A stretch of 63,646 bases of DNA, counting the filler, from Chiloscyllium plagiosum (lineage: Eukaryota), in the NCBI RefSeq assembly GCF_004010195.1. It is 9 parts of 9 records of this genome, joined end to end, with 100 filler letters (N's around TTAATTAATTAA, not from the genome) between each part and the next. Parts side by side here need not be neighbours in the genome. Positions count along the whole stretch, not along the records: positions 51,628 to 60,343 come from NC_057726.1; 8 more parts are not named here. One strand, given 5' to 3'. A program made the position numbers and the translations under genes. The notes beneath the pieces were generated by a model, which was not told the origin of the DNA, did no database searches, and saw nothing but the letters and a program-made list of their open reading frames with translations. Of this stretch, positions 1-63,646 are shown piece by piece. Numbering within the stretch: position 1 is the first letter of the stretch; every line of letters begins with the position of its first letter.

Positions 1-440
1 ACAGCCGCAACATGACCTCCCAACTGGTATACTCAATGCTCTGACCAATAAAGGAAAGCATACCAAACGCCTTCTTCACTATTCTATCTACCTGTGACTC
101 CATAGAACATAGAACAATGCAGCGCGGAACAGGCCCTTCGGCCCTCGGTGTTGCACCGACCTGTGAACTATTTTCAGCACGTCCCCCTACAATATCCCAA
201 AATCATCCATGTGCTTATCTAAGGATTGTTTAAATCTTCCTAATGTGGCTGAGTTGACTACATTAGCAGGTAGGGCAGTCCACACCCTTACCACTCTCTG
301 CTTAAAGAACCTGCCTCTGACATCTGTCCTAAATCTGTCACCTCTCCATTTGTAGTTATGCCCCCTCGTTCACGCTGACGTCATCATCCTAGGAAAAAGA
401 CTTTCACTGTCTACCCTATCTCACCCTCTGATCATCTCTC
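1..440 (-). mobile_element. CR1-type LINE 3' fragments (nested, degenerate)
   Basis: Reverse complement of the CR1 ORF2 3' end/3'UTR seen elsewhere in the window, including a (catagaa)n tail near 101-116. Confidence 0.6.
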
Positions 441-818
441 TAATCCGAACCATAACAGCGAAAGATCCGATTTCCAACAAGCCAATTGCCAATACCGAAA
501 GTGATCTTGTGAAAAGGTTTACTTTTCTCATTTTCTTGAACATCCTGCTCCAAAGAAACACAACCCGAGCACGTGTCGGGACGAAACTGATTGAGGCTCC
601 CGGGCTCTCATTCTAACCCACATTGTTAGGAGGGGTCTGTTCTCCTTGGGTCGGTGATTTGGTAATCGGGGTACAATTTATTAAACCCATTCTGCACTGT
701 CCCATTGAGTATCCAAGTTTCACGCTGTTTTAATCATCCCTCTCCTTGCTACCTGTCGATTTCTATTTGCTACAATGAAGATTGACACAATGTGTGTTGT
801 TTTGATGTGTTTATTTAG

Positions 819-1118
819 CGAAACCTGAAATCTATCTGACTGCGGATCCCCAGAATGAAGGTGTTGGGATTCAGACACTGACTTGTTTGGCTGCGGGATT
901 TTTCCCGAGGGATCTGACCATTTCCTGGATTGTTGAGGGGGATGTCTCCTATCAGGAGGAGCCGGGCTCGCTGACAGTAAACACGGACAGCAGTTACAAC
1001 CTGAGCTCCCGGCTGCGGATTGCAAGGCCCCAGCGGGAGCAGGGAGCCACCGTCTCCTGTCACATTCAGCACAGGACCTTCACTGGGTCAGTGAGGACAA
1101 GGCTCAGAGACAGTCCAG
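819..1118 (+). CDS. Orphan Ig C1-set domain exon (non-Ig IgSF; tapasin/B7-H6/SIRP-like, family unresolved)
   Basis: ttatttag| acceptor at 817-818 and |gtaggt donor at 1119; 300-nt phase 1-1 open exon: KPEIYLTADPQNEGVGIQTLTCLAAGFFPRDLTISW...NTDSSYNLSSRLRI...VSCHIQHRTF. It has the LTC-x3-FFP, W and C-x3-H C1-set motifs. Confidence 0.85.
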
Positions 1119-1198
1119 GTAGGTGCCTCACTAATACTGACCACACCACAGTACTCCCAGTTACAGCCAAGGGACTGGAAAATTAACAATTCCATTGT

Positions 1199-1504
1199 AA
1201 AACACGCAGTATTGGAGATGGAATAACAGGAGAGTGATGTGCACATTTTTCTAACAAGTACCCTCAATTCAATGAAAACCGACACATTGCTAAAGCTGTA
1301 TTTATTGGTGTCGATAGTAGTCATGATTTGAGATGCCGGTGTTGGACTGGGAAAACACGCAGTATTGGAGATGGAATAACAGGAGAGTGATGTGCACATT
1401 TTTCTAACAAGTACCCTCAATTCAATGAAAACCGACACATTGCTAAAGCTGTATTTATTGGTGTCGATAGTAGTCATGATTTGAGATGCCGGTGTTGGAC
1501 TGGG
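1199..1504. repeat. Perfect 153-bp tandem duplication
   Basis: aaaacacgcagtattgg...ggtgttggactggg at 1199-1351 and 1352-1504; the duplicated peptide is visible in ORF 1088..1525. Confidence 0.95.
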
Positions 1505-1514
1505 GTGTACAAAG

Positions 1515-1708
1515 TTAAAAATCACACACCACCAGGTTGTAGTCCAACAGGTTTAATTGGAAGCAAACTAGCTTTCAGAGCGTCGCTCCTTCATCTGGTG
1601 ATAGGATTGAGCCCTCCACTACCACCTGATGAAGGACCGATGCTCCGAAAGCTAGTGTGCTTCCAATTAAACCTGTTGGACTATAACCTGGTGTTGTGTG
1701 ATTTTTAA
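1515..1708. mobile_element. Penelope-like-element-derived fold-back (inverted pLTR) hairpin with a minimal hammerhead motif
   Basis: ttaaaaatcacac...gctttc is the reverse complement of gaaagc...gtgtgatttttaa. CTGATGA at 1626-1632 and GAAAGCTA at 1647-1654. Confidence 0.7.
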
Positions 1709-2196
1709 TGTTGTATTTATTGGTAATTATTGCATATAATGATCATAACCTTTCACGTTGCACATAGTAACTTCCAACATTGCTTTTTATGGACTTTAAT
1801 TCTGTCGAACAGGTGGGTTCGCTTCAGTTGCTCTGTTAGAGCACACAATAACCTTGCTGACAGAGTGACCATGACTTCAGGCCAGACAGGAATACAGAAG
1901 GAAAGGTGGGAATACAGGGAAATGGGAGAAAGTTCCATCAAACTATCACGGCGACACAAGCAGTGGGCCGAATGGCCTCCTCCTGTGCTCCCATTTATGA
2001 TTCCCTTCAACAGCTACATGCCATTTAGCCGGTTGGCAGGTTCCCAGAGCGTGTGAATAGAATGAACCTGTTATATTTTATGCTTTTTTCCGCCCTGTCA
2101 TCAGGTCACCCTTTATTTACACATTTAGAATCATTGACACTGATCCAGCTCCCTCAGAGCCAGCTCTCAGAGTGAACAGAACCTCTGACACTCCTG

Positions 2197-4325
2197 CTTT
2201 TTTTTTCTTTTTTCCTTTATTACCCCCACACTACCGCCTAACTGCGGCAGTGCTTATTTTTTCCCCAGCATCCATGTTGTGTGTGTGCAGGTGTGAGACA
2301 CAGTGAAAGACACAAGGTTTACAAATCTTTATTCAATTTCCACCACCTGGAAGAAAAGAAACATCCAAATGGCCAGTGACAAGCAGTGCCCTTCACATCA
2401 AAGGGCAGTGCTGTGTGATCAAACAGTGAAGGGGAGGGCTGGGATTAAATCAAAATAGAGTTGGAGGGAGAAATGATGCACTCCACTCCCTGCGGCGTCC
2501 ACCTCTCCCTGAACAACTCCAGGATGTTGGTGGACACTGCATGCTCCTTCTGCAGAGACACCCGGGCTCTAACATAACTGCGGAAGAAGGGCAGGTGGTC
2601 AGCCTTAACGACCCCCTCCACGGCCTGCTGCCTGGACCTGTTTATGGCCAGTTTAGCCAGGCCCAGGAGGAGACCCTCAAGGAGGTCTTCAGACCTGCCC
2701 TCCCCCCTCCGTACCGGGTGCCCAAAGATCAGGAGCATGGGACTGAAGTGCAACTAAAACAGAGAAGGAGGTTTTTTAGAAAATCAAAAAGGGAGTGCAA
2801 GCACCCACACCCAACATATACATGGTCCACGGACTCCACAGCATCACAGAATAAGCGGTTGGGCTGGGGGACCATGAACCAATGCAATCTGCGGTTGCAG
2901 GGGAACGCCGCGTGCAACACCCTCCACCCCAGCTCCCCGAGTGAAAGGGGAAGACCCCTGCGTAGCGATCCCTCCACTGAAGATCCCCACCACCCGGTGA
3001 TAAATGGGCACACCAAGGCATGTCCGGGTGGTGGATGAGGGAGAAAAAGTGGACGGTGTGCAGCAACAATCGATACAGGCCCCGGTGTTTTATGTCCCTA
3101 AAAGGGGCAAAACTAAAATTCTGTAAGTGGCTCAGGTTGTGCAGCACAGGTTTCCGGGGGAAGTATGAGTCCTTGGGGCCAATGTGAAATTCCATCCGGG
3201 CAGGGGTGAGCGCGGACGGGATCCCACCGCACACCTGAGCATCCTCCAACTGGTGCACTATGTCGGGTCCGAGCACCGCCGTTTTAAGGTGTCGAATGGC
3301 AGTGGCTACCTACCGGACGTCTCCCACTGCCCTGCTCACTATGTCCTGCGGCAGCGTCCAGCCCAGGACTCCGCTACCCAGCACGTCCCTGATCCTGGTC
3401 ACTTTTGCCACCATGGCCCTCCCCTCCGACAGCCACTCGAACACGTGAGTACAGAGGTGCGGATTCCTGAGCAACGGCTCCCTGACGACAGCCACTACTC
3501 CTGCCGGAGGGTAGGCACGATGCAATTCCACCATGTTCCAGACAGTAATCACATCCTGGTAAAAGACAGGCAGTGTCCTGAGGGCAACCTCTAAACCATC
3601 ATGGTCAATGAACAGGAGCTGTGTGCCATAGTTGAGGTTACGCAGCTGGCGGAAAAAATACGTTGCCAGGGCACACCACCTAGGAGGAGGCTCGACATAA
3701 AGGTATCGCTGCAAGGTCTGAAGGCGGAAAGTCACCGCCTGGGAAGCACACCAGCGATTGACTGCCCTCCTCAATCGGGAGACTGAGGATCTGCGCAGTG
3801 ACCCAACGCATCTTTTTGTCCCAGAAGAAGTGAATCAACGTTCTCTGGATGTCAGCGACAAAACCAGGAGGAGGGACTAAAGTGACCAGCCGGTACCACA
3901 GTATGACAGCCACCAGCTGGTTTATAACCAGTACCTGACTCCTGTAAGATAGCCCTCGGAGCAGTCCTGACCAGCGGCCTAGGCGAGCCGAGGCCTTGGC
4001 CTCCAGCTCCTGCCAATTGGCCGGTCGGGATTCCTCAGCCGGGCTGAAGTAGACCCCCAGGTAGAGGAGATGGGTGGTACACCAGCTGAATCCCCATAAC
4101 TCCGGCAGAGAGTCCACCCACCATGGACCCACCAGTAGTCTGGAACATTTGGCCCAGTTGATCCTGGCAGAAGATGCTGCCAAGTACACCGCCTGGCACT
4201 CACGCATCCTCACCAGGTCAGCCGGGTCAGTGAAAGTGAGGAGCACATCGTTGGCGTAGGCCAAGAGGACCACCCCCATGCCGCACCGCGCAGAACCAGC
4301 CCCGACAACCTCCTCCGCAAGAGGG
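2197..4325 (-). mobile_element. 5'-truncated Tx1-clade (L1-like) non-LTR retrotransposon with frameshifted ORF2
   Basis: Minus-strand ORF pieces carry an RT motif (LLAYANDVLL, a degenerate YADD), SARINWAKC, a C-terminal Zn-knuckle (LFCDAVESVDHVYVGC) and the Tx1-type tail LLLGLAKLAINRSR...FRERW. A-tail (T-run on +) at about 2197-2212. Confidence 0.85.
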
Positions 4326-4429
4326 TGAACCTGTTATATTCTGTGGGCGATATCCTATTGACATCATTCCACTACTTCACTCTGTTATAGTTTTGTACAG
4401 GTAGTGTTCACGGCTCCTATTACACCACT

Positions 4430-4600
4430 GTCACTTGGAGGTGCCGGTTGACTGTACCAAGTCTCCATGACACTGGACTCTAAATTCTGTGAGCATGATC
4501 TTCACCTCCACAACCACCTGATGAAGGAGCGGTGCTCTGAAAGCTACTGCTTCCAAATAAACCTGTTGGACTATAACCTGGTGTGGTGTGGTCTTTAGCT
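4430..4600 (+). mobile_element. Penelope-like pLTR fragment with minimal hammerhead motif
   Basis: Same family as 1515-1708: CTGATGA (4518-4524), ggagc-ggt-gctct, GAAAGCTA (4539-4546). Confidence 0.6.
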
Positions 4601-4925
4601 TTCACCACTGTCACTGGACGGGTGGAGAATAGACCATCTATAAATCCCCACTCACATGGGTTTCTTTGGTTCATTATCACAGACTGGTTGGGATTTTAGA
4701 TGCAGGATCGTAGCCACAAGAAAAGGAAACCCGTTCAGTCCATACCCACAGTGTCGCTCCTATTCCTGCTCATTAAAGCTCAGGCAGTAAGCTTATCACC
4801 CGGATTCCCAAACTTCACCTTTTTGAAAAAGACTGAGAGAAAGAAATGTCTCTGGCCATGATCTTGATATTTAAGGGAATGGTTGCTAAAGAAACAGCAC
4901 GGGGACAGATTGAAAATGTACAAAT

Positions 4926-5025
4926 NNNNNNNNNNNNNNNNNNNNNNNNNNNNNNNNNNNNNNNNNNNNTTAATTAATTAANNNNNNNNNNNNNNNNNNN
5001 NNNNNNNNNNNNNNNNNNNNNNNNN
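4926..5025. other. Artificial scaffold spacer N44-TTAATTAATTAA-N44 (also 17599-17698, 23517-23616, 36140-36239, 45104-45203, 48371-48470, 51528-51627, 60344-60443)
   Basis: Identical 100-nt construct eight times; the linker has stop codons in all six frames. Confidence 0.98.
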
Positions 5026-8000
5026 TCACCTTGAGTATTGTGTGCAATTTTGGTCTCCTAGTCTGAGGAAGGACATTCTTGCTATTGAGGGAGTCCAGCA
5101 AAGATTCACCAGACTGATTCCCGGGACGGCAGGACTGACATATGAGGAAAGTCGGGATTGTCTGGGCTTGTACTCACTGGGATTTAGAAGAATGAGGGGA
5201 ATCTCACAGAAACATGTAAAATCCTGATGGGATTTGACAGGCTTGATGTTGGAAGAATGTTCCCAATATTAGGGAAATCCAAAACTCAGGGTCAAAGATC
5301 ACGAATAAGAGTTAAGTTATTCAGACATTATGAACCTGTGGAATTCTCTGCCACAGAAAACTGGTGGGGCCAGTTTTTTCGATATATTCAAGAGGAATGT
5401 GGCACTTGCAGCTAAAAGGATCAAGGGATATGGGGGGAGAGTGGGAATGGGATACAGAGACTGCATAATCAGTCATGATCATATTGAACGGTGATGCAGG
5501 CTGTAAGGGCTAAATGGTCTATTCCTGCACCTATTTTCTATGTTTCTGTGTTTCTAATGATCTGTAGATGGGCAGGTTGGGGTGTTGGGAAGCGAGTTTC
5601 CTCTGTCAGGAAGAACTGAAATTACATCGACAGCAAGAGGAAATATGGAGTGGGAAAGCATAGAATCTGTGTGAGTCAACTTAAGAAACCACAAAATAGC
5701 AAAGGGCCTGATGGGAGTTATGTACAAACCTCCTCACAGTAATCGGGATGTGGGTCAGGAAATAAATCAGGAGATAGAAAAGGCATGTAAGAAAGGGATT
5801 ATTACAATAGTCATGGGGACTGCAATATGCAGGTGGACTGGGAAAGTCAGGTTGGGAATGGATCTCAAGGAAAGGAATTCATGGAATGTCTGCGAGAGGC
5901 TGTTTTGGGACAGTTTGTGGTTGAGACCCTAGGAAACAGGTAATTCCGGATTCGGTGATGTGTAATGAGGCAGCCCTGATTGGGGAGCTGAAGGTGAATG
6001 AACCCTGAGGAGGCAGTGACCATAATGTGTTAGAATTCACCCTGCAGTTCGAGAGGGAGAAGCTGGAATTAGATGTAGTAATAGGAGTTAATGACAAGTT
6101 AGACAAAGGAGAGCCAATGGATATGATCTATTTGGATTTCCAGAAGGCCTTTGACAAGTTGTCATACAGGAGGTTGCTAAATAACATAAGAGCCCATGGG
6201 GTTTGGGGCCCCGTACTGACATGGACAGAGAGTGGAAATAAATGGGTCGTTTGCAGGATGGCAGCTGGTGCCTCATGCAGTTCAGCAGGGGGCAGTGTTG
6301 GGACCTCAGCTATTCATGTAACAATTAATTATATATTAACGATCTGGGAAAAGGGACTGAGGGCATTGTTGGTAAATTTGCTGATGACACAAAGATGAGG
6401 GGAGGGACAGAGAGAGTTGAGGAAGCAGGGAGGCTGCAGAAGGACTTGGAAAGGCTCAGAGAGTGTGCAAAGAAGTGGCTGATGTAATACAAAGTGGGAA
6501 AGTATAAGGTTATGCACTTTGGTGGGAAGAATAGAAGCTCAAACTGCTTTCTAAATGGGGAAATTTGGAATTCTGAAGCACAAAGGGACTTAGGAGTCTT
6601 CTTCAAGGCTTCTCTGAAGGTTAACATGTAGCTTCAGTTGGCAACTGGGAAGACAAATGCAATGTTAGCATTCATTTCACCTGAGTTAGAATATAAGAGC
6701 AGGTATGTCCTGCTGAGGCTGTATGAGACTCTGGCCAGACTGCATTTGGAATATTGTGAACAGTTTTGGGACCTGTACCTCAGGAGGGATGTGCTTGTAT
6801 TAGAGGAGGTCCAGAGGAGGTTTATAAGAATGACCTTGGGGGTGACAGCCTGGTCTGATGAGGAGCGGTTGAGGACTCTGGATGTGTACTTGATGGAGTT
6901 CAGAAGGCCATGAGGGATCACATTGAAACTTACAGAATACTGAGAGGCCTGGATAGAGTGGATGTGGAGAAGAATTTTCCACAAGGAAGAGAAAATCAGA
7001 TCAGAAGGCACAGTCGCAGAGTTAAGGGATAACCCATTACGACTGTGATGAGGAATTTCTTCTGCCAGAGGGTGGTTAATCTGTGGAAATCATTGCTGTG
7101 GAGGCAAAATCATTGAGTGTATTTCAGACAGATATTGATAGGCTCTTGATTGGAAAGGCAATCAAACATAATGGAAGAATGGTTGTGAGAAACACATCAG
7201 CCATAACCAAATGGCACAGCAAACTTAATGAGGCGAATGGCCTAATTCTGCTCCGATATCATAAGGTCCTTTGGTATTTTGAAGAGACTCTGCCAAACCC
7301 CAGAACCCTAAAAGCACTGGACCGTGAGCCCTGCTGTAGCTGTTTGTCATCAGAACTTTGCCAAGAGATAACCAAAGAGTGGAAAGAATGTGCATCCAGT
7401 TCCATTTGGGAACTTCAGTGTGTTTCCCAGATTATGGAATACCATGATTACTGGAAGTGTGGTCAGTGACAGCAGTTGGAGCTCCGGGTTTCGGAGCTTG
7501 ACCAGCAGCTGGTGTCAGTGCGGAGCGTCCGTGAGGCTGAGAGCTCCGTGGAGAGCACGTTTCTAGATGTGGTCACTCTGCAGCTTCAGAGTATGCAGGG
7601 AGAGAGGGAATGGGGAAGCAGCAGACAGTCCAAAAGGACCAGGCAGCTAGTACAGGAATTCCCTGTGTATATCCCATTCTCCAACTAGGATTCAGTTTGG
7701 AATCCTGATGAGAATGATGGTTCATCTGGGGAGTGCAGCCACAACCAAGTCCCTGGCACCACGGGCGGGGTGGTGGGGGGGGGGGGTGGAGGGAGCGGGC
7801 ACAGCTGTACAGGGACGGCACAAGGAATACTGGAAGAACGATAGCGAGAGGAGATTCGAGAACGGGGGGCAATCGATAGGTATTTGTGCAGCTGCAGATG
7901 GGAATCCAGGATGGTGTGTTGTCGCCCTGGTGCCAGGGTCAAGGATGTCACTGAGCAGCTGCAGAGCACCCTGAGGGGAGAGGGGGAACAGGCAGCAGTG

Positions 8001-11000
8001 GTGGTCCACATCGGTCCCAGTGGCAGAGGGAGAAAAGGGGTATGGTCCTGCAGTCAGAACTTTGGCAGGAAATTTGTAGCAGGAGCTCAAAAACAGAAAT
8101 CTCTGGATTACTCCAAGTGCCCCACATAAGTGAGAATTGGAACAGGAGGATAAAGCAGATGTATGTGAGGCTGGAAATATGGTCCATGAGGGAAGGCTTT
8201 AGATTCTTGGCATTTTGGGAATGATTCTCGGAGAGATGTGACCTATATTGAATAAATAGGTTGCTCCTGAACAGAGCTGGAACTGAGTTTCTTGTGGGAT
8301 GATTGCTAGTGCTGTTGGAGAGGGTTTAAGCTGACATGGAAGGGCTGTGGGAGCCAGGAGAGAACATCCAAGGGACACAGAATCCTGGAAGAGTAAGGAA
8401 TAGTAACTTAATAGGCAGTTTCAGAGTGAGGGAGAGAATAATAATTTCTAAACCCAGCTGACTGTGCATGTATGGGACTGCACGGAGTGAGGCGAATAAG
8501 ATTGGGGAGTTACAGACGCAGATTGCCAAGCGGAAATCTGATGTTGTTGCTCTAACAGATGAGGCTCAAATAAGGACCGGACTGAGTGTTAAATATTCCT
8601 GGATACAAGGTTTTCAGGAAAGATAGGAAAGAGGGGAAAGGGTGAGAGGTGTGGGATTAATTAAGGAGATCGGTGCAGAGTTGGAGAAAGAGGATGTCCC
8701 AGGGGGGTCAAGAACAGAAGCGATTTGGTTCAAGATAAGGAACAAAAAAAGGTGTAATCAGATTGTTCAGTGCAGTCTGTAGGTCACCGACGGGTGGGAA
8801 GGATGTAGAGGGGAATCTGCAAGGAATTCACACTGGGATAGTAACAGTGTGAAGGGCAAAGAGGGGCCAGAGTTTTGAGAGTGTGTTCAGGTGAATTTTC
8901 TCCAGCGGTGTGTTCCCATTCCAATGAGAAACAAAGCTCTCCAAACCTAGATCTTGGGAATGAGGAGGCACAAGTAGATCAAGTGTCAGTGAGAGGACAT
9001 TTAGGGAAGAGTGACAATTGTATCACAAGGTTTAGGGTGACAGTGGAAAAGGACAAAGGACAATCCAGAGTAAAGTCATGATCATAGATCGTATTCCATG
9101 GATAATCTCCAAATATCTCACACTTCAAAATTTTCACCTTTTTTTTTCAAACAGAATATGAATGAGTCACAAAACTAATATTTTGCCTCAATATTTACCA
9201 CTAATAAAGGTAGTGAAGTGAAGGAAATAAATGTTGCTGTCTTGAGAAGAGGTGCGGTGACCGGTTCTTTAAACTCATAAAGGTAGACAAATCCCCAGGA
9301 CCTGAACAGGTCAATCCCAGTATTTTGTGTGAAGCTTGGGAAGAGACAGCGACACCCTTTGCGGAGATGTTTGGATCATCAACAGCCACAGGTGATGTGC
9401 TGGAAGACTGGAGCATGGTTAATATCGTGCCATTATTTAAGAAGGTCTGCAAGGAATTATAGACTGGTGAGTCTGATGTCAGTGGTGAGTAAGTTGTTGG
9501 AGGGGATTTTGAAAGACAGGATTTACATGCATTTGTAAAGACAAGGATTGGTTAAGGAGAGTCCACAAGGCTTTGTAAGTGGGAAATCGAGTCTCAAAAA
9601 TTTGATTGAGCCTTTTGAAGACATGACCAAGAATATAGCTGAGGGCAGAGTGGTAGATATTGCCTACATGGACTTTAGCAAGGCCTTTGACAGGTACCGC
9701 ATGGACAACTGGTTAGTAAGGTTAAATCAAATGGGATCCAGGGATAGCAAGCCAATTGAAACAAAATTGGCTTAATGGTTGGAGACAGAGAGTGGTGGTA
9801 GAAGGTTATTGTTCAGACTGGAAGTCTGTGACCAGCAGTGTGGTAAAAGGATTGGTTCGGGGTTCGTCATTGTTCATCATTTATAGAAAATATTTGAATG
9901 AAAATATAGGAGGTATGGTTTGTGAGTTTGCAGATGACACCAAAATTGGTGGCTTAATGGGCAGTGACGAAGGCTATTTGAGAATACATTTACAATACAT
10001 TTATCTCAATACGTATTGAGATAATAATGAGGTGTTGCATTTTGGTACAAAAACCAGTCCAGGGCTAACACAGTTAATTATGGGGACATGGGGAGTTTTG
10101 TCAGGTAGGGAGGCACATAGTGCCTTGAAACTGGTATCACATGGAGACAGAGTGGTAAAGAAAGCATTTCGTATACTTGCCTTCGTCAGTCAGAGCATTG
10201 AGTACAGGAGTTGGGACATTATGTTTCAGCTCTCCAAGATATTGATCAGGCCACATTTCTGGTCACCCTGCTATTGGCTAGATGTCATTAAACTGGAAAG
10301 AGTGTAAACAAGATGACAAGGATGTCATCGAGACTGGATGGTTTAAGTTATAAAGAGTGATGCTGGCAAATGGGATGAGGTCAGTTTAGGATATCTGGTT
10401 AGCATGGACAAGTTGAACCGAAAAGTCTGTTTCCACGCTGTATGACTCCAGGACTATGAGAGGCTGGAAAAGCTGAGACTTTTTACCCTGAAGCAGAAGG
10501 TTCTGAGGAGTGACCTTACAAAGGTTTAGAGAAAGATAGAGGAAGAAATGACCAAAATGCAGGCAAATGGGATTACGGGGAACAGATAAGGTGAATAATT
10601 CATGCAGGATATGAATACTTTGAAGATGGGTAAAAAAAATTCCCATGGAAGGTTTGGGAATGTGGAACATGAGCTCTGAAAATATATTGGAGAAGTTTGG
10701 ATTGTCTTCCTTGGAGAAATGAAGGCTGAGAGGAAAGTTGTTTGAAGAATTCAACATCAGGAGGCGTCAAGACAGAGTAAATAGGGAGAAAATGTTCCCA
10801 ATTGAGAAAGGAATGAGACCGAGAGACCACAGATTGAAAGTAATTGGGAAAAGTAACAAAAGTGAGATGAGGAACAACATTTACAGCCAATGAGTGGTAA
10901 AGGTGTGGAATGCACTGCCTGAGAATGTGGTGGAGGCAGCTTCAATTGAAACATTCCGAAGGGAATGAGACTGTTATTTGAAAAGGAACAATGTGCAGGG

Positions 11001-11110
11001 TGACAGGGAGAAGGCAGGAGAATGACACTCAGTGAATTGCTCATTCAGAGAGCCAGTACAGACAGGATGGGTAGAATAGCCTCCTTGTGCACTGTAACAA
11101 TTCTGTGATT
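5026..11110 (+). mobile_element. Stack of degenerate CR1 LINE remnants (ORF1 esterase-like and ORF2 EN/RT pieces)
   Basis: Peptides YLDFQKAFDK, YMDFSKAFD, FADDTKIGG, HLEYCEQFW, and ORF1-like MVCCRPGARVKDV...VVHIG; many stops and frameshifts. Confidence 0.85.
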
Positions 11111-11163
11111 GTGTGATTGAGCAGAGTTAAAGCTGGGGGAGGTGGGAGCTCGGTGTCTCACTG

Positions 11164-11195
<32 letters not shown>
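11164..11195. repeat. (CTG/CAG)n microsatellite in the kappa J-C intron; paralogous copy at about 62816-62844
   Basis: Direct reading of (gct)n. Confidence 0.9.
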
Positions 11196-11568
11196 AGGTC
11201 AGTGAGATCAGAGACTGGGACAGGGAGCCAGAGCTCACATCAAACTCTGCCCGTGTCCGTCACACTGAGACTGGCAGGAGGCTACTCACTGATTTCACTC
11301 CATGCTGCAGGAATGGGACCACAGGCTGCAAATGGACAGAGCTCCTCCACACAGTGAGTAAAACTTGCTGACTTATATCTTGTTTTTTAAAGGGGGCAAT
11401 GGAAGGAAAGAAATACAGCTGGACACGCTGTTAGACACAGTGCTCCTCAATCAACCATTTCATTCACTGCAGCTCCCCACTAACACCTTCAACAATTCAG
11501 CATTTGTATTTTAGAAAGTGTGTTTAGAAATTGAAAGGGTTAATAACGGAGGAATGAGGTTTACTTAC

Positions 11569-11603
11569 TCAGTCTGAGCTTGGTTCCTTTACCAAACGTA
11601 AGC
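11569..11603 (-). CDS. Ig kappa (NS4-type) J segment, LTFGKGTKLRL(S)
   Basis: FGxG motif; A|gtaagt donor. The terminal A joins C-exon GC to give AGC (Ser), matching the kappa C exon phase at 51188. Confidence 0.95.
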
Positions 11604-11642
11604 CACAGTGAGAGCTTCCATTGCAGAGGCAGTACAAAAACC
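11604..11642 (-). promoter_or_regulatory. J-RSS with 23-bp spacer
   Basis: On +: CACAGTG (11604-11610), 23 nt, ACAAAAACC (11634-11642); perfect consensus. Confidence 0.97.
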
Positions 11643-12096
11643 TCTGCTCTCTGCTTCCCTCTGTCACTCTCACCCTCTCCCTGTCTCTGTCTGTCGCTCA
11701 CTCACACTCAACCTCTCCCTGTCTCTCTCTGTCTCTCACTCACACTTACCTTCTCTCTGTCTGTATCTGTCTCCCATGCCTTCTTTCTCTGTTTTTCTCA
11801 TTCCATTTTCCCCCCTCTCTCTCTATCATGCTCTCTATCTCTCTGGCTCTGCGTTGTGTCTAGCAGTGCTCAAGCAGTTTGTGAACATTTTTTTATTTGT
11901 TAAATCTTGCAGCTGTTCTTCCCATGTGACCATGGAGTGTAAGAGGGAAACTTGAGGCCTTCAGTGAGCGGTGGACACAACAGGGACTGGAGTGTGTAGG
12001 GGATAGTGACAATCCCAATATGGTTTAATTTATTCAGTTTAATTTTAACATAACTGTGGGATGTGTCAGTACAGGAGGTGGGACTATGTGTATTGA

Positions 12097-12124
12097 GATT
12101 TTTGTACGACTCTGCATCACTGTG
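12097..12124 (-). promoter_or_regulatory. V-RSS with 12-bp spacer
   Basis: On -: CACAGTG, 12 nt, ACAAAAATC. Confidence 0.95.
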
Positions 12125-12426
12125 CCAAGGCCAGCTCTCACTCTGCATACAGTAATAATCAGCGACATCCTCGTTCTGAACGTTGCTGATTGTCAGGGTG
12201 AAGTGTGTGCTGGACACTTCTCTCCCGGTGAATCTGCTGGAGACTCCTGTGTATCGTGTTGCTGCATCGTAGATCAGGAGAGAGGGTTTCTGACCTTCTC
12301 GCTGCTGGTACCATTCAACATCACCACTGGCACTCTGACTGGATTTACAGGTGATGGTTGCAGTCTGGCCCAGTCCCACTGACAGCACCGGGGGAGACTG
12401 CGTCATGATGATGTCCCCACTGATAC
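12125..12426 (-). CDS. Ig kappa (NS4-type) V exon, open
   Basis: [68 protein letters not shown]...[15 protein letters not shown]; cag| acceptor; followed by RSS12. Confidence 0.95.
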
Positions 12427-12602
12427 CTGAGGGGTCAGAGAGAAACACAGTGAAATCAGAACTGTCACAGAAAGAGCCTGTCAAATGAGAGATTGTTGGA
12501 GACACTGAGCATTCAGCATTTTCCCTTCAATCACAAGTCAGTGGAATTGGAGTGAAATGGAGAGCAGCTAAAGATTCAAGGTGGAAGGAGAGAGATTTGT
12601 AC

Positions 12603-12651
12603 CTGCGACACAGAATGCCAGGGGCCAGATCAGCTGGAGGTGTGAAATCAT
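12603..12651 (-). CDS. Kappa leader exon MISHLQLIWPLAFCVA(G)
   Basis: ATG at 12651; G|gtacaa donor; phase matches the V exon. Confidence 0.9.
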
Positions 12652-12710
12652 GGTGTGTGCTCCTGTCCCTGTGCCGGGTTCCTGATAAACTCTCCCTTCA
12701 CTGGGCTCTG

Positions 12711-12765
12711 CTTTATAAAGCTGCAGCCTGTGAGAGTCTGACTGGGTGTTCCTCAGTATGTAAAT
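12711..12765 (-). promoter_or_regulatory. Kappa V promoter: TATA-like element and variant octamer ATTTACAT
   Basis: ctttataaag at 12711-12720; ATTTACAT (-) at 12758-12765; both at the same position in the paralog (61331-61338, about 61375). Confidence 0.65.
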
Positions 12766-12809
12766 GGCATCAGGCAGAGAGAGCCACGTCAGCCCCTCAC
12801 ACTTCCTCT

Positions 12810-12841
<32 letters not shown>

Positions 12842-13503
12842 ACTATTTCTTCCTTCCCTCCTTCCTCCCTCCCTTTTCCCATTTTTCCCTTTCTCCGCTT
12901 TCACTTGAATATATTCCTGTCATTCATTGACTTACTCCCTCTTTTTATATTTCCATTTCTGACTGTCTTCTCACAATTATATAGCCACTTATATCCTTCG
13001 CTTTTTCCATGTATGTTTGATACTCTGTTTATCTCCCTTACCTTCTGTGTTGGTTGGTCTCTCTCCGTATGTCTCTCTCTTATCATCCATTCCTCTCTTT
13101 CACTTATCTTTCTACCTATTTCCTCACTCATTCTGTCTTCATCCCCTCAATCTCTCATTGCCCCCCTCTCTCTTTGTCTCTCTCTCTCTCTCCCTCCGGT
13201 CACTCTCTAACTGATCTCTATAGCAGGCGTTATTCCAGGACATTGCAACTCTGAGTCCTGGGGCAGCAGCTAAATGCCTCGCCCTCTCTCACTCAATCCC
13301 ACAATGTACACACTCTCTCTCTCTCTCTCTCCTGCTCTCTGTTTTCTGTCTCTATCTCTCAATCGGAAGCTCAATGCCATGAACAGCATTTAACAAGTCT
13401 GCACAGGTCATCAATGACCTAACAATACTAATCCCAGCTTGGCATTGAGGGAGAGGATCAGGCATGATCGTATTGAGTGACAGAGCAGACTCACAAGGCC
13501 AAT

Positions 13504-13568
13504 CCCTCACCCTAACCCCAAGCCTTACCCTGAACTTAACCCTAACCCTAACCCTAACCCTAACCCTA
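13504..13568. repeat. Short interstitial (CCCTAA)n telomere-like tract
   Basis: About 5 perfect units plus degenerate CCCTAA units. Confidence 0.8.
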
Positions 13569-14659
13569 CTCCTACTCCCTGTTTCTAGCGTTGTATGTCT
13601 GTGTTATCTTCAATATCTGCCCCTGGATATTGATTCCTCTACTTATGGAAAAATTGCCTTCCTGTCCACTCTATCTCTGCCCCTCATAATCTTATAGCCC
13701 TTTATCAGGTTCCCTCTCAACCTTCACTGCTCCAAGAGAAACAATCCCAGCCTTTCCAATCCTTCCTCATAGCTCAGACCCTCCAGGCCAGGCAGCATCC
13801 TGGGAAATCTCTGCACCCTCTCGAGTACAGTCATATCCTTCTCATAATGTGGTGACCAGAACCTGTCTGTCTGTCTGTCTTCTCTCTTTCACTAGATACC
13901 CTTTACTCCTGGCCTCACACCGACTCTGTATTTCTCTCTCTTTCCTCCCTCTCAGTCACACAGTCTCATAACCAACCTCACTCTCTCTATATATCTAGTC
14001 TTCAACTTCACCATCTCTACCTCCCTCTACCTCTCTCTCTATCTCCCCATTTACTCATCTTACACAGCTTCAGACTCTCTCTCTCGCTCTCTCTTACACA
14101 CACACACACGCACACACACTCACTGTCTCTCCCTCTCGCTCTCTTTCTCTCTCTCCCCCTCTCTCTCTTTCCCACAATGTCTCAGGTGGTAACAGTTAAA
14201 TACAGGGTAAATCTCCCTCTGCTCTGCCCCACTAATGGATGTTAACCCTTGACCCCAGGAACATGTCTACTCCTGGAATAAAGCCATATTTCCCACACTG
14301 ACAAGGATTTGGCCTCTCTCTCAGGAAGACGACCAGATTCTTGTTAAATGAAGGACAGTTCTGTGCTGTTGGCCTGTTCTCACTGGGGACTGGTTTGGGC
14401 AGAAACCTCATTCCATGAAGGCCCAGCAGAGAGAGGAGATCCTCAGGCCATCAGTGTGAGCTGGAGGGATAGGACAGGCTCTGACCCACTGACCCATCCT
14501 GTCCATTCACAACATGTTCCAATCCTTTCCCCTCTCCTTCCCTTTCCAGGGTCAGGCTCCAGTTTTACTGGGATGAGGATTGGACTATCACACAGTTACA
14601 ACAGAAAGGAAAGGAGCTGCACACTCATGCTGTTGTCCATGTCCCATTGGACAGTCAAA

Positions 14660-16078
14660 TGGAGACCAGTAAGCATGGAATTCATTCCCACTCTCCAGTA
14701 AAGACCGTTAAACTTGGGCCTCTTTGCCACTGAAACGTCGAATCCAGACCAGTAAATATGGGTCTTCTTCCCACTGAATACTCCAGCAGAGACTAGAAAA
14801 CATGGATCTTATTCCTGTTGGGCCCTCCAGTAGAATCCAGGTAAGAAAGGCCTCCATTTCCTTAAACTCTCCAGTACAGACTAGTAAATATGGACCAGCT
14901 TCAAACTGGAACCTCCCATACAGACCAGTAAACAAGTGACTTCTTGCAACTGGATCCTCCAATAGAAAGCAGTAAACAAGGATCTCATTGCCGGAATGAG
15001 GAGCAGGAATAGGTAATTCAACCCTTTAAGCCCATTTGCTATTTAACATGATCATGGCTGATCGTATCCTCATCTCCACTTTCCAGACTGCTCCCAATTG
15101 CCCTCTATCCTGCTTTTCATCAGAAAGATATCTGTTTCTTTCTAGAATCTGTTAATTGATTCTGTCTCTACTGCGCTCTGGGGGCAGTGATTTCCACGGA
15201 TTCTCTACCCTCTGAGAGAAGTAGTTAGAATAGAACCGAATCCCTAAGTATGGAAACAGGCTATTTGGCCCAACAAGTCCACACCGGCCCTTGATAGAGC
15301 ATTCCACCCAGACACAGTAACCCTACACATCCTTGGACACTACGGATATTTTAGCACAGCTAATCCCCTTAATATGTACATCTTAGACTGTGAAAGAACA
15401 CCCAGATGAAGCCCATGCGGACAGGGGGACAATGGGTCAACTCCACACAGTTGCCAGTGGCTTGGATCGAACCGGGTGCCTGGACTGTGAGGCAGCAGTG
15501 CTAACCACTGCGCCACCAGGCCACCTACAATTTCTCCTCATCTCAGTTTTGATGCTACCTCTCTCAGTCTATATCTATGACCTATTGTTTGAGACTGGCC
15601 CACAAGAGTGAACATCTGTTTCATGTCTGCCTTATCAATCCCCTTAAGTATTTTATATACCTCACTCAGATCTCCCCTCGTGCGACTGAATTCTAGTGAG
15701 TATAAGCCCAAGCTATTCAACCATTCCTCATATCACAGCCCTTTCATCCCGGGAATCAGTCTGGTGAACATCCTCTGAACTGCATCCTGTACCACCATAT
15801 CCTTCACCAAGTAAGGAGACCAAAACTAGTCACAATACTTCAGTTGTGGTCTCACCAATGCCTCGCAGAATTGTAACAATATTTCTTTATTTCTGTAATC
15901 CAGTCCTTTTATAATAAATACCAAGATTCCCATTGCTGCAAGAAATGCCAACATTCCAATTTCATTGAAATCAATTGGAACCTCCAACAGAGATCAGTAA
16001 ACATGGGCCTCCATCCCACTGGAATGTCCAATGGACAGCAATAAGCCTGGGCCTCTTTCCCACTGGACCCTCCAGGAT
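14660..16078. repeat. Diverged ~43-bp minisatellite interrupted by a CR1 fragment with a nested SINE (about 14995-15935)
   Basis: Recurring agaccagtaaacatgg...cccactgga units at 14660-14990 that resume at 15975-16078. Confidence 0.65.
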
Positions 16079-17379
16079 TGGAGCTTCAAATCCCACATCC
16101 TCTCCATCACATTGGTCTCTTATTTCAATCTCCACAACATTGTTTGTGTCTGCACTACATCAGCCCGCTGACCATAGAAACCCTTATTCCTGTTCATCCC
16201 ATCTCCAAACTCCATGATTCTGATGACCTCCCCCAGCTTCTTCCATCAATGTTCCATAAATTCCAAATTGTCTGAAATGGAGTGGCCCATTCCCTATCTC
16301 ACACCAAGGAGGAGATGGCCAGATTTGATATTAGTAATGAGTTGGAATGTTACGGAGAATTGGGGTGGTCAGAATTAGTCAAATTGATGATGGCTCCTGC
16401 AGTTGAATATCCTGCTGGCAGGCTCCAGCGTTTTACACACAGAATGGGAAGTGTGCATGGTAGGGATATATTGTAGGGCTCCATTTAACTAACCCCTCAG
16501 CATCAAGTGTCCCTCAGGAGGGGAGAGAGAATATTCAGGTTCCTGAGCTCCATTTCCCAGCCCAGGCAGTTTGTCTCCCAATGAATGAATGAGATACCAA
16601 TTTGGAGCCCAGGTTAGGGGCAGTCTCTGCTGTAGACCAGGTCGACAAAAGGCAACAAGAGATTGAGCTGAAAAGGGAAATTTTGCTGCAATATGATGAG
16701 AGAGAGAGGGGCAGTGGGACTAATTGGATCACTCACAGACACGATGGGCTGAATGGCCTCCCGCTGTGCGGGGGGAGCAGATTTAGGACTGAATTGAGAA
16801 GGAACTTCTTCACCCAGAGGGTGGTGAATCTATGGAATTGCCTGCCCAGCAAAGTGGTTCCTCAGTAAATGTTTTCAAAGCTAAGACAGGTAATTTTATA
16901 AACAGTAAAGGAATTAAGGGTTATGGTGAGGGGGTGGGTAGGGGGAGCTGAGGTCAGGAAAAGATCAGCCATGATCTTACTGAATGTTGGAGCAGGCCTA
17001 CTCCTGCTCCTAGTCCTTATGTTCTTATGTGCTGTCAGATTCCAGGGAGTGCAGACCGTTCACAGTTTTTTCCCGTCTCAGTAATAAACGTCCAGCTGCT
17101 CCGAGCTCCTTCTTTCACTTCCTCTCTTGGTGAAGTTTCAACTTTGCGATCTGACAGTCTTTGCAGTTATTTTTTACACTGGGGCTTTCTGCTGTGGTCA
17201 GAATCTCTAATAATAAGTGTCCAATCAGTGACAATCACAGCAGCTAAGAGCAGTCAGGACTGAGGAGCCAGGCTCACTGTGAAACACATTGGGAAGATCA
17301 AAGCCATCCTCTTCAGCTCCCAGTACAAACTCCATCCCTCTCCCTGAGCACTGTCTGCTGCTCAACCAGACTCTTTACA

Positions 17380-17560
17380 AAAACAGAATACCTCAGCACG
17401 TCTGGCTGCATCTGGGGAAAAGGTCAGAGTTAACTTTTCAGGTCAAGTGACCCTTCCTCAGAACAGTTCTGAAGAAGGTTCACTTGACCCAAAATGTTAA
17501 CTCTGCTTTCTGTCATGATGCCACACCTGCTGAGCTTTTCCAGCAATTTCTGTTTTTGTT
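17380..17560. mobile_element. Penelope-derived palindromic element
   Basis: cagagttaac...ggtcaagtga / tcacttgacc...gttaactctg inverted arms. Confidence 0.55.
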
Positions 17561-18187
17561 CCTCATTTACAACAACCACGGGTTTTTTTAGCTTTTATNN
17601 NNNNNNNNNNNNNNNNNNNNNNNNNNNNNNNNNNNNNNNNNNTTAATTAATTAANNNNNNNNNNNNNNNNNNNNNNNNNNNNNNNNNNNNNNNNNNNNCA
17701 GAAACAAAGGTTACATTCAAACTGTTCTGCATTCTTTACGATTGGTATGTTCCAATCAAATTTAATTTTAAAGTGTCGTAACTTTACATTTCCAATTGGT
17801 GCAATTTGGCAGTTTAAAACTGACATGAATTTTGTAAGAATGTCAAATGGGGGGAATCAAAAACACAAAGTTCAAAACTCGTGCCCTACCCTTGACATAA
17901 AATGGACATTGTCAGATTTTGTCACAGAGGGATTTAGGATGAATAAGGTACTTGGTGGAATCCTGCAATGAGTGAGATTTACTCTGTCTCTGACCCAGGG
18001 TGTATCTGAGCAGAGAACATTAACTACACAAGACACTCGTCCTAGACCTGTTAATAATCCACTTTAACTACACAGATGCAATGTAAGTCAGAGTGAGAAA
18101 CAACTAATTCAGTATTTAACTCACAACTGGAGGAAAAAAAACACTTCATTACTTCTGTTGAATTATTAAATGCAACTTTGAGATTTT

Positions 18188-18579
18188 TTATTGACATGAA
18201 TTAACTGTGTCCATCAGTGCAAGTGAAATGTTTACAAAACTCGGTTTACCGCTGGATTTATCGACTGTTCCGTTGATGATCTTCAATGGAATCGCTTCAT
18301 GTCCCACCACACAGGAGTAAGAAGCACCGCTGGCCCACTCCTCCGCTGTAATGGATAACAGGCTGTAGATGAAGAAGGAGGTGTTGTCACTCTCCGCCAT
18401 CACCTCGGTGTTCTTGTAGTTACTGGGATTCACCGGCTTGTCATTGTTTGTCCACTTGACGAAGATCTCTCGGGGGGAGAAACCTCTCACTAAACAGATG
18501 AGGGAGAGAAACCTCTGAGCGGAGATTTCTTCTGTTGGTGGCAGGAGGACCGACACTGATTGCTCCAGCGGATTAATCA
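18188..18579 (-). CDS. IGHM: IgM heavy chain Cmu4 exon with secretory tailpiece
   Basis: [43 protein letters not shown]...[13 protein letters not shown]...[22 protein letters not shown]. Tail has an N-glycan sequon and penultimate Cys; internal G|gtaaac donor at 18250 for membrane-form splicing. Confidence 0.95.
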
Positions 18580-19033
18580 CTGCAGAGTATTTGGACAAAT
18601 ATGAATCAATCAAAAAAATCCTGAACCAATATCACAATTTTACAAAATATTAAAATACGCCATGTTTAATTTGGGATTTATTCACTTTCGTTTTTTAAAG
18701 GATCAGTATGGTACACATACTGTTCAGTAAAAAAAGGAAAGTTTAATGTGAAAGTTGCCTCCATGTTTCCAGCCCACAACGAGGACATTCTGGCAATTTG
18801 TCATTGCTGATGGCGACATCACAACCCAGACTTCTTCCCACCTTATCTGACTTAATCAGAATACAATATCCTTTGGTCCATCTTTTTCTGAATCAGCTAC
18901 TTAGCTATCCTGCCTTCAGATGCATCGTCAATGCTCCCAACGGTGTTGGTTCATTTCCAATCAAAGCCTGTCATTGATGTAACTGAATCTGGATTACACA
19001 TGGGATCTTGTGTGCTTTAATCTCACTGCTCAC

Positions 19034-19342
19034 CTTTCTCCTTGTGGATGGAGTCTCTCAGCGGAGTCGGTAGATTCTGATGGTACACCACACATTCAAA
19101 AGTAACGCCACTCAGCCAGGCTTCAGTAGAAATGTCTAATTTGCTGATCACGCTGTCGGGATTCTGTCCAGGCTGCTCAGCAATCTCCGATTTCAGAGGC
19201 TTCTTTTCTTGTCTCCAGGTGACATTGACTCCAGAAGGAAGATTGGACACAACGCAGGTTAATGTCACCGTCGCCTCCAGTAAGACCTGTTCTACTGGCG
19301 GTGGGAGGATTTTAACGGTGTTAGGGTGGCATTCGGTATCTT
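19034..19342 (-). CDS. IGHM: IgM heavy chain Cmu3 exon
   Basis: tttcatag| ... G|gtgag; [31 protein letters not shown]...[22 protein letters not shown]. Confidence 0.93.
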
Positions 19343-21281
19343 CTATGAAACAAAAATCAAAGTCAATGAAAAATGCCCCTTTCTGATACAAACAGCCAAT
19401 CTTCAGATTACTCCTTCACAGGGTGAAGACACCACCTTCAAAATGGCAACTCCAACTATTGCTGAAACGATGCTTACTATTGTTGATGTATTTTGATCTG
19501 TGAAACATTTGTGATTACCTATAACATACCCTGTGTAATTATTCCTAAAGAACACTGGTTTTGTAACAAGTGAAACCTTTGAAAAAAGTAAAATAATCGA
19601 AGATACCATCATGTAGCCCATGGAATTATCTTTCTTTCGGAGTTTGTCTCTCACTTAAGACCATCTATTGATACTTGTGACAAGAGTAATCTGAATATAA
19701 AGAGTTCATTTCCATGTTCATAACCTTTAGGTGCAAGTGCTGCTGGTCACACTGACTGCCAAATCACATCCCAAATTTTGGACAGATTATAATAAATAAT
19801 TATTATTCTCTTTGCAGAGTTCTAAAGTGTTACAGGAGCAGTGAACAGCCATGGAAATTCTGTTCATCATATTTAACATGATTAAAAATACTTTGCATTA
19901 TTGGTGTGATGTCATTCTCTAATTTATGTCATTGTTCCTCGTGGGCTGTGTTTGGAATAGATCTGAAAACAAGACATTGAGTGCAGCATTCGATATCGAG
20001 ATGGACACCCATCTCATTAAGTCTTTCCCTACATTCAGTTAGTTCATAACTGGTCTGTACTTTCACTTTATTTACCAAGCTGCATTTTTTAATTTCTTCA
20101 TAGAGCAGGAGAGAAAAAAAAAACAAACAAAAGCGTCTTAAATTAATCTACAAACGCGATGGAAATGTCACTAATTTTATAGACATCCACTACTCACTGT
20201 GTAAACATCGCCACCCCAAACAGGCTAAATCAGCCTGTCTCAAGTTCCCAGTTCATTCATCCCTATTGTAGCATTCCCACCAGAATTTATTCTCCTGCCT
20301 CATCCACTAATTACAGAGAGCATCTTAAAGAAGCTCAGTGAGATCACATTTATCCCAGTTCATCAAATGTGATAGCCACTTGGTCTGTGGTTTGATCCCA
20401 TAAATGAAGTTAAAGAGCTCAGTACCAGATAAAAATCGATGTCGTACAATGTCCAATAAACAGGTCATTCCTGAGCAGGGAATGAAGCATTGAATGCATT
20501 TTGATTTATTTTCAAGTAAGGGTCACTGCATATTTTAACCACGTCAATTTGATAGAGGATCAGAATAAGGCTGTTCGGCCAATCTAGAGTTTCGATCAGA
20601 ATGATGCTGGAAAAGCACAGCAGGTCAGGCAGCATCCGACGAGCAGGAAAATCGACATTTCGGGCTAAAGCCATTCTCCTGCCTTCTCCCCGTACTAAAC
20701 AAGAGCCGATCTATCTCTGGCTTGAATACACACAATGGCCTGGCCCCCACAGCCCTCTGCAGCAACATGTTCCACAGACTCATCACCCTCTGGCTGAAGA
20801 AACCCTCCCCATCTCAGTTCTAAACGGTGCCCCTTTGACCCTGAGACTGTGCCCTTGGGTCCTAGTCTCGCCTACCAGTCAAAGCATCTATTCCACATTC
20901 ACTCGACCTCAGTCTCTCAGTATTTTCTATGTTTCAATCAGATATCTCTCCAATATCCCCCTCCACCCCAAACTTATNNNNNNNNNNNNNNNNNNNNNNN
21001 NNNNNNNNNNNNNNNNNNNNNNNNNNNNNNNNNNNNNNNNNNNNNNNNNNNNNNNNNNNNNNNNNNNNNNNNNNNNNNNNNNNNNNNNNNNNNNNNNNNN
21101 NNNNNNNNNNNNNNNNNNNNNNNNNNNNNNNNNNNNNNNNNNNNNNNNNNNNNNNNNNNNNNNNNNNNNNNNNNNNNNNNNNNNNNNNNNNNNNNNNNNN
21201 NNNNNNNNNNNNNNNNNNNNNNNNNNNNNNNNNNNNNNNNNNNNNNNNNNNNNNNNNNNNNNNNNNNNNNNNNNNNNNNNN

Positions 21282-21518
21282 ACCATTCACCATAAGGGAC
21301 CATCAGCCGACTCGTCACCGAGAAGTTCCCGTCCGCCTCACACACGGGAGACGTGAAGAAGCCAGAATCCAAGGGTCGGCCATTTTTCAACCAACTCACG
21401 GAGATGGACTTCGGATGGAACTCGATGATTGAACAGACGACTTTTGCAAACTTGCTGCTTGCGATTTCTTCACTGGAGCTCACAGTTAGGAGAAGGGTTG
21501 GTCGGAGAGGACCTGTAC
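21282..21518 (-). CDS. IGHM: IgM heavy chain Cmu2 exon (3' part lost in gap 20978-21281)
   Basis: [66 protein letters not shown]; two in-frame acceptors give starts at 21518 or 21512. Confidence 0.9.
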
Positions 21519-21649
21519 CTTTAGGAAACACATCGCATACATTATCCGACGAATTTCATAACAAATACAATAAGTTCTCATATATCAAGTATTCTTATGG
21601 TTAATGGATACAGAAATCATAATTGTGCAGAGTGCTGGAGAAGCTGGGA

Positions 21650-23910
21650 TCCACACAGAAAGATCAGCAGGACAATGTGAAAGGTTACAATTATAGGACA
21701 CTGCAAGTGAGTCAAAGAGGCACAGAAACTATAGGCCGGTTAAATCATAAGGGCGATAGCAACGTTGGATGGTATTCGTTTTAATGACAGAGTCTGATGA
21801 ACAAGGCAGATTAATTACCGGCATAAATGAGGAAATGACGCAGTTGTTATCACGGAGTCATATTGAGAGCCGGGCAGGAGTGGCTATTCAATATTCCAGG
21901 ATTTGGTGCCTTCAGGCGAGACAGGGAAAGATGGAAAATGATGGGGGCGGGGGTGTGCGGTACAGAATGGTGCTTCTGTCGCAATTCTGACAAGGGTATT
22001 TTAGGCTGTAAAGAGAAATGAAATCATGGATACCTCCTTGAACAAAGGCAAATGGACAGTACTTCAAAACCAAAATACAACAAACATAACTACTGGGAGA
22101 GCACGATAGACCTTACTATAGGTCCAAAAGACCAAGTGCAAATACATGGGCAAATTTCAGAAACATGTAAATTAAATAGGGGAATGAAAAGAGGTTTTTA
22201 ACTTCCTCAGCATAGGCTTGGATATTCATTTTGTCAAAAGTTTAGAGGGAGCACAATTCTGAAAATGCTCCCTGGAGAATATTTGAACAAAGTATGTCTT
22301 TAATACAGAGAATTTTAATCCAGACCTTGCAAGAGAGGGGTGAACCTGAACTTAACGTTAGGGAATGAAGTCGACCCAGTGGTTAAAACACCAATGATGG
22401 AGCACTTTGCAGACAGTGACCGTAAATCAGTTGGATTTCAGATTGTACTGCAAAGGAATAGAAATTGGCCCAAAGTTCTGAAAAGGGGAAGGACAGTTTT
22501 AGTAAGATCAGGTAATGACTTGACCAGAGTGGACTGGAAGCTGACACTTATTGGTAAATCTGAGTCAGAGCAGTGTGACACATTTAAGAAAGAGATAGGA
22601 AAATCACAGGGAGGACATTTCCCAGGAAGCCACTGCGTGGGACCAAGAATGCAGCGGGCTCTGGACACCAAAGGGCATGGAGGGGGAGATAAAGAGAAAC
22701 AAGGGAGGCTTCCGGTCTATACTGAAATCTCAAAACAATAGAAACTAATATGGAGTACAGAACGTGCAAGGGGGAGTTTGAAAGACAAAGGAATTAGAAG
22801 AGCAAAAGGGACCATGAGAAAATAATAGCAGTCAAAATAAAGGAAAATATTTTTAAAAGTTACAGACTCATTCATAATAAAAGAATTATTCGGGAAACAA
22901 TAATGCCCATTAAGTGTTATTATTGGAGTGGAGCTGGAGGATTTGGTTGTGGTCAAAACGAATGTGTTGTGTCAGTGTTCACTAGTAAGAGGGACAGTGT
23001 GGGGACAGAAATCATGGAGGGGTGTTGTGATGTACTTTCAGAAATTAGGACACATGACGTGATGTTCTGTGTTGTCTTGCTGAATGAAAAGTGGTTATAT
23101 TTCCAGGGCAGATGAAAAGTATACCAAGCGGTTGAGCGATGCAAAGGATGAAATAGTTGGGTCGCTGACAATAATTTAGAATTCCTGTCTGGCCACAGCA
23201 GTTGTGCCAAGTGAGTGTAGATCAGCCAACGTTGCACTGTTATGCAGGACGAAGGAAGGGATAAATAATGAAAACACAGATCTGTCAAGCTAGTCTCAGT
23301 GGTAAGGAAACTATTGAGAAGTGAAATTAGTTTTCATTTGGAAGATAAATCAACAATTTTCAGCACGGTTTTATTGAGAGGAAGTCACGTGTAACAATTT
23401 GATAGTAGTTTTCAGAGATAACTCGATGTCCAGATGATAGCAATAATCAGAGCCAAGGGGATCCGAGTTAATTTGACAGATTGGATCTAGAACTGGCTGA
23501 GTGGTGGGAGCAGGGGNNNNNNNNNNNNNNNNNNNNNNNNNNNNNNNNNNNNNNNNNNNNTTAATTAATTAANNNNNNNNNNNNNNNNNNNNNNNNNNNN
23601 NNNNNNNNNNNNNNNNTGGACACAGCCTTAGAATTGGAGGGGGTAAATTCAGAACAGAAATGCGGAGATATTTCTTCAGCCAGAGAATGGTGGGCCTGTG
23701 GAATTCATTGCCACAGAGTGCAGTGGAGGCTGGGACGCTAAATGTCTTCAAGGCAGAAATTGATAAATTCTTGATGTCACAAGGAATTAAGGGCTACGGG
23801 GAGAATGCGGGTAAGTGGAGTTGAAATGCCCATCAGCCATGATTGAATGGCGGAGTGGACTCGATAGGCCGAATGGCCTTACTTCCGCTCCTATGTCTTA
23901 TGGTCTTATG
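21650..23910 (+). mobile_element. Degenerate CR1 remnants (both sides of the spacer)
   Basis: EN/RT-like peptide fragments and a CR1 3'UTR ending in a cttatggtcttatg tail near 23900. Confidence 0.6.
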
Positions 23911-24347
23911 TTAAATTTTAACCAGACAGGATGGTCCACGTCATGACTTGGGGAATCCCCAACCCTCAATTAAAGCTTCACCTTTAATTCCAATCACAGT
24001 TTTTGAAGAACCATTTAGCAGAGTCTTGATAGATTGTGTAGATGCCTGACCTATATCCAGGAATGACAACCAATGGGTCACTGCAGTGCTTCAAGAAGGC
24101 AGCTCAGCAACACCTTCTCAAGGGCAATTAAGGAGAGGCAATAAATGCTGGCCCAGCCAGTGACACCCACATTTCACAAAACAATTAAATAAATTTCTGC
24201 ACCTGAGCTCAGCTTCCTCCCCATAGAGAATCCATCCCCGAGATCACTCTCCATCACCTCCCCAATCTACTTGATAACAAACTGATCTCTAATTCATTCA
24301 CACGTGAGAGGTCATTGCTGGAGCAGTGTCATGGAAACTCTACTTCC

Positions 24348-24654
24348 TGTTTACAATGATAACGCTTCCTCTCCCGTAGACTCTGCAGTAATAGACGCCA
24401 GTGTCATTGGGCTGCATGTTTGTGATGGTCAGAATGAATCTGTTACAGGAGCTGTCTCTAGAAAGCTGGAATCGCCCAGTAAATCCTGAGCTCCATTGTG
24501 TAATGTTCCTCCCGTTATACATTAAAATCCACTCTGTGTTATTCTCTTGTCTGCCCCGGTGCGGTGTTCCTCATGGTGCACTATAACTGGGCAGTGTGAC
24601 CCTCAGTGACATGTTCCAGGATCGGACACGGAAGAAGGATTGGACTGGTGATAT
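24348..24654 (-). pseudogene. Single-exon VJ-type V-domain pseudo-exon, no RSS (copy 1)
   Basis: aaag| acceptor; ...LEHVTEGHTAQL*CTMRN, then a frameshifting deletion, then EWILMYNGRNITQWSSGFTGRFQLSRDSSCNRFILTITNMQPNDTGVYYCRVYGRGSVIIVN. The donor is mutated to ggaagt. Confidence 0.8.
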
Positions 24655-25159
24655 CTTTAAAGAAAAAAGATAACAATAAGTTTATTTACACAAGACTAGA
24701 ATGTCAACGCTGCTGAATTGAAAGGATCTGATGGGGTGGTAGGAGTTTTGAACTGAACAGAAAGAACAGGTTGTTACACTAAACCATTAAGCTGCATCTG
24801 TGACTGATTCAGATCAAAGAAAGTGCATCGACAGAAATAGAAGTAATTAAATAAACAGTGCACAAAACAGTACTTCTTTACTCTCGTCAGAATCTCATCA
24901 ATATTTTGGACACATGAATTTCTTCTGCAGCACGATCAAAACCCACATTCACTTCCATCTAGAGGGGCAAGGGCAACAGATACATGGGAACACCATCCCC
25001 TCCAAGCACTCCTCATTCTGACTTGGAAATATGTTGCTCTTCCTTCAGTGTCACTGAGTCAAAACCTGGAATTCACTCCCTGAAGGCATTATGGATCTAC
25101 CTACAGCACATGGACTGCAGTGACTCAAGAAGGCAGCGATTCTCCAGCAACATCAACAG

Positions 25160-25240
25160 TAATAATGCTAATAATCATAATAATAATAATAATAATAATA
25201 ATGGTGATGGTGATAGTGGTGAAAGTGATGGTGATGATGG
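25160..25240. repeat. (AAT)n/(GAT,GGT)n microsatellite
   Basis: Direct reading. Confidence 0.85.
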
Positions 25241-26559
25241 CATGGACAGAACATTTTGAAATGTAAATATGATCCAGCAGTGTCAGGATGGTGTAATGAA
25301 GGATAAATAATGCTGGACAGATTTAATGGAATTCTTTGATGAGGTAAGAATCAGGTTAGATAAAGGGGTGCAGGTGATGTAACGTATTTAAAATTGCAAA
25401 ACACTTTTGATGAGGTACCACACGTTAATAGAATAGAATAGCTTTGACTGTCACACACACTCAATAGAGTGCAGTGACAAGTTTGTAATGCTGCCTCTCA
25501 GCGCCATCTTAGGTACTCATTACCCAGGTACACATACTTTAAGTGTTATCACAGAGTAACATCAATGTAGGTTAGCATGGTAAGAGAGTTTAAAAAGTAC
25601 AAACTGATAAGAAAAAGTAACTATGAAGTACTTGCGTCCTGCTCCTTTTCCAACATGAGTCCCTGCCCGCCAGCTGCCTCCACACGCTGGCCTCCATCTA
25701 GGACTCACTCTGCTGCCAGTCTGGCTTCAGCCCCTGTCTTACTCTGCTGCCACATTGGACAAATGGCTATAATGCTATTTAATAAAATGAGAGTCCTTGG
25801 CATGGGAGGTAGTATAGATTGAGGATTGGCAAACTAAACAATGATAGACAGTTGGGATAAAGGGGGCATTTTCAAGGTAACAACCTGCAATATGTGAAGT
25901 GCTCCAGGGCTCTGTGCTGGGCCACAATTTTTGACAATCGATAATAATGACTAGATGAGGAAAGTGAATCAACTGCAGCAAAGTTTGCGGATGGCACAAA
26001 AATAAATGGGAAGGCAAGTGGTGAGAATAACACAAAGAGTCTGCACCAGGCCAGGACAGTGGATGTTCTTGAGAGTAGGACAGTGGATGGTGTCGACATC
26101 GATATAACTAAATCGTTTGACATGGCCCCTCGTGGTCGGCTGGTCCAGATGATAAAATCACATTGGATCCATGGTCAGTTGGGCAGTTGAATACAAAATT
26201 GGCTTGGTCATAGAAGACAGAGGGGAGCTGAGGAGGGGTGTTTTCCTTTGTTTTAATATATATATAAATGATATGAAAATATAGGTGGACTCATTGGTAA
26301 ATTTACAGATGATATGACAATGTGTGGAGTTGTATATAGTGAGGAATGTTGCCAAAGGATGTAGTAGAATGTGGGTCAGTTGGAAATATCAGCAGAGAAA
26401 TGGCAGATAGAGTTTAATCTGGAAAGTGTGAGGTGATGCATCTTGGGAGGTCAAATACAATTGGAAAGGATAAAGTAAATGGTTGGAGCATTGGTACACA
26501 GAGCAATTTTGTGGTATACGTCCATAGCTTGCTGTGAAGAGAAACATTCTGGTTCCCGT

Positions 26560-27740
26560 GAAACTTCCTCAAGCCTGATGGTAGTGTGTTTTTATGCACT
26601 AGGTAGGGTGGGGGAATGAAGTAAGGAGTAGTTAATAGGTGAGGACAGAGCCCCAACAGGGAGAAAAACAGTTCCACAGACATTGAGTGGGCAATGAACT
26701 GGCTGGGTGGATGACTAGCTGTTAATAGAGCCTGTTAGTGACCAACAATAGGTAGTGTGTAATGACAGACTATCTGATAACACAGTCTGGTTTGTGTAGT
26801 ATTGGACTAGGGCATGGGCGAGTTCAAGCCGGAAAAAAATTGAATTCAAAATTAAGCCCAGAGGGCTGTAGGGTCCCCAAGTGGAAAATGGGTGTTGGTC
26901 TTCCAGCCTGTGCTGAGCTTCACTGTCGTACTGCAGCAAGCCTGAGATAGATTTTGTCCAGGGAACACAGTGGTGTATTAAAGTCATGGGAAACTGAAAG
27001 CTCAGGGACTCTCTTGTGGGAAAAACGTGGATGTTCTGTGAAGGGGTCACCCAGTTTACGCTTTATTTCCCCAGTGTAGAAGGGAACACATTGTAAGCAG
27101 CGAGTGCAGTAGACTAGATTGTGGAATGTGCAGGTAAAGTGCTGCTTCACCTGGAAGGTATGTTTGGGCCCTTGGATACTGAGGAGAGAGAAGGTAAAAT
27201 GGCACGTTTTACACCTTTGGTGGTTGCAAGGGAAGATACCTGGGGATGTGAGGGTGTTGGGAGTGAAAGAAGAGTGGGCCTGGGTGTCCTTAGGAAACAG
27301 TCCCCATGTAAGGTGGAAAAGGAAGGGGAGGGGAATCTGTGTCTGGTGGTGGCATCTCATTGGAGGTGGTGGAAATGGTAACTGACCTTCTGGATGTGGA
27401 TGCTGGTGGGACGGTAGGTAAAGACGGGGGAAACCCTATCGCTGTTGTAGGAGGAAAGAGAAGGAGTGAGGACGTAAGTGCAGGAGATAAGCTAAACCCA
27501 GTTGAGGACCCTGTCAACAACGGTGCTGGGGCATCCTCGGATGAGGAGGAAAGTGGAGATTTCAGAGACTCCCTTGTCAAAGTTGGCCTCATTGGAACAT
27601 AATCAATGGAGTGGGAGAGTGGAATGGAGTCTTTGCAGGAAACAGAGTGAAAGGAAGTATAGTGGGTTAGCTGCAGGAGTCAGTGGGTTCATTGTGGAGA
27701 TTTGTGGCCAGACTGTCCCGAAAAGTGGAATCAGATGTCA
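26560..27740 (-). mobile_element. Penelope-like element remnant (GIY-YIG endonuclease region)
   Basis: PGIFPCNHQRCKTC...HFTCTFHNLVYCTRCLQCVPFYTGEIKRKLGDPFTEH is the Cys-rich linker plus GIY-YIG motif of PLEs; a related piece lies at about 51630-52280. Confidence 0.75.
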
Positions 27741-27819
27741 AGGAAGGAAAGAAGTCAGAGACAGACCTGAGCTGTACTGTTCCATGTTTTGCATTCTGTT
27801 CTGTGATCTATGCCCCCAC

Positions 27820-28055
27820 TGTCGTGTTTGGATTGAGGTCAGCCAGGTGGATCTCAGAGAATATGAATTCTCAGATTGGGGCTATTATTCTGGTTCAATC
27901 AGGGAGCACTGGCTGACAGATAGAAATAAGAATATCAAAGTTTCTTTTCACTCTAAGAGCTGGCTCTGAGGGAGCTCGATCAGTGTCAAGGACTTCCCAC
28001 ATGTAAATAAAGGATAACTTGGTGATGGTATCCTGGCATCTGTGGAGTCATTTCA
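27820..28055 (+). mobile_element. Solo LTR (same family as 39299-39524)
   Basis: TG...CA ends; internal tcagccaggtg...gagctggctctgagggagc...gtaaataaagg; flanks cccac/ccccc. Confidence 0.7.
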
Positions 28056-28976
28056 CCCCCTCCATGTCCCCCCTCCAAAAAAAACTGTAATCAAACTGAA
28101 AGTCTGTGTACTCTGCATGCCCTCTGGTCCCAGTGAACCATCCTCCATTATCACAGATGGAAACTTTCTTTATCAAAGTCACTAATGAATCATATTGAAA
28201 CAACTGCTCCTTACCCAAACTCAATGAACAATCAGAAAATGGATCCAAATAGCCAATTCATTGTAAGAGGGAAATGTGAGCAAGGAGCCCCTTACATCAA
28301 CAATGCTCCTTCCCAGACCAATTAGCAGCATCACACAGAGTCCTGATCTCGGTGTGACTGTGCATCTCACTGTTTCTCCCTCCACTTACTCTCTCAGCTC
28401 TCCAATCCTTTGAGAAACATTGAGTCCACTTTCTGTTGGAAAGTCTCAGGCACATATTGCAGCTTCCTGGCACTGCTATCTCAGGGTGCCTCTCTGACTG
28501 CTCACATCATCAGCTTCCTCCCAGCACCAGTGGTCTCTCCTCCAGACTCTGATCATCTCTGTGCTGTCCCCAGGGCACCAGTCGCGAACACCTCGCCATC
28601 ATCATTTCGCCCTCAGAAACCTAGTCAACATTTCCATCTCCCCCATCACTTCACTGTCTTTCCACCTCCTTCAATCATCCCAAGGTTGTATCCACTCTCT
28701 CCAAATGTATGTCCAACATGACGACACAGTGAAGATAAAACAGTCTCTTCAGCTCAGTAAACAGCCACATTATACTAACCCCCAAAGATACCCCCGAGTC
28801 TAAACCCAGAGAGGGCAACTTTGGGTAATGACCGAACGTGAGCTCAGTTTCCTCTCCACATCCCTGAGATCACTCTCCACCACCTCCTCAATCTTCTTGA
28901 TTATCAACTGATCTCCAAACCATCCACTGGGCACAAGGTTATTACTGGAAGAGATATTGATGTAAACTCTACTCAC

Positions 28977-29321
28977 CATTTACAATGAGCTGGCTGCCTC
29001 TCCCAACAATCCAGCCTCACACTTTACAGTAATAGACCCAAACGTCACTGGGCTGGATGTTTACGATGGTCAGAATGAAGCTGTTACGAGAGTTGTCTCT
29101 GGAACGCTGGAATCGCTCTGAGAATCCTGGGCTCCATTGTGTGATGTTCTTCACGTTATACATTAAAATCCACTCCGTGTCATTTCCTGGTCTGCCCCAG
29201 TGCCAGTGAACATCAGTGTGTGTCACTGCAGCATTCCTCAGGGTATACTGTAACCGGGCAGTGTGACCATCGGTGACACATTCCAGAAGTGGAGACTGGA
29301 GAAGGACTGGAGGATTTGCAC
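28977..29321 (-). pseudogene. Single-exon VJ-type V-domain pseudo-exon, no RSS (copy 2)
   Basis: ANPPVLLQSPLLECVTDGHTARLQYTLRNAAVTHTDVHW...EWILMYNVKNITQWSPGFSERFQRSRDNSRNSFILTIVNIQPSDVWVYYCKV*GWIVGRGSQLIVN G|gtgagt. The B-strand Cys is Tyr, there is an in-frame TGA, and no AG at the expected acceptor. Confidence 0.85.
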
Positions 29322-29699
29322 ATTTAGGGGATGAATACCAAGAATTTCAGAATCAACTCTCCAGGTTACAATGTGCTGCCAGTTGTTCAAACAGGCAGTT
29401 CAGGGGGAACAAGTACAGCATTAAATCGGGAACTGGTTTAAGATTGAACCAATGGAGTTGGTGCAAAGTAATTAAATAATTGACACATTTTCATGTTAAA
29501 TAACTATTAGTTCTCATTACTATGAGTATTAATGCTAGAATATACTTTGAAGAGAAATAGCAGGGTCAGAGTGTAGAGTGACGTTTCCTGAATAAAGACA
29601 GCTCCTGATTATAGCTCCTAGCCTCAGGCTCTCCCCACTCCCTGTCCCCACCAGACGTTCTATGCTCCTCACGTGTCCCATTCCCTTCTCCCTGATTCC

Positions 29700-32270
29700 A
29701 GCTCATCTGGTGGGATACTGAGGCATTATGGTTCGAGCGCAAAAGTAAGATGGATGCAATTACTCTGATAAAATTATACTATAGCTATCTCCCACCCTAC
29801 AGTCACAGAGACATTAAGGAACAATATTAAGGCAGATTATGGAAAGATGCAATAAAAACAGAATTCTCATAGTGGGTGACTTTAACTTCCCCAATATTGA
29901 CTGGGACTCCCTCAGAGCAAAAGGCTTAGATGGGGCATAGTGTGTTAAGTGCATCCAAGATGGTTTATTGAAACAGTTAGTGGATTGTCCAACTGGAGGA
30001 ATGGTCATACTGGACCTTGTATTAGCGAATGAGCCTGGCCAAGTGACTGACCCTTCAGTGGGAGAGCATTATAGAAACAGTGATCACAACCCTCTTAATT
30101 TTAAGATAGCTAAAAGCAAAGGTAAGTCAGGACCTTGCAGGAAGGTACTAAATTGGGAAAAGGCAAATTATGTCGGTATTAGGTAGGAGCCAGGGAGTTT
30201 TAATTGGGAGGAGCTGTTATGTGGCAAGGCCACGATTGACATGTGGAAATCGTTTAAAGAACTGCTGCTGAGAGTTCAGGACTGGCAGGTTCCAGGAAGG
30301 AGGAAGGACAAGGGTGGTAAGGTAAGGGATAACAAGGGAGGTTCGGAATTGAATCAAAAGGGGAAAAAAAGCATATATAAGGTTTAGGAAGCTAAACATG
30401 GACAGGCACATGACAAATAGAAGGAAACCAAGAAACTAATCAAACAGGAATTCGGAGAGCAATGAGAGGCCATGAAATGACTTTGGCAAATAGGGTTAAA
30501 GAGAATCACAAGGCATTCTAAAAATACACCAAAAACAAGAGGATAACTTTGGACAAAGTAGAGCTGCTGAAAGTTAAAAAAAGAAATTGTATTTGGGAGA
30601 GAGGATGTGGGTGAGATCCTGAATGAATACTTTGCATCCATATTCACCCAGGAGAGGGATATGGAGGATAGAGAAATAAATGTGAAACGTAGTAATATGC
30701 TCAGGAATTTTGAGACCAAGTAAGAAGTGGTGTTGGATCTCTTGAAGAGCATTAAGGTGGATAAGTCTCCAGGGTCCAATGGTATCTAACCCAGGCTCTT
30801 GAGAGAGGCAAAACAGGAGATTGCTGGGCCAGTGATCAAGATATTTATATCCTCGCTAGCCACAGGAGTGGTCCCACAAGACTGATGCGTAGCTAATGTT
30901 GTTCCTCTTTTCAAGAAGGGTAACAGATAATTCAGGAAAGTATAGATCAGTGAGTCTCATATTGGTAGTTGGGAAATTATTGGAGAGGATTCTTTGGGAT
31001 AGGAATTATGCACATTTGGAAAGCATGTCAGCATGGCTTTGTGCAGGACAGGTCTTGTATTATGAACTTGACTGAATTTTTCAGGAATTGATGAAAGTGA
31101 TCAATGACGGTAGAACAGTGGATATTGTTTACATAGATTTTAGTAAGGTTTTTGCCAACATCCCTCATGGTAAAATTCATGCAATCCATGGTGATTTGGC
31201 CGTGTGGATTCAGAACTGGCTTGCCCACAGAAGGCAGAGAGTAGAGATGGAAGGGTGTTTTTCTGGCAGGAGATCTGTGACTAGTGGTGTTCTGCAGAAA
31301 TCCATATTGGAACCATTGATGCTTGCAATATTTATAAATGATGTGAATGAAAATGTAGTTGGGTGGTTTAGTAATTTTGCAGGTGACACAAAGATTAGTG
31401 GAGTTGTGGACAATGTAGAAGGTTGTCAAAGGATAGAGTAGGTTAGAGATCAGTTTCAGGTATGGATGGAAAAATGGCAGATGGAGTTTCATCTGGGTAA
31501 GTGTGAGGTCCTGCACTTTGTGCGACCAAATGTTAAGGAGAAGAATACAATTAATTGGAGGACAGAATGGGATGAATGTACGGAATGATCTTGCGGTTCA
31601 AGTTCATAGCTCCCTGAAAGTGGCCACACAAGTATCTAGGATGGAAAAGAAGGCCTTTATTGGTCAGGAATTGAGTGCAAGAATCATGTCACATTGCAGC
31701 TTTATACAACTTTGGCTTGGTCACACAGATTACTGTATTAAATTTTGGTTGCTATGTAATAGGAAGGATGTGGAGACTTTGGAGAGGGTGCAGAACAGTT
31801 TACATGATGCTGCCTAGATTAGAGAGTATAAGCTATAAGGAGAAGCTAGAAAAACTCAGATTGTTTTCACTTGAGTGGTGAAGGCTGAGGGGAGACGTGA
31901 TAAAAATCTATAAAATTATGAGATGCATAGATAGGGTTGACACACAGAATATTTTTCCCAGAGTTGAAATGTGTAATATGAGGGGACATGTAGCTAAAGT
32001 GAGAGGGAGAAAGTTCAAAGGAGATGTGAGAGGAACGTTTTTTACACAGATAGCTGTAGAGTCTGGAACCCACTCCAGAGATGGTGGTTGAGGCAGTCAC
32101 AATAAGGGCATTTAAGGGACTTTTAGATAAGCACATGAATGTGCAAGGTATGGATGGATATGAACCATGGGCAGGCAGAAGGGAATAGTTTCATTTGGTG
32201 TCACATACAGCACAACATTGTGGGCTGAAGGGTCCGTTCCTGTGTTGTACTGTTCAATGTTTTATGGTCG
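29700..32270 (+). mobile_element. Degenerate CR1 LINE ORF2 plus 3'UTR
   Basis: GDFNFPNIDW, ILDLVLANEPGQV, YIDFSKVF, FAGDTKISG peptides. Confidence 0.85.
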
Positions 32271-32654
32271 ATGATCTCTGGTGACCCACTTATTGTTCAG
32301 ATATGGCAGCATCTTCTAGGAAGCTCTCTCAAAACCTTACCTAGCCTGCTCACTGCTTTCCTTGGATGAACACCTTTCCCTGAACATGATTCCTCACAAC
32401 CCTCCCACTGCCATGTACACAGTGCCCCTTAGTATTCACTGGGACTGGGGATCTCCTAATTACTCACTGACTCTGTATCACCCTGAATCAGGGAGCTGCT
32501 CAGAGAGCTAGAACCCAACTTGTTAGACCACACATTTTGCACCAGTTCCCAAAGCTCCTGTCTCACCCAAACCCACCATCCCCCTCAAGCCCAGGATATA
32601 TTGGCTCTCATGATGGGCAGAACAGAGGATCTCCCAGTTTATCTGACCTTAGAC

Positions 32655-32845
32655 CTGGAAAAGCACAGCGGGTCAGGCAGCATCTGAGGAGCAGGAAAAT
32701 CAACATTTCGGGCAAAAGCCCTTAATCAGGAATGGAAAGGATGTTTCAGGCAAAAGCCCTCTATTCCTGATTAAGGGCTTTTGCCTGAAATGTCGATTTT
32801 TCTGCTCCTCAGATGCTGTCTGACCTGCTGTGCTTTTCCAGCACC
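32655..32845. mobile_element. Penelope-derived palindromic element (related copies at about 20600-20670 and 56700-56890)
   Basis: ctggaaaagcacagc...aaaagcccttaatcaggaat and its reverse complement. Confidence 0.65.
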
Positions 32846-33753
32846 ACTCTGATCTAAAGTCTGGTTTCCAGAATTTGCAGTCCTCAGTTTTGCCTAGTTG
32901 ATCTTGGACCTGGACAAGGCAGCCATTGATAGGTGCAGGCAGTGGCCAGTGGAGGTTATCCAAGCTGTGTCTACTGTGTGGTTATGGCCATTCCATGGAG
33001 AATGCATGTCCATTGTTTTGCTTTTGAGCTGCTATATCTGGAGAGTACTACAGGGGTTGGACAGTGTCTTCAGCTCCAGCAATAGGATCTGACAGTCACT
33101 CCAAGAAATATCATTATGTTCCAACAAGTCCAATCCCAGACTGAAACCTGGACTGAGTTTTATTTTGCATAAAATGTGCTGATCTATCACTGAGAAACAA
33201 ACACACAATGCTGCAGATTTGGTTTCAACAATGAAACAGAAATTCTCAGCTTCAAATAAACCTTCTAAGAGGCCAAATAATTAGTTCGGGTTTGGAATTA
33301 TTAAAATTAAACTACTCATACTGAGGTCGCCTTTTCCTTAATAGTCTGAAACTATCAACTTTCACAGGGGAAACTGGTTTATACATCTAACTCCCACCAG
33401 GACCCTGTGAATTGAAACTATAAGGCTTTCCAAGCAATACATCTTTCTTCCAAACAAAAAAACAATCTAATTCCATTGACTGGAATGATTTCAACATTTA
33501 CTTTGTCAACTCATAAAATCTCTTTGAATGCAAACACATTTGCACTCCAAAAAACTGTCAGATTAGGACATCTGTTCTGGGTGGACCAAAGGATCTGTTT
33601 CCATGGTGAGTGAGTCAATGACTCTAGGACTCTCGAACTCCAGAAATATTCCATTTTAAACTTTAAATCCCCACACACACACAAACCAAAAATTACATGC
33701 TCCTCATTCAAAATCTAAATTCCAAAATAAATCATATTAAAATCATACAGAAA

Positions 33754-34017
33754 CCACAGACTCACATCACAATGTTTAGACTCTAATGGGGGAAGTGCTG
33801 TAGTAATCAAGCCCCAATTAACGACAAGTCATAGTAAATGCGTTACTGAATCAACAATACAGCCAATTTGTTGCTGTTCTGTTGTCCACAGACTCACATC
33901 ACGGTGTTTAGACTCTAATGGGGGAAGTGCTGTAGTAATCAAGCCCCAATTAACGACAAGTCATAGTAAATGTATTACTGAATCAACAATACAGCCAATT
34001 TGTTGCTGTTCTGTTGT
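33754..34017. repeat. 132-bp tandem duplication (few mismatches)
   Basis: ccacagactcacatcac... at 33754 and 33886. Confidence 0.9.
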
Positions 34018-34870
34018 CTGATTTAAAGTTTAAAAAAAACTGCAGGCTCATTAAAGACTTGAAAAATATCTTACTTATTATCAGCGAGACTGATTCTTCA
34101 AACAGGTAGAAATTGTGGTTAGCAACTACATTTCTACTTGAGATTAAACCTTTAATCTCAGACATTCATTCATTCACAGACAAGGCAACACAGCTCTGCA
34201 GAAATAATTTGGGATATTGTTAAAAAAATGCCTGAAAGAAAGACCATCCCAGTGGGGCAAGGAAATCCTATCAGAAGGTAGAATGTGTTAAATTCTCAGA
34301 GTTCCTACAAATTCTTGTCAATGAGGCTGATTCCAGAAAGTGAAACATTGATGGGAGATCTTCTGACCATAATTCAGAATCCAATGGGTAATTGTTCCAA
34401 ATCCTCACATTGGAAACTTCAACTTTGCAAAGAGTTCATGCAGAGATTTTATCAGCATTTCCCTTGTCTTTTACTGACCAAGAGGCAGAAATTGTGCAGC
34501 TGGTCCTGCTGGAAGATTTATTTTCTTTTTATCAAAAGAGAGGGATTATTTTTGCTGCTTTTTCATCAGCTTGACAATTTTGCTTCAGCTGCTCTCCTTA
34601 AATATCAAAAGAGTTCCACATTCCAGCTTCTCATAGTTCATGCACTTTACTGTCATCCTAATATGGGTTTCTGTTCAGTGTTTTCTTTTTGCAACAGAAC
34701 TTGAAAGGGTGGCTCTGATGTTATCTTTCATATTTCATGACATTTCTTTGAAAAAAAAAGTATACATCCAGCTCTGACTGCTCCTGCATACCTGTTAGAA
34801 TTGCACTTTTATATAAAATTGTTTCCACTGCCCTTATTTCTCCATCCAATCTGAGTATCCTCACATTAGT

Positions 34871-35186
34871 GGGCGGCACGGTGGCACAGTGGTTAGCACT
34901 GCTGCCTCGCAGCGCCAGAGACCCGGGTTCAATTCCCGCCTCAGGCGACTGACTGTGTGGAGTTTGCACGTTCTCCCCGTGTCTGCGTGGGTTTCCTCCG
35001 GGTGCTCCGGTTTCCTCCCACACTCCAAAGATGTGCAAGTCAGGTGAATTGGCCATGCTAAATTGCCCGTAGTGTTAGGTAAAGGGGTAAATGTAGGGGT
35101 ATGGGTGGGTTACGCTTCGGCGGGTCGGTGTGGACTTGTTGGGCCGAAGGGCCTGTTTCCACACTGTAAGTAATCTAATCTAATCT
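34871..35186 (+). mobile_element. Full-length tRNA-derived shark SINE (HE1/V-SINE-like); other copies at about 47484-47795 (+), 59225-59565 (-), 15225-15525 (-), 44710-44865 (-)
   Basis: A box tggcacagtgg, B box ggttcaattcc, central gtgtggagtttgcacgttctcccc core, CR1-like 3' end with (taatc)n tail. Confidence 0.85.
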
Positions 35187-36972
35187 CTCTGCATTACATC
35201 TGATCTGCTATTGGCTGCTCACTCCCCGACAATGGGACAAGTAGTAGAGAAAGCCCCAGGAACAACCTGAGCCAGGATGGGGTCTGAAGCCAGACTCGCA
35301 GCAACAATCAACACGAAGCTCCAGCTAATTGTGTTGGGAACTCCCAGAATATTTTGATCACACTTCCCTAGTCAGGTGCCATGGATCGATGGAGTGTGAT
35401 GTAGAATAATAACAACATCTCAGCTGCAATCCCAATCTCAGCTGTGGGAGCTCAAGAAGAGCAAACCCCTCCCTTAGCCCCATGCTCGATGTGGAGTGGT
35501 TCCCTTTAACCTGGATCAAACCAATTGTCTCTGGAATGGAGAGAGATGTGTGTACCCCATTGTGCTCTCTGGTTCATTCCCAATCACTAGGAGATTCCCC
35601 TGCAGATGTAGCACCTCCCTGACTCTGCTCACCCAGCCCGATCGCACTGACACTCTTGTAATTTGAATGGAATTAATATCACTCATTTTCCAGTATAAAG
35701 CTTCACATTTCCGACAAAATCCTCCTCCCATTGTCACAAAAGTAAATGCCCTTCCTCTCCCACCATCAACATTGAACCTGAGGTCAGCTTCCTCCCCGCA
35801 GTGAATCCATCCCCAAGATCACACTCCATCACCACCTCAATCTTCTTGATCACAAACTGATCTCCAGTTCATTCACTGGGCACGAAGTTATTATTGAGTC
35901 ATAGAGATGTGCAGCATGGAAACAAACCCTTTGGTCCAACCCGTCCATGCCGACCAGATATCTCAACCCAATCTAGTCCCACCTGCCAGCACCCGGCCCA
36001 TATCCCTCCAAACCCTTACTATTCATATACCCATCCAAATGCCTCTTAAATGTTGCAATTGTACCAGCCTCCACCACTTCCTCTGACAGCTCATTCCATA
36101 CCCGTACCACCCTCTGCAAGAAAATGTTGCCCCGTAGGTNNNNNNNNNNNNNNNNNNNNNNNNNNNNNNNNNNNNNNNNNNNNTTAATTAATTAANNNNN
36201 NNNNNNNNNNNNNNNNNNNNNNNNNNNNNNNNNNNNNNNTAAAAAAGCACAGACAAAGTTATCAATAGGCTTTAAAATTGAGAGAGAGGACTAGAGCAAA
36301 GAAATACTGACTCAGGAACTAAACTAGCATTTTACTGAGTACTGCATTAGCAATGCTAGGTTTCTGAGAATGATTGCTTCTGATATTTCTGTCAACATTA
36401 ATAATGGGTTATGTGTACGCACATTGCTACTCAACTAAAAAGCAATGACAAAGCTTCAATTAATTAATTCACCATGAAATGCTTTGGGGCATTAAAAACA
36501 AAATTAAAATTAGAAAACATATCAATGAAGTTTCTTTCTTTCGATTTAACTCAGTGCAGCTAATATTGAACATTTTAAACAAAACCAACAGAACTAAATT
36601 TAACTGTTCCCAACATTGCACTTTATAAGCCTTGAAAAAAATTAGACCACATACTCAAATATGTGTCACCACCAAATACATTAACAATATATTGCAATGC
36701 TAAAAAGCTAAAAAAAGTTTGTAAAATCAAAGTACTTATGAACAAAAACATTATGATGTACAAAACTATGAACTAACACCCAATGTCAGAAACAGCACAA
36801 ACTCAGACAGGCAGCACCAAGAGTGATTGCTCTGCTTCTGCTGCTAGACTCTGGAGAAACAACCAACATTTTCACTCAGATTAAGAAATAGGCATGAGGA
36901 AATAATCAAGTTTCAATCAAGTGCCTAAATTCACACAGTTAGTATCCACAGAGGGAATTCTCAGCCACTTAC

Positions 36973-37009
36973 CTGCAACAAAGAGCTTGGTCCCTTGCCC
37001 AAACACACA
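36973..37009 (-). CDS. Sigma-type light-chain J segment 1, (C)VFGQGTKLFVA
   Basis: G|gtaagt donor. RSS23 on +: CACAGTG 37010-37016, 23 nt, ACAGTTATC 37040-37048. Confidence 0.9.
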
Positions 37010-37353
37010 CACAGTGTGATGTTCTAGGGTTCAGTCCATACAGTTATCCAGGAACCTGGAAATGGAGAGAAAACACCTTCAGATACTCCAGTGCCAGCAT
37101 TGATCATGTATTCTCAGTGCCCCAGTTGGTGTGGGACAGTAAGGAATAACCTCACAACAACATCCACACACTGACATTAAAATGTCATCAACACTCAGTA
37201 GTGGGCAATGATTCACAAAGTTACCAATTATGAAATAACGGCAATTGGAAAATAATATACCCAAGAACATCATTAAAGTAATTTATGAAGTCTTAAATAT
37301 TAGAGTATTTGATCCAGTACAATGATATTAGGAGGCCATTATTTCCTGATATC

Positions 37354-37381
37354 AGTTTTTGTGTTACCTTCTGTCACTGTG
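37354..37381 (-). promoter_or_regulatory. V-RSS12 of sigma V1
   Basis: CACAGTG, 12 nt, ACAAAAACT. Confidence 0.95.
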
Positions 37382-37708
37382 AGACAAAAGCACTGGCCGA
37401 GCTAACCCACTTTCCACAGTAATACACGGCGGCATCATTCACCTCCACGTTTTTGATGATTAACTGGTAAATGTTGTGGCCGCTGTTGGCTGTCGATGTG
37501 AAACGGTCGCTGCTAAACCCAGACCCATAGGTAGGCGCACTGTGCGAGTGATAGTAATAGAGGATCCACTGAGGAGCTGATCCTGGTGTCTGCTTGTACC
37601 AGTACACGTTATAGTTATCAACCGTTCCAATGTTACAGTCCAGTGTGGCCTTGTTTCCCGGTTTCACAGTCAGGTGTGAAGGCTGAGTCAGAGTCTGACA
37701 CTGTCCAT
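37382..37708 (-). CDS. Sigma-type light-chain V exon 1, open
   Basis: QTLTQPSHLTVKPGNKATLDCNIGTVDNYNVYWYKQTPGSAPQWILYYYHSHSAPTYGSGFSSDRFTST...YYCGKWVSSASAFV; the long CDR2 with YGSGFSS is typical of the sigma isotype. Confidence 0.88.
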
Positions 37709-37806
37709 CTGTAAAAGAGCAAGGATTAAACATCAGAAATGGACCCTTGTAAAGGGGACTGTAAAACCCCGACCTGCTGCTGTGGGAGGAGCAGTGTTTT
37801 ACTTAC

Positions 37807-37855
37807 AGCCCAGCCACACTGCCAGGGAACAGAGAAAGCACAAGATCCACATCAT
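37807..37855 (-). CDS. Sigma V1 leader exon MMWILCFLCSLAVWLG
   Basis: T|gtaagt donor; octamer variant ATTTGCAC (-) at 37967-37974. Confidence 0.88.
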
Positions 37856-39298
37856 TTCTGTCAGTGATAGAACTGCCTGCCTTCAGCGACTGTATCTGGG
37901 ACAGACTGTGGCAGCAGGTTCCCATTGAAGCCAGTTATAGAGCCTTTCACAACAGGAAGGAAATCCGTGCAAATGAGAGCGATTCACACTGACCAACCAG
38001 AGCAAGGACCTGAAACCCGCCCATTCAGGCTCAGAGATTCAGGTTGATGCAGTGATTCCTCAGTCCGACTGGAAACACTGTCACATTTTACACTGAAGCT
38101 CGTTTATTGTCTGATATTTCCCTTTATGTTTACTGCATCTTCCGACCAGCCCTGGAGTTAAAATTGCTCTTCACACCTACTATCAAAAAATGACTTTCTA
38201 NNNNNNNNNNNNNNNNNNNNNNNNNNNNNNNNNNNNNNNNNNNNNNNNNNNNNNNNNNNNNNNNNNNNNNNNNNNNNNNNNNNNNNNNNNNNNNNNNNNN
38301 NNNNNNNNNNNNNNNNNNNNNNNNNNNNNNNNNNNNNNNNNNNNNNNNNNNNNNNNNNNNNNNNNNNNNNNNNNNNNNNNNNNNNNNNNNNNNNNNNNNN
38401 NNNNNNNNNNNNNNNNNNNNNNNNNNNNNNNNNNNNNNNNNNNNNNNNNNNNNNNNNNNNNNNNNNNNNNNNNNNNNNNNNNNNNNNNNNNNNNNNNNNN
38501 NNNNNNNNNNNNNNNNNNNNNNNNNNNNNNNNNNNNNNNNNNNNNNNNNNNNNNNNNNNNNNNNNNNNNNNNNNNNNNNNNNNNNNNNNNNNNNNNNNNN
38601 NNNNNNNNNNNNNNNNNNNNNNNNNNNNNNNNNNNNNNNNNNNNNNNNNNNNNNNNNNNNNNNNNNNNNNNNNNNNNNNNNNNNNNNNNNNNNNNNNNNN
38701 TGCAAAACCTAAATCAAAGCAACAAGTCTCCAATGAGCAATGAGAGCAAATGATGGTAATGAAGGAAAGGGAGCGGAGGGAGAGTTCCAGCATGTATTGG
38801 GAGAATGTGAGGAGGTGAAAACCAACGGCTTGACAAATTACCAATGAAGAAAAAATTGTTTGTGAAATGGCTTAAATTCTATCAATTTGGCCTTTAATGT
38901 AATACTTCCTTCGGTGCTGAAGTAACATTTTGTTTGATAATTCTTTATGTATATCCTGGGACAGTTTTCTACTATATTAAAAAGGAGCCATATTAAAGGA
39001 AGAGATGGTGTTGAGAGAGGTGGGGCTTCCTTGCTCAAGGAGAAGGGAAGACACAACATAAGCATCGTTATGGTCACTGTCAGATTCCTAAGAGATTGAG
39101 GACAGAAGAATGATATAGAGCTCCTAGTGTGAGTGAGAGGAGACAGTGCTCTTAAGAAAGCTAGGAATTTCAGTCGGCTTACAGCAAACATTGGTTTGCT
39201 CATCTGCACCAGAAATGGAAAGGAGAAAAGCCGAGGATGGATTGGAGATGTAACGTCTGACAGCAAGGGGGGAAAAAGAAAGTGTTGAAACCGGAAGT

Positions 39299-42200
39299 TG
39301 TAGTGATTGAAACGAAATCAGCCAGGTGAACCTCAGAGCATGAGTTCCCTTATTGAGGCTGTTAATCCGGTCTAATCAGAGAGAGTCCTGACGGACCGAT
39401 ACAGACAGGAGTGTTAGAGGTTCTGTTCACTCTGAGCTGGCTCGGAGGAAGCCGGATCAGCCTCTCGCACTATGCAGCTGTAAATAAAGGCTGAGGTGAT
39501 ATAGGCCTCTGTGAAGTTATTTCAATGGCGACAAGACTGGGACTAATGATGTAACTGTGCAAAGGTGCCTGCTAGCTGAAGCCCAACTGGACTTCGAACA
39601 GGCACAACTGGCTGTGTCATTAGAAAATGCGACAAGTGGAGCGTAAGATTTACAGGGTATGCCGATGGAAATGGAGCCCCTCCCCAGGCAGACTGACCTT
39701 GTAGTATCGCCTCATTCAGGACATATCCTGAACCGGAGGACTCTAGGTCAAACCACAGCAAAACCCTAAAACAAAGCCAAGCCTCAGCCAAGCAAGTGAA
39801 CATTTTCCAGGGTCCAGGCCGGCAAGCCATTGTAGTTGCTGCCGGTGTGCAGGATCGAGACAGCAACAGAGTCCCACTAGGCCTGAACTGAGTAAAGGAA
39901 CTTGTAGGCTGGTGTTCAGGACAGTGTACATCCTAGAACGCCCACTTGCGTTGGTCTTGAAACAGTTAAATTGCGGAGCAACATCCAAATCACAATCAAA
40001 ATAAATGTCTGGTTGAATGGTCACCTGATTCTAATGGAGGTTGATACCAGCGTGGCTGTATCAGTGGTTGCAGAACCAGTCTATAACAAACTTCACTCTG
40101 GACCCCAACCCTGAACTTTGCATAAGGCCTCGGCTAGACTGAGAACCTATACCGGGGAACCTTTACAGGTTAAGGGTACAACTTCAGTTCTGGTCTCATT
40201 TGATGTTGGGAAATTGGTTGAAAATGATTCACCTTCATAGCCAACCATTTTCTAATGGATAAATGTTAAGCCCAAGTAAAGTCCTAATTAAATCCTCAGG
40301 CACTTTTCAGGAAGGAATCGGGACTATCAAAGGAGCAAAGACCACCTTGCATGTTGACTGGGAAGTGATTCCATGATTCTGCAAGGCCTGTCCTTCCAAG
40401 CAAAAGTAGAGGCAGACATCAGGAGGCTGGAAAGCGAAGTAATAATCAAACCCATACCGTTTATGGACTGGTCTGCACCAGTCACAAGGCCCAAAGCAGA
40501 GGAATGCCCAATCGTGTGTGCTTCCTGGACTGCGGCTAATGCAGAACACAAATACACCCAGTCAAAGAAGGAAAGTGAGCAGTTATCTTTCCTGTGGGGA
40601 AGTTGCACCAATACCTTCGCTCATGTAAAATTATCATAGAAACTGACCACCAACCCCTGGTGGGGCTACTCAAAGAGGAGAAGGCAGTGCCACCCATAAC
40701 TTCAGGTTGAATTCAGCATTAGGCTCTCAGGCGAAGTGCACCCAATTACAAGTTGGAACACCGTCCGGGAAGCCAAGTAGAAAATGCGGATGCATTGAGC
40801 TGCCTCCCACCAGCAGATACACCAATGGTAGTGAGGCCACTGGAAGAGTCCGTTCTGGGTTGAAACTTTCCGGAGTCCCTTCCGGCCACCGCTACAAATA
40901 TCGGAATGTGGACACAAAAAGATCCCGTCCTGGCAAAACTACAACAGCTGGCGGCGATGGGGGGGAAGATCAAAAGGGCCATCACAACCTGAACTGAATA
41001 CTTTCCCGGACTCGGTGAGACCAGATCACCGTAGAGGATGGCATTTTATTACGGGGTGTGAGAGGGAGTGTCCCACGCAAAGGACTCTCTCAGTTCCTGG
41101 CTGATCTCCACCAGGATCATCCAGGGGAGTCCAAAGATGAAGATGTTGATGAGAGGTCAAGTCTGGTGGCCAGGATTGGATGCAGGCATAGCCACGTTGG
41201 TGGGTCAGTGTGCAGGGTGCCAACAGGGATAAAAATTACCATCAGCAGCAAATATCTTTTGTAATACACAGACAAGTCTTGGACACCAGGTCAGCTGCTT
41301 ACCATCCATTGTCCAATGGGCTGGTGGGAAGCCAGACCAAACTTTGAAGGCTAACTTTAAAAAAACAGCTTCCACTTTCACTCATTACCAAACTGCCCCA
41401 GCTCCTATTTGATTATCTGACCACCCTTCTGGCAGCGACAGAAATAGCTCCAACAGAGTTGCAATTGGGGAGAAGACTCCACACCAGCTTAAAGCTTATC
41501 CTCCCGGACCTGGGGAAAGGGGAGCAGGAAAGTGAAACAGTATCAGGAACATCAACACTGGACACAAGACTATGCCAGGCGAGAGAGAGACAGTTTACTT
41601 CAGAAGTCAAGGTTTGGTGCCAATATCATGGAAGTGGACCTGCATGAGAAAGAGGCATGGCTGATGAGAGGTCAGGTCCTGTCATGTACAAAGTTCAAGT
41701 CAGTGAGCTGGTTCTGAACAAGCATGTGGACCAGATGAAAGCTGCAAACTCACAAACATGACAGGGTCAAATACCTGGTCCCTTAGATCAGTCGGAAAGG
41801 CTACTGGAACCCGTAGCTTCACCCCCACCCCATCTGTCAGAGTCAGAGACAGACACGGTGGATGTTGCAGCCTCAGCACCTTTACCACCTGAAGAAAAGG
41901 AGCAATTTCTTCCAACACGCTCTGGGTGCGAGAGTCNNNNNNNNNNNNNNNNNNNNNNNNNNNNNNNNNNNNNNNNNNNNNNNNNNNNNNNNNNNNNNNN
42001 NNNNNNNNNNNNNNNNNNNNNNNNNNNNNNNNNNNNNNNNNNNNNNNNNNNNNNNNNNNNNNNNNNNNNNNNNNNNNNNNNNNNNNNNNNNNNNNNNNNN
42101 NNNNNNNNNNNNNNNNNNNNNNNNNNNNNNNNNNNNNNNNNNNNNNNNNNNNNNNNNNNNNNNNNNNNNNNNNNNNNNNNNNNNNNNNNNNNNNNNNNNN

Positions 42201-42682
42201 NNNNNNNNNNNNNNNNNNNNNNNNNNNNNNNNNNNNNNNNNNNNNNNNNNNNNNNNNNNNNNNNNNNNNNNNNNNNNNNNNNNNNNNNNNNNNNNNNNNN
42301 NNNNNNNNNNNNNNNNNNNNNNNNNNNNNNNNNNNNNNNNNNNNNNNNNNNNNNNNNNNNNNNNNNNNNNNNNNNNNNNNNNNNNNNNNNNNNNNNNNNN
42401 NNNNNNNNNNNNNNNNNNNNNNNNNNNNNNNNNNNNNNNNNNNNNNNNNNNNNNNNNNNNNNNNNNNNNNNNNNNNNNNNNNNNNNNNNNNNNNNNNNNN
42501 NNNNNNNNNNNNNNNNNNNNNNNNNNNNNNNNNNNNNNNNNNNNNNNNNNNNNNNNNNNNNNNNCACAGGTTGTATTCACTATTAGCTGGCTGTGAGGAG
42601 ACTGGATCAGTGTCATGTACTATGCACGTGTATATACAGGACAACTTTATGACGGGATACTGGCCTCTGTCGAGTTATTTCA
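39299..42682 (+). mobile_element. Decayed Gypsy-type LTR retrotransposon
   Basis: 5' LTR TG 39299 to CA 39524, followed by PBS-like tggcgac. Internal protease/RT/integrase remnants (atggaggttgatacc = MEVDT; DWSAPV; ctccaccaggatcatccaggg = LHQDHPG). 3' LTR ends at 42682; flanks gaagt/gaaat. Confidence 0.8.
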
Positions 42683-43455
42683 GAAATCAAGATAACAAGA
42701 GGTTCCAGTTCAGTGCAAAAATAAAAAAGCACAGACAAAGTTATCAATAGGCTTTAAAATTGAGAGAGAGGACTAGAGCAAAGAAATACTGACTCAGGAA
42801 CTAAACTAGCATTTTACTGAGTACTGCATTAGCAATGCTTGGTTTCTGAGAATGATTGCTTCTGATATTTCTGTCAACATTAATAATGGGTTATGTGTAG
42901 GCACATTGCTACTCAACTAAAAAGCAATGACAAAGCTTCAATTAATTAATTCACCATGAAATGCTTTGGGGCATTAAAAACAAAATTAAAATTAGAAAAC
43001 ATATCAATGAAGTTTCTTTCTTCTTTCGATTTAACTCAGTGCAGCTAATATTGAACATTTTAAACAAAACCAACAGAACTAAATTTAACTGTTCCCAACA
43101 TTGCACTTTATAAGCCTTGAAAAGAATTAGACCACATACTCAAATATGTGCCACCACCAAATATATTAACAAATGTACAGCATGCTAAAAAGCTAAAAAA
43201 AAAGTTTGTAAAATCAAAGTACTTATGAACAAAAACATTATGATATACAAAACTATGAACTAACAGCCAATGTCAGAAACAGCACAAACTCAGACAGGCA
43301 GCACCAAGAGTGATTGCTCTGCTTCTGCTGCTAGACTCTGGAGAAACAACCAACATTTTCACTCAGGTTAAGAAATAGGCATGAGGAAATAATCAAGTTT
43401 CAATCAAGTGCCGAAATTCACACAGTATCCACAGAGGGAATTCTCAGCCACTTAC

Positions 43456-43492
43456 CTGCAACAAAGAGCTTGGTCCCTTGCCCAAACACACA
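43456..43492 (-). CDS. Sigma-type light-chain J segment 2 (identical to J1)
   Basis: RSS23: CACAGTG 43493-43499, ACAGTTATC 43523-43531; gtaagt donor. Confidence 0.9.
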
Positions 43493-43864
43493 CACAGTGT
43501 GATGTTCTAGGGTTCAGTCCACACAGTTATCCAGGATCCTGGAAATGGAGAGAAAACACCTTCAGATACTCCATTGCCAGCATTGATCATGTATTCCCAG
43601 TGCCCCAGTTGGTGTGGGACAGTAAGGAATAACCTCACAACAACATCCACACACTGACATTAAAATGTCCTCAACACTCAGTAATGGGCAATGATTCAGA
43701 AAGTTACCAATTATGAAATAATGGCAATTGGAAAATATTATACCCAAGAACATCATTAAAGTAATTTATGAAGTCTTAAATATTAGAGTATTTGATCCAG
43801 TACAATGATATTAGGAGGCCATTATTTCCTCATATCAGTTTTTGTGTTACCTTCTGTCACTGTG

Positions 43865-44191
43865 AGACAAAAGCACTGGCCGAGCTAAACCACTTTCCAC
43901 AGTAATACACGGCGGCATCATTCACCTCCACGTTTTTGATGATTAACTGGTAAATGTTGTGGCCGCTGTTGACTGTCGATGTGAAACGGTCGCTGCTAAA
44001 TCCAGACCCATAGGTAGGCGCACTGACCGAGTGATGGTAATAGAGGATCCACTGAGGAGCTGATCCTGGTGTCTGCTTGTACCAGTACACATAATAGCTA
44101 TCAGCCGTTCCAATGTTACAGTCCAGTGTGGCCGTGTTTCCCGGTTTCACAGTCAGGTGTGGAGGCTGAGTCAGAGTCTGACACTGTCCAT
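43865..44191 (-). CDS. Sigma-type light-chain V exon 2, open
   Basis: Paralog of V1; RSS12 at 43837-43864. Confidence 0.88.
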
Positions 44192-44289
44192 CTGTAAAAG
44201 AGCAAGGATTAAACATCAGAAATGGACCCTTGTAAAGGGGACTGTAAAACCCCGACCTGCTGCTGTGGGAGGAGCAGTGTTTTACTTAC

Positions 44290-44338
44290 AGCCCAGCCAC
44301 ACTGCCAGGGAACAGAGAAAGCACAAGATCCACATCAT
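44290..44338 (-). CDS. Sigma V2 leader exon
   Basis: Identical to the V1 leader; gtaagt donor. Confidence 0.88.
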
Positions 44339-47300
44339 TTCTGTCAGTGAGCTGCCTGCCTTCAGCGACTGTATCTGGGACAGACTGTGGCAGCAGGTTC
44401 CCATTGAAGCCAGTTATAGAGCCCTTCACAACAGGAAGGAAATCCGTGCAAATGAGAGCGATTCACACTGACCAACCAGAGCAAGGACCTGAAACCCACC
44501 CATTCAGGCTCAGAGATTCAGGTTGATGCAGTGATACCTCAGTCCGACTGGAAACACTGTCACATTTTACACTGAAGCTCGTTTATTGTCTGATATTTCC
44601 CTTTATGTTTACTGCATCTTCCGACCAGCCCTGGAGTTAAAATTGTTCTTCACACCTACTATCAAAAAATGACTTTCTAGTGTAATTTATTTGATGCTCT
44701 TGTTAATAGATGAGATTCCCAACAGTGTGGAAACAGGCCCTTTGACCCAACGAGTCCACACCAACCCTCCAAAGTGTAACCCACACAGATCCATTTCCCT
44801 CTGACTACTCCACCTAACACTACAGGTGATTTAGCATGGCCAATTCACCAACCCTACACATCTTTATGGGCAGCACCACAACACCATAAGACATAGGAGT
44901 GGAAGTAAGGCCATTCGGCCCATCGTGTCCTCTCCACCATTCAATCATGGGTGATGGGCATTTCAACTCCACTTACCCGCATTCTCCCTGTAGTCCTTAA
45001 TTCCTTGTGACATCAAGAATTTATCAATCTCTGCCTTGAAGACATTTAGCGTCCCGGCCTCCACTGCACTCTGCGGCAATGAATTCCACAGGCCCACCAC
45101 TCTNNNNNNNNNNNNNNNNNNNNNNNNNNNNNNNNNNNNNNNNNNNNTTAATTAATTAANNNNNNNNNNNNNNNNNNNNNNNNNNNNNNNNNNNNNNNNN
45201 NNNTGGAGCTTCATGTTGTACCTGTCCAAAACATTGTAATGAACTGCCAGAGGAAGTGGTAAATGCAAAGATAGGTCCAACATTTAGAAGACATTTGAAC
45301 AGCTCCAGGAACTGGATAGGTCTGGATGAATATGGGCCAAAGGCAGGCAAGTGGAATTAGTTTAATTTGGGAACTCTGGTCAGCATGGATGAGCTGGACC
45401 AAAGGAACTGTTTCTGTGCTGTACGACTTTATGACTCACTGACTTTATGGTGGGGTAGGCTCAAAATTGGAAGGTGGTGAGCAAGTGAAGGGCTAGATTG
45501 GGCATGTGGGAGAGTTTGGGCTGATAGGCTGTGAGGTGTTGGCTGGCTGCTGGGTAAGCTTGCATGCACTCTGTCTGGCAAGGTGGCATCAAGGTAAATG
45601 GTAATGGTCACAGGATAATTTGGTCGAATTGTGCTTGGTAGGTGAGGGGTAGTTTGAGCTGAAATGCAGGAGGTCTGTCTTTGCTAGGCTGGTTGGTGTA
45701 GAGGTGGGCAGAGTGCCAGGATGTTTTGGGGGTGGAAGGTCACTGTAATGAAGTGACAGGGGGACGTATTGTCAAAATGTAAAGCTCGGAGTCTGGCAAA
45801 ATGGTAGGTGATAAAGGACAGATGCGAAAGGAGCTGGGATGCAATGTGCACAGGTTGACTTGGTTAAGATGAGAGGTCACTGATCATGGGCTGAGGTCAT
45901 GTCTTGGGTAGTGGGCTTTTGTCAGAGGTTGTGAAAATGATGGTGCCAAGTCCAGTCAGGGCCAGATTCACCATGGGCCAGGTGCAGAGTGGCAGGAGTG
46001 TAAATGAGTGAAAGGAATTGGGATCATATGTCCATCTGGAATATAGAATATAGAACATTACAGTGCAGTACAGGCCCTTCAGCCCTCGATGTTGCGCTGA
46101 CCTGTGGAACCAATCTGAAGCCTATCTATCCTACACGATTCCATTTTCATCCATATGTTTATCCAATAACCTTTTAAATGCCCTTAAAGTTGGCGAGTGT
46201 ACTATTGTTGCAGGCAGTGCGTTCCATGGCCCTACTACTCTCTGAGTAAAGAAACAACCTCTGACATCTGTCATCTATGTCCTCTCCTGCTAGCCATCAC
46301 TATTCAAGGAAAAAGACTTTCACTGTCCACCCTCTGTTTATCTTTTATGTCTCAATTCAGTAACCTCTCAACCTTCTTCCCTCAAATAAAAACAACTTCA
46401 AGACCCTCATCCTTTCCTCATTAAACCTTCCCGCCATACCAAACAACATCCTGGTAAACCTCCTCTGAACTCTTCCAAAGCTTCCACATTCTTTCTATAA
46501 TGTGGTGACCAGAACAGTACACAATACTCCCAAGTGCGGCCACACCAGAGTTTTGTACAGCCGCAGCCTAATCTCGTGGTTCTGAAACTCACTCATTCTA
46601 TCGATGAAAGCCAACACAAAGTATGCCTTCTTAATAACTCGATCAAACTGGCTGGCAACTTTTAGGGATCTATGTACATGGACACCGAGATCTCTCTGCT
46701 CAGCTACACTACCAATATGGATTGCCTTGGATGTGTTTCGTGTGATAGGGGTTGTGTGTTCCGGGCATGAATGGATGTATAGCAGGGGAGGGTTTGTCAA
46801 TGTGAGTGGAAATTTAGGTCTAGACAGATAAAGTTACAGATTACTTGTTCATTTCTCAAATCATATTTACGTAAATACTCAGCTGTAACACTCCAAAGTC
46901 TCTGAACCTTAATGGTCCTCCATTTTTCAGAGGCCTCCAGAATTCAGATAATTGTAAATGAGATGTTTCAACTTCCAGCCAATTGGCATGAGTTCAGCCG
47001 TAACAGCTATCCTCCCCGTCCCAGTGCTCAGCTCCTGCCTGTGCTGCTGCTGCAGTGACCTCCCTCCCAGAGAGAACATTCTGCCTTGCATTGATAAGTG
47101 AGGAAGGCTCACTGGGCCTGATTTCCAAGTATGGGGACGGCAAACACGGGGGGACACAACTTTAAAGTGAGGGGAGATAGGTATAAGACAGATGTCAGAG
47201 GTAGTTTCTTTACTCATTAAGTAATAAGGGTATGGGATGCTTTGCCTGCAACGGTAGTAGATTCGCCAAGTTTAAGTACATTTAAGTTGTCATTGGACAA

Positions 47301-48107
47301 ACATATGGACATACATGGGATAGTGTAGGTGGGATGGGCTTCAGATTAGTATGACAGGGCAGCGCAACATCGAGGGCCGAAGGGCCTGTACTCCGCTGTA
47401 ATGTTCTATGTTCTATGATTCACTCTGATTTCTCTCCGGGGGTACTGCCAGCTGTTGGGTATTTCCAGCAGCACGGCACCTCGTGGGGCAGCACGCTGGT
47501 TCCATGGTTAGTGCTGCTGCCTCACAGTGCTAGGGATTCGGGTTCCATTCCAGCCTTGGGTGACTGTCTGTGTGGAGTTGGCACTTTCTCCCCATGTCTG
47601 TGTGCGTTTCGTCCCACAGTCCAAAGATGTGCAAGTTTGGGGAATTGCAAATGTTGTGTTCAGTGGTTGGGAGTTTAGATGCATTAGTCAGGGTTAACTG
47701 TAGCATAATAGGGTAGGGGAATGGTCTGGATGCGTTACTTTTCAGAGGGTGGGTGTGGGCTTGGTGGGCCAAATGGCCTGTTTGCACACACTGTAGAATT
47801 TCGATGAATCTGCATTTCCTTGGTTTGTTTTTTGTGAAACATCTCTGCTCTTCACAGCAATCCAGTGAAAGTGTCAGTTCGTGAGATCTTCAAACAGTTG
47901 CTGGGGTAGGATCAGGATGTTCTTCTTCCTAAATTATGTGGTAATAGAAACAGGGCATGTTTCTAAAGAGGGAACCAATGACCATGGTCAGCAATTGGTA
48001 GGAAACAAAAATAAACCCGTTATGCTGTCGACGTTTACAGCTGAGGATACATTTGATAAGGTCAAATTAACAGAAACTAACATGCTCAATTGGTAATTCT
48101 ATTGTAG

Positions 48108-48370
48108 AGACACCGTCTCCCCCCACGCTTTATGGCCTGGTCTCCTCCTGTCAGGAGCACAACACCGGTTCTGTGATCTTTGGTTGTTTAGCGATGGACT
48201 ATTCCCCTGACGTCACCAAGGTAACCTGGAATAAAGGTGGGGAGCTAATCACAACTGGATTGAAGACTTACCCATCAGTGAGAAACAAGAAGGGAACCTA
48301 CACCCTGAGCAGCCAGTTAACCCTGCCCGGGTCAGAGGTAGATTGCCCCAGCAAAATCTCCTGTGAGGTT
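48108..48370 (+). CDS. IGHM: IgM heavy chain Cmu1 exon (truncated at scaffold end)
   Basis: attgtag| then [70 protein letters not shown]...ISCEV; includes the light-chain-bonding Cys (SSC). Confidence 0.9.
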
Positions 48371-50859
48371 NNNNNNNNNNNNNNNNNNNNNNNNNNNNNN
48401 NNNNNNNNNNNNNNTTAATTAATTAANNNNNNNNNNNNNNNNNNNNNNNNNNNNNNNNNNNNNNNNNNNNTCTCAGTGTGAGCTGCAGTATATATGCTCT
48501 CCTACATTTTTCCTGTTTCTGATTTATATCACTCCATTCTGTTGTGCTGTTGTTCAGGATCTGGGTTAAGGTCATTCATTTCTCAATCGAAAGCTTCCTT
48601 CTTTCAGCCTGAGAGACACTTTACATTTGCAAACAGGAAATATGACTTCAATGCTGGACTCTGTTCTCAGGATTGATGGGCTCGATGATTTGATTCAGTG
48701 AAATAACCTTGTCTAATCTCTTCGGGGTCGACATTTCAGGTGTAACGCTTCTTCAGGAAGCGTGGATAGGTGTGAGGGGAGTTGCAGATAAAGGGGTGGC
48801 TTGGAGCAAGTTGGTGAGGTGGGGATAGTTGAAAAAGACAGAGAGTGTGACCTGATTGGTCGATGGGAGAGATGAATCCGGAATCATCCATCCCCTCGAC
48901 CAACCAGGTCCTATCTTCTACCTGTCTCCACTTATTCCCACCTAATCACCCTGGCCCCGCCATTCCCTTTATCTGTAGCTCCCCCAACACCCACCCACCC
49001 CACTTCCTGAAGAAAGGTTATACCCAAATTCTCTTCCTCCTGATGCTGCCTGGGCTTGCTGTGTTCTCCCAGCCTCCTGTTTGTCATCCTTGTATTCCAG
49101 CATTTGCCGTTTTTTATTTGTCTCTAATCTCTTCAGGGGCCTGGATAAGTGTGAGGAGATTGGGTTTTGGTGGAACTACCCACAGACTCAAGTCGAAAGA
49201 AGCAAAGCAAGAAAGGCACGTGGATCAAATACAAGGGGGCAAATTGAGAGCAAAAAGTAATTGTTACCAGTTTAGCAATTTCAAAGGAGAGAGCAACAAC
49301 ATTGAATTGCTTCTGATGTCATCCTCTGTGCCCTAACATTTCACAGAGCCAGCTCCACATCCTTCCATTGGCTTTGTCATTCAGAGTCAACTGTTCCCTT
49401 CCCATAGCCCTTTTTAAAATGTCCTGTCCCAGACAGGCAGAGAATACTTCACCTTTTCTGGGAAAGATAGAGAAATATATGATGTCAGGGTCTGACAGAA
49501 GGATGTGTACCATCTGTGGATTCTGGAGACAGATCACTGAGATATTCCTCACTCCCATCAACACCTGACTTTATTCTAACAACAGTTTCTATTTTTCATT
49601 ATAAAGTATCAGCTTCAGACTGGACATTTCACACCCAGCCCCCATGTCCTCACATTGGAATCAAGAATCAAACTTGCCCCATCTCAGGATTGCCCTCTGA
49701 ATGTGGTGTCCGTGTGGTAATGCTGTGTTTGAATGAAAGAGCCACAGCGGAATTTGTGACTAAGTCCAACGGGTTTCTGAGCCACCAGCAGNNNNNNNNN
49801 NNNNNNNNNNNNNNNNNNNNNNNNNNNNNNNNNNNNNNNNNNNNNNNNNNNNNNNNNNNNNNNNNNNNNNNNNNNNNNNNNNNNNNNNNNNNNNNNNNNN
49901 NNNNNNNNNNNNNNNNNNNNNNNNNNNNNNNNNNNNNNNNNNNNNNNNNNNNNNNNNNNNNNNNNNNNNNNNNNNNNNNNNNNNNNNNNNNNNNNNNNNN
50001 NNNNNNNNNNNNNNNNNNNNNNNNNNNNNNNNNNNNNNNNNNNNNNNNNNNNNNNNNNNNNNNNNNNNNNNNNNNNNNNNNNNNNNNNNNNNNNNNNNNN
50101 NNNNNNNNNNNNNNNNNNNNNNNNNNNNNNNNNNNNNNNNNNNNNNGAACTCCTTCTGGATGCAGTTGTAGAATTGCCCTCCTGCTCCAGGGACCTCATT
50201 ACCCCCTTGATTCCCCCCTCTTGTTCCAGGCCTTGAAGGTGGAGGTTAACACTTCACACGCCTTTCCCTGAGGCTTCAGCTCTGGCCATTCCCAAAGCAC
50301 ACACGAGACAGAGACTGAATCGTCTTCATCTTTATTCCTTTTTCCAGATTGACATTGACAGAAAACAGACTGCAATTAACAGCCCAGACAGAGGAAGGTG
50401 CACAAATTCACAGCCAGAATGGAGCTTGAGGAAAACATTTGTGGAGATTTTCTCAATAACATAAGAATCCTGTCCCTTTAAACAGTGACAGAAGCTTAAA
50501 TTGGAACTGGTGGCTGAGCAGGAAGGAGATCTGGTTTACTGAAGCAGAGACTTCTGAGGTTCACATTGTTTTGTACAGCTGACAGTTTTCAGCATCTTCG
50601 AGAGGTGTTACTTGGTATCACTAGTCTTCACGCTTCAATCAAACACTCCTAGAACAGGGGGCATCGGGTTTGATACAGAGTAAAGCTTGTTTTTGATTAT
50701 CCCAAAGACCTGCCTTAACCCTTGAACCTCAGCTGTGTCTCTGAGCCAATCCCAAGAAGGATGAGAGTTGAAATTCATTGCTGACAATGACCTTTGCCCT
50801 GCCAGCTCAGCCCTGTTCTATTTAAAGTTGTGTCTCCTCTGTGGACTGTCTCCAACACT

Positions 50860-51188
50860 CTACACACATTCTGATCTCCTGATGCTCTTGCTGAGGGGAG
50901 AGGGGAGGGTCACGTGGGTGAGGGCACAGGAGAAGCGAGAGTTGGACTCCCAGTCAGACCCAGAGAGGGTCAGCAGGCTGCTAACACTGTAGGTGCTGTC
51001 CGAAGCTCGCAGGTGATTGCTGGTCTGAACCCCGTCCGAAATGACTGCACCATCCTTCTTCCACTGCACCTCCAGCTCATCGGGATAGAAGTGATTGGCA
51101 AGGCACACCAGGGTGGCAGTGCCCTTGGCATTGACCTGCTCTGGGGAGGGGGGCAGCAGGGTCAGCTTGGGCTGAGAGTTTTCACGGC
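50860..51188 (-). CDS. Ig kappa (NS4-type) constant exon
   Basis: ttccag| then (S)RENSQPKLTLLPPSPEQVNAKGTATLVCLANHFYPDELEVQW...FSCALTHVTLPSPLSKSIRRSECV*; candidate AATAAA (-) at 50331-50336. Confidence 0.93.
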
Positions 51189-52838
51189 CTGGAAGACAAG
51201 AGAAACAATTTTAATCCCTGCCATTTGAAGGGAATTCAACTCTGAACATTCACTGGCAAAACAATCCATTTGAACATTTGTAGCCAATACCTAACAAACC
51301 CCATAAAAGGACAGGTCCTTTTAAAATTGCTTCTTGGGATGTGAGTGTCACTGGCAGGGCGAGCATTTATTGCCCATCCCTAATTGCCCCTGAGAAGGTG
51401 ATGGTGAAAAAGAAGGGACAGTTTTGGACCATCATTTATGGAATGAATGTGGGCAGCTGGAAGGGCTATCAATGGGGGAGTATTTGAGTGACAATGATCA
51501 GAACTCAGTGAGATTGAGAGTAGGGATNNNNNNNNNNNNNNNNNNNNNNNNNNNNNNNNNNNNNNNNNNNNTTAATTAATTAANNNNNNNNNNNNNNNNN
51601 NNNNNNNNNNNNNNNNNNNNNNNNNNNGAGGAGCAGGTGAGGCGACGCTGCAGAAATAAGTCCTTCATCAGGAATGTGGAGATGGTAGGGGGCTGAGATA
51701 AATAGGGGGTGTGGGCTGGGCTGGGGGCAAGTTAGGTGGGATGGTGACAGGTGAATGCAGGTGAGAGGTAGTAGTAATAGGTCAGTAGGAGGGTGCAACA
51801 GAGACGTGGGAAGGAAGATAGGCATATAGGACACATCAAGAGTTTGGGGCCAAATTGGAGGGTTGGATCTGTAATGAGGTGGTGGGAGGAGAGATTTGGA
51901 AGCTGGTGAAATAAATGTTGATGCCATGTCTTTATAAGATTTAGAGGCAGAAGATGAGGTATTCTTCCTCCACTTGATTGGTGGCTTTGTTTTGGTGGTG
52001 GAAACCCAGGTTTTACATGTGCTTAGCGGACTGTGAAGGGGAGTTGAATTGTGTGGTCACAGGGTGGTAGGGTTGTTTGGTGGGTACGGACCAGAAATGT
52101 TCCCTGAACTGCTCCATGAGTTGGCATTCTGTTTCCTCAATGGAGAGAAGGCTGCATCGAGAGCAATGGTGAATGTGCAGGAAAATCTCCAACGAATGTG
52201 AAATGATCCTTTAGGTCCTTGGATAGAGGTGAGGGGGATGGCGTCGATGCAGGTTTTGCACTTCGTGCGGTGGCACAGGTTTGGCTGTTGCTGTTTTGAA
52301 AACGACAGGCATGAAACGCGAATGATGCAAAAATAACAGTTTTTGGACATGTTGCGCACTTGTGGATTCAGTGGAGTTCCTCCTGCCTACCTATCCAATG
52401 GCCGTGAAGGTCGAGTAGGAGATCATGTTTAGCGAATGGTTGTTTTTCGCTGAGCAGGAACAAGTTCCCTAACGGAGCATAAATTTTAGTTGTGAAACAA
52501 ACTGCATGCAAACTAAATGTTGATATAGAAGCGCACTAACAAGTGCACGTTTCAAAATTAGAAAACTTGTCCTGAACTTAGTTTTCAACTTGCGACAAGT
52601 TGGAAATGGTTTTGGAAACTTTGCTCTGGGCGTGGAAAGCTCCCGATGTGAGATTTGTTTTGCAATGGACTGGTCAGCAATTCTTCGATGTTACATTTCC
52701 CAGTAGATACAGATATTTCAAATAGTTGGTTCTTAGCCTGACTGCAATGAACGTCAATAATGATTGCAGCACGTTTTATGATATAAAACCAAATACTCCA
52801 TAGTGCACCCAGTAGTATCATCCATCTTCCCAATATGT

Positions 52839-52979
52839 TTAAATTCTTGCTTTCTTTGCCACCTTTATGCCTGCATATAATGTAGAATGGTCTTGCAGTT
52901 TGGGTGTTGATGCTTTCTTGGAATCAGCTATTTGCAGGGTGGCGTATGTCAGATTGTTACCTTCGCTTCCTTTCTTGGT
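52839..52979 (-). CDS. Inhibitory IgSF receptor, terminal cytoplasmic exon with ITIM (LTYATL) and ITSM-like motif (TLYAGI)
   Basis: tttcacag| phase 0: TKKGSEGNNLTYATLQIADSKKASTPKLQDHSTLYAGIKVAKKARI*. Confidence 0.82.
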   Translation of the reverse strand, partial: TKKGSEGNNLTYATLQIADSKKASTPKLQDHSTLYAGIKVAKKARI

Positions 52980-53338
52980 CTGTGAAAGTAAAATTTAATA
53001 TCACGCATTATCCCATCATTGACTCTTTGCTAAACGCGGTCAATTTTTTTTAATAAAAAGACTTCAGGGGAATTTCCTTTCATCATTTGCCAACTTCAGA
53101 TTGTAACAGAGTTTATCATTACTTTTTAACTGATTTCTCTCCACTCTGTAGCTCTGCAGTAAAAGTTCTTGTTATTCTGATTTAAACTTCTCATAAAATA
53201 AGGTAGAATATCAACATTGCCCATTAAAGAACCACGTTATTGCTTCAATTAAAATAGCAAACGAATGAAATGCCGGTGTATTAAATGTGTTTGGAATGCT
53301 GATATTGCAAAACATCACTTTCAACAACCAATTTCTGA

Positions 53339-53716
53339 GCCGTGACAGCCAATGTGATGTGCTTACCGATTGGGGAGACCTCAAGTTGCAATTTACTACC
53401 AGCTTTACCCCACTGTTGCTGATTTACCGAACTCTGGGACCCGGACGAATATGGTGAGCCTTGACCGAGATGGTCGGGCCTAGTACAGTATGGGTTAAGA
53501 TTAGATTAGATTAGATTACTTACAGTGTGGAAACAGGCCCTTCGGCCCAACAAGTCCGCCGTGACAGCCATTGTGATGTGCTTACCGATTGGGGAGACCT
53601 CAAGTTGCAATTTACTACCAGCTTTACCCCATTGTTGCTGATTTACCGAACTCTGGGACCCTGCGAATATGGTGAGCCTTGACCGAGATGGTCGGGCCCA
53701 GTACAGTATGGGTTAA
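53339..53716. repeat. ~160-bp direct repeats flanking a 59-bp SINE/LINE 3' tail
   Basis: Copies at 53339-53498 and 53558-53716; insert (gatta)n cttacagtgtggaaacaggcccttcggcccaacaagtcc. Confidence 0.9.
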
Positions 53717-53795
53717 ACCTCGGACCTTTCGATTCCTACAGTTTAGATTAGGACCAAACGTCATTGAACGTATTTAAAAAATGGTAAAGCTTCAC

Positions 53796-53903
53796 TTGAT
53801 TATAGACGGTAATCTTCTTTGTTTGTCTGGGATTCTTATTTGTCTTGGTGCTGGATTCGACAGGGTGGGCATAAGGAAGTTTGCTCTGAGTTCCGTATTT
53901 TGT
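53796..53903 (-). CDS. Inhibitory receptor cytoplasmic exon 3
   Basis: ttttacag| TKYGTQSKLPYAHPVESSTKTNKNPRQTKKITVYNQ |gtgaag; 108 nt, phase 0-0, weak donor. Confidence 0.6.
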
Positions 53904-54539
53904 CTGTAAAATCGGTATTTGCCACTCTTATCAGTTCAGGTGCTATCATTATTACTGCTAGTTCATAAAAGGAAACAAGGATAATTTTCATTGCATTCTC
54001 ACGCAAAACTCACAGTAAGACCTAGCTGTCCGTTTGATATCTCCCCTGATTTCTATTTCCGACACAATCGGCAAAAGAGACATCGACATCGGTTTAATTT
54101 TGTCTTTTTTGTCATAGCATAACATGCAAACAAGGAATAAGAGCAAGGAACTAGGCCCTTCAATCCTGCTCCATCATTCAACAATGTCATGGCCGACTCT
54201 GCCAATGCTACATTCAGATTCCCCTCGATAATCTTTCATCCGCTCTATCATCGACAATTTATGTACCCCGCCCTAACACGTTTAATGTTTCCGCATTTAG
54301 TGCCATTTGAAGAAGGGATTTTCAAAGACTTACAACCCTACGACAGAAACGAAAAATCCTCACCTCTGTCTTAAATAGACAATCATTTACTTTTAAACTT
54401 GGACTTCTACTTTTAGATTCTCCCACAAAAGGAAAGATCCTTTCGGCATCCACCTTGCCAAATTTGTCAGGATTTTATATATTTCAATTAAGTCACCCCT
54501 AACTCTTCTAAACTCCAGAGGTATAGGCCTACCCAATGG

Positions 54540-56300
54540 TTTTTAGCTTTTGAAAAGGAAGAGAGAAATTAAAATTAACATGGGTCCCGAAAAGAAGGAG
54601 GTGGGGAAACAATCATGGGGAACAAGGAAATGGTAGAATACGCTAGCAGAACTCTAAATCATTAAGTATCCAAGGGCAAAAGGAGAAGTGGAATTAAAGA
54701 AAATAACCCACTGGAGAGGATGCTTCAGGGAAACTAATGGGACATAAGACTAATATGTCCCTTGGACCTGATGCAGTACATTACACAATATCAAGGGAAG
54801 AAGATACAGTCGTGGATGCAGCAATAGTAATCTCCCAGAAATCCTTAGATTCTGAAAGAAAAACTCCCAGAGGAGTAAAACTTTTCCAAACCAACATCTT
54901 TATATAGACAAGAAATAGTTATAAATAAGCTAGTTAGCGAACGCTTGAGTCAATTATAAAAGATGCAGAGTATTTCAAAATACATAATATCATCAGTGTC
55001 AGCTTGCCTTCATGAAGGGGTAAACATGCCTGACAAATTGACTGCTTTTTATTGAGGGAAGAAGGAGGGCAGATGAAGCCGAAGCAGGAGATGCAATAAT
55101 TTTGGATTTTCAGGAAACATTTGCGAAAGTAGCACAAACTAGGTTACTTTATCAGATTAAAAACCCATGGTGTTGCGGGAAGTACATTAACATAGATAGA
55201 GGATTGGCGAAGTAATAGAAGACTGAGAGTTGGGATACGGTGGTAGGGCATTTTCAGAATGGAAACCTGGAACTTCTGGTGAGACACAGGGATTAGTGCT
55301 GGGGTCACAAAGTTTCCAATTATATATATTTATATATATATTACATTTGGATGTAGCAAGTGCATGTACAATGGCCGAGTTTATGGTTAACATTAAAGTA
55401 GGCTGGATGATGAGAATTACACAAAAATCTTTAGAGGGATTTAGTCCGATTACGTGAATGGGCAAAGATTTGGCAGATTGGATATAATGTGGGAAAATGT
55501 GAGATTTATACACATTGGCAGAATGAATGGAGGGGCCAAATATTCTTTAAGTGCAGAAAGCCTGCAGAAATTTACGGAGCAGAGGAATTTTGGAGTCCCA
55601 ATTCGTGAATCACAAAAAGCTAGCACCCATTTAAAACAGGCAATAGAGAAGGCAAATGGAATGCTGGCCTTTATTTCAGTGAGAATGGAATATAAAAAGC
55701 AGGGATATTTGTCAAAACTATACGAGGCACAAGCTAGGCCATAGCTGAAATACTGTGAAGAGTTTTCTTACCATTATCTCAGAAAAAGGTGTATTGGCAT
55801 TGCAGGCAGTCCAGAGAAAGTTCACTGGGCTGGTATCAGATAAGAAGGAAGTCTCTTATGAAGACAGGTTAAGATGGCTTGGCCTGTACTCATTGGAATT
55901 TAGAAGAATGAGACCTGACTGAAACACACAATATTCTTAGGACAATTAACGAGGTAGATGTGGAGAGTTTGTTTCCCCATGTGAGAGTCTAAGACCAGAG
56001 GATATATTCTCAGAATAAGTGATTGCACCTTTAAAATAGAAGAAGGAATTTCTTCTCTCAGAGGTTAGGGAATCTATGAAAGTATTTATGATAGAAAGTT
56101 TGGATTATTAAGGTTGGGTTATTAAAAACATTCAAACTATTCATTTACTGACTAAAACTATATTTTAGGCTTGAATATAGATTTTTAGTCTGTAAAGAAA
56201 TAAAATGTGAAAGGGAAGAGGCAGGGTTATGGAATAGAGGTTTGTCAGAGCAATTTTCAATTCCTTCGATGTTGGAGCAGACTGGATGGTCCAAATGGCT
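54540..56300 (+). mobile_element. Degenerate CR1 LINE in a receptor intron
   Basis: RT 3' peptides (KANGMLAFIS) and a CR1 3' end. Confidence 0.7.
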
Positions 56301-56953
56301 TAGCTCTCTTTTGTTATTTCATTCATAATTAGTGGACATCACTGGCTAGGCCAGCATTCATTCTCCACCCGTAACTGCGCCGGAGGAAAGTTGAGAGTCA
56401 ACCACATTGCTGGGACTCTGGATTGACAAGTAAGGCAAATCAGGTCAAGATGGCAGATTTCCTTCCCTGAAGACCGTGTCTTATGGTCATAAGATCACAT
56501 AAGGGAATCTGCTCATTTCCGGTATTAGTCTAGTAAACCTTGCCTGAACTACTTTCAATGTCCTTCCATCAAAAGGTTGACCAGTATTGTACGCAGTGAT
56601 GTAGAATTGCTCTTATCAATCCCTTGCATTAATGAAATAGGGAGCCCCCTTCCCTTACTCTACAGTGTCTTTTTTTAAACGACTCCATTATCGCAATGAC
56701 TAAGAGAAAGTGAGGACTGTAGATGCTGGAGGTCAGAGTCGAGAAGTGTGGCGGTGAAAAAGTACAGCAGGTCAACCAGCATTGGAGGCTCAGGAGTGAA
56801 GATGTTTGCCGAAACGAAGACTCTCCTGCTTCTGGGATGCTGCGTGACTGGCTGTGCTTTTCCAGCACTAAACTTTTCGACTCCACTATCATAATATTGA
56901 TGCTGTATGGGAGTGACGTGGATATTTTATTCTTGACAATTCTGGCAGCATAC

Positions 56954-57064
56954 CTGGGAATAGACAGTATTTTCTTCCGCGCGTCTGTGTTTGGAGAATC
57001 CTTTGTTGGCTTTCAATTTTACTGCAGCAGAGGCGGCATTTTCTTCAGATGGTGCTTTTCTAAG
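56954..57064 (-). CDS. Inhibitory receptor cytoplasmic exon 2
   Basis: ttttctag| LRKAPSEENAASAAVKLKANKGFSKHRRAEENTVYSQ |gtatg; 111 nt, phase 0-0. Confidence 0.75.
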
Positions 57065-58162
57065 CTAGAAAATAAGATATGAAGTATCGAGAAAAGCGCA
57101 TTTGATTTTACAGCCAGCCATCGCCAATTGGAACTGAACAATAGAATATTAACGTGCACACAGTAGTTAATCAAACAAGCTAGAAATTGCATTCTGTCAA
57201 CTCTCAATGATTTGCATCTAATATCTCACCAAAGTGGTGGGGAGTAATGTTCTAAATATGAAACCCAGAGCATTTAAGGCATTTATCTACAATTTAACAT
57301 ACAGCTGACGAAACATAGACATTAATTAATTCCTCGTTTATCTCTAGCTCTCTTCAACCTTGTTGTGGCCTCGGCAGTTTCCTTATTCCGTAATTAACCC
57401 AGTCTATTAGAAGATCAGACAGCGAAGCCTTTGGCTGTTCTCCTAATATTTCTGGAATGTTGCATTCTCTGACTGGCAACCAACAATTAGATTTCTGGCA
57501 AAAATTCTCCCCAAGCACGTCTACAGTCATTATTTCCTCTCCCTCAGAAACTACGAAACAGCCTGCCTCCAGCATTGCTAACCGAGGAATATAATGCAGA
57601 AAGACCTGAGATTTTATGTCCCACACTACTTTAGGAAGATGTCGTGGTTTCGAGAGGATATAACAGAGATTTACTATAAGGGTCCTAGCGTTCAGGGATT
57701 TCAATGATGTTTAGAAGCCTGGACATGATGTTTTACTTAGATCAGTTACGTTTAAGGGGAGATTTAACTTAAATGTCTAACATGTTGATAAATTGTGATG
57801 GAATAAATTAAGATAAACAATTTTCATTGGCAGGATGTTTGAGATTTAGGCGACAAGATTCGTTTTCATTGGCAAATAATCTGGGGAGTATGACAGAGTG
57901 ACAGGAAGAATTCGATAGGAACTTTCAAAAAGGGAACTGGATTGACCTGAAAAATGTAATAAACAGGAAAATAGCACGAGACCGGAACAAATTGACTTAC
58001 TGCCTCATAGAGGCAGTAGAGGTGCTAGCTCTTCATCCCGGGCAATGTAAGTCTCTGTTCTGTGAAGTCAAAGTAATTTTGACTGAATGCAAAACTCATT
58101 GCTATCCTTTCCATGCACCCACCTCCTATTTGTTTGGAATATAATGAATATTGTCTCCTTAC

Positions 58163-58206
58163 CGGTTGGACATTTTGATTTGCTTCCACCGAATTTCTTC
58201 CTCTGC
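58163..58206 (-). CDS. Inhibitory receptor cytoplasmic exon 1
   Basis: ctcttag| (G)RGRNSVEANQNVQP |gtaagg; phase 1-0 bridges the TM exon to the phase-0 exons. Confidence 0.75.
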
Positions 58207-58807
58207 CTAAGAGAAAGCAAAGTAATATAACGTGAGTGACAGAATCACTCATTCAATGTCATGTCTTCGCTGCTAGAAACGTTTAATTTCTATATAAAGT
58301 TCAGAAATCTAGTTTGACAATGTTCAGCAGCACCAAGTTCATTATGATGTGTTTTACCTGCTCACTGCTCTCATCGCGCTTTACCCAATGATGCAGAGTC
58401 AGTGACAGTGCAAGTGCAAGTCGGCGTCTTATTTAATCTACAAAATTAGAATGGAAATAAAATCTGCGGATGTGCATATCTGGTTGTGAGTTCGAAAATG
58501 CCCACTTAACCTTAATGCCAAATGCCAAAATCCATTCGAAACATTCGAAAAATGTTTCCTTCTCAGGAACTGGACCTCCACTGAACGATAATAGAGAACA
58601 CTCAAAATTTCGATTGCAGCACCATGGAGGTAAATAAACCGAGTGTATAGTTCGAATAAGAAAGTGAAATATTTCCTTTTCAAATCCGGTTAGATCCTCA
58701 TATCCTCAATTTAATGCCAGGCCTTTGATTTCTCACCTGCTCTCTATGCTTTTTACACTGGGTCTGAGGAAATAAAAAGTATACAGTGAAATAAGAAAGA
58801 TTCTTAC

Positions 58808-58912
58808 CAGCTGATGCTTTCAATTTGAGTATCAAGAAAATGCTTATGATTAGTACCATCGCCAATGCCCCTCCTGCACCTCCAATAATCATCGGACGAT
58901 TGAAATCTTCAC
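58808..58912 (-). CDS. Inhibitory receptor transmembrane exon
   Basis: tgtag| GEDFNRPMIIGGAGGALAMVLIISIFLILKLKASA G|gtaag; uncharged TM followed by a basic stop-transfer. Confidence 0.85.
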
Positions 58913-59625
58913 CTACAGAATCAACACGTGATGGAAGTGAACATGTGTGGAACACAGGAGTGACATACACAGAGCATAATGCACAGGATGATAAGTTGCA
59001 AAGGTGTTTCTCAGGATAACCCAACTGTTAACCAAATTGTACCGTTTTAATTTTGTTGGGAAAATCTGTACAAGGTCCTTAATTCGCATCAGACCCAATG
59101 AATTGCAGCTCAGCTATGTATTTAATGGAGAAAACACATATAATGACTTAATGGTGTGAGAAACTTTATCTGCATAGGAACACTGTTTGCTATGAGTAAA
59201 GGAAGTTGTACTTGCTCATTCATAGAATCCTAGAAGAATCATAGAATCCCTATAGTGTGGAAACAGGTCATTTGGCTCAACAAGCCCACACCGATCCTCC
59301 GAAAAGTATTGCAGCCAGACCCTATTGCTCTCCATTTCCCCTGAATGATGCACGAAACCTACACATCCCTTAACGCTATGGGCAATTTAGTTTGGCCAAT
59401 TCACCCAACTTGCCCATCTTTGGACTGGGGGAAGAAACTGAAGCACCCGGCGGAAACCTGCACAGACTCGGGGAGAATGTGCAAACTCCACAGTCGCCGG
59501 AGGCTGGAAGTGAAGCCAGTTTTTTGGTGAATCAACAGTGCGAACCACTGAGCCACCATGCTGCCATTTAGGATCTTCCCCACACCACATACCCCAGTCC
59601 CTATTAGATATATTTTCAATCTTAC

Positions 59626-59922
59626 CACGATCAAAGGTGTAGCTGACGCTGGTGGGCACCTTAAGACAAGCATGAGATACCAGACAGGTATAAACTACAC
59701 CATTCTGCACAGGCTGTGCATCTTCCAATGAACTAGTAACCTCATAAAGCCCATCCATGGTCTTGTTTTTCACAGTCTCCATTCCGGTATGAATTTTGAA
59801 ACCATCTCTTAACCAAGAGATTCCTAAATCCTCTGGGTAAAATGCAGTCGTTTTGCATTCGAATTTCAAATAGTTCTCTGAAATCTCTTCTACGGGAACG
59901 ATTTTCTGGAGTTTCGGAGGAA
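59626..59922 (-). CDS. Inhibitory receptor membrane-proximal C1-set exon (SIRP/B7-H6-like)
   Basis: tatag| PPKLQKIVPVEEISENYLKFECKTTAFYPEDLGISWLRDG...DGLYEVTSSL...YTCLVSHACL...FDR G|gtaag; 297 nt, phase 1-1. Confidence 0.88.
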
Positions 59923-61442
59923 CTATAACAGAAAATCAAACCTTTTAAAATATTAATTTTCATTCTCTTTTTTTCACCCTTCACACTCGACCCGGTTCGG
60001 CACCCCATGTAATACTGTTCCATTACTAATGTGACAACAGTTTTCCTTGTTATTCTGTTTGAAACTTGGTATTTGTACTTATTTTTAAAAATGCTCAGCA
60101 AAATGTTTGGATCATTTGCAAACGATGCACAACGAGCATAAACATGGGGAGAAAAACTTTAATGAAATGCAGCTATCATAATCGTCGGGGTTTAGCTTTA
60201 TGTCAGTGAATTCGGTTTGATGAACTTTTTTTGGAAGACATTCTACCTGGAGGTAACACACGAATTAGGAGCTGAAGTAGGACAGTCAATGGGTATCTCT
60301 CCATCCTGGAGGCTCCCTGCCTCCATTCCTGATGAAGGGCTTTNNNNNNNNNNNNNNNNNNNNNNNNNNNNNNNNNNNNNNNNNNNNTTAATTAATTAAN
60401 NNNNNNNNNNNNNNNNNNNNNNNNNNNNNNNNNNNNNNNNNNNCTGTTTTCCTTGGAGCATTGAAGGTTGAGAGGGGCCTGATAGAGAGGTATAAGATAA
60501 TTGTTGGCAGTGATATGTTGCATAGGAAGGCACTTTATACACGAGTAAAGGCTCAATAACCAGGGACAGAGATTGAAGGTAACACAGACATGGACACATA
60601 GAAACTTGGAGCTGGAGAAGGCCATTCGGCCCTTTGAGTCTTGTGTGTCATTCAGTATGATCATGGCTGACCCTCTCTCTCAATGCTATGTTCCTGCTTT
60701 CTCCCCATTTCCTTCATGCTGTTAAAATGCAAAACAACTATCTCTCTATTTTTCTAGAACATATTCAGTTCCTTATCCTCCACAGCCGTTTGTGGTGGAG
60801 AATTCATCAGTTTGACCATCCTCTGAGTGAAGAAATGTTTCCTCATCTCAGTCCTCGTATCTCCCTGAGACTGCATCCCCTGGTTCCAGACTCCCCAACC
60901 AGGGGAAACCTCCTCCCTGCCCCGGCCTGTTAGAATTTTATATGTTTCAATCAGATTCCCTCTCATCCTTCTAAACTCGAGTGGGTCCAGGCCCAGTCGA
61001 GTTGCAGAGTGAGAGGAGAATTGAGGAGAAATGTTTTCACCCAGAGGGTGGTGGGAGTCTGGAACTCACTGCCTGAAAGGCTGGTTGAGTCACAAACTCT
61101 CGTGACAGTGGAGCAGTGTTTAGATATTCCCTTGTGTTGCTGTACGCTCCAGAGTAATGGGCCAAGAGCTGGAGGATGGGATTAGTGTCATCAGATCGCT
61201 GTTTAACAGCACAGATACAATGGGCCAAATGGCCTCATTCGGTGCTATTCACATCAATCACTCTCTGAGACAAAGAGAGAGGGAGAAGAGGAAGTGTGAG
61301 GGGCTGATGTGGCTCTCTCTGCCTGATGCCATTTACATACTGAGGAACACCCAGTCAGACTCACAGGCTGCAGCTTTATAAAGCAGAGCCCAGTGAAGGG
61401 AGAGTTTATCAGGAACCAGGCACAGGGACAGGAGCACACACC

Positions 61443-62441
61443 ATGATTTCACACATCCAGCTGATCTGGCCCCTGGCATTCTGTGTCGCAGGTACAAATC
61501 TCTCTCCTTCCACCTTGAATCTTTAGCTGCTCTCCATTTCACTCCAATTCCACCGACTTGTGATTGAAGAGAAAATGGTGAAACCAGAGGAATGCTCAGT
61601 GTCTCCAACAATCTCTCATTTCGCGGTCTCTTTCTGTGACATTTCTGACTTCACTATGTTTCTCTCTGACCCCTCAGGTATCAGTGGGGACATCATCATG
61701 ACTCAGTCTCCCCCAGTGCTGTCAGTGGGACTGGGCCAGACTGTAACCATCACCTGTACGGCCAGTCAATCTGTTAGCAAGTGGGTTAACTGGTTCCAGC
61801 AGGGAGAAGGTCAGAAACCCTCTCTCCTGATCTATGAAGCAACAACTCGAAACACAGGAGTCTCCGAGTGATTCACTGGCAGAGGATATGGGACCAGTTT
61901 CACCCTGACAATCAGCAACGTTCAGAATGAGGATGTTGCTGACTATTACTGTATGCAGCATAACAGCTACCCTCGACACAGTGACACAGAGCCGTACAAA
62001 ATCACCTCCTGTACTGACACATCCACAGTTATATAAAATGCATAATAATGGACACACAGTCCCACCACCTGTACTGACATATCCCACAGTTAGATACAAA
62101 TGAAAGTGAACAAATTACCCCAAGCTGGGATGGTCACTGTCTGCTACACACTCCAGTCCCTGTGGTGTCTCAACGCTCACTGAAGGCCTCAAGTTTCCCT
62201 CTTCCACTCCATGACCACATGTGAAGAACAGCTGCAAGATTTAACAACGAAAAATAAAGTTCACAACCCAGAGGCAGAGACAGAAAGACACAAAAAGAGG
62301 GTGAGAGTGATCGACAGACTGGGAGATAGGGAGAGGGTGGGAGTGACAGAGGGAAGCAGAGAGCTGAGGTTTTTGTACAGCCTCTGCACTGGGAACTCTC
62401 ACTGTGGCTTACGTTTCGTAAAGGAACCAAGCTCAGACTGA
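61443..62441 (+). pseudogene. Kappa (NS4-type) L-V-J pseudogene cluster
   Basis: Leader 61443-61491; V 61678-61976 with in-frame TGA at 61869-61871; RSS12 61977-62004 with altered nonamer ACAAAATCA; RSS23 62368-62406; J 62407-62441 reads FRKG instead of FGKG. Confidence 0.92.
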
Positions 62442-63646
62442 GTAAGTAAACCTCAATCCTCCGTTAATAACCCTTTTAATACTGAAACTTTCTAAAACAC
62501 AAATGCTGAAATGCTGCAGGTGTTAGTGGGGAGCTGCAGTGAATGAAATGGTTGATTGTGGAGCCCTGTGTCTAACAGGGTGTCCAGCTGTATTTCTGTA
62601 GTCCTATTGCCCCGCTTAAGCAGCAAGATATAAGTCAGTAAGTTTTCCTCACTGTGTGGAGGAGCTCTGTCCATTTGCAGCCTGTGGTCCCATTCCTGCA
62701 GCATGGAGTGAAATCAGTGAGTAGCCTCCTGCCAGCCTCAGTGTGACAGACACGGGCAGAGTTTGATGTGAGCTCTGGCTCCCTGTCCCAGTCTCTGATC
62801 TGATCTCACTGACCTCAGCAGCAGCAGCAGCAGCAGCAGCAGCACAGTGAGACACCGAGCTCCCACATCCCCCAGATTTAACTTTGCTCAATCACACAAT
62901 CACAGAATTGTTACAGTGCACACGGAGGCCGTTCCGCCCATCCTGTCTGTACTGGCTCTCCGAATGAGCAATTCACTGAGTGTCATTCTCCTGCCTTCTC
63001 CCTGTCACCCTGCACATTGTTCCTNNNNNNNNNNNNNNNNNNNNNNNNNNNNNNNNNNNNNNNNNTCTCACTTTTGCTTCTTTTACCAATTATTTTCAAT
63101 CCATGGCCTCTCCCTCTCAGTTCTTTCTCAGGTGGGAACATTTTCTCCTGGTTTAATCTGTTCAGACCCCTCCTGATTTCTTGATCAAATCTCCTCTCTG
63201 CCTTCTCTTCTCTGAGGAAGACAGTCCCAACTTCTTCAGTCTATCTTCATAACTAACATTCCTCATCCTCGATGGGTCAGATAGCCCACTCCTGCTCCTA
63301 TTTCTAATGTTCTTATTATCTTATCTTCCTTTGTGAGAGACACACATCAGATTTCCACTTAACACTTTGTGGCTGTACCTTCCCAGTCTTATTCCCAACA
63401 CTCCGTGCAGTCCCATCCTTACACAGTGACCCTGATTTAGAACTTATTACTCGCTCTCCCTCACTCTGAAACTGGGTCAAAAGTTCTATTCCTTATTCTG
63501 GTGCTATCTATCTCTCCCAGGATTCTGTGCACCTCTGTGTTCCTCTCTGGTATTACCTCCTGGATCCCACAGCCACCCAAGATAGTTTAAACCCTCTCCA
63601 ATAGCACGACTACATCACCCCAAAGGAACTCAGTCCCAGGTCTGTT

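Follow-up and report, generated by a model that had tools for sequence, protein, structure and literature searches.

The window, a stretch of 63,646 nucleotides of Chiloscyllium plagiosum DNA made of nine joined Ig-bearing pieces, contains on its minus strand what is, with a probability of about 0.8, the 3′ portion of a spliced gene encoding a single-pass receptor that combines a C1-set domain, an uncharged transmembrane (TM) segment and tandem ITIM and ITSM-type motifs, likely inhibitory within a chondrichthyan family of paired receptors and likely beginning with an unrearranged V(J) domain. The exons, their splicing in a close relative, the motifs and the family membership are described below. 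Leader and V(J) exons would lie 5′ of the linker, and sister genes encoding an arginine TM and a short tail are presumed on the same chromosome. The first-pass annotation had proposed a shark inhibitory receptor of C1-TM-ITIM/ITSM type. The sequence, the spliced contigs and the homologues all support this reading, with recruitment of SHP phosphatases as its predicted part.

Gene structure and splicing

The features assigned to the locus are as follows.

59922-59626, minus strand: E1, C1-set Ig domain exon; phase 1-1, AG/GT, without internal stop
58912-58808, minus strand: E2, uncharged transmembrane exon; phase 1-1, AG/GT; absent from the RefSeq model
58206-58163, minus strand: E3, 44-nt cytoplasmic exon; phase 1-0, AG/GT; in the RefSeq model
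57064-56954, minus strand: E4, tail repeat 1, ending TVYSQ; phase 0-0, AG/GT; in the RefSeq model and in X1 contigs 4 and 5
53903-53796, minus strand: E5, tail repeat 2, ending TVYNQ; phase 0-0; weak, a skipped or decaying cassette
52979-52839, minus strand: E6 (coding part), tail repeat 3, bearing the ITIM LTYATL and the ITSM-type TLYAGI; phase 0-stop
52838-52277, minus strand: probable 3′ UTR (end not fixed), the location of X1 contigs 1-3
60344-60443, no strand: assembly linker, a 12-base stop spacer between two runs of 44 N, which cuts off the presumed leader and V exons

Inspection of the sequence revealed in-frame phases, AG/GT borders and zero internal stops in all six exons, in agreement with the canonical splice sites and compatible phases previously claimed; since no exon coordinates had been given, 53903-53796 is taken as the best candidate for the fifth exon of that earlier model. 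When splice sites were scored with a consensus matrix, the donors of E1-E4 fell in the 98th-99th percentile among 436 GT sites, and the sites of E5 were weaker (donor, 92nd percentile of the same 436; acceptor, 67th percentile of 499 AG sites). The C1-set domain, the Gly-rich TM and the terminal motifs noticed at first reading were all recovered: E1 matched the Pfam C1-set profile with 40.4 bits (cut-off 21; E 3.9e-10) and carries a single N-glycosylation sequon and a third Cys in the FG loop, E2 encodes a Gly-rich hydrophobic stretch devoid of charge, and the E6 tyrosines of LTYATL and TLYAGI are spaced by 23 residues. The tail, earlier put at about 135 aa, has 140 aa when E5 is included and 104 aa when it is excluded.

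It was verified by tblastn that catshark and horn-shark relatives recover E1, E2, E4, E5 and E6 in order, E2 having homologous counterparts in both species, and that each tail exon finds its best match in its own catshark counterpart, with a score reached by 0 of 1000 shuffles; therefore, the exon set is not a product of chance. A candidate extra exon at 53153-53070 was rejected, as it did not match the tail repeats and its score was reached by 296-379 of 1000 shuffles. Neither AATAAA nor ATTAAA occurs from the 3′ UTR region down to 51628, and the Rfam search returned 0 matches.

The splicing evidence comes from run X1, which bears a different organism label, that of a close relative, and whose RNA status is a guess; exon joints were read from contig piece and record coordinates. 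In contig 5, E1, E2 and E4 stand in register, E2 and E4 being 44 nt apart, and the transcript-like contig 4 joins E4 directly to E6; both contigs are 97-98% alike to the window and of low depth (2.9 and 4.1). Contigs 1-3, over 52277-52838, have a depth of 3-5, and one is merely 93% alike. Five exons, encoding the C1 domain, the TM, two tail segments and the ITIM/ITSM pair, are in frame and appear to be spliced in the relative's contigs. The proposal that all six belong to one transcript was not confirmed, since the sole transcript-like contig across that stretch passes from E4 to E6. In the single-cell run X6, of which about 2 in 100 was read, 2586 reads were placed, with depth in repeat-rich bins only and zero in the bins of E6, E3 and E2; the single-cell run X7 gave no placed reads, and neither run counts as a test of the gene.

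The first-pass annotation had regarded the gene as hidden, a description that fails because an automatic C. plagiosum model, XP_043563363.1, named 'tyrosine-protein phosphatase non-receptor type substrate 1-like' ('SIRPalpha-like'), already comprises E1, E3, E4 and E6, without E2 and E5. E1 is identical over 98/98 aa to its second C1 domain, E4 and E6 are also identical, and these matches indicate that both are the same gene. The model adds an upstream V, with a degenerate J motif, and another C1, the two C1 copies being identical at 94 of 99 positions; its V-C1-C1 layout may reflect a real recent duplication or a merger of two genes. The TM exon is skipped in RefSeq models of four species (P0001, P0010, P0013 and P0023), so TM-less forms may be real.

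As for the upstream part, the V domain had been placed beyond the end of the scaffold, a placement not borne out, the contig here ending at the linker (60344). No family V exon was found anywhere in the window, and because the V exon lies outside it, we infer the ectodomain of the bamboo-shark gene. The V at 61.6-62.0 kb was rejected as this gene's V, lying on the opposite strand of a separate piece with an RSS and an internal stop; it is a split kappa V pseudogene.

A chondrichthyan family of antibody-like receptors

Relatives were found in 18 chondrichthyan species, mostly as V(J)-C1-TM receptors, and the named members within each species share one chromosome length, which was read as one chromosome. 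When E1 was compared with longer proteins, all matches (12 of 12) were elasmobranch V-C1 proteins, the C1 domains of the nearest sharks being 62-69% identical to it. In a C1 tree of 58 rows, none of them a SIRP sequence, E1 falls within a 21-row elasmobranch clade (100/99) nested in a 41-row chondrichthyan clade (97/94), apart from which fall the Ig, UrIg-like and amphibian V-C1 outgroups. On these comparisons, the bamboo-shark gene belongs to a family of antibody-like receptors shared by sharks, rays and chimaeras. Turtle multi-V receptors matched at 22-29% only.

With isoforms counted, 129 of the 187 stored proteins score as family, the J-type GxGxxLxV motif is present in 86 members and the V cysteine motif in 98. 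An LTYAxL-type motif with a subsequent second Tyr motif closes 32 proteins, and 10 proteins, from about 7 genes, combine an arginine TM with a tail of 9-32 aa. The presence of ITIM tails in some members and of an arginine TM with a short tail in others argues for a family of paired receptors. In catshark, the Arg-TM members cluster (100/97) with conspecific sisters that have a neutral TM or an ITIM; their label as activating is not clean, since two of them (P0002 and P0004) carry an ITIM-like VxYVxL immediately behind the membrane. Three short ORFs (P0067, P0113 and P0093) have a V-J that reads directly into apparent intron sequence. Family models from, among others, Heterodontus (XP_067906043.1, XP_067905821.1), Scyliorhinus (XP_038662961.1) and Callorhinchus (XP_007902825.2) share the gene's TM, tail repeats and terminal ITIM pair; most have a single C1, their names are automatic, and several have upstream ITIMs. 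A fold search aligned the model of a horn-shark relative with the C1 of HLA-DP beta (Z 15.6, rmsd 1.5, 97 aligned), and antibody chains alone appeared among the best 50 Foldseek matches listed. No paper on the family was found in a literature search, and subscription papers or unseen supplements may describe it.

Alternative explanations

It is doubtful, though worth weighing, that the family represents shark SIRPs by descent and the gene a SIRPalpha-type receptor reading CD47. Mammalian SIRPalpha, beta and gamma (2wng, 4i2x) have in common with the family a V and C1 ectodomain, an ITIM tail and paired charged-TM relatives, and the charged TM residue of SIRP-type pairing is present in the Arg-TM short-tailed members; SIRPs likewise pair ITIM and charged-TM members (PMC12975943) and possess joined VJ domains (PMC11599192). 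SIRPalpha (2wng) is the top non-titin PDB match of one relative (E 9.4e-11) and ranks fourth for the family profile (E 1.6e-32), but antibody chains and UrIg2 score equal or higher, and similarity to SIRPs is no higher than to these. The fold search did not separate SIRPgamma (Z 13.9, rmsd 5.2, 172 aligned) from B7-H6 (Z 14.5, rmsd 3.8, 166 aligned), from Fab chains or from UrIg2, all of which tied with it. The SIRP layout is one V and two C1 domains (PMC12975943), as in the C. plagiosum RefSeq model and a skate one, whereas most relatives are V-C1 with a single C1 and the doubled C1s are near-identical recent copies. The V-only profile found no SIRP among 53 PDB sequences at E 1e-8, an absence that is not an exclusion. 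RefSeq names carry little weight, since five kinds (SIRPalpha-, NCR3LG1-, tapasin-related-, Ig lambda- and MHC II-like) occur within one family. The earlier description 'SIRP-like' stands as a resemblance with which the RefSeq name agrees, but the nearest full-length relatives are V(J)-C1 and no test singled out SIRP.

Equally unlikely is an assignment of the family to PRARP/VJC1 as their branch in cartilaginous fish, PRARP/VJC1 being non-rearranging VJ-C1-ITIM relatives of antigen receptors. PRARP/VJC1 comprise few genes, in bony vertebrates; Fu in 2019 and Ohta in 2019 reportedly described them as non-rearranging VJ-C1 membrane receptors with inhibitory motifs. By this reported description, the layout of the shark family equals theirs, and its joined VJ, C1, TM and inhibitory motif all occur in the relatives. 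Against the PDB, the V profile had TCR alpha, CD79b and VNAR as its best single-domain matches, and PMC11599192 and PMC10751288 count PRARP among joined-VJ genes. On the other hand, no labelled bony-vertebrate V-C1-ITIM receptor appears among the named matches, which are part of 150 listed.

Returning to the inhibitory-receptor reading, its tail, on sequence comparison, is a triplicated phase-0 exon in which the first two ITIMs have decayed in the bamboo-shark gene. The ITIM tyrosine of E4 is lost here and present in catshark. E5, whose catshark homologue it matches with a score that 0 of 1000 shuffles reach, is skipped in both the RefSeq model and X1 contig 4, and one X2 DNA contig shows loss of its acceptor and an early stop; it is a weak exon candidate, a skipped or decaying cassette. 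Several relatives retain ITIMs in upstream tail repeats. The degeneration of two of three ITIM repeats and the broken E5 could indicate a decaying locus, and the absence of the TM from the RefSeq model a gene yielding chiefly a TM-less product, but this is improbable: E1-E4 and E6 are open, the scored donors (E1-E4) are strong, the terminal ITIM pair agrees with the family and X1 contig 5 contains the spliced TM exon.

Least probable of all is a B7-H6/NCR3LG1-type ligand, suggested by the V-C1 layout, by B7-H6 topping the two-domain rows in the fold search (others within 1 Z), by several NCR3LG1-like RefSeq names and by B7/butyrophilin clusters near by predicted structure, but opposed by the J-type motif of most V-bearing members (86 of 98), by a conserved ITIM pair and Arg-TM sisters, which suit a receptor, and by the position outside the clade of an amphibian repeated V-C1 protein that is B7-H6-like by eye. 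To our knowledge, B7 V domains lack the J-type motif. Two further identities do not fit. UrIg and UrIg2 (PDB 9dmx) likewise place a non-rearranging VJ before C1 in sharks, UrIg2 being the second PDB match of the family profile, but UrIg is secreted, with VJ and three C1 domains (PMC12227049), whereas the bamboo-shark gene has a spliced TM exon and a long signalling tail. PD-1, like E6, pairs an ITIM with an ITSM at a spacing of about 23-25 residues (PMC12151841), but it is a single V without C1 (PMC11599192), whereas the membrane-proximal domain here is C1.

Proposed mechanism and significance

Paired receptors are usually driven by a self ligand that pathogens mimic. In the inhibitory receptor proposed here, ligand binding by the V domain would cluster the receptor, and Src-family kinases would phosphorylate both E6 tyrosines. 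SHP-2, SHP-2L or SHP-1 could then dock on these through their tandem SH2 domains, damping the signals of activating receptors, possibly including the Arg-TM sisters, each expected to associate with an ITAM adaptor. E2 and E6 combine an uncharged TM with the ITIM, (S/I/V/L)xYxx(I/V/L), and the ITSM-type TxYxx(V/I) consensus, and shark SHP-2/SHP-2L are conserved (both consensus motifs and SHP conservation from PMC12151841). Inclusion or skipping of the phase-0 exons E4 and E5 may set tail length and, in other species, ITIM number.

A broader proposal, tentative and on balance against the odds, is that these genes form an undescribed, clustered family of paired, non-rearranging VJ-C1 receptors extending from chimaeras to rays, separate from SIRP, B7-H6, PRARP and UrIg, which would be the main inhibitory/activating system of NK or myeloid cells and would preserve, in membrane-bound and signalling form, a relic of the light-chain-shaped gene split by RAG, its inhibition tuned by gain, skipping or loss of phase-0 ITIM exons. 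In this context, intact single-exon VJ genes have been sought as relatives of the antigen-receptor precursor (PMC12227049).

For the single gene, the TM exon corrects a RefSeq model without a membrane segment. For the family, we know of few paired inhibitory/activating receptors described in sharks, and a VJ-C1 cluster that spans the chondrichthyans and includes both types would allow a direct test between SIRP-style checkpoints present from the first jawed vertebrates and two separate origins.

Exon structure and splicing

A single reading frame runs through six candidate exons on the minus strand, and the C1-set domain, the uncharged Gly-rich transmembrane (TM) segment and the LTYATL/TLYAGI ending described by the first-pass annotation were all borne out in E1, E2 and E6.

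Candidate exons of the receptor gene
E1, 59922-59626, minus: phase 1-1, AG/GT ends; C1-set domain
E2, 58912-58808, minus: phase 1-1, AG/GT ends; uncharged Gly-rich membrane segment
E3, 58206-58163, minus: phase 1-0, AG/GT ends
E4, 57064-56954, minus: phase 0-0, AG/GT ends
E5, 53903-53796, minus: phase 0-0, AG/GT ends
E6, 52979-52839, minus: phase 0-stop; LTYATL and TLYAGI

The two E6 motifs fit the ITIM and ITSM consensus given in PMC12151841, and the tail measures 140 residues with E5 and 104 without it. When splice sites were scored with a consensus matrix against the contig's 436 GT and 499 AG sites, the E1-E4 donors fell in the 98th-99th percentile, and the E5 sites were the poorest of the set (donor 92nd, acceptor 67th percentile). 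In Chiloscyllium C1 domains (E1, 59922-59626, and proteins P0001 and P0068), the FG loop holds a third Cys, and LTVC closes the V domain before it; an inter-domain or inter-chain disulfide may form.

Spliced joints were looked for in sequencing-run contigs, and E1-E2 and E4-E6 were found in X1, one run only, which carries another organism label, whose RNA status is guessed and whose exons are 97-98% alike. Its 480-nt contig (depth 4.1) lies in pieces on E1, E2 and E4; by record coordinates, E1 and E2 meet precisely where predicted, and 44 nt, the length of E3, remain before E4. In the 250-nt contig (depth 2.9), E5 is skipped and the end of E4 runs straight into the first base of E6. Five exons are therefore backed by transcript-like contigs. 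In a second run, X2, introns are covered and the run looks like DNA; its only contig over E5, which may represent an allele or a paralogue, shows 17 differences in 730 bases, no longer has the acceptor AG and carries a stop at codon 4. Thus, the proposed six-exon structure holds as to common frame, AG/GT ends and phases, but E5 is skipped in a transcript-like contig; E5 is a real homologous exon, skipped or decaying. The gene is a real inhibitory-type receptor gene, with five firm exons and one weak.

Repeat anatomy of the tail

E4, E5 and E6 represent one phase-0 exon in triplicate. The three tail parts of a catshark relative (P0013) match one another beyond all 500 shuffles; in the window DNA, E4-E5 and E5-E6 similarity lies beyond all 300 shuffles, whereas the E4-E6 score was reached by 20 of 300. 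At protein level the three resemble one another weakly (24-61 of 1000 shuffles). Repeats 1 and 2 retain YASL and YATV in catshark; in the window these motifs have decayed, and the E6 pair remains. Both upstream repeats (E4, E5) end in TVYxQ without an ITSM, because splicing places Thr next; read-through into the intron would place Val there instead and so form an ITSM. At the E4 donor (56953-56926, minus), read-through would yield TVYSQV, with a stop 9 codons on and AATAAA at 56931, possibly a short isoform with one ITSM, a form seen in no transcript. In the E5-E6 intron, about 219 bases surrounding the end of a short interspersed repeat are duplicated in tandem (53339-53716), the copies being 98% alike.

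Window layout and the V exon

Eight identical linkers (44 N, 12-base spacer, 44 N; 100 bases each) split the window into nine pieces. The sequence is thus no uninterrupted stretch of genome but looks artificially concatenated, so that linkage and synteny of its Ig genes are not to be trusted.

Linkers
4926-5025, 17599-17698, 23517-23616, 36140-36239
45104-45203, 48371-48470, 51528-51627, 60344-60443

The gene sits in piece 51628-60343, and upstream exons are lost at 60344 because the piece ends there, 421 bases above E1. The earlier placement of the V domain beyond the scaffold end was not confirmed: what cuts the sequence is this linker. Across the whole window, no family V exon was found. 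The V at 61.6-62.0 kb was rejected as the gene's own: it is plus-strand and kappa-type, has an RSS, is interrupted by a stop, and lies in the next piece. Among 12 scanned ORFs, at least one per piece, all 12 gave an Ig domain match.

Other Ig features
806-1186 (+): C1-set exon, Pfam E 2.2e-13; long branch, grouping with neither Ig constant domains nor the family
61650-62450 (+) and 11560-12430 (-): kappa-type V-J miniclusters with 12 and 23 RSS; the former a pseudogene, given the stop in V and FRKG instead of FGxG in J
29017-29346 (-): V-set ORF in which the first of the canonical cysteines is missing; either a light-chain-like V or a pseudogene
18188-21555 (-), 37374-37802 and 43857-44285 (-), 48071-48370 (+), 50860-51210 (-): exons for heavy-chain constant domains, which look IgW-like and IgM CH1-like to the eye, a pair of lambda-like V genes carrying RSS-12, and one exon for a light-chain constant domain

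Family relationships

The gene had been described as hidden, which it is not, since the automatic C. plagiosum model XP_043563363.1 (automatic name SIRPalpha-like) already covers E1, E3, E4 and E6. All 98 E1 residues equal part of this protein, which comprises V, a C1 present twice (the copies agree at 94 of 99 residues), E3, E4 and E6, without TM or E5. All 12 matches to E1 were elasmobranch V-C1 proteins, and a horn-shark relative matched 877 proteins of the full library at E 0.001, of which the best 150 were considered. Of 187 proteins stored, 129 score as family (at least 70 bits against the profile, at most 520 aa); isoforms and fragments included, 98 show the motif of a V domain, and GxGxxLxV, a J-type motif, occurs in 86. 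The minority assigned to species represent 18 chondrichthyan species, Callorhinchus included, and share one chromosome or scaffold within each. Three short ORFs continue past V and J directly into what appears to be intron, suggesting that V and J are joined in the germline as one exon. In a 58-row C1 tree, which has long outgroup branches and is without SIRP rows, E1 groups with elasmobranch sequences in a clade of 21 rows (100/99). This clade is nested within a chondrichthyan one of 41 rows (97/94), and the Ig constant domains of the window, like amphibian and other outgroups, fall outside it.

Regarding known receptors, the PRARP/VJC1 layout matches that of the gene's relatives. These receptors are named in PMC11599192 and PMC10751288. 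Membership of SIRP is a candidate reading: SIRPalpha ranks high among PDB matches, but antibodies and UrIg2 scored equal or higher there, and SIRPs are V-C1-C1 (PMC12975943), whereas the nearest full-length relatives have a single C1; where the bamboo-shark and skate models have two C1s, the two are near-identical. A tie also came out of the fold search, SIRPgamma, B7-H6, Fab chains and UrIg2 lying within 1 Z of one another. The gene is neither PD-1 nor UrIg, the latter being secreted according to PMC12227049.

Probable paired receptors and proposed mechanism

Thirty-two stored proteins end in an LTYAxL-type motif followed 14-24 residues on by a second tyrosine motif, and ten, from about seven genes, have an Arg near the outer TM end and a 9-32-residue tail. 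TM arginines of this kind bind ITAM adaptors. In the tree, catshark Arg-TM proteins group with other catshark proteins that have a neutral TM or an ITIM, as would be expected for paired receptors. Counting against this, the catshark Arg-TM tails open with an ITIM-like VxYVxL beside the membrane. A receptor family with several V(J) domains occurs in turtles and lizards (P0134, P0164, P0188-P0243); it includes proteins with ITIM tails and at least one short-tailed Arg-TM member whose TM resembles the shark type, but V identity is only 22-29% and its automatic names are inconsistent.

The gene is a member of a chondrichthyan VJ-C1 paired-receptor cluster, apparently unnamed so far; no description of the family was found in the literature within reach, subscription papers of the likeliest groups lying outside it. 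The reading of the gene as an inhibitory receptor that works as set out below is given a probability of about 0.8. The TM exon is skipped in RefSeq models of four species, so TM-less forms may exist. In its action, the receptor probably resembles SIRPalpha or PD-1: the V(J)-C1 ectodomain would bind ligand, and phosphorylation of the two E6 tyrosines would let them dock onto both SH2 domains of SHP-2, SHP-2L or SHP-1. PMC12151841 reports that the residues with which these phosphatases bind are conserved across jawed vertebrates. Docking of this kind would oppose activating signals.
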